Shown here: positions 1-64,000 of the stretch, one piece after another | Position numbering within the stretch: the stretch's first letter is position 1 | How the letters are laid out: each line of letters begins with the position of its first letter | Assembly: GCA_965637545.1 (NCBI GenBank) | Contig: OZ281496.1 | Location: 22,196,001 to 22,260,000, forward strand | Length of the DNA stretch: 64,000 bases | DNA from: Phallusia mammillata | Lineage: Eukaryota | Direction of reading: 5' to 3' | The notes under the pieces: generated by a model | The model's input: the letters and a program-made list of their open reading frames with translations, nothing else | Database searches by the model: none | Told to the model about the DNA's origin: nothing | Made by a program: the position numbers and the translations under genes

Positions 1-104
1 ATGGGAAAAATTCTCTGAGTTCTGAAAGTCAAAAAATAACAAAATAAAATACACAGTTTTTGATCAAAGTACAACAACTTGTTAACATGATATTTCGAGC
101 TTAC

Positions 105-3100
105 GTGATTTTAATGTCACTGCCTTGTGCAAGTCGCTTTCCAGCCTTTAGTCCAGTAATAATTTGACCAACATCCATAGCTCCTTCTAATCCAACCACT
201 TCGAGTTTTCTATCACCCATTTCTGCAAAGTTTTCGAAAAGCATAATTACTTTGTTGCACAGTTTAATAAATACTTTTTTTATCTAAAGTTAGCAAATAT
301 TTAACAGTGTTTTTGTAGATGCCATTTAGGCACCATTCCAGTCCTCTTTGTATCTTTTTATCTTGAAACACTGCATTTGCCTAGTAACACCGCCTGTCAA
401 CAATTTTATTTATCATTGACATGTTAAATGTTATGGGAGTCACCCACTTAAGCATCAATCCGCATATATATGTATTTTTTAAATTATCCTTGCATCAACA
501 TGTGCTGAAGTAAAACAAAACTAATAAAAGGTGACAGGTGTCCATTTTAAAGCATTCCGTAACCCTGTTCTGGCCTAACTTTTAGGTCAGGCATATTTTG
601 GGTCAAGATAGGGCTTTCGTTGCAATCAAACGAGGTTCATTAGGGCTATATACATTTTCACTACACTAAATTTTATTTTCGGGCCCAAAAGCAAAGGCCG
701 GGTTTCGGGCTTGCTGTTTCTTGATCGAGCTTATTAAGACCTGCTTATGACTCTGAATCTGGTTCCCAATGCAAAATTGGAGGTTTCAAAAAATACCTTG
801 TACAGCGTAGCGAAGATCACCGGTTATGTCTTTGCCCCTTGCCTTCTTCTTGGTAGTGCCCCACAGGTTCGTACCACCGTAAACACTGGGAATGTTAAGG
901 ATGGCAATTCCTTGGCAACGGTTTCGAGACAATTCTTCCAATTTTACACCGTCAACCTGCACAAAAAATATAACGTTTTCTTTACTACACTTCGAGTAAG
1001 GCCGTTTCGAGAAAGAGCTCTAGGAACAGAACTGTACATAGGCATAGTACGCACATAAACTCTTTGGGGCAATCTACTGTAGATAATGCATGACTTTTCG
1101 GTGGTGTATACTAATTCAGGGGTCGGCAACCTTTTTTGGACTGCGGACCGGTTTTGAAAGTGAAATTTTATCGCGGACCGGTCTTCCAAAAAAACTACAA
1201 ATATTTAGCAATATAAACGCTAAAATTAGTTTATCATCCCGAAGATACATACAAAATGTTTTAAGGCATTCAACCTAAAAAGTTATACGGCCTGGTAACG
1301 AGCTCCTCGCGGACCGGTACCGGGCCGTTGCCGACCACTGTATTAGTTCGCTTTCAAATTTTGCTGCAGAAAATTCCAAGGACCATGCCAATTTTCTTCA
1401 AACAATTATAACTGCTGTTGATTAGCTCTTAATACTTATTTCATACAGTAGGTGGGCCTAATATGAATTACATGATGTCTTTTTGAAAATTTAGCACCAA
1501 ATTTATCAGTTATGCAGTCTCCATTGCGACTCTTAATTTTAAATATTTTGTTTGCGCACAATCACTGTAAACCCTTTGCCAAAAGGAAAACCCCCATGCT
1601 TAATATAGTCGTGTTTTGAACAAGTAAGCTGGAATATTAGGACTTGAGGTTCCATTGAAACTGTCCGAAATCGGAAATAGTGGGTTTATCATTGTGTGGG
1701 TTTCGTGCCAATGGGGCGTTTAACGCTTCGCTGAATTGGTTGATTATTATCCCGCTGTGTGACAGAACGTTTTCTTTCCTAATCTATCACTGAATGTGGT
1801 ATTTTTAGAATGGTAATGGACAGATGAAGACCTCCTGTGCGCTAGCCTTTACAAAATGCTCACAGGTATTCGTTGTATTTTTAATTATGCATTCAACTAA
1901 TCCATTAACTATGAGCTTGCAGCACAAAAAAGTATGTTTTTTTGTACACATACAGGCTTAAACACAAAAAGTGGGAGCATAAAATTCATTTTTCATTTTG
2001 AGTAATAAGGTGTGACTTTTGTACAGATAAAACGTTGTTCGTTTATTTCTGTATTTTTTATGGAAAATGGCACATATTTGCCTACAAGTGTTGATAAGCA
2101 TTGTTTGGAACTTAATACAAGTTGCAGCTCAGTTGGGACAGAATTTTTTTCCAATGTAAACGCTTCACGGTCAACGAAATAATTCAAGTTGAAACAACGG
2201 TGACTTGATGCGTCGTTACGCTTTAAATGTATTGTAACCGGATTTTGTCAACACGACTTAATGAATCCATTTTTTATGACTGAAAAAAAATTGTCACATA
2301 GGTTCTACCAAAAATGTTATTTTCCCACAAGCTTGTAATGTTTACCTTCAAAAGACCTGTGTAATCTATGCAGATTTTGGAAGCTAAAAGCACGTTTTAA
2401 CAATTTATTATCGATTTTTTTTTGGTTAAATATCATCTTTGCTTTCTTTTCTCAGCCAACGCCTAATTTCGATCTTTGTTATTTGTTTGCTTTATATTTA
2501 TCAGCCCTATTTGACACTTACAATCACTTCCAAATTGTCGTGTAGCTTTTTGCAAGACGCAGCAAAAGTCTCTGTTGTTCCGAATGCTGAATACCAAAGT
2601 TTGTTCTTCATTCGACTGTTGAATTTCTCGGGATGTTTTTCACGCATCACGTGAAACTTCCGGCAAATCATAGCGTCCTGTCAATTTTATAAAATCGGTT
2701 TAAAACCAAACACTTACATGGGTGTTTAATGCCAATGTTGTATGAATAAGGTCAACGAATTAGAATATAGAAAAAAATGACACAAAAGGCATGTATACAT
2801 CTTAAAAGTTTAAATCACACAGCTGGCTACATTTTTGTCTTGCAAAAATGTTTAGGAATCCGGCTCGATTCGGTATGACGCCTTTATATGATTTATTGCT
2901 GCATAAATTTACGCTTTTTTACTAAATTAATTTTCACACTTTTTATATGTGTCAATCTAAAGCAGTGGTTCTTAACCTTTTTTCGTGCTGCACCCCTTTC
3001 AAATCACTAACCAATCGCACCCCCTTTTGTAATTGCTGAAATAACAAAACCATTGTAATTTAATTTTTATACAGCACCCCCGCACCCCCTAGGAACAGTT

Positions 3101-6100
3101 CTCGCAACCCTTGGGGGTGCTTCCACCCCTGGTTAAGAACCCCTGATCTAAAGCAAAAAAAATGACTCTAGTGATGAGTTTTATCGAACCATACTGCAGA
3201 ACAATTTGCGAATTGTGTCATCGCATAGAAAAGGTCTGTAAAGTAAACCATTTCCATTAATTAAACAACTATACCCGTGGTTAAGAATCTCTGTACAGGG
3301 TATCATTTTTTTAAATGAACATCACAATTCAAAGCCAGTACATATTTTTTTACATTTCGTTCACTGACAAAATTTTCACATACCACACCGATGGAGAAGT
3401 AATTGTTCATAATCGACAACGGCACGGGATCACCCTTCTGTGAAAGTCCTTCCTTTGCGTCCACTCTCAAGTTCCATCTGTCCATTTGTACCAAATCACT
3501 TCCCACTATCTGCTGAAGAACTTTCATCATGCTAGTTCCCTCATAACCTGCATAGAGAAAATCACAAATTTGTACCGTTGCCCAAAGATGTGAGTAGGGT
3601 CAGGCTTTTTCGGTTTGCCAACTGGTTAACGAATAATACAGCAAAAAGATCGGCTACACAAATCCACGCTGTTTACATAATTTCATGTGTCCATCTTAAC
3701 TGATTTAAAACAACTGTTTGTTCTTTTATCGTGAATGCCAAGTTGTGACATCAAACAGGTTGGTAAGGCATGGCTTTTCGGCTTGCTGCTACCAACAAAC
3801 TGGAGTGCCATAAGGTGGTTATCATTAGGGCCGATCTTTTGTCACCAACTGCACTGATGAGACCAGCTGCACCGATCTGCAGCATTTTTAGTGTTTGTTA
3901 ATGCAGGAAAACCAAAAAAGGTACCGAATTTTTACGCACATTTTAAAAAATCGACTTGGGTGTAAGCGACAGACGCGCAAGACCCATTTATTCCATTGTC
4001 GGTTGTAAAAGTTTTCTGACATCCAGCTTAAATCTGGATACGCTAAGTTTGTGGTTTTACAAGTCATAACATCGCTTTATACGATTCACGATCACTTGGC
4101 CTGAATGGAATTTCTACGGAACATTGAAAAAACCTTCGGCGCGCTACCAAAACCACACGAAAAGAAAAAACGTCTTTCCTGCTGTATTTTGCGGGTCAGC
4201 GTGCTCCTGTTTTTGCAAAAACCGATAACAATGCTTGTTTACAAAACCAAAGACCAACCTTTACCCATTCTGGCTAAACAAACCACTAATGACGCATGTG
4301 TAAATGTTAGGCACCAAAACCTTTGGTTGAATGCAGATTTTACGTGTTTGCTCGTGCAATTAAAATGTTTTGAAATATTGGCACTGGAATCAATTACTTT
4401 TATCCAACGCTTTCAACAGCTGTAAACCGACTCACAGAAGGTCGAATTCCAAGATACCAGCAAAGAGCTAATATCATTTTTCAAAGTTTGCGCAAACAAT
4501 ACGAGTGTTTTGAATAAAAAACGCTTTCTTATAAACCAGACAAACCGGCAAATCATCTATGAATGATTGTCAAATTCAAGCCAACTTTTTCATCAAGTTA
4601 ATATTTTACGGGCTTTGTGAGTTTTTGACAAAGGTTAAAGTGCTGTTTTGGTCAGTACTATTCCTCTAAGATTAATTCTTAACATAAGAAGCCGCAGATC
4701 TATTTATGTGACAAGCCTTAAACTAAAGTGGGGATTAGGTATTTGTGAAAACACTCCGTGGTCTAAGCTATTTTTGCTTCCGCACTTTACTTCAAGGACG
4801 GATTTAACGCTAGCAGCACTCGAGACAGCGCACTGAATCCGAACCATGGGTTTCTCCTAATTTTGCGAAGCTTTCACGAGGCGCCCTAAAAAAACATCAC
4901 CCCGCAATTTTCATCACGTGTTAGGTTTTGTGGTAAGTTTGCGTGCGTCAGTGTAAAGTTCAACTTTTCCCAAACGTTCAAGTGCCACGTCACTACGCAA
5001 AGGTTAGGTGTTGCACTCCACGCGTCACGCTTTGCTTGCAGAAGCCGATATAGGTGTACACAGCGGGCTGTACTGAAGCACTTTCGCCTTGTCTACGACA
5101 TTGGTCTTTGCTTGGTGACAGCAATAAATGTTCGCAAGCTGGCCCAGGTGGCCGATTTGTTAACGTCTTTGACAGTTAAGGTTTGTATATACCACCATTA
5201 TTTACTTTTTGACTTGTTGTGTTTATTAATTTATCCTTACTACAAAATCAAATGATGTAATATTTCTTGAAAAAAGAAAGTATGCAAAACGTTTGATAGC
5301 TAACGCTTTGCTTTTAAATACTTTCTTGCAAACATTTCCTGGGATAATTCATGACTAAATGTTATCCATAGATATGATCGAAATAGATATGATCTATGGA
5401 TAACATTTAGTCATGAATTATCCCAGGAAATGTTTGCAAGAAAGTATTTAAAAGCACAGCGTTAGCAACGTTTACGCAAGGCCTATTGAATGCGTTGTAC
5501 CGAATCAGCCGGTCACCAAGCATTCCAATATGGCAAGGCGTAGGCGAGAAAAATCTAGCCTGCGGTGGGATTCGAACTCCCGACAGGAGTCTTTCCAGGA
5601 CTTGCGCCCTGCCAACTGGGCAACACCAAGCAGAAATAGGTTGCACTACCACTATACGTGCATGACTTCAACACTATAACATAACTCGATTTATAGGACA
5701 GTATAACAAGCTAAATGTTGTGCGTTCAATTTCAAACTTGCCGAGATGTTGGGTTCGTATTTTAATTTCGGCATAAACTAATACCCACCTCCGCCCCATT
5801 TCATGCAGCGCGCCAAATCATTGCCGGTGCCCAAAGGAAGAATGGCAACAGAAGGATTCTTCACCAATTGACTTTTATCTGTAAACAAACAATAGTAAAG
5901 TCTACATCAAAACATTACACCTGTTAGCAACAAAGGTCAAATATGTTTTATTATAAAATATTTTTAAACGGCCACAATGCCAATTGACATTTCGTTTTCC
6001 ATGGAAGAATAGAGAATAAAGCAGTAATAAAAAATCTAAACAAAATCTAGATCTTTAGTGGTTATAACAATGTCTTATAAAACATCTAAATTGATTCATA

Positions 6101-9100
6101 CACAAGCAGTGACTTATTTTTTTTTGCTATGACTACTAAAACCTTAAATGTAAAACTTGTTTTAAAGTCTAAAACTACACCTTTGAAGTACGTGTATTTA
6201 ACGAAAGCAATTCACCTACCAATGAATTGTATTTTTTACTGCAACAACTTCCAAACCGTGAATTTTGTATGTGGCAATGTAAAATCATGAACTGTTTTAT
6301 ATTTAATGACGAAAGTTAACTTACCAATGCAGTCAAGAACCCAACCGACTGTACCATCTCCTCCACAACAGAGAACACGAAAGTCCTCAACATCATGGAA
6401 GAAGTTGATTCCAGGCATCGGTCCTCCTTTTGAAAGATCGTACACTTGGCGAGGGTTTAGCAAACCTTGCATCTTGCGAAGAAGTCTGAGAAATGAAAAA
6501 GGTATAATTTCACGCAAAAACTTTCAGTACATAACACAGGAAAACTGGAAACAATAACGAACTGTTTTTCGGCTTACTCCTTCATAGGTGTTGAAACGCC
6601 AGTCAATAAAGGCGTGTTCATAATAAAACATAGTTGCACGATCAAACTGGGACAAACATGTCCGATTAATATAAACAAAAACAAAAATTTTAACGCCAAG
6701 CATTATTGCTAAAATAGTAACAGCATAATCATAAACATTACTGCCAAGGTAGTGGTGTATATAGAATACATCGTGTAGACGTTTCGACAATCTCTGTTGT
6801 CATCATCAGTACATGTTTTCAATCAAGCTGTAGATCGTGTAGACGTGTACTGATGATGACAACAGAGATTGTCGAAACGTCTACACGATGTATTCTATAT
6901 ACACCACTACCTTGGCAGTAATGTTTATGATTAAACTACTTTTCAAGTCCGTGCATAGTGTTCCTAAGTAACAGCATAAGTGCACATGATTTCGTCAGTG
7001 ACTTAAAGTACCTTCACGGATTTAGCGGTGGTTTCAGGGCCTTTTAGAACAAGCAGGAATCGATATGAACAATGTAAAGATCGAGCTATGCTTAAGTCTA
7101 TATCAGATTGCCAGGTACCAACCACGGAACCATACACTTTAACCCAAATTTGACTTCAATAAAAAATTACAGACTTAAATTCAATTCAGACTCGCGAAGA
7201 TCTTTTAGTCAAAAAAATCGTCCTAAAGTTTAAAGAATTTTGGAAGTCCTATATCAAACTTTAACAAATGCTTCAGTGCAAGTACTTAGTCCAGTGACTT
7301 AAATAATTAAAGCGTTGCTTAAACGGGACGACACGACGAAGTATCGATTACAGCAGAAAAAATCGAACGCAGGAGTGTCTAATGCTGGCTTAATTCGGTT
7401 TGTATTAGCCAACGTTTTGGTAAATCATTCTGCATTACCCGAGTTTTATTTAGGTTTCATTTATGAAAAAAAATTGTATTCCCTACAATAAATGCAACCT
7501 AGGGAATGTAATAATCTTAACTTTATTGAATTAAAGTGCAACGCGACGCAATTCTTATGCAACAAATTAAATTTATTACATTTTGACTGCGGACAGTTTA
7601 TCAATTTTAACCAAATCATCCGTCCACGTGTCAGAATTATATGTCGGACCAGGCCAGAATTGTATGTCGGACCAGGCCAGAATTCTAAGTCGGACCATTT
7701 TTTTGGGCGGGTTTGGGTTTTTCATGAAAACAAACAAGGTACGCGCCCAAGGATTTTATGCATATATAACCTAACAATCCGAATATCTTTATCAACACGC
7801 GTTATAAATGGGTGCATTTAATAAAGTAAGCCTATGGGTCTAATTTTAACTTTGACAAAATACTTCAGTTCACCCAACGTTTCGGTCTGAATCCTTACCA
7901 GTGAGTGATGATGCTATATTTGCTTTTAAAACACCGTTTTAGCTACTTTTTATGGTATAATGCCGAATTTTAAATTTGTTTTCAAACAAACTTTAAAGGA
8001 CACATATTCCATCATTTAAGGTGCAAACCAAAAAATTAACATTCCAAAGAATTTGAAATTACCTGACACCCTGTTTTCCGCCGCTTTTGGGGTTAATAAG
8101 GACAAGGAGGGGTCTTGTGTTGGGTAGGGGGGACACCTGCAACCCTTGTCCATCCCACGACATCGAATTCATCCGTTTCATATTCTTAGCTGCGAAACAC
8201 GTACATTATGTCACAGCATGTTACACGCCAGGTGAAATAATATTTATTTAGCGCTATGACGGCTATAAAGTCACACGACCTTAAACGTGACCTATAAGTT
8301 AAAGCTTTATTCAAATATTTGTTCTAATTAAGTTTATGGTTGTTTGGAGTTTTCAGACTTTACAGATGCTATTTAAAATCCCGGTTTTAGTATGGTGTAT
8401 AAATTAGTATGCAAATGAAACGTACAGTAAATCTCGGTTAATACGGACCTGTTTGGACCAAACAATTTCAGATAATCAATTGCAACTAGTTGAGGCCTTA
8501 GCACATTTCAAATCTATACCTCAAGTTTGGTCCGAAATTTCTGAAGTTTACTGTAGTTAGGTTTTGTTACAAGTTGCCACGCTATTGATGAATCTGAAAA
8601 ATATAAGTAAAAGCTGCAAACTTACTTTTGTCATGGTCCGGACCACCTGGGACGGTATCAGTCGAGCTGTTTTCTCTCGAACGAGGTCTCTCTTGTTGCT
8701 GGAAATGTGATATTAGAGGTTCATAGGTCGTATTGTTATCGCAATCATAACCAGACAAGAGAACGCCGACCTAGTGGTGAATTAAGAGGGGCTGTTGGCC
8801 GGGATACAGCTAAGAGCCCCCACAATTAACCCCCAAAATCCCTAATTTTTAGTGTTGTAAAAATGTCTGATTTTTAGTGTTTCGAATTCCCTGAATTTTA
8901 GTGTTATATTAAGAGAATTTTTGTCAGCCGGTTCTATCACTAAAGTCATATTTTTTAGCCGGTTCTGTTACAAAAGTCCATTGACAGTAACCAGTAATGC
9001 TAACTGGTTCGCTGATCTCATAAAATTTCGTGTGACGGTTCTATGGAACTGGTGCGAACCGGCTGAATTCCACCACTAAAGACAGCATTATGCATATTTA

Positions 9101-12100
9101 TTCATACCAATAGTCCTGGGCATATCGAGCTTGGCGGAAGTGTGTGTGGTCGCATTTTGCCCAGTGTACATTCAGTGGGTATGTGGGAAGCACATTTGTT
9201 GTGATACTGCAAAGGAAAATAACAGTCACTGTAAAGGAAATGGTCGAAAGTTGTAACTAGGAGCACGTAATAGCCATTCTATGCGGAATAGTTTGTCTCA
9301 AAAAACACACGATGAAATAGATTGTATAAGGCAATGGGTAATTAACACAATTTTTGAACTTCTTATTTAAAAGCAATTTGTATTGTGACAAGTTAGGAAT
9401 TGTGAGATAGTGTATGGTAACAAACAATTTGTTGTAATTTCTTACCGTCATTTGGCACCATCGACAGTGTAGGCCTGTTAATCCTTGATAACACTTTATT
9501 GGTTTCTTGCATTTGTCGCATGGTCCAGCGTTATTGCCTTCAATCCACAGGTGATTTAACTTCTAAAAAACACAAAACAGATTGATCTTTTAAAGCAACT
9601 TGGCAAAAAGTCCTAACATTTTGCAAATGTGCTAGTCTAAAATCTTGTTTCTTTCCATTTTATTGTCAAAGATCAGTAAATCTATTATTTCAAATACGCA
9701 AACGCGGACACGTCCAAGTCATACTCTAGCTGAACGCGTTATAGGCTGTTGAAATCGCATTCCGAATACATGAAACTCAGGGCAGACAGTATACTGGGTG
9801 TTTCACATAATCATTTCATTTAGATTCTGATAAGCATGATACACTATTACTCTACATCAGGGGTGTCCAAAGTGCGGCCCGCGGGCCAAATGCGGCCCCC
9901 GGCGGCATTTCACTTGGCCCGCGGCTGTTTTTTTCAAATTCTGTTGCGTATGTAACGTCATAGTTTGGATTACGTTGTGGGGTGTTGGCGACTTGCCACT
10001 TCAAGCAAAAGCTTTCATGGAACTAAATCCCACAATTTCCTTAAATCCCGTATATTTGCGCTCTGATTCCGAAAAAACGTTGGCCCGCGGGCATCTTCAC
10101 CTGGTAAAAATTGGCCCCCATCAAAAAAAGTTTGGACATCCCTGCTCTACATACAATCACCAGGTTATAGATAGATGTACTGAAAGTTTGGTAAATTGTA
10201 ACTTGGGATTATGTCAAAGTATTTTATTTCCATATACAGTACGCAGAAAAATACAGTATTTTTACGCTTCTTGGGATCGTTTACGAAGAAACTAGTTCAA
10301 ATACCAGGTACAACGTCACTTCATTTATGACGAGGAAGCTCATCATATCGTTTGACGTGATAACCAATTTTTAAATTTTCAACGGCTTAATGTAGTTTTC
10401 TGAGTATTAGCTTCTATAAGCTACTAATACTAAGCATATTAAAATCGCATTAAAGAATTGAAGTATTTGATTTATACTGACATAATATGGCCAATTAAAA
10501 CACATGTACAAAAAAATTAATATTTATAAAGGCACAAAACAGGCGATATAAATAAAAGCAAATAAAAGATAATAACGTCGCAACCCTTGCGCAATTAGAG
10601 CTCTTTATGAATTTATTCACTTTCATTTCATCGGTGCATGATAGGTGGAAACGAATCTGATTTTCAATTATACCCGTCGCTTGTAAAGGTTGCAACTGAT
10701 TTCGCAAGCTAATATTAATGTCACCGTTCATTAAACTGAAGTGCGTGCCAGCACACTGCATGTCAGCGAACCTCACGTCTGATAACAAAAGACTAAAAAT
10801 AAGATCTAAAAACTCAGCGGCGTTTTACGTCAAGCATCTCTTTTTGCGTAAGTTTGCAAAACACCATGAACAAAGGTCAACCGGCAAAGCAAGTATCGAA
10901 TTTAGGCGCTTTTAGCGTTCACTTCTGTCTTTAAAAGATGTTTCGACGTCGAAAAAGGTCAAGTTACTGCACAAACACCTGCTACCTGGTACACGATATC
11001 TAAATACAACTTCGGTTCCTACGTTTCTGCGGGCGTAAATAGCTATGGTTGCGTTTGACACTGTTTGTGTGCGTCCAGAAAAATGAAAAGAATTTCGGCA
11101 AAACTTTATCACCAAGGTGAAAAGGCTTTATTCTCGACACACGATGTACTTTGGGGTTAGATATCTTTAAATCTAAAGTATGTCTTCATCTATCATGGTT
11201 CGAGCTGGGAAATATTAGTTTCAAGTTTAAGGTATAATATATAAGTATTGCTATTATTTTTTGTTCTAATCTTGACATGGCAAATTGGAATCAAGAACAA
11301 ATTTACAACCTTTTACAACGGACAAAAAGTAACAGCAACTAGAAGGGTGGCTTAGCACATTTTGCCGTTGCATATACACTATGACCTATTTTGAAACATA
11401 ATAAATTTCCATATTAAACTTAATTGGGTCCCATATTAGTCACTGATTTTATAAGCTTAGTTGGTTCTGGAGGCAGAAACTCAAGGCTTCAGGAAAGGAG
11501 ACCTAAACTAAAAGTTTCGCAATGCTTTAAAAGGTATAATCTTACCGTTGATTCTTTGGCTGATTTCACGTAGGTCTGTATGCAGTTGGCTGGCACTCGG
11601 CTAACACAGCGTTCGTGTGCGGTGTATTTGCAAACTGAAAATGGTACAAAACATTATATTACTTTTGGATCCAATTACTGGTAATGGACAAGTCTAAGAG
11701 ATGTCCTGTGCTAAATTTCACCAACTGATAAAACATCAAACAGCAGCAGTTCAAGATTGAGATTTAGTGTCAGTAAAATGATCTGTCAGGTCAAGAGTGT
11801 GAAACCTTTGTCACTGACGGCCCAAATACCACTAGCATGTTTATACTAGAGATGTACCGAATATTCGGTTTGTCGAATTTATTCGGCCGAATCGGTCATT
11901 TTTGCAAAGATTCGGTTTCGGCCGAATAATTTGTTGCGATTCGGCCGAAACCGAATCTTTTACGAGCACCCATTCAAAGCGTTAAACGTGTCCTTTCTTC
12001 TCAGTACCAACGAAAATCGCGTCAATCATTATATTTTTTGACATATTGACGCTTTTCCCACTGCAGACAAAAAATCAGTTTTCCATTGTTGGGTTGGCAA

Positions 12101-15100
12101 TCGTGCTTGGGACAATGTTAAACCCCACAGAACTAAAATACGGACGAAACACAACCATTCTGCACTAATTGTCTGGTAGATAAACTTCTGCTTTCATGTC
12201 AAACGCGTAGGATACGACTTAGCGTGACGTCATAAATGATTCGGTTGATTCGGCCGAATTTATTCGGCAAAACCGCCGAATATTCGGTTTCGGCCGAATC
12301 GAAATTTCGCCGATTCGGTACATCACTAGTTTATACCCATCTTTATTTAACATAGGCTGACTTTAGAAACCGTTTGTTCGAAGCATACTTTCTCTAATAA
12401 ACACGGTTATGTTGAGTTAATAACTACCATTAAAATTCGCTTAAAAGAGGTTTTAGCCAAGTTATTTGAACAGTGGAAAAGCACAGGACACAGTGATTTG
12501 CTCAAAACCAAAAATAATTTGATTCGTCCGCCAGAACTGCATGCAACAGTCAAGCGAGCCACACTCTATTTAAAATCCAAACGTCGCGGCCGTATTTTCT
12601 TCATTGAACAGAAAATAGAAAATTGTGCTTTTACGGAAATCGTCCTGAACCAACGTGCGCTTAATACTGATGATTCAAGTTACGGATAATCATAACTTAA
12701 ACTAAAGCATTCAGTCCACCTAAATCAATCTGTGTTTTTCGTTTTGCCATGTATTGTAATATCTATTTCCCCGATTAAAATGGCATCCTCATGTCTAAGC
12801 AAGAAATGGACATTATTGAATAGGTAACATTTATGCCTACAGCCGCAGGTTGCACACCTTTGTGTTAAGTGCTTGTAGGGTATTGCTTAGCTTTGACATT
12901 TGAGAATCAAGGAAACATGACAGCTCACAGTTCGGTTTTGAAAAGGTCACGAACGTTAAAGGCACAAATGCCGACGCCCGCAAACCAACAACCAACTGAC
13001 ACCACAAATGACGCACAGCATTTTAGATTGCGTTTTAAGAGTCGGGTTTTCATTTTCCTCCGGATAGCATTGATCTTTTCTATGCCAATTCGTTTGATAA
13101 GGCCTTTTTTAATACAAATGTCATAAGGCTGTCAGGCTTATGTTGTTGGGTGTACATTGTGTCGAGTCTAATTTAAGCGTTAATATCTATAGGTATATGC
13201 AAACATAACGATTTTTTATCATTAGAAATCGTTGAAACATATGCGGTAAGCTAATGTGTAACCAATTTTGTTTCAGTTCGTATATCAGACTTGCTATACC
13301 AATGTTTAAAACTTTTCAGGACTCTGCCTACTTTCTTACCATTCCCGGACTAAATTAAAATTCCAAATCACTGAAATTACATCTTATGCAACTGGATAAG
13401 AGGCGTTTTAAGCACAAACATAATATTTGGTATTTAAACACTCAAGTGCGCACCTAGATAATGCAAATGTACACAAACATGTATTTGACTATTTCCAGAA
13501 AACCTACTATTAGGCCGTCAACGTCTTAACCAAACGCCTGGTAATTGGTACCTCATCCCAGGCTAAAAAAACACACCAGTTTCTTAGAATCAGTAACCCC
13601 TGCCTCTTTCCGAAAAATGTAAACTAGCTTTTTGGTCTCAGACGTGCATTTATCGTTGTTTTGTACGTAAAAATCCATGTTTGTTGGGAAGTAATTGTCA
13701 ATGTGTGAGGCAAATTGCCCAAAGGCAAAGTAGCTTTTCCAAACCGCTTTATCCCAACATGACGTCAAACAGACCAATTTATATGTTACAATCTTATACT
13801 GCCGACAAGTTATCAGGGCAGATCCATTAGAAATTGAAACACCAATCTTGAAGCGAATCAACGTCTGACTATCAATGGCAAAAACTGACAATAGCAATTG
13901 GCTGTTTTATCTATAATTAGTTACACCGAGTGGTGGGATTCAGCCGGTTCGCACCGGTTCTATAGAACCGTCTTACGAAATTTATGAGATCAGCGAACCG
14001 GTTAGCATTACTGGTTGCTGTCAATGGACTTTTTGTAACAGAACCGGCTGAAACATATGACTTTTGTGATAGAATTTAAATCTCGCCACTGGTTACTTTT
14101 TTGTGACTTGACATAGTTGATGGTAAAGGACGAAGTTAATTTAGTTTGTCAAATATACCTCAGAGCTTTGGCATTAACATGAACTTTGCGTGCATGACAC
14201 ATTAAACAAATGTAAAATGTAAAGCAAATATATGTGCGTTGTAGCACATGTTTTCAAAATATGAAAACGCACGTAAATTCGTAACTAATATTTACACAGC
14301 CTTTTAACTTACAAGGTCATGCTCAAGTTTCAAAACAGTAAACAGCTTTTTAAAAATTCTAAAAGTTTTTTTTCATTTTTTGTCAAAAACCGTCAAATGT
14401 TTTCGGCGTTATATTTTAGAAAATTCAATTTTCTGTTCAAACTTCTTTTACTTCAAAAATGAAACCAATACTCACAAGTGCAGCAGAGTCCCTGTTTTCC
14501 GACACCGACAAGCATGGTGAGACAATAGTTGCAGTAAGCAGGCGAGTTGAAGTGTTTTAGTCTCCATGAGTGGGTACCGTCGTCCTTAATGTTCTAATGA
14601 CAAAAAAACAACGTTCTTTTGACTATGCTGTTGCAGACACTATAACTACTAATCAGTGGTGAGCGGTTTCCCAAAATTTGGACTTATGGCTATTTTTTGC
14701 AAATATGGCTATTTTTGGTATTTAAATGAAACACTTGCGGTCTCTTAAAACTATACTTAGTGGTCACCCAAACCAAACCTTAAAGAAAAACCTGGTGGTG
14801 AGATTCAAATTTTTTGTCAGCTAGTTCTCTCACAAAAGGCTTATTTTTCAGCCGGTTCTGTTGCAAAAAGTCATACTTCCATTGACAGTAACCAGTAATG
14901 CAAACCGGTTCGCTGATCTCATAAAATTTCGTGAGACGGTTCTATAGAACCGGTGCGAACCGGTGCGAACCGGTGCGAACCGGCTGAATCCCGCCACTGC
15001 TACTAATACATAACACAGGAAGTGCATTAACCTATAAAACTCATTATTATGCGCTTTTTTAGATCTGAATAGCCTATTTCTTTTCAAATACAATACAGTA

Positions 15101-18100
15101 TAAATTAGAGACTCCTAACAAAAGATAGCGTAGGAATGGCGACAAAAAACGTAAAAAACCTTTACTATAATCGCAATGCTTTCCAGATCGCACCCTAAAA
15201 GCTTGACAATGATAATAGCTATTCTTTCTTTCAACTTGAAAGTCCTTAATTAATATATACATATAAGGTATATTACCTGACAAATTAAAGCTGTATTTTC
15301 CCGTAACGGACTAACCCTCATTGAAAAGACTGAAAGCCTAAATCTTGATATACATCAATCAGATTTAACTACAACAGCCCACATAAAATCACTAAAACCG
15401 AACCTGACTCTACACGTATGTCAATATTCTTGTGAGGGCTGAGCCGACAAAACCCTTTCGGAAGAGAGTTGGTCTATTTATAAACCGGTCGAAAAGGTTA
15501 ATGACGTCACAATAGAAAGGTTCAGCAAAGCGATTACGGCGTCATGGACCAACGGACCCGACAAACAATCGATGCAGCCCACAAGAGCGTCAATGAAACG
15601 TATCAACATGATATTGCCAAAGGATTTTACTACGCTTCTATTAACATGGGATTTTTTTATGAGTTAAACAACTGTTGTTGTATTATCTAAGTTAAATACA
15701 CAAGAGGCAAAAATGAAAAATTGTAAACTAAGAAAATGTAGTAATAAGAAATGGATCAACTTTTAGTACTAAGTACACAAACTCTTCAAAACACAGTATA
15801 GTGCATTTTTTTCTTTGCAGGAACCCATTTTAGTGTTTCACCAAGCAGAAAAGATTGCTGGTTCGTGAGCGGGGACTGTAAAATTCAACTAATTGCTACT
15901 GTTTATAGACGGGTGTCTACACGAACTACTTAGCTTAGACCCGTCATTGAGTTACATTGTTCACGAACTAGGGTGGTCACAACACGCATGGGGTCACAAA
16001 GTCACACCCAATTGTGGGCCAGAATGGGGTTTAGGTTGACCCCCAAACCCCTACGCCTTAAATTCATCTAAATCCATTACTTGATTTGTATAATTTGCGC
16101 ACGATTTTCCACATAGGCAAGTCGCGTATAAAATTGCATACATGACCAAAGCTGTCATAATGCTAAGGTTCTCAATCGAGGTTCCGAAATCGAGGAATGC
16201 GACATGATTTTGGGGTATATTATGATGTTTTGAACAAACTTTGTAGTAAATTTTGGTAAACAAAAATTTTGTTTGTCGAAAAAACTTTCGGGTAATTTTT
16301 GGTTATTGAAAACTATTATGTATTGAAAATCTTGGGATAAATTTAATCTTTAAAACCTACGTTACCAAGAGTAAGCAGATAACCAAGAGTAAACGGGTAA
16401 AAATAGAGTAAACGTCGGTTAAACCGGATTCGGTTAATGCGGATCTTCGCCTAATTCGGACAAAATTTTAGGCACATATGATTTGTAATGTGGTCTTTAA
16501 CTATTCGACATCTGTTAATCCGGATCATCGCCTAATCCGGACAAAATGTTTTGGTCCGAACGGGTCCGGATTAACCGACGTTTACTGTATATCCACAAAA
16601 GGGAAACAAAAATTGGCCTCCTTTGCAGTGTTGTAAAACAGATACCTAAAAGACGATGTGTATTACGTTTATTCACATGTCAAATATTTCTTACTACGCG
16701 AAGCATTTATTTGCGAGGATGAGAAGGCTCTTTTTGGTGTGTTTGCATTGTCGAACAGTTTAATCAATTGATGTCGCGTTAACGTCTAACACCTTTGTTA
16801 CGGACCGGAAAGTTCTATGTTCACGTTTAAATATTTACCTGATGTCAACATAAGGCTGTGACCAAATTTGCCGAGTACGTAATACATTAATCAGCTTACG
16901 CTATCGTTTGACAAAGCGTTATAGAATGTGTGAAGCGGCACGGGTCACGAAAGTTTACATGAAAGCAAAGCTGCTGTGTATTAAAAGACATTCTAAATGC
17001 CAAAAATTAATAAGTTATATTTGTAATTTGATTGCGAAACAAAAAGCACCACATTGCGTTGTGCAAATAATTTACATCTCTAAAACCTAGAGCTTTGGGT
17101 AATATAGTTCAGTAACATGTAATTTAACTTGATTGCACAATACAACGCACTACATTGCGTTGGGGGACCATTTGCATCTTTAAAACCTATAGCGTTCAAT
17201 AATATACCTTCAGCAACGTTCAGTAACTTGTAGTTATATTTTGATCGTAAAACAAAACTTACTGTAGTCCAGGGGTCGGCAACCTTTTTTGCACTGCGGC
17301 CCGTTTTTTAAACTAAAATTTTATCGCGGACCGGTATTCAAGAAACTACAAATATTTGGCAATAAAAACGCTTAAATTAGTTTATTATCTCCGGGATATA
17401 TGCGCAAAATGTTTTTTAGCATTAAACCTGAAAAATTATACGGCCCGGTAACGAACTCCTCGCGGACCGGCGGTTGCCGACCACTGCTGTAGTCCATTAA
17501 GTGTGCGAATAATTTACAAATCTGTCAAACCCAAAACGTTTATTTACATCGTTACTTTTTCCTTGTGCATTTAATTACAACAAATTCTAGAAGCAAATAC
17601 CAGCTTGTTATTATTATAGTACGTCTGGTCAATTGAAGGTTTGGAAAATCGGCTAGATTCGGTATAAACGCCTTCTCAATGGGTCTGGCGTACTATGATT
17701 CATACGTGAAAATGCCGTTATCGCTAGTGGTCTTCACGAACGCTTCAGAGCTGATCAGCTATGACTGTGCGTTTATCATAGCTTGCTCTTATTATAATTT
17801 TTCGCTGTAATATAGTTCTGTCGCAATACGTGAAAAAAATGTCCACGCTTTGTAGTACTTTATTGGCAATTTATTAGTGCTAAAGCTGTGGGTAATCGTT
17901 GTTCTGTACTCATGGAACAACATGTGAGCAAACGTTTAATTACATGGCTTCTCTCTATTTATAACCTACTGCTATATATCAATATAAAGGGAAGTCTTAC
18001 CGTTTCAAGACCAAGTAACACCAGAAGCGGAATTGTTGTAAGCCCTCCTTGGATCCACTCATCCAGATTAACAACCCCATCCCCGTCGTAATCAATCTCT

Positions 18101-21100
18101 TGTAGCATTTCTTGCAGAATCTAAAGCAAAAAAAGTATAGCACTTTTTAATGAAGGACAAAAAGGTAAATATAAATCGCAGTGGAGATGTGTTGGTATCC
18201 ATAGACAAAATCGTGACCTTTGTATCAAGCTTTTTAGCTGAGCAAACCAATATAGAGAACACTTCATATAGTGACCTGATAGGTTTATTGTACAGTAAAC
18301 CTCGGTTAAACCGGATTCGGTAATTCCGGATCTTCGCCTAATTCGGACAAAACTTGAGGTACAAATGATTTATAATGTGTTAAGGCTTTAACTAATCCAG
18401 ATCTTCGCCTAATCCGTACAAACATTTTGGTCCAAACCGGTCCGGGTTAACCGAGGCTTACTGTATTTCTACGAAGGACAACGATAGTCATGTTTGAAGA
18501 ATATTAGGTTGGGTTTAAGGGACTCTCAAATATAAGAAGATACTGGTACTCTCAAATGATACTCTCAAATAAAATAAAAAGATACTGGTAAATAAACTTT
18601 GGTAAAAATAACTCCAAATTTACAGTTAATCTAAGTATATAAGCACCCGCTATAAAAACCTGCGCGGCCTTTCAGTACTATTGTTTTTGATTCTACAAAA
18701 AGCCTGAAATTCCTGCTTCCTGTACCTTACTGTCCAAAACAATGCACGAACAAAGATTCTTATATTCGCTTCGGTTTATTCATAGCAAACGAAAGTGTTT
18801 TGACCATGAATAACCTCACTTCTCGGTCAGAGTCAGTGGACCGGAAACGACTGTGACGTCACAAAGGCTTAACCGATAAGTGCGTGTGCACTATACGAGT
18901 GCGTCATTCAATCTTGATGAATAATCGTTCATCATACCACTACATGCATTTACTCTTGTCGTTATTATCCCTTCCTGTTTCAGTTTACAAGCGAGGGAAA
19001 GCGACTGGTACATGACGTCAAATGTTTTTGGGTTATTTCGGTGGCAAAACATGTTGTGAACTTTTATAACCCCGTGTTGACAATCGAATCACGCCAGGAT
19101 GTGGCAATGCAAAAACAGGAAAATGCAAATTTTGTATTGTTTTTATTTCCAAACCGACTATCCGTTTATGCAAAGCTTTTTAAAACAATAACATGGACAG
19201 TTTACTTTTCACAAAGTTGTATTGATTTTTTTTAACAAATATATTTTTACCTTTCAAAATACCATTTACTGTGAGTATTATTGCATTTTATTTTATCAGT
19301 GGCTATTAATTTGATATTCGTACATAAATTTCCTAAGTTGGAAAATGTTTATTTCCAGGTCAAAATCAGTTGACAATCTTATAAAGAGCAAACAGTTTTC
19401 CCTAAAAAAGCATCTTTAGTGTCTATAAGGGCAATAAAAGGGCGTTAAATTAGAAAAGGCTTAGAGTTCAATTCACAAACACGATCATTCCTCAACTGAA
19501 AGTCTGGCAAACTAAACTTACTGTAAACACGCAATTGCATCGACGAAACGTTCATTTTCGCGATTATTCCGTCGTCGTTATTGCATTTTTTGCGATTGGA
19601 ATGACATGGTTTGTCACCAATTTGCAGCGAATGCACAGTAAAAGATAGGAAACGCACGAAAGATTGTCACCTGATTTTAACCTGGAAATAAACATTTCCC
19701 AACTTGTCCTGAGAGTATTTAAACTGAACAGTATCTGACCCTTCAACAGGCAGCATGGTCATCGACGATCACCGTTTATTTAATTCAATAACTAAGAATG
19801 GAAAGTATTTTCCAAGTAACGAAATCTGTCGATAAAATCTTGGAATATATATTTCGCCTAATGGCATCTTCAGTTCCTATAAAAACCACACTTTGTTTTG
19901 TTGTGTTTTTACTTTTATTTCTTTTACTGATGTTTTATTTTGTGGTCTATATAGGAACTGAAGATGCCATTAGGCGAAATATATATTTCAAGATTTTATC
20001 GACTGATTTCGTTACTTGGAAAATACTTTCTATTCTTAGTTTCCCTCTTGTGATATATATATATATATATGACGAAAGGTGGAAATTAATGCAAAAATGG
20101 AAATAGAACAGGAAATGATTCACAGAATCAATACAACAGGATTCGTAACTTACATAAATTTTGTTACACTTATTAACTTACAGGTCGGAGCTCGGTAATA
20201 TCCCAGCCAAGATATTCTGCAACGTGCATCATCTGGTTCACGATTCTTTCCATCTCCTGCAAATACACGTTAATGGAATGTGAAAATGTTTGAAAAATAA
20301 CCTGTACGATATGCATACCTATTTCGCCAGGATCAGAAAACAGTTCAAAACTGCGATAAACAGCTTTACAAATGACATGGTATGTAACTTTGTGTCGAGT
20401 TAAGTAGAAGTAGGTACATGTTTTTTCAATACACGGTTTTTAAATATTCGGAACAAAAAGACCAAAGCCAGTATTAGTAAAGTATGAATGTGCAATGCGC
20501 TTGTTAATATCTTAGAACGTTACAAAAATTATTGGCTATGGGGGAGAAGCGTAATGGCTTAGCCAGCGTCACACAACGATTAATGAAAACTTTTTTGGGC
20601 GTTCGTGACTGTAGTTTCAACATGCATTACCGCAAATGAAAGTTGAGTATATTTTTACATCAAAGTAATCTAGTATGTGCCATTATCCTGATGAAGGCGT
20701 CTCGTATGGGACGTCGAAACGTCAATTATTTATAATGAACCTCTGGAAGAGAAATACTCGTTTATACATTATGATTGGCAGCAAAATCGTGTTTAGTCTT
20801 TACACAACGCTCAATAAATTCGTCATGGGGCATTCTTGGCACCAACCCATAAAATGGCATTGCGAAACTTGTTCAACACAACGATGAAACTCATAAGTCT
20901 TAACGCAAAGGAAAACGTTGGATGACTTGCTACACAACATGCGTAATGTCACCCTATGGGATGACGCATTTTTTCGTTCAGCCTCTTACGTAAAAGTTAC
21001 GGAGATGAGTTGGCCCCCTACTTGAATTGATTACCAAGTGATCGATACCAATTTAACTATGGTTAGCGTTGTGGTAAATGAGACTTTGTTCGACTTAGAT

Positions 21101-24100
21101 TGGAATTGATTCGAGATTTTCTAATTTCATTCCACTGGGGCGGTTTGATTCTCAAAAGCGCTGACAGTAAGTGGATTAATTTGATTTAGCCGGAATTGAT
21201 TAAACTTCTGGAAGTTTCGAACACTGACATGTTTAATTGGAAATATGAAGTAAAAAAGCATCAATAAATTGTGAATTTAACGTAATGGTTATTGGTTGGT
21301 TAAGTAGTATTATAAATGCACATATGGTACTACCAGTAGCATCATCATTTCTCGGATTGCGTAAACAACTACAAATCTCCCTGTCAATTAAAGTTGGCTC
21401 AAAAGTAAAAAAATAGCCCTGTCATTTAAAGTTGGCCCAAAAGTAAAAAAAATAGCCCTGTCATTTAAAGTTGGCCCTAAAGTGTTGACTAATTCATTTT
21501 TAGTGCAACATTTCACAATTGCCCAACATCAAATATAGCAAACGATATAATTCAAAATCGAGCCATCAGCAAAACAACATCATACACTACTAGTTTTATG
21601 TCAACAGACTAGGCCTAGGTACCACAGTGGTACGTATTTGGTAGTAGCTAAATCAACGGGAAAAGAAAAGTTCTTACCGAGCTGTCCAAACATCCATTGC
21701 CGTCCGTGTCGTAAAGTTTGAAGACGACTACAAACAAAATCGGGAATGACATTTACTTTTCCACTTTGAAATGTGTTCATGATTAACATTAGGTTATTGT
21801 CCAGGTGGCCTGGCAGAACATAGAGTTATTGTCAAACTTTGTAGCGTAGACATATAGACAAATTTTGTGGCAATTTATAGAACGCCAGACCCATTAAAGG
21901 CGTATTACCGAATTAGGCCGGTCTCTCAAACATTCTCATATGGCAAGGCACAAACTGGAAAAATCAGTATAATTTAGTATTGTTTGACATGTCACTATGC
22001 CTTACATGTAAATGTAATACCTTTACCCTCAAATACCAAAAATACACACATATTTGACCATAAAGCAATATTATATAGCCTACAGGCTTAAGCAAATATA
22101 TTTATGCAAAACTTGTGAAACTTACTTTAAATACAGTTTTTTATCAATTGAATATCACAACTAGGAAGTAGCTAGGTGGTAAGTGAATCAGCTTGCAAAT
22201 CACGTTGGAGTATTCAAACCACACGGCTTAAAATGAAATGTACATCATACAGTACATAATAAATTATGATTGACTTTAGATTTGATGGGCAGATCGTGCC
22301 ATTTACAGAAAGTCTATATTGTCTGGTATTTACATTGGAGTTTGTCTTCAGGTCTTCCTCCTTCTAATAGCGAGAGGTAGCAAACAATATCTTTCAACTG
22401 AACTGATTCGTTCTCTGATGGAATTGTATCTGCTTTTGGATTGGCACCCCCACCAATCCCAGAAGTTATAGCCTTGAGAGGCGCAACTGCAAAATGGGAG
22501 AAACATATGTGGTCAATCCGAAATGATTGGAATGTTTTTTTTTGCAAACGGCTGACTTAAGGTGTTGTATGAAGGCAGGAAAAATTGGTGCCTGTAACTT
22601 ACACGGCTAAAAGAAGTATTTGCTATAAAGCGGAATGGTTTCGTAAAGAGTGCATATTGGTGATATAGTTTTAAATGGGTCGAATATTTTTCATTTGTTT
22701 AACAATATAGGGAGTCGGCTTTAACTGTAGGCAACAAGTTTAATGCAGTGTATTATAGGCAATAGTAGAAAGTACATTATGTACATCAGTGTATCTCAAC
22801 ACAATTTTCACCACAGTGGACGGTATAAGTTAATGTCAGTAAAATGAAATATTGATAATCATCATTCAACATAGCAAATACTTCAAACAATATACTTCAA
22901 ACAGCAATATACTTCAAACAACGACTAAAAACGAATTTATCAATAACAAAATCTTGAAAATTACGTAAAGTAGTTAAAAACGTGTGCAAGTTAAAACGTA
23001 TGGAACTTGGCTATAAAAAGCAGCGCGTGCAAATGAAATAATGATAATAATCATCATTCAACATAAACGTCAGCAATACACTTTAAACAACGACTAAAAA
23101 CGAATTTATCAACCAAAATCTTGAAACTTACGTAAAGTAGTTAAAAACGTATGCAAGTTAAAACGTATCCACGTTGGGCAAAAAAAGCAGTGAGTGCAAG
23201 CACAATAGCCAAGAACTCTTGTATTCTTTGCATATTTGCAGTCAAACGTAGGTTAGTGGCGCAATCGTTGTGGAGCGAGAACAGGAGAAAAACTACAGGA
23301 AATTGTGGCTCGCGTATTTATAGACACAGTTGACCTTTTCGTGAGCGAGGCGGCTTGCAAAATATTCTCCCAAGAGCATTTACATTTGGCCAATTGACGT
23401 TTTTTTCAGCAATTGCCTCGCTACTGGACTTTCAATTACGTTTAATTTGTTTTATCGGTGCAGCATCTGTTCTCGTTATAGGCAAAGTGTTGTGTAATAG
23501 TTGACCAACGCACTAACGTGTTTTAAGTTATAGGTGAGTAATTTTCAAATGTCAGCAATTATTTTACCATTAAATTCAACATTTTTCAGTTTGACTTAAT
23601 AATAGATGCGCAAAAAAGAGTAAATTTTATATTTGTCATTCTTAGAATGTCCTAAATTGAAAACAAAACTGTCCAATTGCACCCATTACATGAGATCGAA
23701 TAGATGTACTGAAATATTTAGAACCACGGGTGTTATTTATAGCCAACTTGTTCACTGTTACATAAGGCCGCTTGAAGTGGTTTTATAACATGTCATTTTT
23801 TTGTGAGACGCGTCATTTCTTATAGGTTTCACGTAGATTTAACTTACATAGACACACATAAAAATATAGAACAGCATATATACATCCATACATTTATGTA
23901 TCTACACAAATTATGTTTAAAACAATTTGGCTATATTGGTTCTTTAGATTTTCGGCTTAGAATTAACATTTACCTGCAGTTAGCAGCTTAGATCTTCTGT
24001 CGCCCTTCTGTGTATCAGCGTTAACTTTTAACGTGTCGGTTTGATGCGGAATATCCCCAGCGGTGCCGTTCGCCTCTGCAACATAATATAATAACGTCAC

Positions 24101-27100
24101 TATTTATAGGTCAGGTGCAATTTTCTAAACATTGTGGGAATTGATTACCGGTTACAACATAGGCTTTGAAATACGCTAAACGTCATGCTTTAATGGCTGA
24201 TTTTTAATATAATATGGTTTTGTAGCAAAGTAATCCATTGGCCTCAAAATGGTGGGTCATTAAAGGTGGTTGAAATGCAAGAACTTTGCGATTTTAAGAA
24301 ACATATTGGGCTGCTCTGGCCTCTCGGTAGTTTCTTTGATTCTATTCCATGGTTGTTTTGTGACCCTGAATAAGGTGAGTTTAAAAACCCATTTTTTACG
24401 ATTATTGGTGATAGAAAAGTTGCCCCAAACGACGATCTAAAATTCGTTTCAAAACACGAATACACACCCTAGTATAGCGCAGCTGTGAGTCCATGACCTA
24501 AACCGTTTTTATACTTTTCTGGTTAGGCCTAAAACGACACCATCAAACACAGTGGTTCTTAACCTTTTTGGTGTAGTTTCCCACCACAGTCAATCACCAA
24601 AGTCTAATTTCCCTCTCTGTTGTTTTTATGAAGATGTTTTGTACATTACGAATAATTGTCTATATTCCATTAAAAATACTTTATGACTGAATAATTAGAT
24701 ATATGACTTTAGATATTAGAGTGAAACTTGAAAACAACAATTTAGGTACCCTATATACAATTATCCTCTGCATGTACATACCACCGGTTAAGAACCACTG
24801 ATCAAACGCATGCTGTGGGTTGTTTTTCAACATTCGTTAAGTCACCATGGACCAAAAGGAGACATGCAAACGTTACCAGCCCCAAAAAGCACAATGTGAG
24901 TTATTGTAAATGCACCTCCATTATCAGTTGGATTCACCGCTGTAGCTTCTTCACCGGTTTCAGCAACAGCCACACTGTTAGGCCGGTTTCCAGACATACT
25001 TTTCAATATTGTGTCCGTGCACGGGCCTGGTTATAGTACACTTTGCGTAAGTATAGGTGACTGTGTTAAAAGCACACAAAGGTTAATAAAGCTACGTGAA
25101 AAAATGCATCTGCTGGCATGCATACTATAGAAGTGCGTTCAGAAGCGAGTTTTGTGCAGCCGATCATGCAATTCAATAAATCTCGCCTTCAAACATGTTT
25201 ATAACGTCGTGACAGACATAATATGGGTATTTCCAAAATTTTGCTTGAAATTAATCGTTTTGGTCATTTAGGACGAATTTAGAAAATTGATCCTCGACAG
25301 CACATATCTCGCCCGCAGAAAGGAGAAGCCAGTAGGAAGTGGCAACATGCAAAGACGAGCAACTATTTTTGGCACAATTTGTCCTATATATGTCATCTGC
25401 AGCAAACAATCGGGATTTTTACTGCAACGGCTATTTTAAAGTGTCACGTATGTTCCTGGAAAGTTATGAAGAGAGTTACATCCAGTGTTTAAACTTTAAA
25501 GGGTCATCACCAGGACAAAAGACCACAAAAATGTGTATTTTGGGTTAAACTAAAAACGCATTTGTTGTTTTGTATAGCAACATGCATTATTTCAATATTG
25601 TGCTACGTTAGTAAGGTCGTGCCTCGCAATGTATGCCATACACGACAGCTAAGCCCAAAATCCAACTTGGCGTATGTTACGACAACGCAAAAAGGTATGC
25701 TTTGATATCAGACCACGGCATGGTCATTTAAGGGTCGGGTATGGACAAACTTCCAATGCCAATCTTATACATCCACATCGATTGATGTAAAAGCCAACAT
25801 GTGCGTACCTATCGTTTAGCATTGCATCAATATTGTTATATCGTACTTTGTGCATTGCTTGCAAAACACATAATTCGAAAAAAAAACGTCAAGATTCTAT
25901 AAAAAGTCGCAAAAGATGTTTAAGGAGGACTGCTGGTAGTTTGTTTGTGGCCAGTGTTGGTTTAAAAAACATGAAACTTTGATGTAAAGGCATTACACAT
26001 TCCAGCCTGGACAATAAGCTAGTGGCTCAGATATATTTCTGAAGATTGTATATGTTACTTAAGAAACTTAACAGCCGTTAGCATTGTTAACATGCAAATA
26101 TTTGCAATATAAGTATTAGCAATGATTTACAAGAAGCCTTGAACGTTATGATGGCTCCAAATAAAAAACACTTGGCAACGTATTTTAAATAGCAGTAAGT
26201 AGCATGCCTAATAGATCAGTGAAGCTCGGCACCATAGCCAAAAAACGATTATTTGACCTATGTACACACTAAGCAATCATGACAAAGATAATGATGATGA
26301 TAATGATGTTTGCCATAACCGGGCATGCAAGAGGCAAAAATATAGGGCAATATAAATGACTACTCTACAGTCATTCACATTAACACAGACCAAACGGATG
26401 AGGTGTAAGACACGGGCAAAACCGAACCTGCGATTGAAGCACACGCCAGAGCAGTGGGAATGGAAAGATCAATATTGGCACCTGGACATTTACACAATAC
26501 AAAGGATCTGATTATGCAAGCCGTGTAAAGATAAAGTTGAATGCAAAAACGTGGATGATCGCGTCTTAATCAGAAAACAGTCCACGAAGACCGTTGGCGG
26601 TTCATTTGGCAAGAAACAAGGCTGATAGACACTACTTTGTCACGGATAACAAACGGACTTGATTCACACTGGTTTGTTTTTACAATGTAAAAACGGCAAC
26701 ATTTTATAATATGGACACAATATTGCACAAATCGTGTAATAAATGGATAAATAGTGCCCGACATGATGTTACAACACTGATTTTTACTAAGTCGCTGAAT
26801 CATTGGAGAAGTCCGATTTAGCAACAAACGCAATGTAATTTGAAACTATTCGGGCATGCAACGTGGGGTATGATTACTTCGGCTAAACATAACAAACGTT
26901 AAACAAAAAAATCAGACCAAACTGACCAGTAGTGGGTGGTGATTTTGGAGGGTCAGTCTTCTGGAAAGATCTAAACATGTGTGTGCAGAAATCATCTGGT
27001 AGATCGGCATCTAAGTATGTCTCCATGAAGACTTTAAAACCGGGATAGTCGATAGGCTAAATCGGTAGCAATGGTTAGATACAAGCAACTTTTGTAAAAT

Positions 27101-29094
27101 AGCACTATTTGACGAATGCTAGTTAAGAAAATAATTGACCAGAAAAATTACCGTTGTTTGAATGCTCTAATAACATAAGGTGCCAAAATGAACCATGTTG
27201 GCGTGTTTTTGTATGAAAACAGATTTAAACGGTTTAAATTAAACTTTACACTTCACAAACAGACAGACAGACAGTGTACAACACCAAACCTATACAACGC
27301 AACCTAAACAATAATGCCCCACCTGAAAAAATTAACAAAAAACAGTAATCGTGATTCGGTTGGCGTTTTATGCCATTAACAATTCCACCTCGTAACAATT
27401 CTATCGTACTTAAAGCAAAAGTGAATGAAATAATTCGTGGTCTGGCAGATTCTAAAATAGACATTTACTAGAATATCACAAAATAATCCCCTAATCCTAA
27501 AATGATTCACGGGTCAATGCCCGAATTTGAATGTATTTAGTAAGATACATTTTATACACGGGAAAATTGTGTCAAAATGGACAGGACTAAGAATCAATTT
27601 GCAGAAATTCACGTAATCTATACTTAATAAAATTGAATTTCGTTTCTCCAATTTTGGATCTTTATTAGAGACGCAGTTTGTGAATAATGAATTTGTTCTA
27701 TTCAATGCGTTTATTATATTGTCCACAGGGATTCGAAAAAGGTCGCAAACAATACGGTCCCGTGCTAAAAGAATCGCTCTTTGTATAGTGCGTTAAAGTC
27801 CACCGGGGTTCTAAAAATAGTATTCAGCATGCCGCAACGATCAAGCGATTATTATCCAGAGAGCAAACCCACAATTTAAAATGTTGGCATGTTTTTATGA
27901 TAGCTACAACGCACAACTCTCTGTACCGAACGCTTTCTGTAGAACAGGACAAGGTCAAAACCGACACAACCGACGTTAAACCAACAACAAATTTGGACAA
28001 AAACAGTCGAGTTTACAGTGAAAAAACATGTAGTGCATTATGACGTGAAGTGAAGTGTCAATACGATTGCAACAGAGTTTGGCTGATGAAGGAATGATTA
28101 GTTTTCTTACTAAGTAATCAATGTCGCTCCTCTGAAGCAGAAACATTCGAAGGTCATTAGCACAAAAAACATTAAGTATACTATCGTTAAAAAAAACTTG
28201 CCATGCAGCCTAAAATTTGACCCACACCAAAAGCGCCCACACTTTGAAAAGCAAATTTAAATCACAACATATACAAATTACAAGTTATTATCTGTTTTAA
28301 GCATTGTAGGAGATCATTTTTTACAGTTAATGTCAGCATCTATTACAGGTGCAAAAAAATTTGAAACATTATTTACAACGAACAAAATAGGAGATGTATT
28401 TAGGGAAACGAGAGGGCTAATCTGTCCTGAGAAGGATGTTGTCGTCATAAACTTACCTCTTCTTTGTTGTAAGCTGCAAGCGCACCGCCTTCGTTAAACT
28501 CCAGTAAAACATCTTTTAGTTTCTTCGATGAATCTATTGACAAGGGACAAAATTATAGTTGATGCGCTTTTAACTAATTTTCTGGTGTAGTGAACATTCG
28601 TTCGTTCATCTAGTATTGATTTGACGATCTCGTATGAACCTTAGTGCAAAGCTGAAAGAAAGCCTAGAAAATCGTTAGAGGTGGCGTAAAAAATTTTACG
28701 TTTTAATGTGTCTTTACGCAACAAAATGTTCACACTTATAGTGACAGTTTTATGACCTACACCTATCTTCAAAAAGATACAGAAATTCGTTTAGCCTCTT
28801 ATTTTAAAATCCAGGCACAAACTATACTTCGATCGAAAATACAAACTCAAACAACAACTAAAAATGACTTGGACTTCGCTTTTATGTGTAAAGTAACGAA
28901 AGTAAACAAATTCAGTAAGGTGGCAATTATGTTCTACATAAACTTGAAAGTCCACTAAGTTTCAAGAGAATAATGTGTGACCTTTTTTGCAACAAGAACC
29001 TTTGACTTCTATACTCACATTCAGCATACTTCTGCAGACGTTCAAACTCCTCAGGACTGAGAATGACAAATTCTCCGTCAGAAGTGCTCGTCAT
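105..29094 (-). CDS. DGKB: Type I diacylglycerol kinase (DGK alpha/beta/gamma-like): N-terminal domain, EF-hands, two C1 domains, catalytic and accessory domains; 3' end outside window
   Basis: 20 phase-consistent GT-AG exons: 29094-29019, 28533-28457, 27056-26927, 25026-24877, 22486-22334, 21727-21678, 20256-20182, 18120-18001, 14593-14476, 11634-11546, 9562-9446, 9206-9108, 8698-8626, 8189-8063, 6485-6325, 5878-5789, 3547-3384, 2677-2522, 956-797, 222-105 (2303 nt). Motifs: [111 protein letters not shown]. In-frame TGA two codons before the ATG. Orthology to beta specifically is by resemblance only. Confidence 0.95.
1117..1340. mobile_element. hAT-type MITE (CAGGGGTCGGCAAC TIR)
   Basis: TIRs caggggtcggcaac / gttgccgaccactg; degenerate 8-bp TSD tactaatt/tattagtt; same family as 17270-17486. 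Confidence 0.85.
2963..3145. mobile_element. hAT-type MITE (CAGTGGTTCTTAACC TIR)
   Basis: TIRs cagtggttcttaacc / ggttaagaacccctg; perfect 8-bp TSD atctaaag. Confidence 0.9.
5299..5466. repeat. Long inverted repeat
   Basis: Perfect 65-bp arms 5309-5373 / 5392-5456, extending about 10 bp further with one mismatch; 18-bp spacer. Confidence 0.9.
5470..5630 (-). mobile_element. tRNA-derived SINE-like element
   Basis: A-box-like tggtgttgcccagttggcagggcg and B-box ggagttcgaatccc without a complete cloverleaf; body motif ccggct(a)gattcggta..acgc recurs near 2856-2884, 17645-17697 and 21800-21930. Confidence 0.6.
6726..6933. mobile_element. Inverted-repeat element carrying two minimal hammerhead ribozymes (Penelope-like pLTR remnant)
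   Basis: Perfect 88-bp arms 6726-6813 / 6846-6933 with a 32-bp spacer; each arm contains CTGATGA-T-GACAA(cagaga)TTGTC-GAAA-CGTC. Confidence 0.85.
6844..6887 (+). ncRNA. Minimal type I hammerhead ribozyme (family A); mirror copy on minus strand at 6772-6813
   Basis: Stem I cgtgta/tacacg, core CTGATGA plus one extra T, stem II gacaa/ttgtc, GAAA, palindromic ACGT stem III, GUC cleavage triplet (after 6881). Confidence 0.8.
7641..7696. repeat. 23-bp tandem repeat (about 2.4 copies)
   Basis: atgtcggaccaggccagaattgt repeated. Confidence 0.8.
8772..9078. mobile_element. MITE of the CAGTGGTGGGATTC / GAACCGG family, composite copy
   Basis: Right end gaaccggctgaattccaccacta shared with 13928-14091 and 14654-14999; no TSD seen. 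Confidence 0.6.
9858..10144. mobile_element. hAT-type MITE (CAGGGGTGTCCAAA TIR)
   Basis: TIRs caggggtgtccaaa / tttggacatccctg; perfect 8-bp TSD ctctacat; internal ggcccgcggg repeats. Confidence 0.9.
11847..12328. mobile_element. hAT-type MITE (TAGAGATGTACCGAAT TIR)
   Basis: TIRs tagagatgtaccgaat / attcggtacatcacta; perfect 8-bp TSD gtttatac; many subterminal ttcggccgaa palindromes. Confidence 0.9.
13928..14091. mobile_element. MITE of the GAACCGG family, internally deleted
   Basis: Ends gagtggtgggatt / aatctcgccactg; flanks gttacacc / gttacttt (degenerate TSD). Confidence 0.7.
14654..14999. mobile_element. MITE of the GAACCGG family
   Basis: Ends cagtggtgag / cccgccactg; perfect 8-bp TSD ctactaat; three tandem gaaccggtgc units. 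Confidence 0.85.
16406..16587. mobile_element. Tc1/mariner(pogo)-type MITE
   Basis: TIRs (g)agtaaacgtcggttaa / ttaaccgacgtttactg; TA on both flanks; relative of 18293-18463 and a fragment near 8425. Confidence 0.85.
17028..17530. repeat. Degenerate ~105-bp tandem repeat (3 copies), third copy interrupted by a MITE
   Basis: ttgattgc..acaa..gcac.acattgcgttg...atttacatc..taaaacc units near 17030, 17130 and 17240/17495. Confidence 0.6.
17270..17486. mobile_element. hAT-type MITE (same family as 1117-1340)
   Basis: TIRs caggggtcggcaac / gttgccgaccactg; perfect 8-bp TSD ctgtagtc. Confidence 0.9.
18293..18463. mobile_element. Tc1/mariner(pogo)-type MITE
   Basis: TIRs cagtaaacctcggttaa / ttaaccgaggcttactg; TA TSD. 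Confidence 0.9.
19791..20040. mobile_element. Inverted-repeat element carrying two minimal hammerhead ribozymes (family B)
   Basis: 91-bp arms 19791-19881 / 19950-20040 with 3 mismatches and a T-rich spacer; each arm has ggaa-CTGAAGA-T-GCC(atta)GGC-GAAA-TATATA-tt(c/t)c. Confidence 0.8.
19842..19877 (-). ncRNA. Minimal type I hammerhead ribozyme (family B); mirror copy on plus strand at 19954-19989
   Basis: Stem I ggaa/ttcc, CUGAAGA core plus extra U, 3-bp stem II, GAAA, palindromic AUAUAU stem III, AUA triplet. Confidence 0.7.
20688..20723 (+). ncRNA. Minimal hammerhead ribozyme core (family D), stem I degenerate
   Basis: CTGATGA-A-GGCGTC(tcgtatgg)GACGTC-GAAA-CGTC; no clear stem I partner directly after the GUC. 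Confidence 0.65.
21379..21483. repeat. 38-39-bp tandem repeat (2.7 copies)
   Basis: ccctgtcatttaaagttggcccaaaagtaaaaaaatag at 21379, 21417 and 21456. Confidence 0.9.
22842..23200. repeat. ~180-bp imperfect tandem duplication
   Basis: Two copies of aatgaaat..atcatcattcaacata...caacgactaaaaacgaatttatcaa...acgtaaagtagttaaaaacgt.tgcaagttaaaacgtat. Confidence 0.85.
24550..24800. mobile_element. hAT-type MITE (CAGTGGTTCTTAACC TIR)
   Basis: Perfect TIRs; TSD atcaaaca/atcaaacg. Confidence 0.85.
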
Positions 29095-29472
29095 ATTTCA
29101 AGCCAACGGGGTTCTGTTTTTGAAATTCCGATTACACAGTTCTGCGAATTTCTCGGCTGCGTGAGCCCAAGCAGAAGCAATCAGTCGAAGCTTCAGCAAA
29201 CGAGTTGCGATCGATACCGACTAAACCTGGATGCAGTGGTACAAGGTCCGATTTAAAATCAATGAGCAGGCACCGATGCTGTTTAATTTGAATGCTGGAA
29301 TGAGCAATCCTGTACCTGGCCAATGCCTTGTAAATTTGGTGTCCTAAAAACCTAACCTGTAAGCACCACACATAATAAAAAAGTGCTTAGTATCAAAATG
29401 TATGGAGTCATAAGGACGCCCAAGGCGTGACATACGGTTTTGTGCCTCAATCCATGCATGTTACAGTAACTA

Positions 29473-29690
29473 TAATGTCCTCGGGGTTATTTTCTACGCT
29501 TTTGTCTGCTTGTACGCACTGCCTTCCTCACGCAGAAGTTTCGACTACATTGTGAATTAATATATAACATACAGTTGTGTGTCTTAATCGATGCATATTA
29601 TGGTAAGTATAATGTCCTCAGGGTTATTTTCTACACTTTTGTCTGCTTGCACACACTGCCTGCTTGAAGCAGAAATTTCGGCTGCCTCAT
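29473..29690. repeat. Direct repeat, ~75 bp, period ~138
   Basis: taatgtcctc.gggttattttt.ctac.cttttgtctgcttg.ac.cactgcct twice. Confidence 0.75.
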
Positions 29691-32600
29691 GAATTATTTA
29701 TTATTGATAATGAAAAAGACGCGACTCGGCTTTAACGGCTAAGTTTTAAGCGGCCACGCTAGTAGCAAGCACCTTTCTGGCTTAACAAGAATGCAACGGG
29801 ATTAGACTATGTAGATTATAAACAAAACGTACACGAAAAAGAAATATTTCGTGCAACCGGTAGCTGAAAAGAATGGTAAAACTGTACAAGCTTTACTGCT
29901 TCCCATATTCTGTGAAAAATAACTTGCTTCTTGAGAATAAAAACGATCACAAAACTGTGGAACGTTGATCCCACTCAGCAACAAGCAGCATATTTAAACC
30001 GAGATTGTTATTTAAACTAATTGCTTTTTACTGCAAAGCTAAATATACATACTTCGTGGAACTAGTAAAACTAAACGCTTATGCAAGCAAACTGCATAGC
30101 CTACACATGGAAATCCGCCTACATTTCTATGACCAGTTTTAATGCAACAAAATTTGTTTTTCATCCTGTTCTACACCGTATTATTCAAACTGGAAATGTA
30201 ATGTCAACCATACACTGCATTATGTTTCGTATGTATATGTACTTTAAAACACAAGGTAGCCTAAAAGAATACACAATACATAAAATTTATTTGCGTAAGT
30301 GTAAACAGACGCATTGTTTATCCAATAATTGACCACAAAGCTATCTATAATACCTCTTATCTTTTCTAGTCGGCGTTATCTAAGCGTTTACGGAAAGCGC
30401 TTTATATTACGATGACCCAACATGGTTAGAGAGAAGATACAAAGTTTACAAGAGGTCCGAAAACAATAAACAACTGCGTGAGCTGACTGCACAACATGTA
30501 CTGAATCATCGTACCGATGCCAAGCTACGAGCGGAAGCCGCTACAGACTAGATGCTGGCAGCTCGTAAAAACGTGGCAAGTTGTTTACCCTCAAACACGA
30601 ATACTGCCCTGGTAGATTTCTAGGTTAACCTTAATAATAACCACTTAAAGCAACGATTACCCTCACTGTTTTCCATCAAGCGGTCACCACAGCAACAAAT
30701 CAAACGCTTTTAAGAAATGTTACACTACGGTGTCCTGAGTTCTTACAAACTAAATGGAAACAGATAGTAACTTGTTAAACGTTCATAGCTGAATTAGCAA
30801 CGTTTTAAGCAGTAAAAACGAAAAAGCGGTATAGTAGAGAAGGTAATTGAAACTTCCCTTGCCAAACAGAACGTTATCGCACCTGCAGTTCCCAGTACTA
30901 CACAATCAGCCTCATAGTTTTAATTGCCATCGACAGATGCCGCGTGGGCACGTGCTAACATCGACCAATCAAACTGCGACAATGAAGGGAAGTTGCGTGT
31001 GTCGTCAAAATTCACAACAACTCCAAAGTGCGTTACTGCAGCCTCATCTAGTTATTGATGTTGTTTACGCACAGCAGTACAGTCAATCTCGAGGTAACGC
31101 CATCACTGACCCGTTTGTACAAGCCCGCATGCTTGATGCTATCTATAACACTCCAAGCAAAATCATACACTTTTCTGTTCTTATTACCTACTTTACATTA
31201 GCAAATCGTGTTTGATCTAGGATCTACCATGCCTCACTTCTGTGTTCAACATAGGTCACAGAATTACCACTGAGATTTCTGCACGTTGCTGTAAACTGTG
31301 TCCCGACAACCTTTACAAGCACCGCTGTGTGCAATCACGACTGCCGTAAAACGCAGGCCTTCTGCGCGCTTTGCGTCTCAACCAACGCTTTTCAGCGCTC
31401 ACGCTCACGCAGGGAAGTAAACGCGACCTCCAAAGAGTAAAAAAGAAACTAGTAAAAGAGGCTCATTGCGCGGTGGCTTCATCTTCTCAGTCGAGTGGAA
31501 ATTCTCAACTGCTTGGCGTGCTGACGTAACAGGCATGCGGGGCGTAAAGTCTGTCGCGGCATTTGGTTGGGAAAACAGCACCTGGGACCTGCCAACTTGG
31601 ATCTATTTTTAGTTTTGTTTTCAGGTATGTGGTAGACCTAAATTCTTACAAAAATCTGCTATTTCACATGATTCTATTTTCCGGCGATGTTGTTGTTTGA
31701 ACGTTACCAGTTTGCAATACACAAAGTTAGTGGCGATAGTAACATTGAACTAATAAACGTTTGTGACAAGCAAGTGGACTTTAACGTGTTGTTGTTGATG
31801 AAATATGAAATCGCGATAGGAGAGGCCCATGTTAAAACTCATTTTCACGTCTTTGCAAAGTCAAAAACAGCAGAAGTCTATCACCCTGATTAAACGTCTT
31901 TCAAATATTTGTTTGTCGCGCTTAATGAGATTGCTGGTTCATATTTCAGTGTTTGCCTAATGAACAGCGTCAGGCCGCAAGCTTTATTGAACGTTGGTCG
32001 TCGCCTATGGCAATCAATCTCAGCGACGCTGCTTTTTAAATAGCTTCTGACTTCATTAACGTTCCTTTGCGCTGGGATTGCGTCGTCTTGTCAGTCATTC
32101 CTTTCATGTATCGCGTTAATTGAATTTTCTTCCTGATTACCAACTCACAACCGAAAGTTAATACAATTTGGCTGCGGTCTGTACGTTTCGATAGCGTCAA
32201 GCGTCTCTTGGACAAAGTCAATCATGGTTAGGACGTCGCTTCACCAAAGCTGACGTCATAAAGAGTGTCTCCATTAAAATACCCATATTGAAGAATAGGC
32301 CTCGAAACTGCTTAGGCTACGAAACTTGCCAAGTTTTTCAATATTGATCTAGCAATTAACCTTTGCCTATGTTTAAATATTGTTGACACTTATAGCTGTA
32401 AGAGTTGAAATCCTTTAAGCTACTCCGAATTGTACCAGCACCTTTGAACATCATAAACTTACTTTGTCAAAGTTCTCTAACGTCCAACCAATTAACACTT
32501 TTGTCTCAGTAATTTTTCATAGCAAATGGATGGTTCCCTTTTAAGCTAAATGGTGACAAAAGACGCAACTTAGTTTAGTCAACCTTATTGAATCGTTTTC

Positions 32601-33955
32601 TAAATGAAAACTTGGAAACAGTTTTTAATTAAAACAATCCGCCAATACGAATGTGGATGTTCAACTTGATGCACGTGTTAAAATTAATTTAGTTTTTAAA
32701 GTCAATTTCAAAGTGTTGAAAGTCATCAGTAATCGCGACGTAATAAACGGTCTAGCGATAAGTTAACGAGATGTAATAAATACTGTGAGAATTCCTAACC
32801 ACAAAACCCCAGAGATCTAACTTATAATGCCAACATAAGAGAACATCTGTTCGATGCCGGTACGTTGCTCATAACTACGAAGCCTGCGCATCTTGAATTA
32901 ACTTGCTGTCAAAGATTATTGGATATATAAAGCTTTACGATATTGCACAGTTTATAACTGATCACTGTTCTATAGGTCAACAGTTGAAACTTGACACTAA
33001 ACCTTTAAATTCTATTGACACTATACACGATACGCGTACGCTGTGAGGAAGCGACGTTGCTTTGGCTCTTTTCAGTCGTTATGCGCCATTGGAAATCAAT
33101 TTTATAGCGGTTTACAGGCAGATACGCAGAACGGATTTCGGGTAATGAGCAGGTGGCCATATAAAGGAGCGAGATATCGCGACCATTTGTTACGCCAATT
33201 CGATAGCGTGACGATGTAAACGGAAATACTGTCCTGATTATTTTGAACGTAAACTTAATTCAAAATTACCGATTAAAAACGGTTAGCTTTAAAGCATGCG
33301 ATGCTGTTGATTACATTACGCCCAGTTCTTAACAAAACTTTTTGGTTACTTCAAAACACGGCATTTTTTTATTGAAACTCACTGACCGCAATCGTGTAAT
33401 CATATCAACGCTGAAAGTCTTGACTTGAGCTAATATTTAAATCACTGTTTTTGAATTTATAATCAAGGAGAAAAAGCTTATGCAGCTCCATAAAATGGAC
33501 AGTTTTACTTCGCAAGAGCGCCATGTAGCGGAAAAAACTTGGAAAGAAGCAAATTTCGATGGTGCTTGATAAAATTAAAGATACGTTTGTAAGTTGATGG
33601 GAATACCGTATAGGATGTAACCTGTGTCAGTGAAAATAACTATATTACAGAAGAGAAAGAAGAAATAAATATTTTCGCAGCAACGGGAAACCTTTTTTAA
33701 AAGCAAAATACAGCAACACATTGATTTTCCTTTCACGTGTATCTGCTGGCAAGTATACCCTTGACAAGATCTATACATCCATTAAACGGGTTTGTGTAAA
33801 AGTTACATAAAATCCTTTAAATTTTGCACGACTATAACCATTACCGCGGACTAAAGCATCTTCCCACATTGCAAATAGGTCTGAGTGTAGGTAAGTTCAC
33901 CACTAAAAGCAAAATAGTAGCGGCATTTTTGACTGATGCGCTGCAATAAAGCTAG

Positions 33956-36903
33956 TTATATGGGAACGTTATGAGTTGAAATTGGTTGTTGGTCGTTGCT
34001 GGCTGCTCCGTAGTTGGCACGATTTGTGTCGTCGTTGGTATAACGGAATACGTCCATCTCCCCTTCGCTGTCAATAGCAAACGCATCTTCGAGGTACACA
34101 CTGTGTCATAAGTAATTAAGCACAAGGTTATTTGGAGCAAAATAGTATGAACTGCTATTTATTAGCTTGTTAACTTGTCTTAACCCACACAGACAGTAAA
34201 AAGCTATTCTTTGGAAATCATCTCGTATTTTTAATTTGATACTAGGTAAAGTATAAGAAACGCAAGTAACAGAGATAGGGTGGCCATATTTGTTCAAGGG
34301 GATTGCCGTCCTTGTTGCTTATCCCAGACATATTTAGCACACGACGTATCACTTACTCCATGGGTCGTCCAGGTGTAGGAGCAGTGGTTTGTGATGTTAG
34401 CAGACCCTGTTCTATTCCTTCATAATCTTCCTGTTTTCTTAGCTTCAGATATGTGTAGAGAATTGGAATGAAGTACACCTAAACATCAATGTGGTAATTT
34501 AATTCGTAGGTAATTAAAAAGAGTCACTGTTTGCCTGCTGACTTACGTTTAGCGCTGCGTAAATTCCAAAGACCAACCACACAGACCAAGAGATAGACTG
34601 AAATTGATTTTTTGTTAATTCCTGATTTGCATAACCGAGAAATCCAAGTTGCAAAACCGTTTGCAGAAATATCACCACAATGTAAATAAAGCCGCAAGCA
34701 CGAACGTATCTTAGCGATCTCTGAAATTTAAAAAGAATCAGTTCAGCATACTTGCGAAATATGAAAACTATTGTCTACAACTACTTTTAGCATCCATCAC
34801 AATCAATTAAGTATACAATAGGACACAGGCTTGATCTACTTACTGATTCAACTGCTGTCAACCAGATAATACTGAATACGAGCAAGATGCCAGGTATCGC
34901 AAGGCTCTTGTATAGCATTGGAACAATATACTCTTCCACTGTAAAACAAACAAAGTTTTATTCGTCTTGTTTTCCTGAGTGCAGTGTTACTCAGCTTTGC
35001 CGCCGCCTTCTGTGGGATCGTTGGCAAATTTTAAAATAAAATTTAAACAGGCGAAATACAGCAACAAGTTAGTTATAAGTTTCCTTTATGCAACAAACAT
35101 AACAAACGTGTCAAAATTGTTCGCAAAGTTGTAGCATTAAACTCAATGTTGAAACCAGCACAATCACATCATCTTTTCATCGTGTTGATATAAGCCAAAA
35201 AATACTTCAAGTTTTGCCACTATATGTAAGTGGGTTTTTTATGTGAAGAAAAACATTGTAAAAGCATAGAGCCAATAAATGGTAAGCTGCAGACAGTGCA
35301 CAATGTTTCGGCCTAAAAGGTCTCATCAGTGCAGATGGTGACAAGAAAAACACTGGCCTTGATATCGTTGACTTGAAGTTCAATTGAGAAAGTTGCTGCT
35401 TACTTACCATAAATCATGATGCATTTGTTACAATCTCTGAGTGCTCCCACACAAACCGTCCGGTTTGCAGATTTAACTGAAAATTAACAGGTTTTAATGC
35501 AACAAAAAACGACAATTCATGTTTAAAGCAAAGTTCAACTTACAGTTTAAATTTTCTTCGCAAATGCATTGTTCCAGTATGACCGTTTTGCCACCAACGA
35601 CACAATTTGACGTTAGTTGCACTGTAAAAACATATGAAATATCTGAATGCAGTTGTGTATATTTTCTCTATTTTAAAGGTTTGTTTGTTTACCTGTACCG
35701 GACAATATAAGTGACCCCGAACCTTCATCCACTGGTTCATTGTTTGCGTCAAATTTGCCCACTCTAAAAATGTAAGATTTTTAGGGCTGTTGATATGCAA
35801 AAAAAACAATATTAGAGATACACGTACTGTAATTGTTCTTCATACTGTATTTGACTTAGCAGATCATCTTGAATCCGATGAAGTGAAAATACCATCAGTC
35901 CAACGTACAGAGAGTTGATGATCTGCAAACCAAGGTAAGCAACATTAGATGTTGTACATTCTTACTCTAGTTGCGTGTGTAGCCGCTGCTGCCTCGATGG
36001 CGACTTGTTAAAGGCGGCTACAGTGTAAACTATGATGTTCATTGCAAATTGTTTGGTGAGTCTGATCTTTGCATCTCAATTACAGCTGACTGATTACAGC
36101 CCCACAGAGTGTTTCTTATTTCTTTGTATTCTTGAGTAAACGTTTAAAGGCGAACGATTAAATCAGCTTCCACATCCCCAAAGGGAGAAAAATAGAAGAA
36201 AATAGACTACCAGATGACTAAAAATAGTCTAAGAATAGACCCAGAATTCCCCGGCGACAAAGTCGAAAATAAGCTATATATATAGTAGAGCAAAATATTG
36301 TCTATTGCGTGAAACCTTTTTTCCTTTAAGTTATAGAATTCATTTTATGGCAAAGGTGCAATTTATAAAGTCATAGCGCCCTCGAACCGAGCTGCTATGC
36401 TTCTTCTCAAGTACGAGCGGCTGTGTTCTACTTTAAACTTGAAACGGAAACGACAGTATAAACAAGAGGAAGTATGCGTAATGATGAACAAACACCTGTT
36501 TGTGCAGAACATTCTAGAATAACAAAATGACTCAAAATATCTTATGACTTGCATGAGAACGGAAATACCAACACTTGCATCCAGTTAAAAAGAGGTTAAA
36601 CACTTCCCCTACATGCTGTGCAACATTATTGCAAACAACATGCTAACTTTAAACATAAACTTTGTGCACATTAATATCATGACCGCTACACGTGATACGC
36701 TCTTAGGCTATTATTAAAACATAAGATAAACGTACTTTATGTACTATAAAATAATCATGCTGTGATAGCCTATATACAGTCTCGAGTTCAAAACTTACAA
36801 AGTTAAACCATCCAATAACAGAAGCTCCGGTCCTCACGCTGCAACAGCAACAAAACGTGGTTCTTCCGAAACAGCAACATAGCCTTGACTTTGTAACAAC
36901 CAT
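33956..36903 (-). CDS. Multi-pass membrane protein, LAPTM4/DUF4728-like; middle exon(s) unresolved
   Basis: Exon 36903-36799 (MVVTKSRLCCCFGRTTFCCCCSVRTGASVIGWFNF, gtaagt donor; CCxVRTG...G is LAPTM-like). Phase-consistent chain 35922-35828, 35763-35693, 35476-35408, 34938-34844, 34478-34357, 34100-33956 with hydrophobic segments (IINSLYVGLMVFSL; LAIPGILLVFSIIWLTAVESVYFIPILYTYL) and an acidic tail. No convincing exon found between 36798 and 35923. Confidence 0.65.
35287..35334 (-). ncRNA. Type I hammerhead ribozyme (family C), sense to the host intron
   Basis: ctgca-CTGATGA-gacct(ttt)aggcc-GAAA-ca(ttgtgcac)tgtC-tgcag: stem I 5 bp, stem II 4 bp plus one mismatch, stem III 3 bp, palindromic GTGCAC loop, GUC triplet. 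Confidence 0.8.
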
Positions 36904-37568
36904 GATCGTCCAAAAGTAAAATAAACAAAAACCGAGCCTTCTAGCTATCGCAGTTTTTTACTTAAATATGTCATTAAAACAAAACTTAAGGCATTAAAAC
37001 AGTTAAGATGCACTTTTTTGATGACCAATAGATTACTTCAAACTACCATTAAACCATAGGCCATCTGTAGCTATCTCTGAAGATAATGCTAACCAACTGC
37101 CTTTAGTTTAGTCTAGATCTCTTGTAACTTACATGAAAAGTTAAATCGTCAATTTACACCGTTGGTCTGAACGCAAAGCGAAGTTCCACATAAACATGCC
37201 TTCGGGCTATTAATCATTTCTTCAAACTTTTAATGCGAAATCGCCTTTTGTGCCGCCGCCGACGTGGCTCAAACCAGCACTTACCAGCAGTTTATGTTAA
37301 ATGAGATTCACAGAAAATTAAACTAACAAAAATACCCCTGAGGCACTGTTTTCCGGTGTATTTTCCAACGAACAGTTAAAAGTATAAGAGGCAACCAGTG
37401 GAAAATTGGTTCTAGATTAATGATTTCTATTGTTAATATTACACAAAATGTCTATTGTTATCATTACGAAGTAATTTTGAGTCCTTTGTTATGACAATGT
37501 AAAATATGCTTGGAATTGCGTTGATTTCCTTCGAAGCCTTGTCGACAAAAATATGAGATTTTTATGAA

Positions 37569-37641
37569 AGCCACCAGTGAGATTCGAACTCACGACCCCT
37601 GGTTTACAAGACCAGTGCTCTAACCACTGAGCTATGGCGGC
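37569..37641 (-). tRNA. trnT-UGU: tRNA-Thr(UGU)
   Basis: 73 nt; acceptor stem GCCGCCA/TGGTGGC, D arm AGCTCAGTGGTTAGAGC, anticodon arm CTGGT-CTTGTAA-ACCAG, TTCGAAT loop; T5 tract about 20 nt downstream. Confidence 0.97.
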
Positions 37642-37795
37642 GACGCCACAACGGTGCCACCTTTATGTATTTATTCTTCACCATGTCAATGGATTTTCAG
37701 TTAGATTCTGTTTTTACTTTCTACAAATGTCTTTTGTATGTTGCAACCAAGGTTTTAGTTGAGAAAGGTTTTAGATCATTTCTTATGTCAATCTG

Positions 37796-39530
37796 ATGTC
37801 ATTTAAACGAGAGGGAAATGATCCAGCCCTGTTGCACTTGTTAAAGGTACAAAATAGAGTAAATAACAATGTGTTTTCATTTAAGTAAATCAAAAAGGTC
37901 TTGATTCCTTTGGTTTCTGTTAGAAACGAAGAGTTGAAGAGCTATCCTCTATTGACATTCCAATAGATGAAGCGAAAAAGCTGAGAGATGGAAGGTTTAC
38001 ATGTTTGGTTTGTGGATCTCAACACATTTTTGATAAAATATCAATTCTTCAAAATCACAGAAACTCGACAAAACACACTAAAAGTAAGAACTTAACCTAA
38101 AGTTCAATTGATCAGTAGAACAAAGGTCAAAATTGAAATGTATTGTGTGTGTTTGTAGATTTAAAGTATTTTCAAAGGAGGAAAGTGGAAATGTTGCAGC
38201 AGATTGAATCAAGACTGGCAGATAATGTATTTTATCTTTGTGTGCTGAGGAACTGTGTAGTAACTTTCAGTAATTGCGAATTTGTTTAGGATAAACACAA
38301 GTCTGACCTTTTGGGAAAAAGAGCATGTCTTCTGGGAAACAACACACAGACAATATGCAATAGAAAGCACTACAAGTCAAATCCTAAGAAGTACCAACCC
38401 AAACCCAAGCTGCAATTGATGACCAAGGCAAAATCCAAAGAGTGTGATGAATCAATTAAACACAGAGAACACCCCAAAAGTAAACAACTTCTTTCAGGAA
38501 TGATTACAGTAATACAGTAATAATTGCATTTCTAGATGATCACCCAATACCCAATCCACAAAATCAGAAAACTTGCCTGGACAGGGTTGCCAAAACTATG
38601 CCATTTAACAATGCAGAGGTATGGTATAATCACAAATATCATGAAAATGTATTTATTATCTTCTCTTGTGACTCTAGGAATATAAATCACGACAAAACAT
38701 GACTGCTGAGGAAAAAGCTGAACTGACACGAAAGGAAATTGAAAAAAGAAGGTAAGTGTTGCTAATAAGATATTCATTTTACCAGGTAGCATATTGCTAG
38801 AGCTTTGAACTGTTTTTGAAGTAGACAACTATCTATCAAAAAATCAGTGGTTCACAAAAAGTCTGAACTAGGAGCAGGGTTGCAAACTTGCAATACTGTC
38901 CTTATTTCTAAGATTTGTCCTTATTTTTAAGAAATGTCCTTGTTTTTGAGTGGGTCATACTTTTAACAATTACAAGTCAAAAAAAGTATTGTTCCTGGGA
39001 CAGATTGTTTCTGGTAAAAAATATGCCATGTTAGCCATGGCTCATATGAATGCAAACCTCCATTTTGTTTTGTACAAAAATCTTATATTTCAGTTGTCCT
39101 TATTTTACGGTCCATGCTGATGGCAACCCTGCCTATGAGACAGCCAATTGGCTTGGAGATAACAAAAAATTGAATTAGCATTATTTAGTCCTTTGCTTTC
39201 GTGAATAATTTTTCATGTTAATACTAATGGTGCATCCCGTAAATTTGGTTATTGTACGGGTGTATCCTGGCCTGGGGTAAAAGTTTGAGAAAAACTGTTC
39301 TACATAGTTGTTAAATTAAAATGTTTTCTTTGGTTTCGTCATAATACCAGGTGCAGTATGCCAAAAAAGTTGTTTCTATAATTAGAATGTCCTTTTAGAT
39401 TAAAATAAATCAGATTTTTTTAAATTCTTCATTACCATTTAGTCAAGGCTGGGTTCGAAACAGAGCTGGAGAATGGGAAAAAGATCCAAATGTTGAATTT
39501 GATTCTGATGAAGATGAATTGCCCACTTGA
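37796..39530 (+). CDS. SCNM1: Sodium channel modifier 1 (minor spliceosome zinc-finger protein), ~237 aa
   Basis: Exons 37796-37846, 37924-38083, 38159-38226, 38290-38479, 38536-38618, 38678-38751, 39443-39530 (714 nt). N-terminus MSFKREGND...LLKKRRV, zinc finger RDGRFTCLVC...NHRNSTKH, C-terminus GWVRNRAGEWEKDPNVEFDSDEDE. Confidence 0.93.
38875..39131. mobile_element. hAT-type MITE (CAGGGTTGCC TIR) in SCNM1 last intron
   Basis: Ends cagggttgca / tggcaaccctg; TSD actaggag/cctatgag (6/8); internal gtccttattt repeats. Confidence 0.75.
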
Positions 39531-40295
39531 AAACGAAGATTTGGTGTCATAGAACAGTCCTAGATATTCAAGAAGAAAAAGGGTGGGGACATGCAGAATT
39601 GTCAAAACTAAACAGCCATGTTGTAAAACGTTATCCTTCAAGGTGTGCCAAACAGTGATGGGGTAATGGTACAAATCCTCTCCAAGAACTTTAAACATGT
39701 TGCCCGACTGTAAGCAATCGCTTTATGTGTTGTTTGAAGTGTTTTTTTGTTATACGTTTTATTACGAGTCCGTTACATACATTTACGTGAAATAAAGCTG
39801 ACTTTAAATATCTTTTGGGGTGGAGCCATGTTTCTTAAGATTCTTTCTCCGACACACAAGTTGCCGAGTCGGGAATAGAACCCACAATCTTGTGAACACA
39901 TACGGATTGCTCAGACACAGGGGTCAGCAACGCCTGGCGGTTATTTTCCATGGCATGTCAAACGATTTGCGCGTTCATATTTAAGTACTTTTTCGCCAAA
40001 TTAAAACTATTAATTGGCCTGTTGTTGGTTCTTTACGTAATCGTTTTAAAAACTCAACCAAAGCTACACAAAAGATTTGGGCTGCTTTCTGATTGCCATT
40101 TACAACTATTACGAACAAAAATGTTGTCACCTGTTCCAGTATTAAAATGACAAGAGAATTGGCACGTGTTACGAGTTAAAAATTGTTGTGGACCTCCGCC
40201 CTAACTATTCGGGCATCCCGACGGCAATTCCGTTTCACTTGTCAAAAAAGGAGTGCTTATTGCAGATTCGAATGCTTTAATTTGCGTTGGTTATA

Positions 40296-40420
40296 GCAAC
40301 ATCTTTGGAACGCTGAACGTAGGCCACGCGTAGGTGTAGGTGTATGTCCGGCACGCAAACGATATCATATGTTGACTTACTGTAAAAGGAAGAGCCTACT
40401 ATATGTGCACTATTGTAAGT
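40296..40420 (+). promoter_or_regulatory. Conserved promoter / non-coding first exon block of the EGF paralogues
   Basis: gcaacatctttggaacgctgaacgtaggccacgcgtaggtgta.gtgtatgtccggcacgcaaacgata nearly invariant in all three units, ending in a gtaagt donor (40415, 46592, 52423); conserved tttgtatag acceptor ~35 nt before each ATG. Confidence 0.55.
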
Positions 40421-40711
40421 GTTTGTTTTGCAATCTCTTGCAATAAGGTCCAAACCTAATAAAAGTGAATCGAATGTTGAACATTCACAAAATGTTTAGG
40501 CTAGCCTACAGGATGGAAAGGAAAATATTCTTAGGCTTTCACTTATGGGGGCGCGAATTTTTAAAACTGTTAGTTCAGTTAATAAACAAAGTCGACATGA
40601 TAGTGTTATGACAGCTACCAGGCTATCTCATCACATGTTATCTGCTGTGTTTGCTGAACGTGCTTTATTTTGTATAGTTTGTAGGTGCTATGGTAAGCTA
40701 TTCACACTGTT

Positions 40712-43700
40712 ATGGAAGGGATAGTTGTGTTTTTGATCGTTAGCTTTGTTTCAACGCTAGCCATGTCTGATGAACCAGGTATAAAATTGAATTGAAATAC
40801 AGCGTTTTAAACTTGTCCGTTTAACATAAAAATATACAATTCGGTATTGACACCCAAACTACAGCTACAGTCACAGGGGTGCGGGAGTTGTAGGCCTAAT
40901 AAGTTAAGTGTAGTAATTTGTGACAAAGACTTGTATCTTTGTGCGAATATATAGATGGGCCTATGCCCAGGGTTGCCATCGACATATACCCCAAAATAAG
41001 GACAACCGAAAAATTAAGTTTTCATACAAAACGAAACAAACATTTTTGAATAAATCTTTGCTTTTATACGAGCCATGACAGCTCAAGTCTCGGTTTAATT
41101 TTCATTGTAACAAGGATTGGACTTGTAGTTGTTGAAAATAAGACAAAATAAGGACTCAAGTCAAAAACAAGGACATTTCTTAGAAATAAGCACAATACAT
41201 TTTTCTAAGACATTGCCCTTCCAAGTAAGGACAAATCTTAGAAATAAGGACTTTCATGTGTTTATATGTGATGGTTTTGTGTTGTTGCAGTTATTATCAC
41301 GTACATAGATCATGCCACTATACCTGACGGATTTGGAGGAAATATGATCAGTACGACTGTGCGAACTTTGGCGTATCCAACAAATAGAGGAAACAACACC
41401 TATTACACGTTATTAACCGATTCAAAGAACAAAGGAAGTAGGCCAGCAGTGTATTAGCACCAAAGCTATAAGCGAACCAGAAACCCGACTGTAGCCTACC
41501 CGATTTTAGGTTAAAAAGTCTAAATTGGTAAAATTTGAAACAAAACGAGGCAGATTGTGAAGTTAGGTCTGAGTAAAGACCGTTTTTTATTCGAACTTTA
41601 GTTTAAACTCGACCCGAAAATCCGACTAACAACTCCGCAAATGTGACGCCACATTTCAGGATAATATACATAGCTGTGGTTGATTTTGCAATTAGTATCA
41701 ATGGAGAAGCATCACGTAAACTATATAGGTGAACAAATTGTCTTATAGGCTAAATTGTCTTATATCTTATTCAGTTTCAAACATTTGCGAAACTTCTCTT
41801 CACGTTTGCGATGCAAATGCACAATGTGTTTCATTGCAAAATGGAACTTCAATTTACCGTTGTTCGTGCCTAAATGGATTCAACAAAACGGCAAGCACCA
41901 GAAGTTTTCTACCTTTCTACATCAAACCACAAGGAACATACTGTCCAGGTAACTAATAAGAGGCCTATTTTTCAATGTATGGTACTTTGCAGCCAGCAGT
42001 AGTGGGATTCAATTTTGTTGTCACTCGGTTCTATCACGGCTGAATTCCACCACTGGAAGTTGCAGCTCATAATGAAACCTTTGAATAAGCTGTGCAGTTT
42101 GAAAGGTTTATTGGTTCATCTCAAAGTTATAAGCGGACACAAAGCCAAAAGTTTAACCCTAATCCTTTTTTGGAAACTAACTGAATTTGTGTCACAAATG
42201 ATGTGTTAATTCAAGCCGGAATCAAGGCCCCTTATATAGAAACTAAAACCCGAACTCTTAATGACACACAACTCTTGTTCAGCTAAATCAGTGGTTCTCT
42301 AATCCTTTGCAAAACTATTCTCCTTACAACATGCTGGATAAATTCAGTTTATTTGCTTCGGATTACGTGAGAATGTTTCAATGGTAATTTATTACGTCAC
42401 AAACAGGACTAAAACAACATTTAAATTGTGCGCGAACAATCGCTTTTTAAGTGTTTTTAGCAAAAAATATTTCTTGTTGCAGAAAACTTATTTGTCTGTC
42501 TAATTTTTACTTATATACTCGTAAGATCTGATGTTACATGAGATTGTAGAAGTACTTCAGGCTCGACCTCACGGTCCCTCCGAAATCGCGTGGCGGACCC
42601 CTGAGGGACCGCGGACCTCAGTTTGAGAACCGCTGAGCTAAATCATCTTATTACCAAACTAGTTATCAAATTACTAAAGCTGAAATATAAGTCGAAAAAA
42701 CTCAATTGCCATCATAGAAAATTTTGATAATTGGAAGGCGAAAAAATTGGGAAAACAAAAATAGGTTTTTCCTAATATCTTTCAGATATTAACGAATGCT
42801 TGGACCCTGATTCAATCTGTACCAGGGATTTAAGTTGCCAAAACACTTGCTCAAGTGAAACAAGTTGTCAAAACACCAATGGAAGTTATGTATGCAACTG
42901 CCCACATGGATTTCTATTCAACGGAACAACATGCATAGGTAACGTATATTGCCCTACCCAGCAACGCAGTATAAACGGCCGTTGTTAGCTTTATACCATT
43001 ATCGTTGTGTTTTTTAAAGAAATTTAATGGCCGCTTTAATGTGATAAGATAAAAAATACTGCGTTAGACTTTAATGACATTTTATTTCGTCGCCATGCAC
43101 CAAATTTTAAAAATTCCTAAAAAAGAAGATTGAAATTGAACACACTAAAATCAATTTTTTTCAACAATAAGTTTACATTGGGTTATGAAACATGGCTTGT
43201 CGCATTTGTGCGCATAAAATTTGAAAAATATTACCCCATAGGTGTAACACATACAATACTCAACAACTGTTAATATTACAGCTTATAATTTAGATTTAAA
43301 TGAATGTCAAAGTGAAAACAACGTTTGCCCCGAAAAGGCAAACTGTTTAAACACGATTGGAAGTTATAAGTGCATTTGCCCACCCGGGACGGAACACAAG
43401 GACTCAAGGTGTTTTGGTAGGATTATACATAACTTTTAGGTTTTCGTTCAAAATATTTTACTCAATGGCAACATTGAACCATGCAAACGGTTAAACATGG
43501 GTGACTGGTTAAAGTTTCACCAGATTAACTAACTTATTTGTAGACATAAACGAATGCTTGGACCTTGATCCAATCTGTACCAAGGATTTAAGTTGCCAAA
43601 ACATGTGCTTAAGTGAAACAAGTTGTCACAACACATATGGAAGTTATGTATGCCAATGCCCACATGGATTTTTTTTCAACGGAACAACATGCATAGGTAA

Positions 43701-45643
43701 CTTGATTTGTTCATATCAGTGCTGTTAAAGCAGTGGTTCCCAAACTTTTTCATATTTTTTTCAAAACGGTCCCTTTGCCATTATTTCGAAGGCTAGCGGT
43801 CCTTAAGCCTAAATGTGTATTTCATAAAAACGAAAGTTGATTGCAGGATTTTAGCCAGTTATGCAAAATTGCGCATAACAATCATTCAAAGACAGCATGT
43901 GACATCACAAACAGGACAAAAAACATTACGATTGTGCGCGAACAATTGCATTTTTGATAGTTGTCATTCAATAAAGGCCATTGTTTAGCAATGGAGACGA
44001 TTTTCAATTCTACTTTGATTTTAAACTTATTTAGTGGCACAAACTGACGCCAAATAAGATTTTAGAATTACTTCAACCGCTTCGCGGTCCCCCCAAAATT
44101 GCCTCACGGACCCCAGTTTGGGAACCGCTGTGTTAAAGTTCTACTGCTTTTTCATATTAAGCACCATTTTATTTCGCCTTCAAGCCCTAAATTATAAAAC
44201 TCATAAAAAGTATGTTTTACGGTGCAATTCACGAAATTTGTTGCGGACATGTAGTGTGGCGCGACACAATAAAATCATATGTTTCAGCTGTTAATATTAC
44301 AGTTTATAATTTAGATTTAAATGAATGTCAAAGTGAAAAGAACGTTTGTCCCGAAAAGGTAAACTGTTTAAACACGATTGGAAGTTACAAGTGCATGTGC
44401 CCATCTGGGACGGAACACAAGGATTCAAAGTGTTTTGGTAGGTTAAAAAATAACGTATTGAGTTTTTATTCAAACTATTTTATTCATTATTCTTTAGCCC
44501 AATTCAGTTTTGATATTAGAAATGTTGCAAATGTATAATTTTGTTAAAACTACGCCATTATGTCAAATTTTTTGTTGCAATTTAAAGTGCCATCAAATAG
44601 TAGGAAAATGCACTTAGGAAAAACAAAAAAAATATTGTCTCGTAACACTTTTGTGAACAAAACTCGTGTTTTTAATGTTTAAAATTAGGTTTTGACGCTG
44701 CTCGACTTTAAATTAAAGTCTACGCCAGTGGTTCTCAACTCGTTTCAGGCCATGGACCGCCATTCCAATTAAATAAGTATCGTGGACCAGACCCATGTCA
44801 AATTAGGATAAAAAAGCATCCACAACAAGCGTATTCGCTTGAAATATATTATTTGAATACATAATTTAATTTTATGGAGATATAACACGTAACAACAAAA
44901 GGCCAATAACTCGCATAAGCAATTAATTATACGCAACTAGCCTTTTTTAAATTTAACCCAAAATACAATTAGCGTCCTGTGGACCACCCAAAAAGTCATC
45001 TGGACGGTCAATGGACCGCCAGTTAAGAACCACTGGTCTACGTAATGTTTTGTATGATTAGATATTAATGAATGTTCGGGAAACCACGTATGTCCTAATA
45101 CCTCGTGGTGTATCAACTCATACGGAAGTTACTTCTGTGAATGTAAAAGAGGATACACTGGAGATGGTAACACTTGTACAGGTAATTTAAAAAAGTGCAT
45201 TTTACCGGTATTAAGAATGGGTTTGGAAAAAATGAACATAGTCTATCTCTTTTTTGGAGGCCAACGCCTAAAATACGTTACGCCTGCCCCGTTGTCGTTG
45301 GATAATTTGACATTAGATATTGACGGTTTTAAGGAAGCTGATAACTTTACCTCAATTGAGCTCACTACATTCACTGGGTTAAAGCAATGTCGCAAGTTGA
45401 CTGCTTTAAGAAATGTGTTTAAGACGGGATTAGTACCAACAACCTTAAACTCACGAGTTCAAAATAAAATGTTGTGACATTTTTGGTTAAATACTGAATA
45501 GTTATGCGGTACTACCTTTTTCAGATTTTTCAGAACCAAGCCAGCTTACAAACATTAATAATGTTGTGACCATGACAACCATTGTGGTAATTGCTCTGTG
45601 CTATTGCAGCTACCTTCTGTTTGATGGAAATATTTTGTCCTAA
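40712..45643 (+). CDS. EGF-repeat membrane/GPI-type protein, paralogue 1 (~392 aa): signal peptide, Cys-free variable domain, 6 EGF, short hydrophobic tail
   Basis: Phase-1 exons 40712-40778 (MEGIVVFLIVSFVSTLAMSDEP), 41291-41437, 41775-41948, 42786-42938, 43294-43416, 43544-43696, 44315-44437, 45062-45181, 45525-45643; D(I/L)NEC...N.xGSY.C.C cbEGF motifs. Confidence 0.88.
40968..41252. mobile_element. Truncated copy of the 38875-39131 MITE family, unit 1 only
   Basis: Single end cagggttgccatc, aaataaggac repeats; absent from units 2 and 3. Confidence 0.65.
41997..42055. mobile_element. 59-bp minimal GAACCGG-family element (also 48598-48656)
   Basis: cagtagtgggattc...gaattccaccactg between duplicated ttgcagc; site empty in unit 3. 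Confidence 0.7.
42289..42635. mobile_element. hAT-type MITE (also 48890-49235)
   Basis: Ends cagtggttctc / gagaaccgctg; perfect TSD agctaaat; single agctaaat in unit 3 (~53970). Confidence 0.9.
43731..44130. mobile_element. hAT-type MITE, unit 1 only
   Basis: TIRs cagtggttcccaaact / agtttgggaaccgctg; perfect TSD tgttaaag; single tgttaaag in unit 2 (~50325). Confidence 0.92.
44726..45035. mobile_element. hAT-type MITE (also 50923-51232)
   Basis: Ends cagtggttctcaact / agttaagaaccactg; TSD gtctacgc/gtctacgt; absent from unit 3. Confidence 0.85.
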
Positions 45644-46133
45644 CCTTGCAACTGAAGCATTGTTCAATTATATTGCCAAAGAAAATTAAAAAGAAGAATA
45701 GTTGTGGGCAATTCTTTGTGAAGATTTGTAGATTAAAATTGAATATTAAATTGAAACTCTACTCTTTATTCGACCGTTATGTAAAATGTGTTTTTATCCG
45801 TTACTTTATTTGCTTCCACTATTCGATACGTAATTCAAAAAAATGTGCATTTGTTAAAAAAACACGAAGATTTTGTGTGTGTTTCTTTACAGATATAAAT
45901 CATTGACAGAAAAATAGAAAAAAATGACACATGTTTTCCACGTCGTAAAAGCAGCAAAATTATAACAGGGATGTATAAATATACAGTGTTCCCCTTTTTG
46001 TTTGTTTTTGTACAAAACATAATATGATTGAAAACTTTGCACGATAAAAATATACATACTGAAAATTTGAAACACAATAAACATAGACGCAGGTTTTTGA
46101 TGTCGTACCTTAGAAAAAATACGTTTTTCGCAG

Positions 46134-46187
46134 CTAATACTTTTGGTGCTTCATAATTGGTACCACGCATGTACAGTTGACTGTACA
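46134..46187 (-). pseudogene. Fragment of IL-17 terminal exon captured at the duplication junction
   Basis: Reads VNCTCVVPIMKHQKY*, versus VGCTCVIPILKHQK* at 56189-56233; flanking 3' UTR is also homologous. Confidence 0.85.
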
Positions 46188-46878
46188 GCAAACGATCAAT
46201 TGGCCTGTTGTTAGTTCTCTACGTAATCGTTTTAAAAACTCAACCAAAGCTCTACAAAAGATTGGGTTGCTCTCTGATTGCCATTTACAACTATTACGCA
46301 CAAAAATGTTTGCACTCATTCCAATTTTGACGTAACAAAAGAATTGGAACGCGGCGTGAAAAAAGGTTGCGGACCCCCGCCCTAACTATTATGGCATCTC
46401 GATGGCAATTCCGTTTCACTTGTGAAAAAGGAGTGCTGTTTGCAGATTTGAATGCTTTAATTACCATTGGTTATAGCAACATCTTTGGAACGCTGAACGT
46501 AGGCCACGCGTAGGTGTATGTGTATGTCCGGCACGCAAACGATACCATATGTTGAATTACTGTAAAAGGAAGAGCCTATATGTGCACTATTGTAAGTGTT
46601 TGTTTGGCAATCTCTTTCAAAAAGGTCCAAACCTATTAAGAAGCGAATCGATTTTTGAACATTTACAGAATGTTCAGGCCACAGGATGGAAAGGAAAATA
46701 TATTTAGGCTTTTAGTTGCGAATTTTTAAAACTGTTAGTTCAGTTAATAAACAAAGTCGACATGATAGTGTTATGGCAGCTGAATACCAGGTTATCTCAT
46801 CACATCTTAACTGCTCTGTTTGCTAAACGTGTTTTGTTTTGTATAGTTCGGAGGTGCTAGTAGGCTATTCACACTGTT

Positions 46879-49800
46879 ATGGCAGGGATAGTTGTGTTTT
46901 TGATCATTAGCTTTGTTTCAACGCTGGCCACGTCTGATGAACCAGGTATAAAATTGAATTGAAATACAGCGTTTTAAACTGGTTTCGTTTAATTTAACAT
47001 AAAAATATGCGATTGGGTATTGACAACCAAACTATAGCCTATAGCAGGGATGGCGAACCTTTTTAGTTGAATGGGTCAACCATGATATCAAAATTCGGAC
47101 AGAAAACAAAGTGGGTCACATATTTTATTACATGTCAATGTCAATGCTAAAATGCGTGTTGCTGCATTTTTTCTGAAAGTCTTGTAATCTTAGGTAGTTT
47201 TCAGCTTAATAAACGCTGCAGTCATATCTGAGCTGAGACGATTCTTGTCACTTGATTTTATGAAATTCTTGTGTGAAAACAAAGATTCGCATGAATATGT
47301 TGAACCGAACAGCGTCAACAAAGTTACAACAAATCGTTTCAAGTTGTACGTTTAAATAAACATATTTGTTGCCTCACAATTGACTAAACAATCTGAATTT
47401 TAAGACAATAGGCAATCTGACAAAGGGCTTGAAGCTAACTGTTGTGTTGCTTTTTAATCTTGGAAGTCTGGTAACCCTACCACTAGTAATCAGTATACAA
47501 TTTTGAAACTACAAGTGGGTCACTGAAATTCACGTGGTGGGTCACATTGTGACCCGCGGGTCAGTGGTTCGCCATCCCTGGCCTATAGCTACAGTCACAG
47601 GGGTGCGGGAGCTGTAAGTTAAGTGTAGTAATTTGTGGCAAAGACTTGTAATCTTTGTGTGAATATGTAGATAGGCCTATACCTTATCGCAATTTCGATA
47701 CTATTTAGTCCTCTTGATTAATGTCACTTCACATTTGTATTTTTTTAAACTATATTAAACATGAGGTAAATGGATCGCAACATTAGCTGTGAGGTGGGCG
47801 TGCAAGCAAAAAATGATAAAGTAAACTGGACTGTAGCCCAAAACGATTTTAAAATCTGAACTTATCTCCTTTTATGTATAATAAAAAAAAATGTGTTGTT
47901 GCAGTTATTATTACACTCGAAAGACAAACCACTATACTGGCCGGAGATGGAGGAAGATTTTTAACCAAGTTGGAAACTTTTGCGTATTCAACATTGAAAA
48001 GTGGAAACAACAGCTATTACACGCTATTGAACGATCCAAACAACGAAGGAAGTAAGCCTGTGTATTAGCATCAAAGTAACCCGGCTGTAGTACCCGATTT
48101 TAGGCTTAGAAGTCTAAATTAGCAAAATTTGAAACAAAACGAGGCGGATTGTGAAGTTAGGTCTGAGTAAAAACCGTTTTTTTTATTTCAACTCTAGTTT
48201 AAACTCGACCCGAAAAGCCGACAAACAACTCCGCAAATATGTCGCCATATTTTAGCTTTTATAGGATAATGTGAACAGCTGTAGTTTATTTTGCAACTAG
48301 TGTCAATGGAGAAGCATCACTTGAACTAGGCTAATGGTTATAGGCTAGTGGTAAACAAGTTTTCGCATTTTTCAGTTTCGAACATTTGCGAAACTTCTCT
48401 TCACGTTTGTGATGCAAATGCACAATGTGTTTCAATGCAAAATGGAACTTCAATTTACCGTTGTTCGTGCCTAAATGGATTCAACAAAACGGCAAGCACC
48501 AGAAGTTTTCTACCTTTCTACATCAAACCACAAGGAACTTACTGTCCAGGTAACTAATAAGAGGCCTATTTTTCAATGTATGGTACTTTGCAGCCAGCAG
48601 TAGTGGGATTCAATTTTGTTGTCACTCGGTTCTATCACGGCTGAATTCCACCACTGGAAGTTGCAGCTCATAATGAAACCTTTGAATAAGCTGTGCAGTT
48701 TGAAAGGTTTATTGGTTCATCTCAAAGTTATAAGCGGACACAAAGCCAAAAGTTCAACCCTAATCCTTTTTTGGAAACTAACTGAATTTGTGTCACAAAT
48801 GATGTGTTAATTCAAGCCGGAATCAAGGCCCCTTATATAGAAACTAAAACCCGAACTCTTAATGACACACAACTCTTGTTCAGCTAAATCAGTGGTTCTC
48901 TAATCCTTTGCAAAACTATTCTCCTTACAACATGCTGGATAAATTCAGTTTATTTACTTCGGATTACGTGAGAATGTTTCAATGGCAATTTATTACGTCA
49001 AACAGGACTAAAACAACATTTAAATTGTGCGCGAACAATCGCTTTTTTAGTGTTTTTAGCAAAAAAATATTTCTTGTTACAGAAAACTTATTTGTCTGTC
49101 TAATTTTTACTTATATACTCGTAAGATCTGATGTTACATGAGATTGTAGAAGTACTTCAGGCTCGACCTCACGGTCCCTCCGAAATCGCGTGGCGGACCC
49201 CTGAGGGACCGCGGACCTCAGTTTGAGAACCGCTGAGCTAAATCATCTTATTACCAAACTAGTTATCAAATTACTAAAGCTGAAATATAAGTCGAAAAAA
49301 CTCAATTGCCATCATAGAAAATTTTGATAACTGGAAGGCGAAAAAATTGGGAAAACAAAAATAGGTTTTTCCTAATATCTTTCAGATATTAACGAATGCT
49401 TGGACCCTGATTCAATCTGTACCAGGGATTTAAGTTGCCAAAACACTTGCTCAAGTGAAACAAGTTGTCAAAACACAAATGGAAGTTATGTATGCAACTG
49501 CCCACATGGATTTCTATTCAACGGAACAACATGCATAGGTAACGTATATTGCCCTACCCAGCAACGCAGTATAAACGGCCGTTGTTAGCTTTATACCATT
49601 ATCGTTGTGTTTTTTAAAGAAATTTAATGGCCGCTTTAATGTGATAAGATAAAAAATACTGCGTTAGACTTTAATGACATTTTATTTCGTCGCCATGCAC
49701 CAAATTTTAAAAATTCCTAAAAAAGAAGATTGAAATTGAACATACTAAAATCAATTTTTTTCAACAATAAGTTTACATTGGGTTATGAAACATGGCTTGT

Positions 49801-51845
49801 CGCATTTGTGCGCATAAAATTTGAAAAATATTACCCCATAGGTGTAACACATACAATACTCAACAACTGTTAATATTACAGCTTATAATTTAGATTTAAA
49901 TGAATTTCAAAGTGAAAACAACGTTTGCCCCGAAAAGGCAAACTGTTTAAACACGATTGGAAGTTATAAGTGCATTTGCCCACCCGGGACGGAACAATAG
50001 GACTCAAGGTGTTTTGGTAGGATTATACATAACTTTTAGGTTTTCGTTCAAAATATTTTACTCAATGGCAACATTGAACCATGCAAACGGTTAAACATGG
50101 GTGACTGGTTAAAGTTTCACCAGATTAACTAACTTATTTGTAGACATAAACGAATGCTTGGACCTTGATCCAATCTGTACCAAGGATTTAAGTTGCCAAA
50201 ACACGTGCTTAAGTGAAACAAGTTGTCACAACACATATGGAAGTTATGTATGCCAATGTCCACATGGATTTTTTTTTTCAACGGAACAACATGCATAGGT
50301 AACTTGATTTGTTCATATCAGTGCTGTTAAAGTGTCCTTTCTTCTACTGCTTTTTCATATTAAGCACCATTTTATTTCGCCTTCAAGCCCTAAATTATAA
50401 AACTCATAAAAAGTATGTTTTACGGTGCAATTCACGAAATTTGTTGCGGACATATAGTGTGGCGCGACACAATAAAATCATATGTTTCAGCTGTTAATAT
50501 TACAGTTTCTAATTTAGATTTAAATGAAATGTCAAAGAACGTTTGTCCCGAAAAGGTAAACTGTTTAAACACGATTGGAAGTTACAAGTGCATGTGCCCA
50601 TCTGGGACGGAACACAAGGATTCAAAGTGTTTTGGTAGGCTAAAAAATAACGTATTGAGTTTTTATTCAAACTATTTTATTCATTATTCTTTAGCCCAAT
50701 TCAGTTTTGATATTAGAAATGTTGCAAATGTATAATTTTGTTAAAACTACGCCATTATGTCAAATTTTTTGTTGCAATTTAAAGTGCCATCAAATAGTAG
50801 GAAAATGCACTTAGGAAAAACAAAAAAAATATTGTCTTGTAACACTTTTGTGAACAAAACTCGTGTTTTTAATGTTTAAAATTAGGTTTTGACGCTGCTC
50901 GACTTTAAATTAAAGTCTACGCCAGTGGTTCTCAACTCGTTTCAGGCCATGGACCGCCATTCCAATTAAATAAGTATCGTGGACCAGACCCATGTCAAAT
51001 TAGGATAAAAAAGCATCCACAACAAGCGTATTCGCTTGAAATATATTATTTGAATACATAATTTAATTTTATGGAGATATAACACGTAACAACAAAAGGC
51101 CAATAACTCGCATAAGCAATTAATTATACGCAACTAGCCTTTTTTAAATTTAACCCAAAATACAATTAGCGTCCTGTGGACCACCCAAAAAGTCATCTGG
51201 ACGGTCAATGGACCGCCAGTTAAGAACCACTGGTCTACGTAATGTTTTGTATGATTAGATATTAATGAATGTTCGGGAAACCACGTATGTCCTAATACCT
51301 CGTGGTGTATCAACTCATACGGAAGTTACTTCTGTGAATGTAAAAGAGGATACACTGGAGATGGTAACACTTGTACAGGTAATTTAAAAAAGTGCATTTT
51401 ACCGGTATTTAGAATGGGTTTAGAAAAAATGAACATAGATTATCTCTTTTTTGGAGGCCAACGCCTAAAATACGTTACGCCTGCCCCGTTACTTGTCTGT
51501 TGGATAATTTGACATTAGATATTGACGGTTTTAAGGAAGCTGATAACTTTACCTCAATTGAGCTCACTACATTCACTGCGTTAAAGCAATGTCGCAAGTT
51601 AACTGCTTTAAGAAATGTGTTTAAGACGGGATTAGAACCAACAACCTTAAACTCACGAGTTCAAAATAAAATGTTGTGACATTTTTGGTTAAATACTGAA
51701 TAGTTATGCGGTACTACCTTTTTCAGATTTTTCAGAACCAAGCCAGCTTACAAACATTAATAATGTTGTGACCATGACAACCATTGTGGTAATTGCTCTG
51801 TGCTATTGCAGCTACCTTCTGTTTGATGGAAATATTTTGTCCTAA
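46879..51845 (+). pseudogene. EGF-repeat paralogue 2: exons 5-7 disrupted (pseudogene or exon-skipped form)
   Basis: Exons 46879-46945, 47905-48051, 48376-48549, 49386-49538, 49894-50016 (C>F; TAG at 49998-50000), 50144-50298 (T10 vs T8, +2 frameshift), 50518-50634 (net -6 nt, first Cys lost), 51259-51378, 51727-51845. Confidence 0.75.
47045..47580. mobile_element. hAT-type MITE, unit 2 only
   Basis: TIRs cagggatggcgaacc / ggttcgccatccctg; perfect TSD gcctatag. Confidence 0.92.
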
Positions 51846-52717
51846 CCTTGCAACTGAAACAGTGTTCAGTTATACTGTCAAAGAAAATTAAAAAGAAGAA
51901 TAGTTGTGGGCAATTCTTTGTGCAGATTCGTAGTTTAAAATTGAATATTTAATTGAAACTCTACACTTTATTTGACCGTTATGTAAAATGTGTTTTTATC
52001 CGTTACTTCATTTCCTTCCACTGTTCGATGCGTAATTCAAAAAGTTGTGCATTTGTTAAAAATACACGAAGATTTTGTGTATTTTTCTTTACAAAAATAA
52101 ATCATTAACAGAAAAAAAGGAAAAAAATGTCACATGTATTCCACGTCGTAAAAGCAGCAACAGTATAACAGGGATGTATAAATATACAGTGTGCCCCGTT
52201 TTGTTTGTTTTTGTACAAAACAGGTATCGTACCTGAGTAATTCCGTTTCACTTGTGAAAAAGTAGTGCTAATGCAGATTCGAATGCTTTAACTAGCGTTG
52301 GCTATCGCAACATCTTTGGAACGCTGAACGTAGGCCACGCGTAGGTGTAGGTGTATGTCCGGCACGCAAACGATACCATATGTTGACTTACTGTAAAAGG
52401 AAGAGCCTATATGTGCACTATTGTAAGTGTTTGTTTGGCAATCTCTAGCAAAAAGGTTCAAACCTATTAGGAAGCGAATCGATTTTTGAACATTTACAGA
52501 ATGTTCAGGCCACAGGATGGAAAGGAAAATATATTTAGGCTTTTAGTTACGGGGGCGCGAATTTTTAAAACTGTTAGTTCAGTTCACAAACAAAGTCTAA
52601 ATGATAGTGTTATGGCAGCTGATTACCAGGTTATCTCATCACATCTTAACTGCTCTGTTTGCTAAACGTGTTTTGTTTTGTATAGTTCGGAGGTGCTAGT
52701 AGGCTATTCACACTGTT

Positions 52718-55663
52718 ATGGCAGGGATAGTTGTGTTTTTGATCGTTAGCTTTGTTTCAACGCTGGCCACGTCTAATGAACCAGGTAAAAATTAAATAAA
52801 ACAAGTTGTAGTGTAGTAATTTGTGTCCAAGACTTGCAATGTTTGTGTGAATATATGCTAGGCCTATACCTTGGCGCAATTTCCCCTTGATTAATGTCAC
52901 TTCACATTTGTATTTTTTAACTGTTTTGATTTTGAACATGAGGGTAAATAGATCGCACCATCAGCTGTTAGGTGTGCGCGTAAGCAAAGAAATGATAAAG
53001 TAAATGGGACTATAGCCCAAAACGATTTTGAAATTTGTGACTTATCTCCTTTCTTTGTATATATGTGATAGTTTTGTGTTGTTGCAGTTATTATCACGTA
53101 CATAGAACATGCCACTAAACATGACGGATTTGGGGGACATATGATCAGTACGACTGTGCGAAATTTGACGTATCCAACATTGAATCGTGGAAACAACAGC
53201 TATTACACGTTATTAACCGATTCAAAGAACAAAGGAAGTAGGCCAGCAGTGTATTAGCACCAAAGTTATAAGCAAGCCAAAAACCCGACTGTATTGTCTG
53301 ATTTTAGAATTGAAAGTCTAAATTGGGTTTTGAAAGTTGGTAAAATTTAAGACAATATAAGGCCGAGTGTGATATTTATGCCTGAGTAGAGACGTTTTAT
53401 TTCTACTTAAATTTGAACCCGACCGAAAACGCCTACTTAAAAGTCTGCAAATATGACGCCATATTTAAGATAGAACAAAACTGTCGCATTTTCCAGTTTC
53501 AAACATTTGCGAATCTTCTCTTCACGTTTGCGATGCAAATGCAAAATGCGTTTCATTGCAAAATGGAACTTCAATTTACCGTTGTTCGTGCCTAAATGGA
53601 TTCAATAAAACGGCAAGCACTAAAATTTTTGAACCTTTACACATCATTCCACAAGGAACATACTGTCCAGGTAACTAATAAAAGGCATTTGTGATTACGA
53701 TATTTTTTAATGTGTGGTAGGCTACCTTGCAGCTCCTAATTAAAACCGTTTGAAAAATTTGTGTAGTGTTAAAGGTTTATTGGTTCATCTCAAAGTTATA
53801 AGCGGACACAAAGCCCAACGTTCAACCCCAATCCTTTTATGGAAACTAACTGAATTTGTGTCACAAATGTTGAGTTAAGTCAAGCCGGAATCAAGCCCAT
53901 TTTATATATACAGTGTGCCCATTTTATAGGATCTTACGCCCGAACTTTTCGCGACATAACTTTTGTTCAGCTAAATTATCTGTTAACAAACTAGTTATCC
54001 TGAAACATAATATGGAAAAACTCAATTGCCATTGCAGAAAACTTTGATAACTAGAAGGCGAAAAAAATTGGGAAAAGTCTTTCATAATATCTTTCAGATA
54101 TTAACGAATGTATGGACCCTGATCCAATCTGTACCAGGGATTTAAGTTGCCAAAACACTTGCTCAAGTGAATCAAGTTGTCAAAACACAAATGGAAGTTA
54201 TGTATGCGACTGCCCACATGGATTTGTATTCAACGGAACTACATGCATAGGTAACCTGTATTGTTCATTACTCAACGCAGCATAAAACGGTTTTTGCTGA
54301 TTTTAAATTTATCCCTCTGTCGCTGTGTCTGCCTATACACGTGCAAATAATGCATTTGAAAAACTGTGTATATCAGTGCTGTTTATGTCTTTTCTGCACA
54401 CTAAAAAACTATTCGTTTTTATAGGTAACATTTGAAAAATATTACCCAACGGGCATAACACATAGCCTATATATTCAACAACTATTAATATATCAGTTTT
54501 AAATATAGATTTAAATGAATGTCAAAGTGAAATGAACGTTTGTCCCGAAAAGGCAAACTGTTCAAACACAATTGGAAGTTACAAGTGTATATGCCCACCA
54601 AGGACAGAACTCAAGGATTTCAAATGTTTTGGTAGGTCATAAACAAAAATATAAAAAATAACTTTGTTGGTTTTTACTCAAAATATTTTATTTGTTATTC
54701 TTTTGCCCAAATTTGTCTTGATATTAGAAATATTGCAAATGTACGTGTGATAATTGTGTTGAAACTATACGTCACTGTATGTCAAATGTTATGTTGCGTT
54801 TTAAAGTGCTATCAGGTATTAGGAAGATGCACATGGGTAAAAACCATCATTGTCTTATAACAGCACAAAACCCGTATTTTAAATATTTCAAAAATTGATG
54901 ATGATGTTGCCTGCATTTAAAATAGGGTTCACAAAACGCTTTTGCATGATTAGATATTAATGAGTGTTCAGGAAACCACGCATGTCCTAATACCTCGTGG
55001 TGTATCAACTCATACGGAAGTTACTTTTGTGAATGCAAAAGAGGATACGCAGGAGATGGTATCACTTGTACAGGTAATTTGAAAAAAAGTTTATTTTGCC
55101 GATATTTACAATGGGTTTGGAAAAAATGAACGTCTGCAGTGGTGGGATTCGGCCGGTTCGCACCGGTTCTATAGAATCGCCACTGGTCTGTTTTTGTTTT
55201 TGGTGAGCGAACGCCTAGAATGCGTTATACGCCTGTCCCGTTACAGGTCTGTTGGATAATTTTACATGAGATATTGAAGGTTTTCAAGAAATTGGTAACT
55301 TTAACTTAATTTGGCTCACTTCGTTTTGCTGGGTTAAAGCGATGTCGCAAGTTTGCTGCTTTAAGAAATACAAATGGTCAGGACGGGATTAGAACCAACA
55401 ATCTTAACCTCACGAGTTCAAAATTAAATGTTGTGACACTTTTAGTTACATACTAAATAGTCATGCGGTACCACTTTTTTTCAGATTTATCAGAACCAAG
55501 CCAGTTAAAGAAAATAAGTAACATTGTAACCACGACAGCCATTGTGGTAATTGCTATGTGCTACGTTGTAGCTATCTTCTGTTTGATGGAAATATTTTGT
55601 CCCAACCGTGCAACTGAAGCAGTGTTCAGTTATATTTTCAAAGATAATCAAAAAGAAGAATAG
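52718..55663 (+). CDS. EGF-repeat type I membrane protein, paralogue 3 (~321 aa): signal peptide, variable domain, 4 EGF, TM, short tail
   Basis: Exons 52718-52784, 53088-53237, 53497-53670, 54098-54250, 54509-54631, 54954-55073, 55485-55663; open throughout; TM IVTTTAIVVIAMCYVVAIFCLM. Confidence 0.9.
55137..55185. mobile_element. 49-bp minimal GAACCGG-family element, unit 3 only
   Basis: cagtggtgggattcggccggttcgcaccggttctatagaatcgccactg with gtctg on both flanks. Confidence 0.7.
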
Positions 55664-55712
55664 TTGTGGGCAATTCTTTGTGCAAATTTGTAGTTTAAAA
55701 ATGAATGCTTCT

Positions 55713-55812
55713 CTGTAAAAACATCAATCCGATAAATGATAAGCTGCAGACAGTGCACACTGTTTTGAGCTGCACTGATGAGACCTTATAGGTCAAAACA
55801 ACGTGCACTGTC
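55713..55812. mobile_element. 100-bp TSD-flanked insertion containing a family C hammerhead and an inverted copy of its 3' half
   Basis: 11-bp direct repeat tgaatgcttct at 55702-55712 and 55813-55823; hammerhead 55770-55812 on plus with G12>A; homologous to 35257-35334. Confidence 0.8.
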
Positions 55813-56188
55813 TGAATGCTTCTTTATTTTGTATTTACCTGTTACGTCAAATGTTTTGTTAACATCTTTTTTCGTTTGCCTTTAGTTACAGGTTAAATTG
55901 TTCTAAATGTCTTAATGAAAACGATGATTTTTTGCGTGGGTTTATTACAGAAATGAACATTCACAGAAAAAAATTGAAAAATTCGGCAGATATGTATTGC
56001 ACGTCGTAAAAAATAGCAGCAAAAATATAACAGGGATGTATAAATATACAGTGTGCCCCTTTTTGTTTTTGTACAAAACATAAAACTTTACACGATAAAA
56101 ATATTTATACTGAAGATTTGAAACACAATAAACATAAACGCAGATTTTTGATGTCGTACCTTAGAAAAAAAAAACGTTTTAGCAGCTA

Positions 56189-57620
56189 TTACTTTTGATG
56201 CTTCAAAATTGGTATCACGCATGTACAGCCAACTGAAACTTGTACGGTTTCTTTAACATAACTTCTCGAACCACGACGTTTGCGAAATACTTCTACAGAC
56301 ACAGAAAGAGGAACAGACTTTAATGTTCTGGTTTCCTTTTCAGTCTCGGGGTTAATGCACCCACGGCAGAGGCATCTTTTTTCTATGATATAACTCGGTA
56401 TCCTGCAGAAAAAATAAAGCCCTGATTAGCCTATTTCTTTGTTGCCATATTGGCGTTTGGTAGATAAAAAACCAACCGGTGTAAATATCTAACAAGGCAT
56501 TTGATACGATTGTAGATACATATGTAACAGTTGTAAATGGAACGTATTTAGAATGAATACAGAGTATACTTTAGTTGTGCTTTTACGTTTATACAATCTT
56601 TAAGCGTAAAACGACAAAGTTTGCTTTTTTAAACAGCAACTAGAATTGACATATTTTGTACCTTTTTTCTCGTGTACAAAAATACTTTGAATTTTCGATG
56701 GTGTGAGTCAAATGAAAGAATAAATCTTACATATTAATTTCCATAAAGGTTAACCGTACAGAAAACGATCGAGTTTCGATGTAGGTAGGTGTCGGTTATA
56801 ATTTCAATTAAGGAATGAAAACCTGCGTTTCGGTTTTGATAATGTTTAACGTTGAATTACATTTGCGTATTTCGTATGTGTGGGTAGTGTTTTCTATGAA
56901 ACTAACTTCCCGCATAGTTTAGCTATTCAGAATCAACTAGGTTTCGATAAGCAGTTACCTGATTTGAACCTAAAACGGGAAGTATTAAAAGCATGAGGAA
57001 GTGCCTGTAGTACCTGCGTTTGTTGTAATCGATGGTGTCATGGTATGGAGAAAGGCTTCTTTGCCCTGCAGGAAAACTTGCGTTGAAATGTTGCAGACCG
57101 TTGGAAGGGCAATTGTAACGTTGGCCTTTTCGCGACCGTTTTTGAGCTTTTCGCAAAACGCTTTCAGTGACAAGAGCCAAAGATTTCCGGAAAGCCTCGA
57201 GCAATGGATTCGCCATTAGATGTTCACATTCAGTTCTGTAGGAAAATTGTTATGTAGGTTAAGGTTCCTCAAATTGGGGTAAGCACAACGTAAAACGAAA
57301 CCAGAAGTAGTTAAAACTGAATATTTTCAACAGACCCACGAAATACAACTATTTAAAAAGATCTTATTAAAACTTAGCAACTTTTTGACATGCGCAAAAA
57401 GATATACAAAACTATTTGAAAAGACACACTGTACGTGTTATTAACTTGCCTTTATTACCGTTTTAACAACTGTTTATGTATCTACATACCGGTTAACGAT
57501 TTCTGGCACAAGGCATTTGTATTGTTTACGTATCTCTGCCGTTCCTCTGCGTCTGCGATTGCTCGTTGCCATGGCCGTAAGCAGCAAAAACAAAAGCATT
57601 GAAATTGTCAACTTGTCCAT
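56189..57620 (-). CDS. IL17: Interleukin-17 family cytokine, copy 1 (188 aa)
   Basis: Exons 57620-57490 (signal peptide MDKLTISMLLFLLLTAMA), 57235-57014 (CP...GQRSLSPY..IDYNKRR), 56402-56189 (IP...CLCRGC...SVP...VSVGCTCV); phases 2/2. Confidence 0.92.
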
Positions 57621-57672
57621 CTCAAGACCTCTCCGAAATGTCGACTGTCCAAATTGGCATCCCTCACTGCTG

Positions 57673-57680
57673 TTTATATA
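57673..57680 (-). promoter_or_regulatory. Candidate TATA box of IL-17 copy 1
   Basis: TATATAAA on minus, about 55 nt upstream of the ATG. Confidence 0.5.
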
Positions 57681-58557
57681 CTGCCAAGTTCCGTCTTACT
57701 TTATATCAGAGTCATGGGAATTGCGTGGGGGTTGTAAAGCAATTGCGCCATTCAGAAGACATACCAAGGTTCGCGATGATGTAGTAAAGTGTAAATGCGT
57801 GCGTCTATCTTTCGCCTGTTCGCTGTTTCAAATCTCCCTTTTTCCGATTTCGACCTAGGAGAGGGTATTTGTAGCGCAAGTTCCTATAATACATTTATAT
57901 TCAAATTTCCCGTGGCGTGTGAATGCAAGAGGAGCATGAACGTATTGTATACCATTCTAAACCGTATTCAGAAATTCTGGTGTAAAAGGATACCCTTACT
58001 GCGAGTTAAATATATTCACATCGTTACCGGGGTTAGCACTATGACTAAATACAACAACACTTAATGTCACCTACCGATTTTCAATTGTTCTATTTTCACT
58101 GGCGCGACTATATTTGCCTACAAGAAAATAGCGCAATAATTAATCGCATTGTTTAGAATTTATATATCTGGCATACATATACTGTTATTGATTCTATTTT
58201 ATCTATTCTAAAATAAAAACACAAGTATGATTTAAAGTTAATAAAACGACATTATTTTACGACAACGGTCGGCTTTTAGAAGACAAGTCAAAAGTGTCTT
58301 TTTGTGTGTTTACTATCTGATGTTTTTACTTTAGGAGAAAGGGGTGTTCTACACCGTAGATCTGCAAATAGCCGGCGCGACCCACACAAATGGTTCTACC
58401 CACACAAATTAACATCCAACGTCTTATGACCCAAACTACATAAAAGCAACTAAATCAGATCACTTTATTTTCCTTTGTGAAATTTGTCGGTGTTCTAAGT
58501 TTAACAAAAACTAAAACTTTCACAGATGCCACTCCTGCTCTACTGCAAGCGTTTCAG

Positions 58558-58924
58558 CAGGGCTCTTCAACCGAGGTTTTTTAGGGTTTGTAGTAGCAAT
58601 TCAAACAAATGCTTCATGACATTATTGATGCAAACAGTATAGCTCCCCTGCATAGCATGGTTAACCTTCTCTAACATTCTAGTCTGGAGTCACGATTGCA
58701 ATGTTGCCCAATTGTGACGTAATAAACCCAGTCTTGTTACTCTCCGACGAATTGTCAACTATAATTATGTGCTCGGGTGTGTCGGTGAAAAAATGCAGGT
58801 TTCATTCTTGTATGTAGCCTGTTTGTATTATGCTATGTTTTTAACATTATTATTTGGTGGTTCCCGCAAAATTTGACAAAATACCCTAAGGGTTCCTTGT
58901 GACTAATAAAGTTTAATAGCACTG
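58558..58924. mobile_element. Old hAT-like MITE
   Basis: Degenerate TIRs cagggctcttcaac / gtttaatagcactg (11/14); TSD decayed. Confidence 0.45.
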
Positions 58925-59546
58925 CTATACAGCAGGTGCGCATTATGAAAGTTAGAGTACAACAGTAATATAATAAATCAGGATTGGCAAAACCATTGAG
59001 CTACAACAAACCAACAAAGCGAAAATCCCTAAGAAAGTAAACAGATTTACTTGGTGTACATCGAGTCGCATGTTTACTTTCATGTACTTCTGCAAACAGA
59101 AAACACGAAGAAAAGTGTTCGTTACAAAAACACGTTTGGAATTTTTGCGAATTAAAGTTTAAGCACTTGCGACCCAAATTTCCGGACCACTGTTGTAAAC
59201 AAGCACTAATACAAACTTAACAACAAAGGATATTGGCTGTTGCATTACAAACTGTTTCATGTCATGTATATAGGGTTTGTCGTACAAATGACCACAAAAA
59301 TGTTTAGATTTGTGCTCTTTTTTCCTCACCCATGCTATCACATGTAATATTGCAAATCCGGCCTTTTTTGATTCAGCAAATAATTGTTTTGTTTGTGTTT
59401 GTATCTAAAGCCATGGAAGTTCAAAAAAGTTGGCTCTAAATATGTCAGTCGTATTTGTGACAACGAAAGTATTTATTCTTTACTTTGCTTATTTTAACAC
59501 AGTGTGCACCAATCAAGCCAACATGTCTGATTCGGTCGACCAGAAC

Positions 59547-59681
59547 CAGACAAAATCATCTTTAGATTGTCCAGGGTTCAAAGTTTGAAAAAGCAGGGCT
59601 TCCTTAAATGTTAACAGACAAAATCATCTTTAGATTGTCCAGGGTTCAAAGTTTGAAAAAGCAGGGCTTCCTTAAATGTTA
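59547..59681. repeat. Perfect 67-bp tandem duplication
   Basis: 59547-59613 identical to 59615-59681. Confidence 0.95.
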
Positions 59682-60377
59682 GATTGTTTACATACTGTGA
59701 CGTTGTTGCCTAAAATTTGACGTTGTTCCTGAAATATCGTTCTGGGTTTATAAAAAGCAAACAGTTGCACTTGTTACTGTCTCAGATACCGAGTTAATTT
59801 TAAACGGGTCAAACAGAGTGCAATGTCTTGTGGGGTCTTGTAACCAAGATAGATTGGACATTAGACGTACGATCTCTCTAAAGGCATTTCCTGAATAATC
59901 ATGCCAGCTTGGTGCTAATAATAAACCACGTTCTGGGAATGTTAAACGTGACTCTACTGTCACTTCTTTCGATTGGCAATTTTGCTTGAATTGAAATTGA
60001 AACTTTTCCACGTTTTTTAGAAGATTATGGGTTGAGGTTAGGTTGTCTTAGGGAAAACCCAATTCCGATACTTTACCTCACGACGCAACTGGGTTTTGGC
60101 ATAAAGCTATTAATTTGAACACGATTTGAAATGCCCCGAAAGTAAATCTCACGTGCACGATTGGTTCTAAATACGCTGCACTGTCAAAAGGGCGTTGTGT
60201 TGGTTACTAAAAGTTTTGCAAAACTAACGCTTGCACAACCCAACGTAAGACACGAATTTTTTATTCAAAACTGCAAAATTAATAAAAAAGTACTAAGCAT
60301 AAAAAGATAGAAAATGATGATTTACAAATAAAACTGTTTTGGTATACTTTTAAAAAAAAGATAGTTGGGCAAAGGTG

Positions 60378-61348
60378 TTACGACTGAGGCTGTTTTCGTT
60401 TCTCAATAATGCAAGTACACCCAACTGTTATGTCGATGATCTCTGGTACAAAAACGTTGTTTATGTTTCGTTTAAATACCATGACTTTTACTGTAAGCTT
60501 GACAGATTTCAGCATTTTTGTTTCCCTTAAAGTCATCGGGTTGATGCAACCCTTGCAAAGACATTCTGCTTGTGAAATGTATCGCGGAATCCTACAAAAT
60601 ACAAATTGATAGTAAGAACACTAGACCTTGCATTGCGGAGAGGGGCTTAATAAAAAAATGGTTGCAGTTTTATATTTGATTAAGAATTTGCACCTTTTAT
60701 ATGTAAACCGTGACATGACCTCCAGTGGTCTTCTTGTTATTGGTATATATAGGCTAAGCTATATTCTGTACTATATTCTGTTTGGTAAAACTTAACGCAT
60801 AGTGAATAGAACAACCCAAAATGCTTCATGCCACAATGCAATTAGTTATAAACCTTGCAAATAGTCAAGTTAGTGTATACCTGTTGGAATCATAGTCGAC
60901 CACATTCTCGTAAGGTGATAAACTTCGCTCTCCATTAGTTAAATGTGGATTCAGTAGGTAGCCGTGTCGAAAACTTGGGCATTTTATTTTCTTGTTAACA
61001 GCATTGCGCAAAGCCTCTGGAGCAGATTGCATGAGTCTCATATGGGAAGCGGCCAAAATTGAATTGTTCATGATTTCAAGACAATCCGTACTGTAAAACC
61101 AAATAAAACACAACCTTGTCAATTTCAACCTAGACTTAGTGTATTTTCTTGAAGAAAAAGACCTTGACATCACGTGGTGTACATTACCTGTTAAGATTTC
61201 TATTGTCACACTCATAATCTTTTCTCACTTCTTCGCGAACTTTCTCCTCACCAGAGCGACGTTTACTAGTTTGCTCCAAAGCCACAAGACCCATCATAAC
61301 AAAAAATATAACGACCAAAAAAACTAAAAGTTTATTGACATCTACCAT
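60378..61348 (-). CDS. IL17: Interleukin-17 family cytokine, copy 2 (194 aa)
   Basis: Exons 61348-61188 (signal peptide), 61090-60881 (CP...GERSLSPY..VDYDSNR), 60591-60378 (IPRYISQAECLCKGC...ITVGCTC). Confidence 0.92.
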
Positions 61349-62185
61349 TATCTTTGTTTAGAAGTTGTGCTAATTATTATAGGATCAGAAAAACTATTTT
61401 CTTTCGACTTTGTAGGACTTCAAGATGCGTATGTTTTATTCGTGACAAAGTTGCTCCATTTTATACCGAAATTGAAAGCTTCAGAAACGAAACAATTCCG
61501 CTTTGTAGTAAGGTTGTAAAGTTCCATCTAAAAATCCAAGGAATTAGAATTATTACGCAAATACCAGCAAAGGAGTGGAATTTTTTTGGAAAGCCGACAG
61601 TTCCGGTAAGTGGCGCTGTAACACAATGACGCGAGCCTAGTAGCTGGGTTTGTTATCATGCAAATAAACGTTAAATATCATCACCAAACGACAGTTGCAA
61701 ATAAATTACCATGGATTAGATGCATCACGAAACAAACCGTGTATTTTGCCTCAGTCTTTTTGTACAATAAACAGTTAGAACTGACTTTGCGTTGAAAGTC
61801 ACAGGCCTTACTCTGTTTCCGCATTGGTCACATGGTTCTATTAATAGCAATTTAATGAATGAAACGATAACACGCATTAGGATTGGTCCGTAACATAGAA
61901 TATGTTGGTAAACATTGTTGAGTCATAAACCACGTATTTCTCAACTTGTGTTTAAAGCAGATCGCCCCAGAGTGGCGCGTTGATAAAAACGGAATCGAAC
62001 CATGAACTCTTTTTTTATTCACTCGCATGACGTTTGGTGAACTTTATCGGGGTTTCACTTTTAAACATGTTTAACCACGTAAAGCTTATTTCTTGGTTCT
62101 AATCTCATGACCCGCAACAAGGAACGGTTAGAACCCGAGATCGTCAAGGCAACTAACTTTGGAGATTTGTCCAGTCCCCACCGGT

Positions 62186-62525
62186 AAAATTTCCCGCCAA
62201 AAACTTGTGCAATGCGCCGGGAGAATGTGGGTCAGGGGAATTTGAATGACATCACTTCAAGAAAGCCGAGGCTAAACCGTGATTGGCGGTTGACATCACG
62301 TGCTAAAAATAACCCGGAGAGCTGAGCACGTGACGGCCACAACACGCATCATTAATCGCGTGTTGTTTTTGCTTTCCATGAAAGTGATACTTTTTTGTTT
62401 CCTCTTCGAAGTGCGGCCTGCGCTACAGTCTACGAGCTAAGTTGTGTCGAAATAGGGAAATCCCCACTTTTCTTGTAAAACTCTGTTGCAATTTCGATTT
62501 CTCCGAAAACGTTTTCAAATTCCCC
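62186..62525. promoter_or_regulatory. Cluster of NF-kB-like sites upstream of IL-17 copy 2
   Basis: GGGAAATCCC 62455-62464 (consensus); GGGGAATTTG 62235-62244 (+) and 62516-62525 (-); GGGAAATTTT 62186-62195 (-); TGACATCA twice; AP-1 TGAGTCA at 61919-61925. Confidence 0.55.
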
Positions 62526-63144
62526 AAAAGAGCATTCACCACATTTTGTTCACCGACAAGTCGTTATATGCTTTGCTTTTTATTGCCATAAATATATATT
62601 AGTAAAGAAGGGTAATAAATAAGGGTTTCACACTTTGCGCATGTATCTGCAACTTTGCAAATACATCATAAACGTATAACAAACAAATGCTGAAACAAGC
62701 GTGAAGAAAGAAAAACAACAACAGTATAAATATATATGTGCGAATATGTCAATCTTAATAAATATATTGTTGAAGATAAAACACGGGATGTCGAAAAAGC
62801 ATGTAGTTCGCAATACACAAAATGTTATTCTTAGTAAATTAGTAAGTAGATTTTGACATATTTTAGGATTGCTTTAGTTGTTTTGTAGACAATGTATAAC
62901 AGGCAGTAATGAATGGCTTGGCTGCTGTATATGATTGTTATATGGCAACGAAAAGGTTTTGTGTGGCATACGGACAGAAATGTTCAGTGCAAATATGAAT
63001 AGTTTCGTATTGCCCAGCACCTTAATTAAATAAATTTTCGTATATATTGTTTTGTATAAAATAACTCTTATTAAAAAAAACGTATAAAATATAGAAAAAA
63101 ACAATAAAAATTTGTTCGATACACGCATACAGTCAGTGGTACAG

Positions 63145-63953
63145 CTATCGGCTTGATCTAGCAGGGAAAGTGCAAGTGCATCCAACAGTGATGTTAGCCT
63201 TGCTTTGTTTCCATTTGCCGCCTGCTCCTCGTCTGTACACCGTTACTTGGACAGTGATTGGCTCTGATTTAAGTGACCGTACCTCTCGTAGAGTTTTGGG
63301 GCTTATGCACCCTTTGCACAGGCATCTGGCTTGTGCAATGTAACGCGGAATTCTATAAACGAAAATACAACATTAATACATGAAAATATAATATGAACTT
63401 TTTCAAAATTGTGCAACATGTTTTTAACATTATTAGACACTATCGTTCTTAGGGAAACTTATTGCAAATTAATGAATCTACGAACCTGTTAGCGTCGTTG
63501 TGAACAGTGTGGGTGAAAGGTGATAAGCTGCGCTGACCGGCATCCAAATCATGCCTGTCAAGATAGGTGTCATTGAAATTAGGACAAGATGTAGCCTCTT
63601 TATCATCTGAATTAGCCATTCGCTTCAACCGGCTGTGCGATTCAACCAAAAGAGCATTGCTCATGATTTGATCACACTCAGTCCTGTAAAGGCAAAAAAA
63701 TAATTAAACTTCAGCGAAACTTCAGTTTGCCTAACTCCAAACAAAATTATAATTTTTTTACAGCAATATATGAAAACGTTATTTTAAAAACTTACTTATT
63801 GATTGTGGCATGGTCACACTCGTAATCTTTGCGCACGTCCTCTAAATAAGCATCGCCGACTGAGCGGCGTTCTGGATTTGGCCTTGACGCAGCCAGGTTG
63901 AAAACGGTCAAGGTCAAACAAATAAGTCCGATAAGATTTCTTAGGGACGCCAT
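63145..63953 (-). CDS. IL17: Interleukin-17 family cytokine, copy 3 (187 aa)
   Basis: Exons 63953-63796 (signal peptide), 63683-63486 (CP...GQRSLSPF...DANR), 63352-63145 (IPRYIAQARCLCKGC...ITVGCTC). Confidence 0.92.
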
Positions 63954-64000
63954 CTTGCTGTTTATTCCTGAATTCTTTTTTAAAACCTTTTTAAATCTTC

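What the first reader, a model, noticed from the sequence alone, without database searches (positions are those of the whole stretch)
40010..56230. Tandem array of surface EGF-repeat genes with a hypervariable N-terminal exon, abutting an IL-17 cluster
Three paralogues share signal peptide + ~48-aa Cys-free domain + EGFs + hydrophobic C-terminus. Exon 2 of copy 2 is only about 24/49 identical to copy 1, although the two copies are near-identical from exon 3 onward, introns included. Exon 2 of copy 1 instead resembles copy 3 (7 substitutions plus 1 insertion, few synonymous changes). A variable distal domain on a homogenised stalk resembles recognition receptors. Polymorphic EGF-repeat proteins act in ascidian self/non-self recognition (e.g. 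Halocynthia HrVC70), but this architecture lacks a ZP domain and I do not recognise it as a described family. Function is inference.
Basis: partly seen in the sequence, partly recalled or inferred. Interest (0 to 1): 0.85.

Follow-up and report, generated by a model that had tools for sequence, protein, structure and literature searches.

The report
Tandem sea-squirt EGF surface genes
Three neighbouring genes for membrane-anchored calcium-binding EGF proteins are a real tandem array. One copy changed very fast in the small exon that codes the protein's outer tip, but that copy is damaged and its tip barely varies between animals, so a self/non-self recognition role is unproven.

Summary
Three + strand units (40004-46189, 46190-52238, 52239-56230) each carry a signal-peptide exon, a 48-49-codon Cys-free exon 2, an EGF exon with a long C5-C6 loop, 3-5 calcium-binding EGF exons and a hydrophobic terminal exon. 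All internal exons are phase 1-1 with AG/GT borders.

The array is not a haplotype misassembly. Contigs from independent studies cross the unit 1|2 junction (X1, X3) and the unit 2|3 junction (X5).

Exon 2 of unit 2 carries 35 lineage-specific changes in 141 aligned sites, against 3 and 6 in the other copies (relative-rate p = 6e-6). Flanking sequence shows 0.6-5% unit-2-specific change. No donor sequence exists in the genome.

From exon 3 to the stop codon, units 1 and 2 are about 99% identical, which I read as gene conversion.

Three points go against a "hypervariable receptor":
- Unit 2's exon 2 shows 0-1 SNP across three other individuals.
- Unit 2 has a stop codon and a lost cysteine in its EGF exons.
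- No RNA evidence was found.

The genes belong to a family of at least 15 paralogues in this genome, in which exon 2 evolves near neutrality (omega 0.8-2). First-reader notes of this scan already flag the family's other cluster on other DNA. The function, a surface adhesion or recognition glycoprotein, is inference.

The parts
40712..45643 (+). Unit 1 gene, intact, 392 codons. Exons: 40712-40778 (signal peptide), 41291-41437 (exon 2, Cys-free), 41775-41948 (EGF with long C5-C6 loop), calcium-binding EGF exons 42786-42938, 43294-43416, 43544-43696, 44315-44437 and 45062-45181, and terminal hydrophobic exon 45525-45643.
   Evidence: AG/GT at every border, phase 1-1 exons, open frame when spliced. 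EGF_CA scores of 36-44 bits exceed the 27-bit cut-off.
46879..51845 (+). Unit 2 gene, damaged. Exons: 46879-46945, 47905-48051 (divergent exon 2), 48376-48549, 49386-49538, 49894-50016 (Cys to Phe at 49906, stop at 49998-50000), 50144-50298 (+TT in a T run near 50269), 50518-50634 (net -6 nt, first Cys lost), 51259-51378, 51727-51845.
   Evidence: Skipping the three damaged phase 1-1 exons restores a 259-codon frame. The +TT is absent from unit-2-type contigs of X1 and X5. The exon 50518-50634 lesion is present in X1 and X3.
52718..55663 (+). Unit 3 gene, intact, 321 codons. Exons: 52718-52784, 53088-53237, 53497-53670, 54098-54250, 54509-54631, 54954-55073, and 55485-55663 (transmembrane segment plus a 20-residue tail).
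47915..47990 (+). Fast-diverged patch inside exon 2 of unit 2 (codons 4-29).
   Evidence: 28/75 bases differ from unit 1, against about 10-11% in the flanking introns. dN is 0.67-0.80 and dS 0.17-0.24. No similar sequence elsewhere in the genome or the window.
41770..45656 (+). Tract about 99% identical between unit 1 and unit 2 (partner 48371-51858), running from just before exon 3 to just after the stop codon. Read as a gene-conversion tract.
   Evidence: 9 and 11 unit-specific changes against 320 for unit 3 over 1979 three-way aligned sites.
46137..46190 (-). Fragment of an IL-17 terminal exon (about its last 15 codons) at the unit 1|unit 2 junction (46189/46190).
   Evidence: The - strand translation ends like the true IL-17 terminal exon at 56192-56425. 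The junction is bridged by contigs of X1 (45777-46251, 0 differences) and X3 (45693-46251).
52223..52238 (+). 16-nt filler at the unit 2|unit 3 junction.
   Evidence: The same 16 letters stand between the two sides of a joint in run X5 (table 5c; reference letters).
40285..40445 (+). Block 270-430 nt upstream of the ATG, 95-100% identical in all three units. Candidate promoter or 5' UTR.
   Evidence: only three matches in the genome, one per unit.
56192..63703 (-). Three IL-17 genes, tail to tail with unit 3.
   Evidence: PF06083, E = 2e-17 to 6e-17.

Best explanation
This is a genuine three-copy tandem array of a lineage-specific (ascidian) gene family. Each gene encodes a type I membrane glycoprotein: signal peptide, a roughly 49-residue Cys-free N-terminal cap, one EGF with a long C5-C6 loop, a rod of 3-5 calcium-binding EGF modules and a C-terminal membrane anchor. 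The array arose by two segmental duplications. The first cut inside the neighbouring IL-17 terminal exon and split off unit 1. The second produced units 2 and 3. Later, non-allelic gene conversion copied unit 1's stalk (exon 3 to the stop codon) onto unit 2, or the reverse. That conversion, and not a special homogenising mechanism, gives the 'variable tip on a homogenised stalk' pattern. Across the whole family the N-terminal exon is weakly constrained (omega about 1). On the unit 2 lineage it went through a burst of about 35 substitutions that neutral drift at the flanking rate cannot explain. Adaptive change of the tip is the likeliest cause, and a local mutational event is the alternative. 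Unit 2 has since picked up lesions in three EGF exons, so it is either decaying or functional only if those symmetrical exons are skipped. Shown: the anatomy, the reality of the tandem, the mosaic of identities, the rate excess and the lesions. Inferred: the order of events, selection as the cause, membrane topology and a cell-surface binding function.
For: Units and mosaic identities. Exon models with AG/GT borders and open frames for units 1 and 3. Calcium-binding EGF modules above Pfam cut-offs. Junctions present in independent samples: (X1 and X3 for 46189/46190; X5 for the 16-nt filler joint). IL-17 exon fragment at the junction. Unit-2-specific changes are 35/141 in exon 2, against 8/550 (promoter and exon 1), 12/221 (intron 2) and 11/1979 (exon 3 to stop). 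dN/dS is about 3-4 in the patch, about 1.1 for unit 1 versus unit 3 exon 2, and 0.27 for the pooled EGF exons. Family-wide, exon 2 has omega 0.8-2.0 against 0.2-0.6 for exon 3. At least 15 paralogues share the same exon plan.
Against: No transcript evidence: the one putative RNA run laid covered only intronic repeats. Synonymous sites in the patch are few (about 18), so dN greater than dS is only marginal on its own (binomial p = 0.04-0.07). Differences are spread evenly over codon positions (10, 10, 8), which also fits an unconstrained or imported stretch. Unit 2 has lost the otherwise nearly invariant Tyr-4 of the domain and carries disabling lesions, which fits decay. Units 1 and 2 share a 2-nt deletion that removes the cytoplasmic tail kept in unit 3, so even unit 1 may be impaired. 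The order of duplications rests on junction anatomy alone.
Confidence: 0.6

Rival explanations
1. One reading: the genes are polymorphic recognition receptors. Diversifying selection keeps the distal exon 2 domain variable, between paralogues and between alleles, while conversion homogenises the EGF stalk. They act in self/non-self or pathogen recognition, perhaps together with the adjacent IL-17 genes.
For: Exon 2 has omega of 1 or more in all paralogue comparisons, here and in the 27.7 Mb cluster. There is a rate burst on unit 2. The single SNP seen in exon 2 (47931 A>G in X3) is non-synonymous. The design is a surface anchor plus a rigid calcium-binding EGF rod plus N-glycosylated tip.
Against: Unit 2's exon 2 is identical in X1 and X5 and has 1 SNP in X3, the same density as the flanking introns (4 differences in 833 nt). 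The divergent copy is damaged. There is no expression evidence. IL-17 adjacency is a single observation. Omega near 1 is equally the signature of weak constraint.
Confidence: 0.2
2. Unit 2 is a decaying pseudogene and its exon 2 patch has no functional meaning. The patch comes from a local mutational event at a recombination joint (it lies exactly between unit-3-like and unit-1-like ancestry), or from conversion by a donor allele or paralogue that is absent from this assembly.
For: The patch sits between a 5' flank most like unit 3 and a 3' flank most like unit 1. Differences are even over codon positions. Tyr-4 is lost. There is a stop and a lost Cys in the EGF exons, and the exon 50518-50634 lesion is shared by X1 and X3.
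Against: Relaxed constraint alone cannot exceed the neutral rate seen in the flanks (1-5% against 25%). No donor exists in the 240 Mb assembly. The frame and the family motifs (G-x-G-G, E-T-x-A-Y) are kept. The EGF lesions lie inside the about 99% identical conversion tract, which I take to postdate the exon 2 change.
Confidence: 0.17
3. Assembly artefact: units 1 and 2 are two haplotypes of one gene wrongly laid in tandem.
For: About 99% identity over 3.9 kb, introns included. The +TT frameshift in a T run looks like a homopolymer error and is absent from other samples.
Against: Contigs from two different studies bridge 46189/46190 with 0 and 4 differences, and a third study holds the unit 2|3 joint with its 16-nt filler. 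The junction carries a truncated IL-17 exon, the mark of a real duplication breakpoint.
Confidence: 0.03

Closest known systems
Paralogous clusters in the same genome (C3:27.66-27.88 Mb and C1:6.53-6.69 Mb; loci L004-L019)
   Same: Same exon plan: signal-peptide exon, about 49-codon Cys-free exon 2 with the motif I-V-V-Y-N-x-T...P-D-G-x-G-G...V-E-T-x-x-Y-x-N, an EGF with a long C5-C6 loop, calcium-binding EGF exons, and (seen in L007 only) a transmembrane segment. Exon 2 evolves faster than exon 3.
   Different: Only 17-33% identity to unit 1 in exon 2. Stalks are much longer (up to 20 or more EGF exons). In L007, extra membrane-proximal EGFs and a longer cytoplasmic tail.
Ci-meta1 (Ciona) and Hemps (Herdmania), ascidian EGF-repeat proteins of metamorphosis
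   Same: Ascidian lineage-restricted proteins made mostly of EGF and calcium-binding EGF repeats behind a signal peptide (as summarised in PMC3760835).
   Different: Described there as secreted: Ci-meta1 with 6 EGF plus 13 calcium-binding EGF repeats, Hemps with 4 EGF plus 3 novel Cys-rich repeats. No membrane anchor or Cys-free N-terminal domain is reported.
HrVC70/HaVC80 (Halocynthia vitelline-coat self-sterility proteins)
   Same: Polymorphic ascidian proteins built of EGF-like repeats and implicated in self/non-self recognition (own knowledge, and cited in PMC6916515).
   Different: They derive from a ZP-domain precursor with 12-13 EGF repeats, and the variability lies within the EGF repeats. 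Here there is no ZP domain, there are 3-5 calcium-binding EGFs, and the variability lies in a non-EGF N-terminal exon.
Botryllus fuhc-sec
   Same: Signal peptide plus EGF domains, at a tandem locus of recognition genes under positive selection (PMC3691228).
   Different: fuhc-sec is a 555-residue, 17-exon secreted protein with only two EGF domains and extreme allelic polymorphism. Here the proteins are anchored, and unit 2's exon 2 is nearly monomorphic in the samples seen.
Vertebrate EGF-TM7 receptors (CD97/ADGRE5, EMR2/ADGRE2)
   Same: An N-terminal non-calcium EGF followed by a short rod of calcium-binding EGFs encoded by symmetrical, skippable exons; binding at the tip; EGF regions homogenised between paralogues by gene conversion (own knowledge, not checked here).
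   Different: Those have a GAIN domain and seven transmembrane helices and no Cys-free N-terminal cap. Here there is a single hydrophobic anchor.

Membership tests
Calcium-binding EGF repeat proteins (Pfam EGF_CA, PF07645) | D/N-x-D/N-E-C start and six-cysteine EGF pattern scoring above the Pfam gathering cut-off | tested here: met
   Exons 42786-42938, 43294-43416 and 45062-45181 score 36, 44 and 39 bits against a cut-off of 27.
Calcium-binding EGF repeat proteins (Pfam EGF_CA, PF07645) | One module per symmetrical phase 1-1 exon | tested here: met
   All EGF exons start after AG in phase 1 and end before GT in phase 1. Lengths are 120-174 nt, all multiples of 3.
ZP-domain EGF proteins of the HrVC70/HrVC120 type | A zona pellucida domain in the precursor | tested here: not met
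   No ZP hit in any exon or in the ten largest remaining + strand open frames of unit 1. The spliced frame closes directly after the last EGF and the anchor exon.
ZP-domain EGF proteins of the HrVC70/HrVC120 type | High allelic polymorphism between individuals | tested here: inconclusive
   Unit 2's exon 2 shows 0, 0 and 1 differences in three individuals. Units 1 and 3 were not sampled, and contigs hide minor alleles.
Type I / GPI-anchored surface glycoprotein | N-terminal signal peptide and a C-terminal hydrophobic segment of about 20 residues | tested here: met
   By inspection of the translations only: a hydrophobic core follows the start Met in exon 1, and the terminal exon holds a 20-26-residue hydrophobic run. 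No predictor was run.
Type I / GPI-anchored surface glycoprotein | Experimental or predictor-based discrimination of transmembrane helix from GPI signal | not testable with these tools
   Units 1 and 2 end 6 residues after the hydrophobic run. Unit 3 has a 20-residue tail containing Arg.
Diversified immune-type recognition receptor families (working definition) | dN greater than dS concentrated in the putative binding domain | tested here: inconclusive
   Patch omega is about 3-4 but on about 18 synonymous sites (p = 0.04-0.07). Whole exon 2 omega is about 1.1-1.5. Family-wide omega is 0.8-2.0.
Diversified immune-type recognition receptor families (working definition) | Expression in immune or contact tissues | not tested
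   No RNA holder was found. The one putative RNA run laid covers only repeats.

The most novel reading that the evidence does not exclude
The three genes, and the family of at least 15 members they belong to, form an undescribed ascidian surface-recognition system. In it, a small glycosylated N-terminal cap on a calcium-stiffened EGF rod is the specificity determinant. New specificities arise by bursts of adaptive substitution in the single cap exon, while conversion keeps the rods alike. Unit 2 would be a young specificity variant expressed through skipping of its damaged EGF exons.
Probability: 0.15. Interest if true: 0.7.

Novelty: new variant of a known kind. Interest (0 to 1): 0.4.

Why it matters
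Ascidians are the closest invertebrate relatives of vertebrates, and their recognition systems (fuhc, Themis, VC70) are lineage-specific and were found one at a time. This locus adds a well-delimited family of anchored EGF-rod proteins whose only non-EGF part, a 49-residue cap with no detectable relatives, evolves fastest. It also gives a clean natural example of an exon-sized rate burst (25% against 1-5% in the flanks) beside a fresh conversion tract. If adult expression and allelic diversity were shown, it would be a tractable candidate recognition family. If not, it is an instructive case of mosaic evolution and early pseudogenisation in a tandem array.

Tried and rejected
- Haplotype misassembly: rejected. 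The junctions are present in independent samples.
- Extra coding exon at 42075-42229 / 48600-48800: rejected. It is a high-copy repeat, about 75-fold the depth of unique parts.
- Coding exon at 45217-45474: rejected. It has a stop in unit 3 and only intron-level conservation.
- Donor for the unit 2 patch: none found. I searched the own genome by protein and DNA, compared nucleotides with 12 paralogues, and ran a local alignment against both strands of the window, with shuffled controls.
- Homologues of the exon 2 domain: none found. Pfam gave none. A profile search of 1.84 billion representatives gave only three repeat-type hits of 37-48 bits made of many short stretches. The ESM Atlas feature search fell below the recognition threshold.
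- AlphaFold2 on the 15-sequence exon 2 alignment gave only a hairpin plus a short helix at pLDDT 60. I ran no fold search, because a low-confidence model gives meaningless matches.
- PDB sequence search with exon 3: only generic EGF similarity (NELL1, LDLR).
- Rfam: only a tRNA elsewhere in the window.
- HrSMLP1 of Halocynthia was checked and is unrelated (FNIII/DD3-3-like).
- RNA evidence: no run holds the exons.
- Spliced models were checked for reading frame only inside a local script.
- The search for homologous proteins was not used. Its length window excludes full-length relatives of single-exon queries, and the exhaustive search had already found no fragment.
Full report
**The array and the gene models**

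Self-comparison of 38-58 kb shows three head-to-tail units on the + strand: unit 1 at 40004-46189, unit 2 at 46190-52238 and unit 3 at 52239-56230.

Reading the open stretches and their splice signals gives one gene per unit. Each gene has:
- a 67-nt first exon with a start Met and a hydrophobic signal peptide;
- a 147-150-nt exon 2 without cysteines;
- a 174-nt exon with six cysteines, an EGF whose C5-C6 loop is 24 residues long;
- calcium-binding EGF exons of 120-153 nt (five in units 1 and 2, three in unit 3);
- a terminal exon with a 20-26-residue hydrophobic run.

Every internal exon begins after AG and ends before GT in phase 1, in all three units.

Spliced in a local script only, to check the frame, unit 1 gives 392 codons and unit 3 gives 321 codons without stops. 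All searches were made exon by exon, by reference.

The EGF exons pass the Pfam EGF_CA cut-off (36-44 bits against 27). Neither the exons nor the ten largest leftover open frames of unit 1 hit ZP or any other family.

- Exon 2 of unit 1 against unit 2 is 49% identical in protein.
- Unit 1 against unit 3 differs by seven substitutions and one inserted residue.
- Units 1 and 2 differ at about 1% of sites from just before exon 3 (about 41770) to just after the stop codon (about 45656), introns included.
- Three IL-17 genes lie tail to tail with unit 3 on the - strand (PF06083, E about 1e-17).

**The array is not an assembly artefact**

I laid Logan contigs of three DNA runs from three different studies, plus one putative RNA run, on 45000-50999.
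- Contigs of X1 (45777-46251, no difference) and X3 (45693-46251, four differences) bridge the unit 1|unit 2 junction at 46189/46190.
- X5 holds a joint whose 16 intervening letters are exactly the filler at 52223-52238 between units 2 and 3.
- The unit 1|2 junction carries the last roughly 15 codons of an IL-17 terminal exon on the - strand (46137-46190). This is the scar of a real duplication whose right breakpoint fell inside the neighbouring IL-17 gene.

**Likely order of events**

Only unit 3 lies next to the intact IL-17 gene, and only units 1 and 2 keep the upstream segment 40004-40226. The simplest order is therefore:
1. Unit 1 split off first.
2. The remaining copy then duplicated into units 2 and 3.

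This fits the 96-99% identity of units 2 and 3 over the promoter and exon 1, and their 84-92% identity over intron 1. Under this order, the roughly 99% identity of units 1 and 2 from exon 3 to the stop codon must be later gene conversion. That includes the two extra EGF exons that unit 3 lacks. Over that tract there are 9 and 11 unit-specific changes against 320 for unit 3. This order is inferred from the junction anatomy alone.

**The anomaly is exon 2 of unit 2**

- Of 141 three-way aligned sites, 35 changes are private to unit 2, against 6 for unit 3 and 3 for unit 1 (relative-rate test p = 6e-6).
- In the flanks, unit-2-private changes are 8/550 (promoter and exon 1), 12/221 (intron 2) and 11/1979 (exon 3 to stop).
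- The excess is concentrated in codons 4-29 (47915-47990). There, 28 of 75 bases differ from unit 1, against about 10-11% in the adjoining introns (p = 2e-9).
- Nei-Gojobori estimates for the patch are dN 0.67-0.80 and dS 0.17-0.24. The pooled EGF exons give omega 0.27 between units 1 and 3.
- With only about 18 synonymous sites, dN greater than dS is marginal on its own (p = 0.04-0.07). The differences fall evenly on the three codon positions.
- No possible donor exists. Protein and DNA searches of the 240 Mb genome find nothing. Nucleotide comparison with 12 paralogues and a local alignment against both strands of the window give nothing above the homologous exon itself.
- Relaxed constraint cannot push divergence above the neutral level of the flanks. 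What remains is adaptive change, a local mutational event at what is also a switch point of ancestry (unit-3-like on the 5' side, unit-1-like on the 3' side), or import from an unsampled allele.

**Evidence against calling this a hypervariable receptor**

- Unit 2's exon 2 is identical in X1 and X5. In X3 it carries a single, non-synonymous SNP (47931), within a contig that has four differences in 833 nt. Its diversity is therefore no higher than that of the introns. Contigs hide minor alleles, and units 1 and 3 could not be sampled.
- Unit 2 is damaged in three consecutive EGF exons:
  - a Cys to Phe change and a stop in 49894-50016;
  - a +TT in a T run in 50144-50298;
  - a net 6-nt loss that removes the first cysteine in 50518-50634.
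- The +TT is absent from contigs of X1 and X5 that cross the unit-2-specific deletion joint, so it is a polymorphism or a homopolymer error of the assembly.
- The 6-nt lesion is present in X1 and X3. At least two of the three changes in exon 49894-50016 are shared by X1 and X5.
- Skipping the three symmetrical exons restores a 259-codon frame. Whether this happens is unknown.
- Unit 2 has also lost the otherwise nearly invariant Tyr-4 of the domain.
- No RNA run holds the exons. The one putative RNA run laid covers only intronic repeats.
- Units 1 and 2 share a 2-nt deletion in the terminal exon, which replaces the transmembrane end and 20-residue tail kept in unit 3 with a six-residue end.

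**The genes are not orphans**

Searches of the same genome with exon 2 and exon 3 find at least 15 genes with the same exon plan:
- the three in this window;
- about ten at C3:27.66-27.88 Mb;
- two on C1:6.53-6.69 Mb.

Many of these have far longer EGF rods. One of them, L007, shows a clear transmembrane segment with a cytoplasmic tail.

Exon 2 keeps a recognisable motif across them at 17-33% identity to unit 1. Among close paralogues of the 27.7 Mb cluster, exon 2 has omega 0.8-2.0, while exon 3 has 0.2-0.6. Fast evolution of the cap is therefore a property of the whole family, not of this array.

The cap has no detectable relatives:
- no Pfam family;
- nothing credible among 1.84 billion representative proteins with a profile search;
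- an uninformative Atlas look-up.

AlphaFold2 on 15 sequences gives only a beta-hairpin plus a short helix at pLDDT 60.

First-reader notes of this scan describe the 27.7 Mb cluster. Another agent names the genome as Phallusia mammillata. I did not verify that name.

**Most likely working**

The product is probably a membrane-anchored, N-glycosylated rod. Calcium-binding EGF modules would hold a small cap away from the cell surface, and the cap, perhaps with the first EGF, would be the binding end. Differences in rod length and cap sequence among paralogues would change reach and partner. This is inferred from architecture alone.

**Closest described ascidian proteins**

- Ci-meta1 and Hemps are secreted EGF-repeat proteins (PMC3760835).
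- HrVC70 is a ZP-derived EGF protein.
- fuhc-sec is a secreted protein with two EGF domains (PMC3691228).

None of these has this cap-rod-anchor design.

**Verdict**

The evolutionary mosaic is explained by duplication plus gene conversion. The rate burst in one exon is real and unexplained between selection and mutation. The recognition-receptor reading is possible but unsupported by the population and expression data that could be reached here.

Noticed in passing
window 47039-47600, 48600-48800, 49000-49400, 50800-51000: Intronic stretches with contig depth about 75- to 640-fold that of the unique parts in all three DNA runs, so they are high-copy repeats. 47039-47600 is an insertion specific to unit 2's intron 1. 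The copy at 48600-48800 (42000-42200 in unit 1) looked like an exon by conservation but is a repeat.
   Followed up: partly
window 40285-40445 (also 46467-46620, 52296-52451): Block upstream of the ATG that is 95-100% identical in all three units, more conserved than the coding exons, and found nowhere else in the genome. Candidate shared promoter or 5' UTR.
   Followed up: partly
window 45590-45643 versus 55550-55663: Units 1 and 2 share a 2-nt deletion in the terminal exon relative to unit 3. The old frame, still open in unit 1, encodes the rest of the transmembrane segment and a 20-residue tail. Units 1 and 2 end six residues after the hydrophobic run and could be tail-less or GPI-type.
   Followed up: partly
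window 43732-44138: 399 nt present in unit 1's intron between the third and fourth calcium-binding EGF exons and absent from unit 2. Contigs of X1 and X5 carry the unit-2-type joint.
   Followed up: no
G000:C3:27.66-27.88 Mb and G000:C1:6.53-6.69 Mb (L004-L019): Two further clusters of the same family, with rods of up to 20 or more EGF exons. In one member, L007, there are extra membrane-proximal EGFs and a cytoplasmic tail with Tyr motifs.
   Followed up: partly
window 42786-42938 and 43544-43696: These two EGF exons encode 51-residue calcium-binding modules with eight cysteines instead of six. The exon pair 43544-43696 / 44315-44437 is a tandem duplicate of 42786-42938 / 43294-43416 (84-91% identical).
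   Followed up: no
window 37569-37641 (-): A tRNA gene (Rfam RF00005, 74.6 bits) upstream of the array.
   Followed up: no
window 55715-55815: About 100 nt present only in unit 3's 3' flank relative to units 1 and 2. I did not examine it.
   Followed up: no
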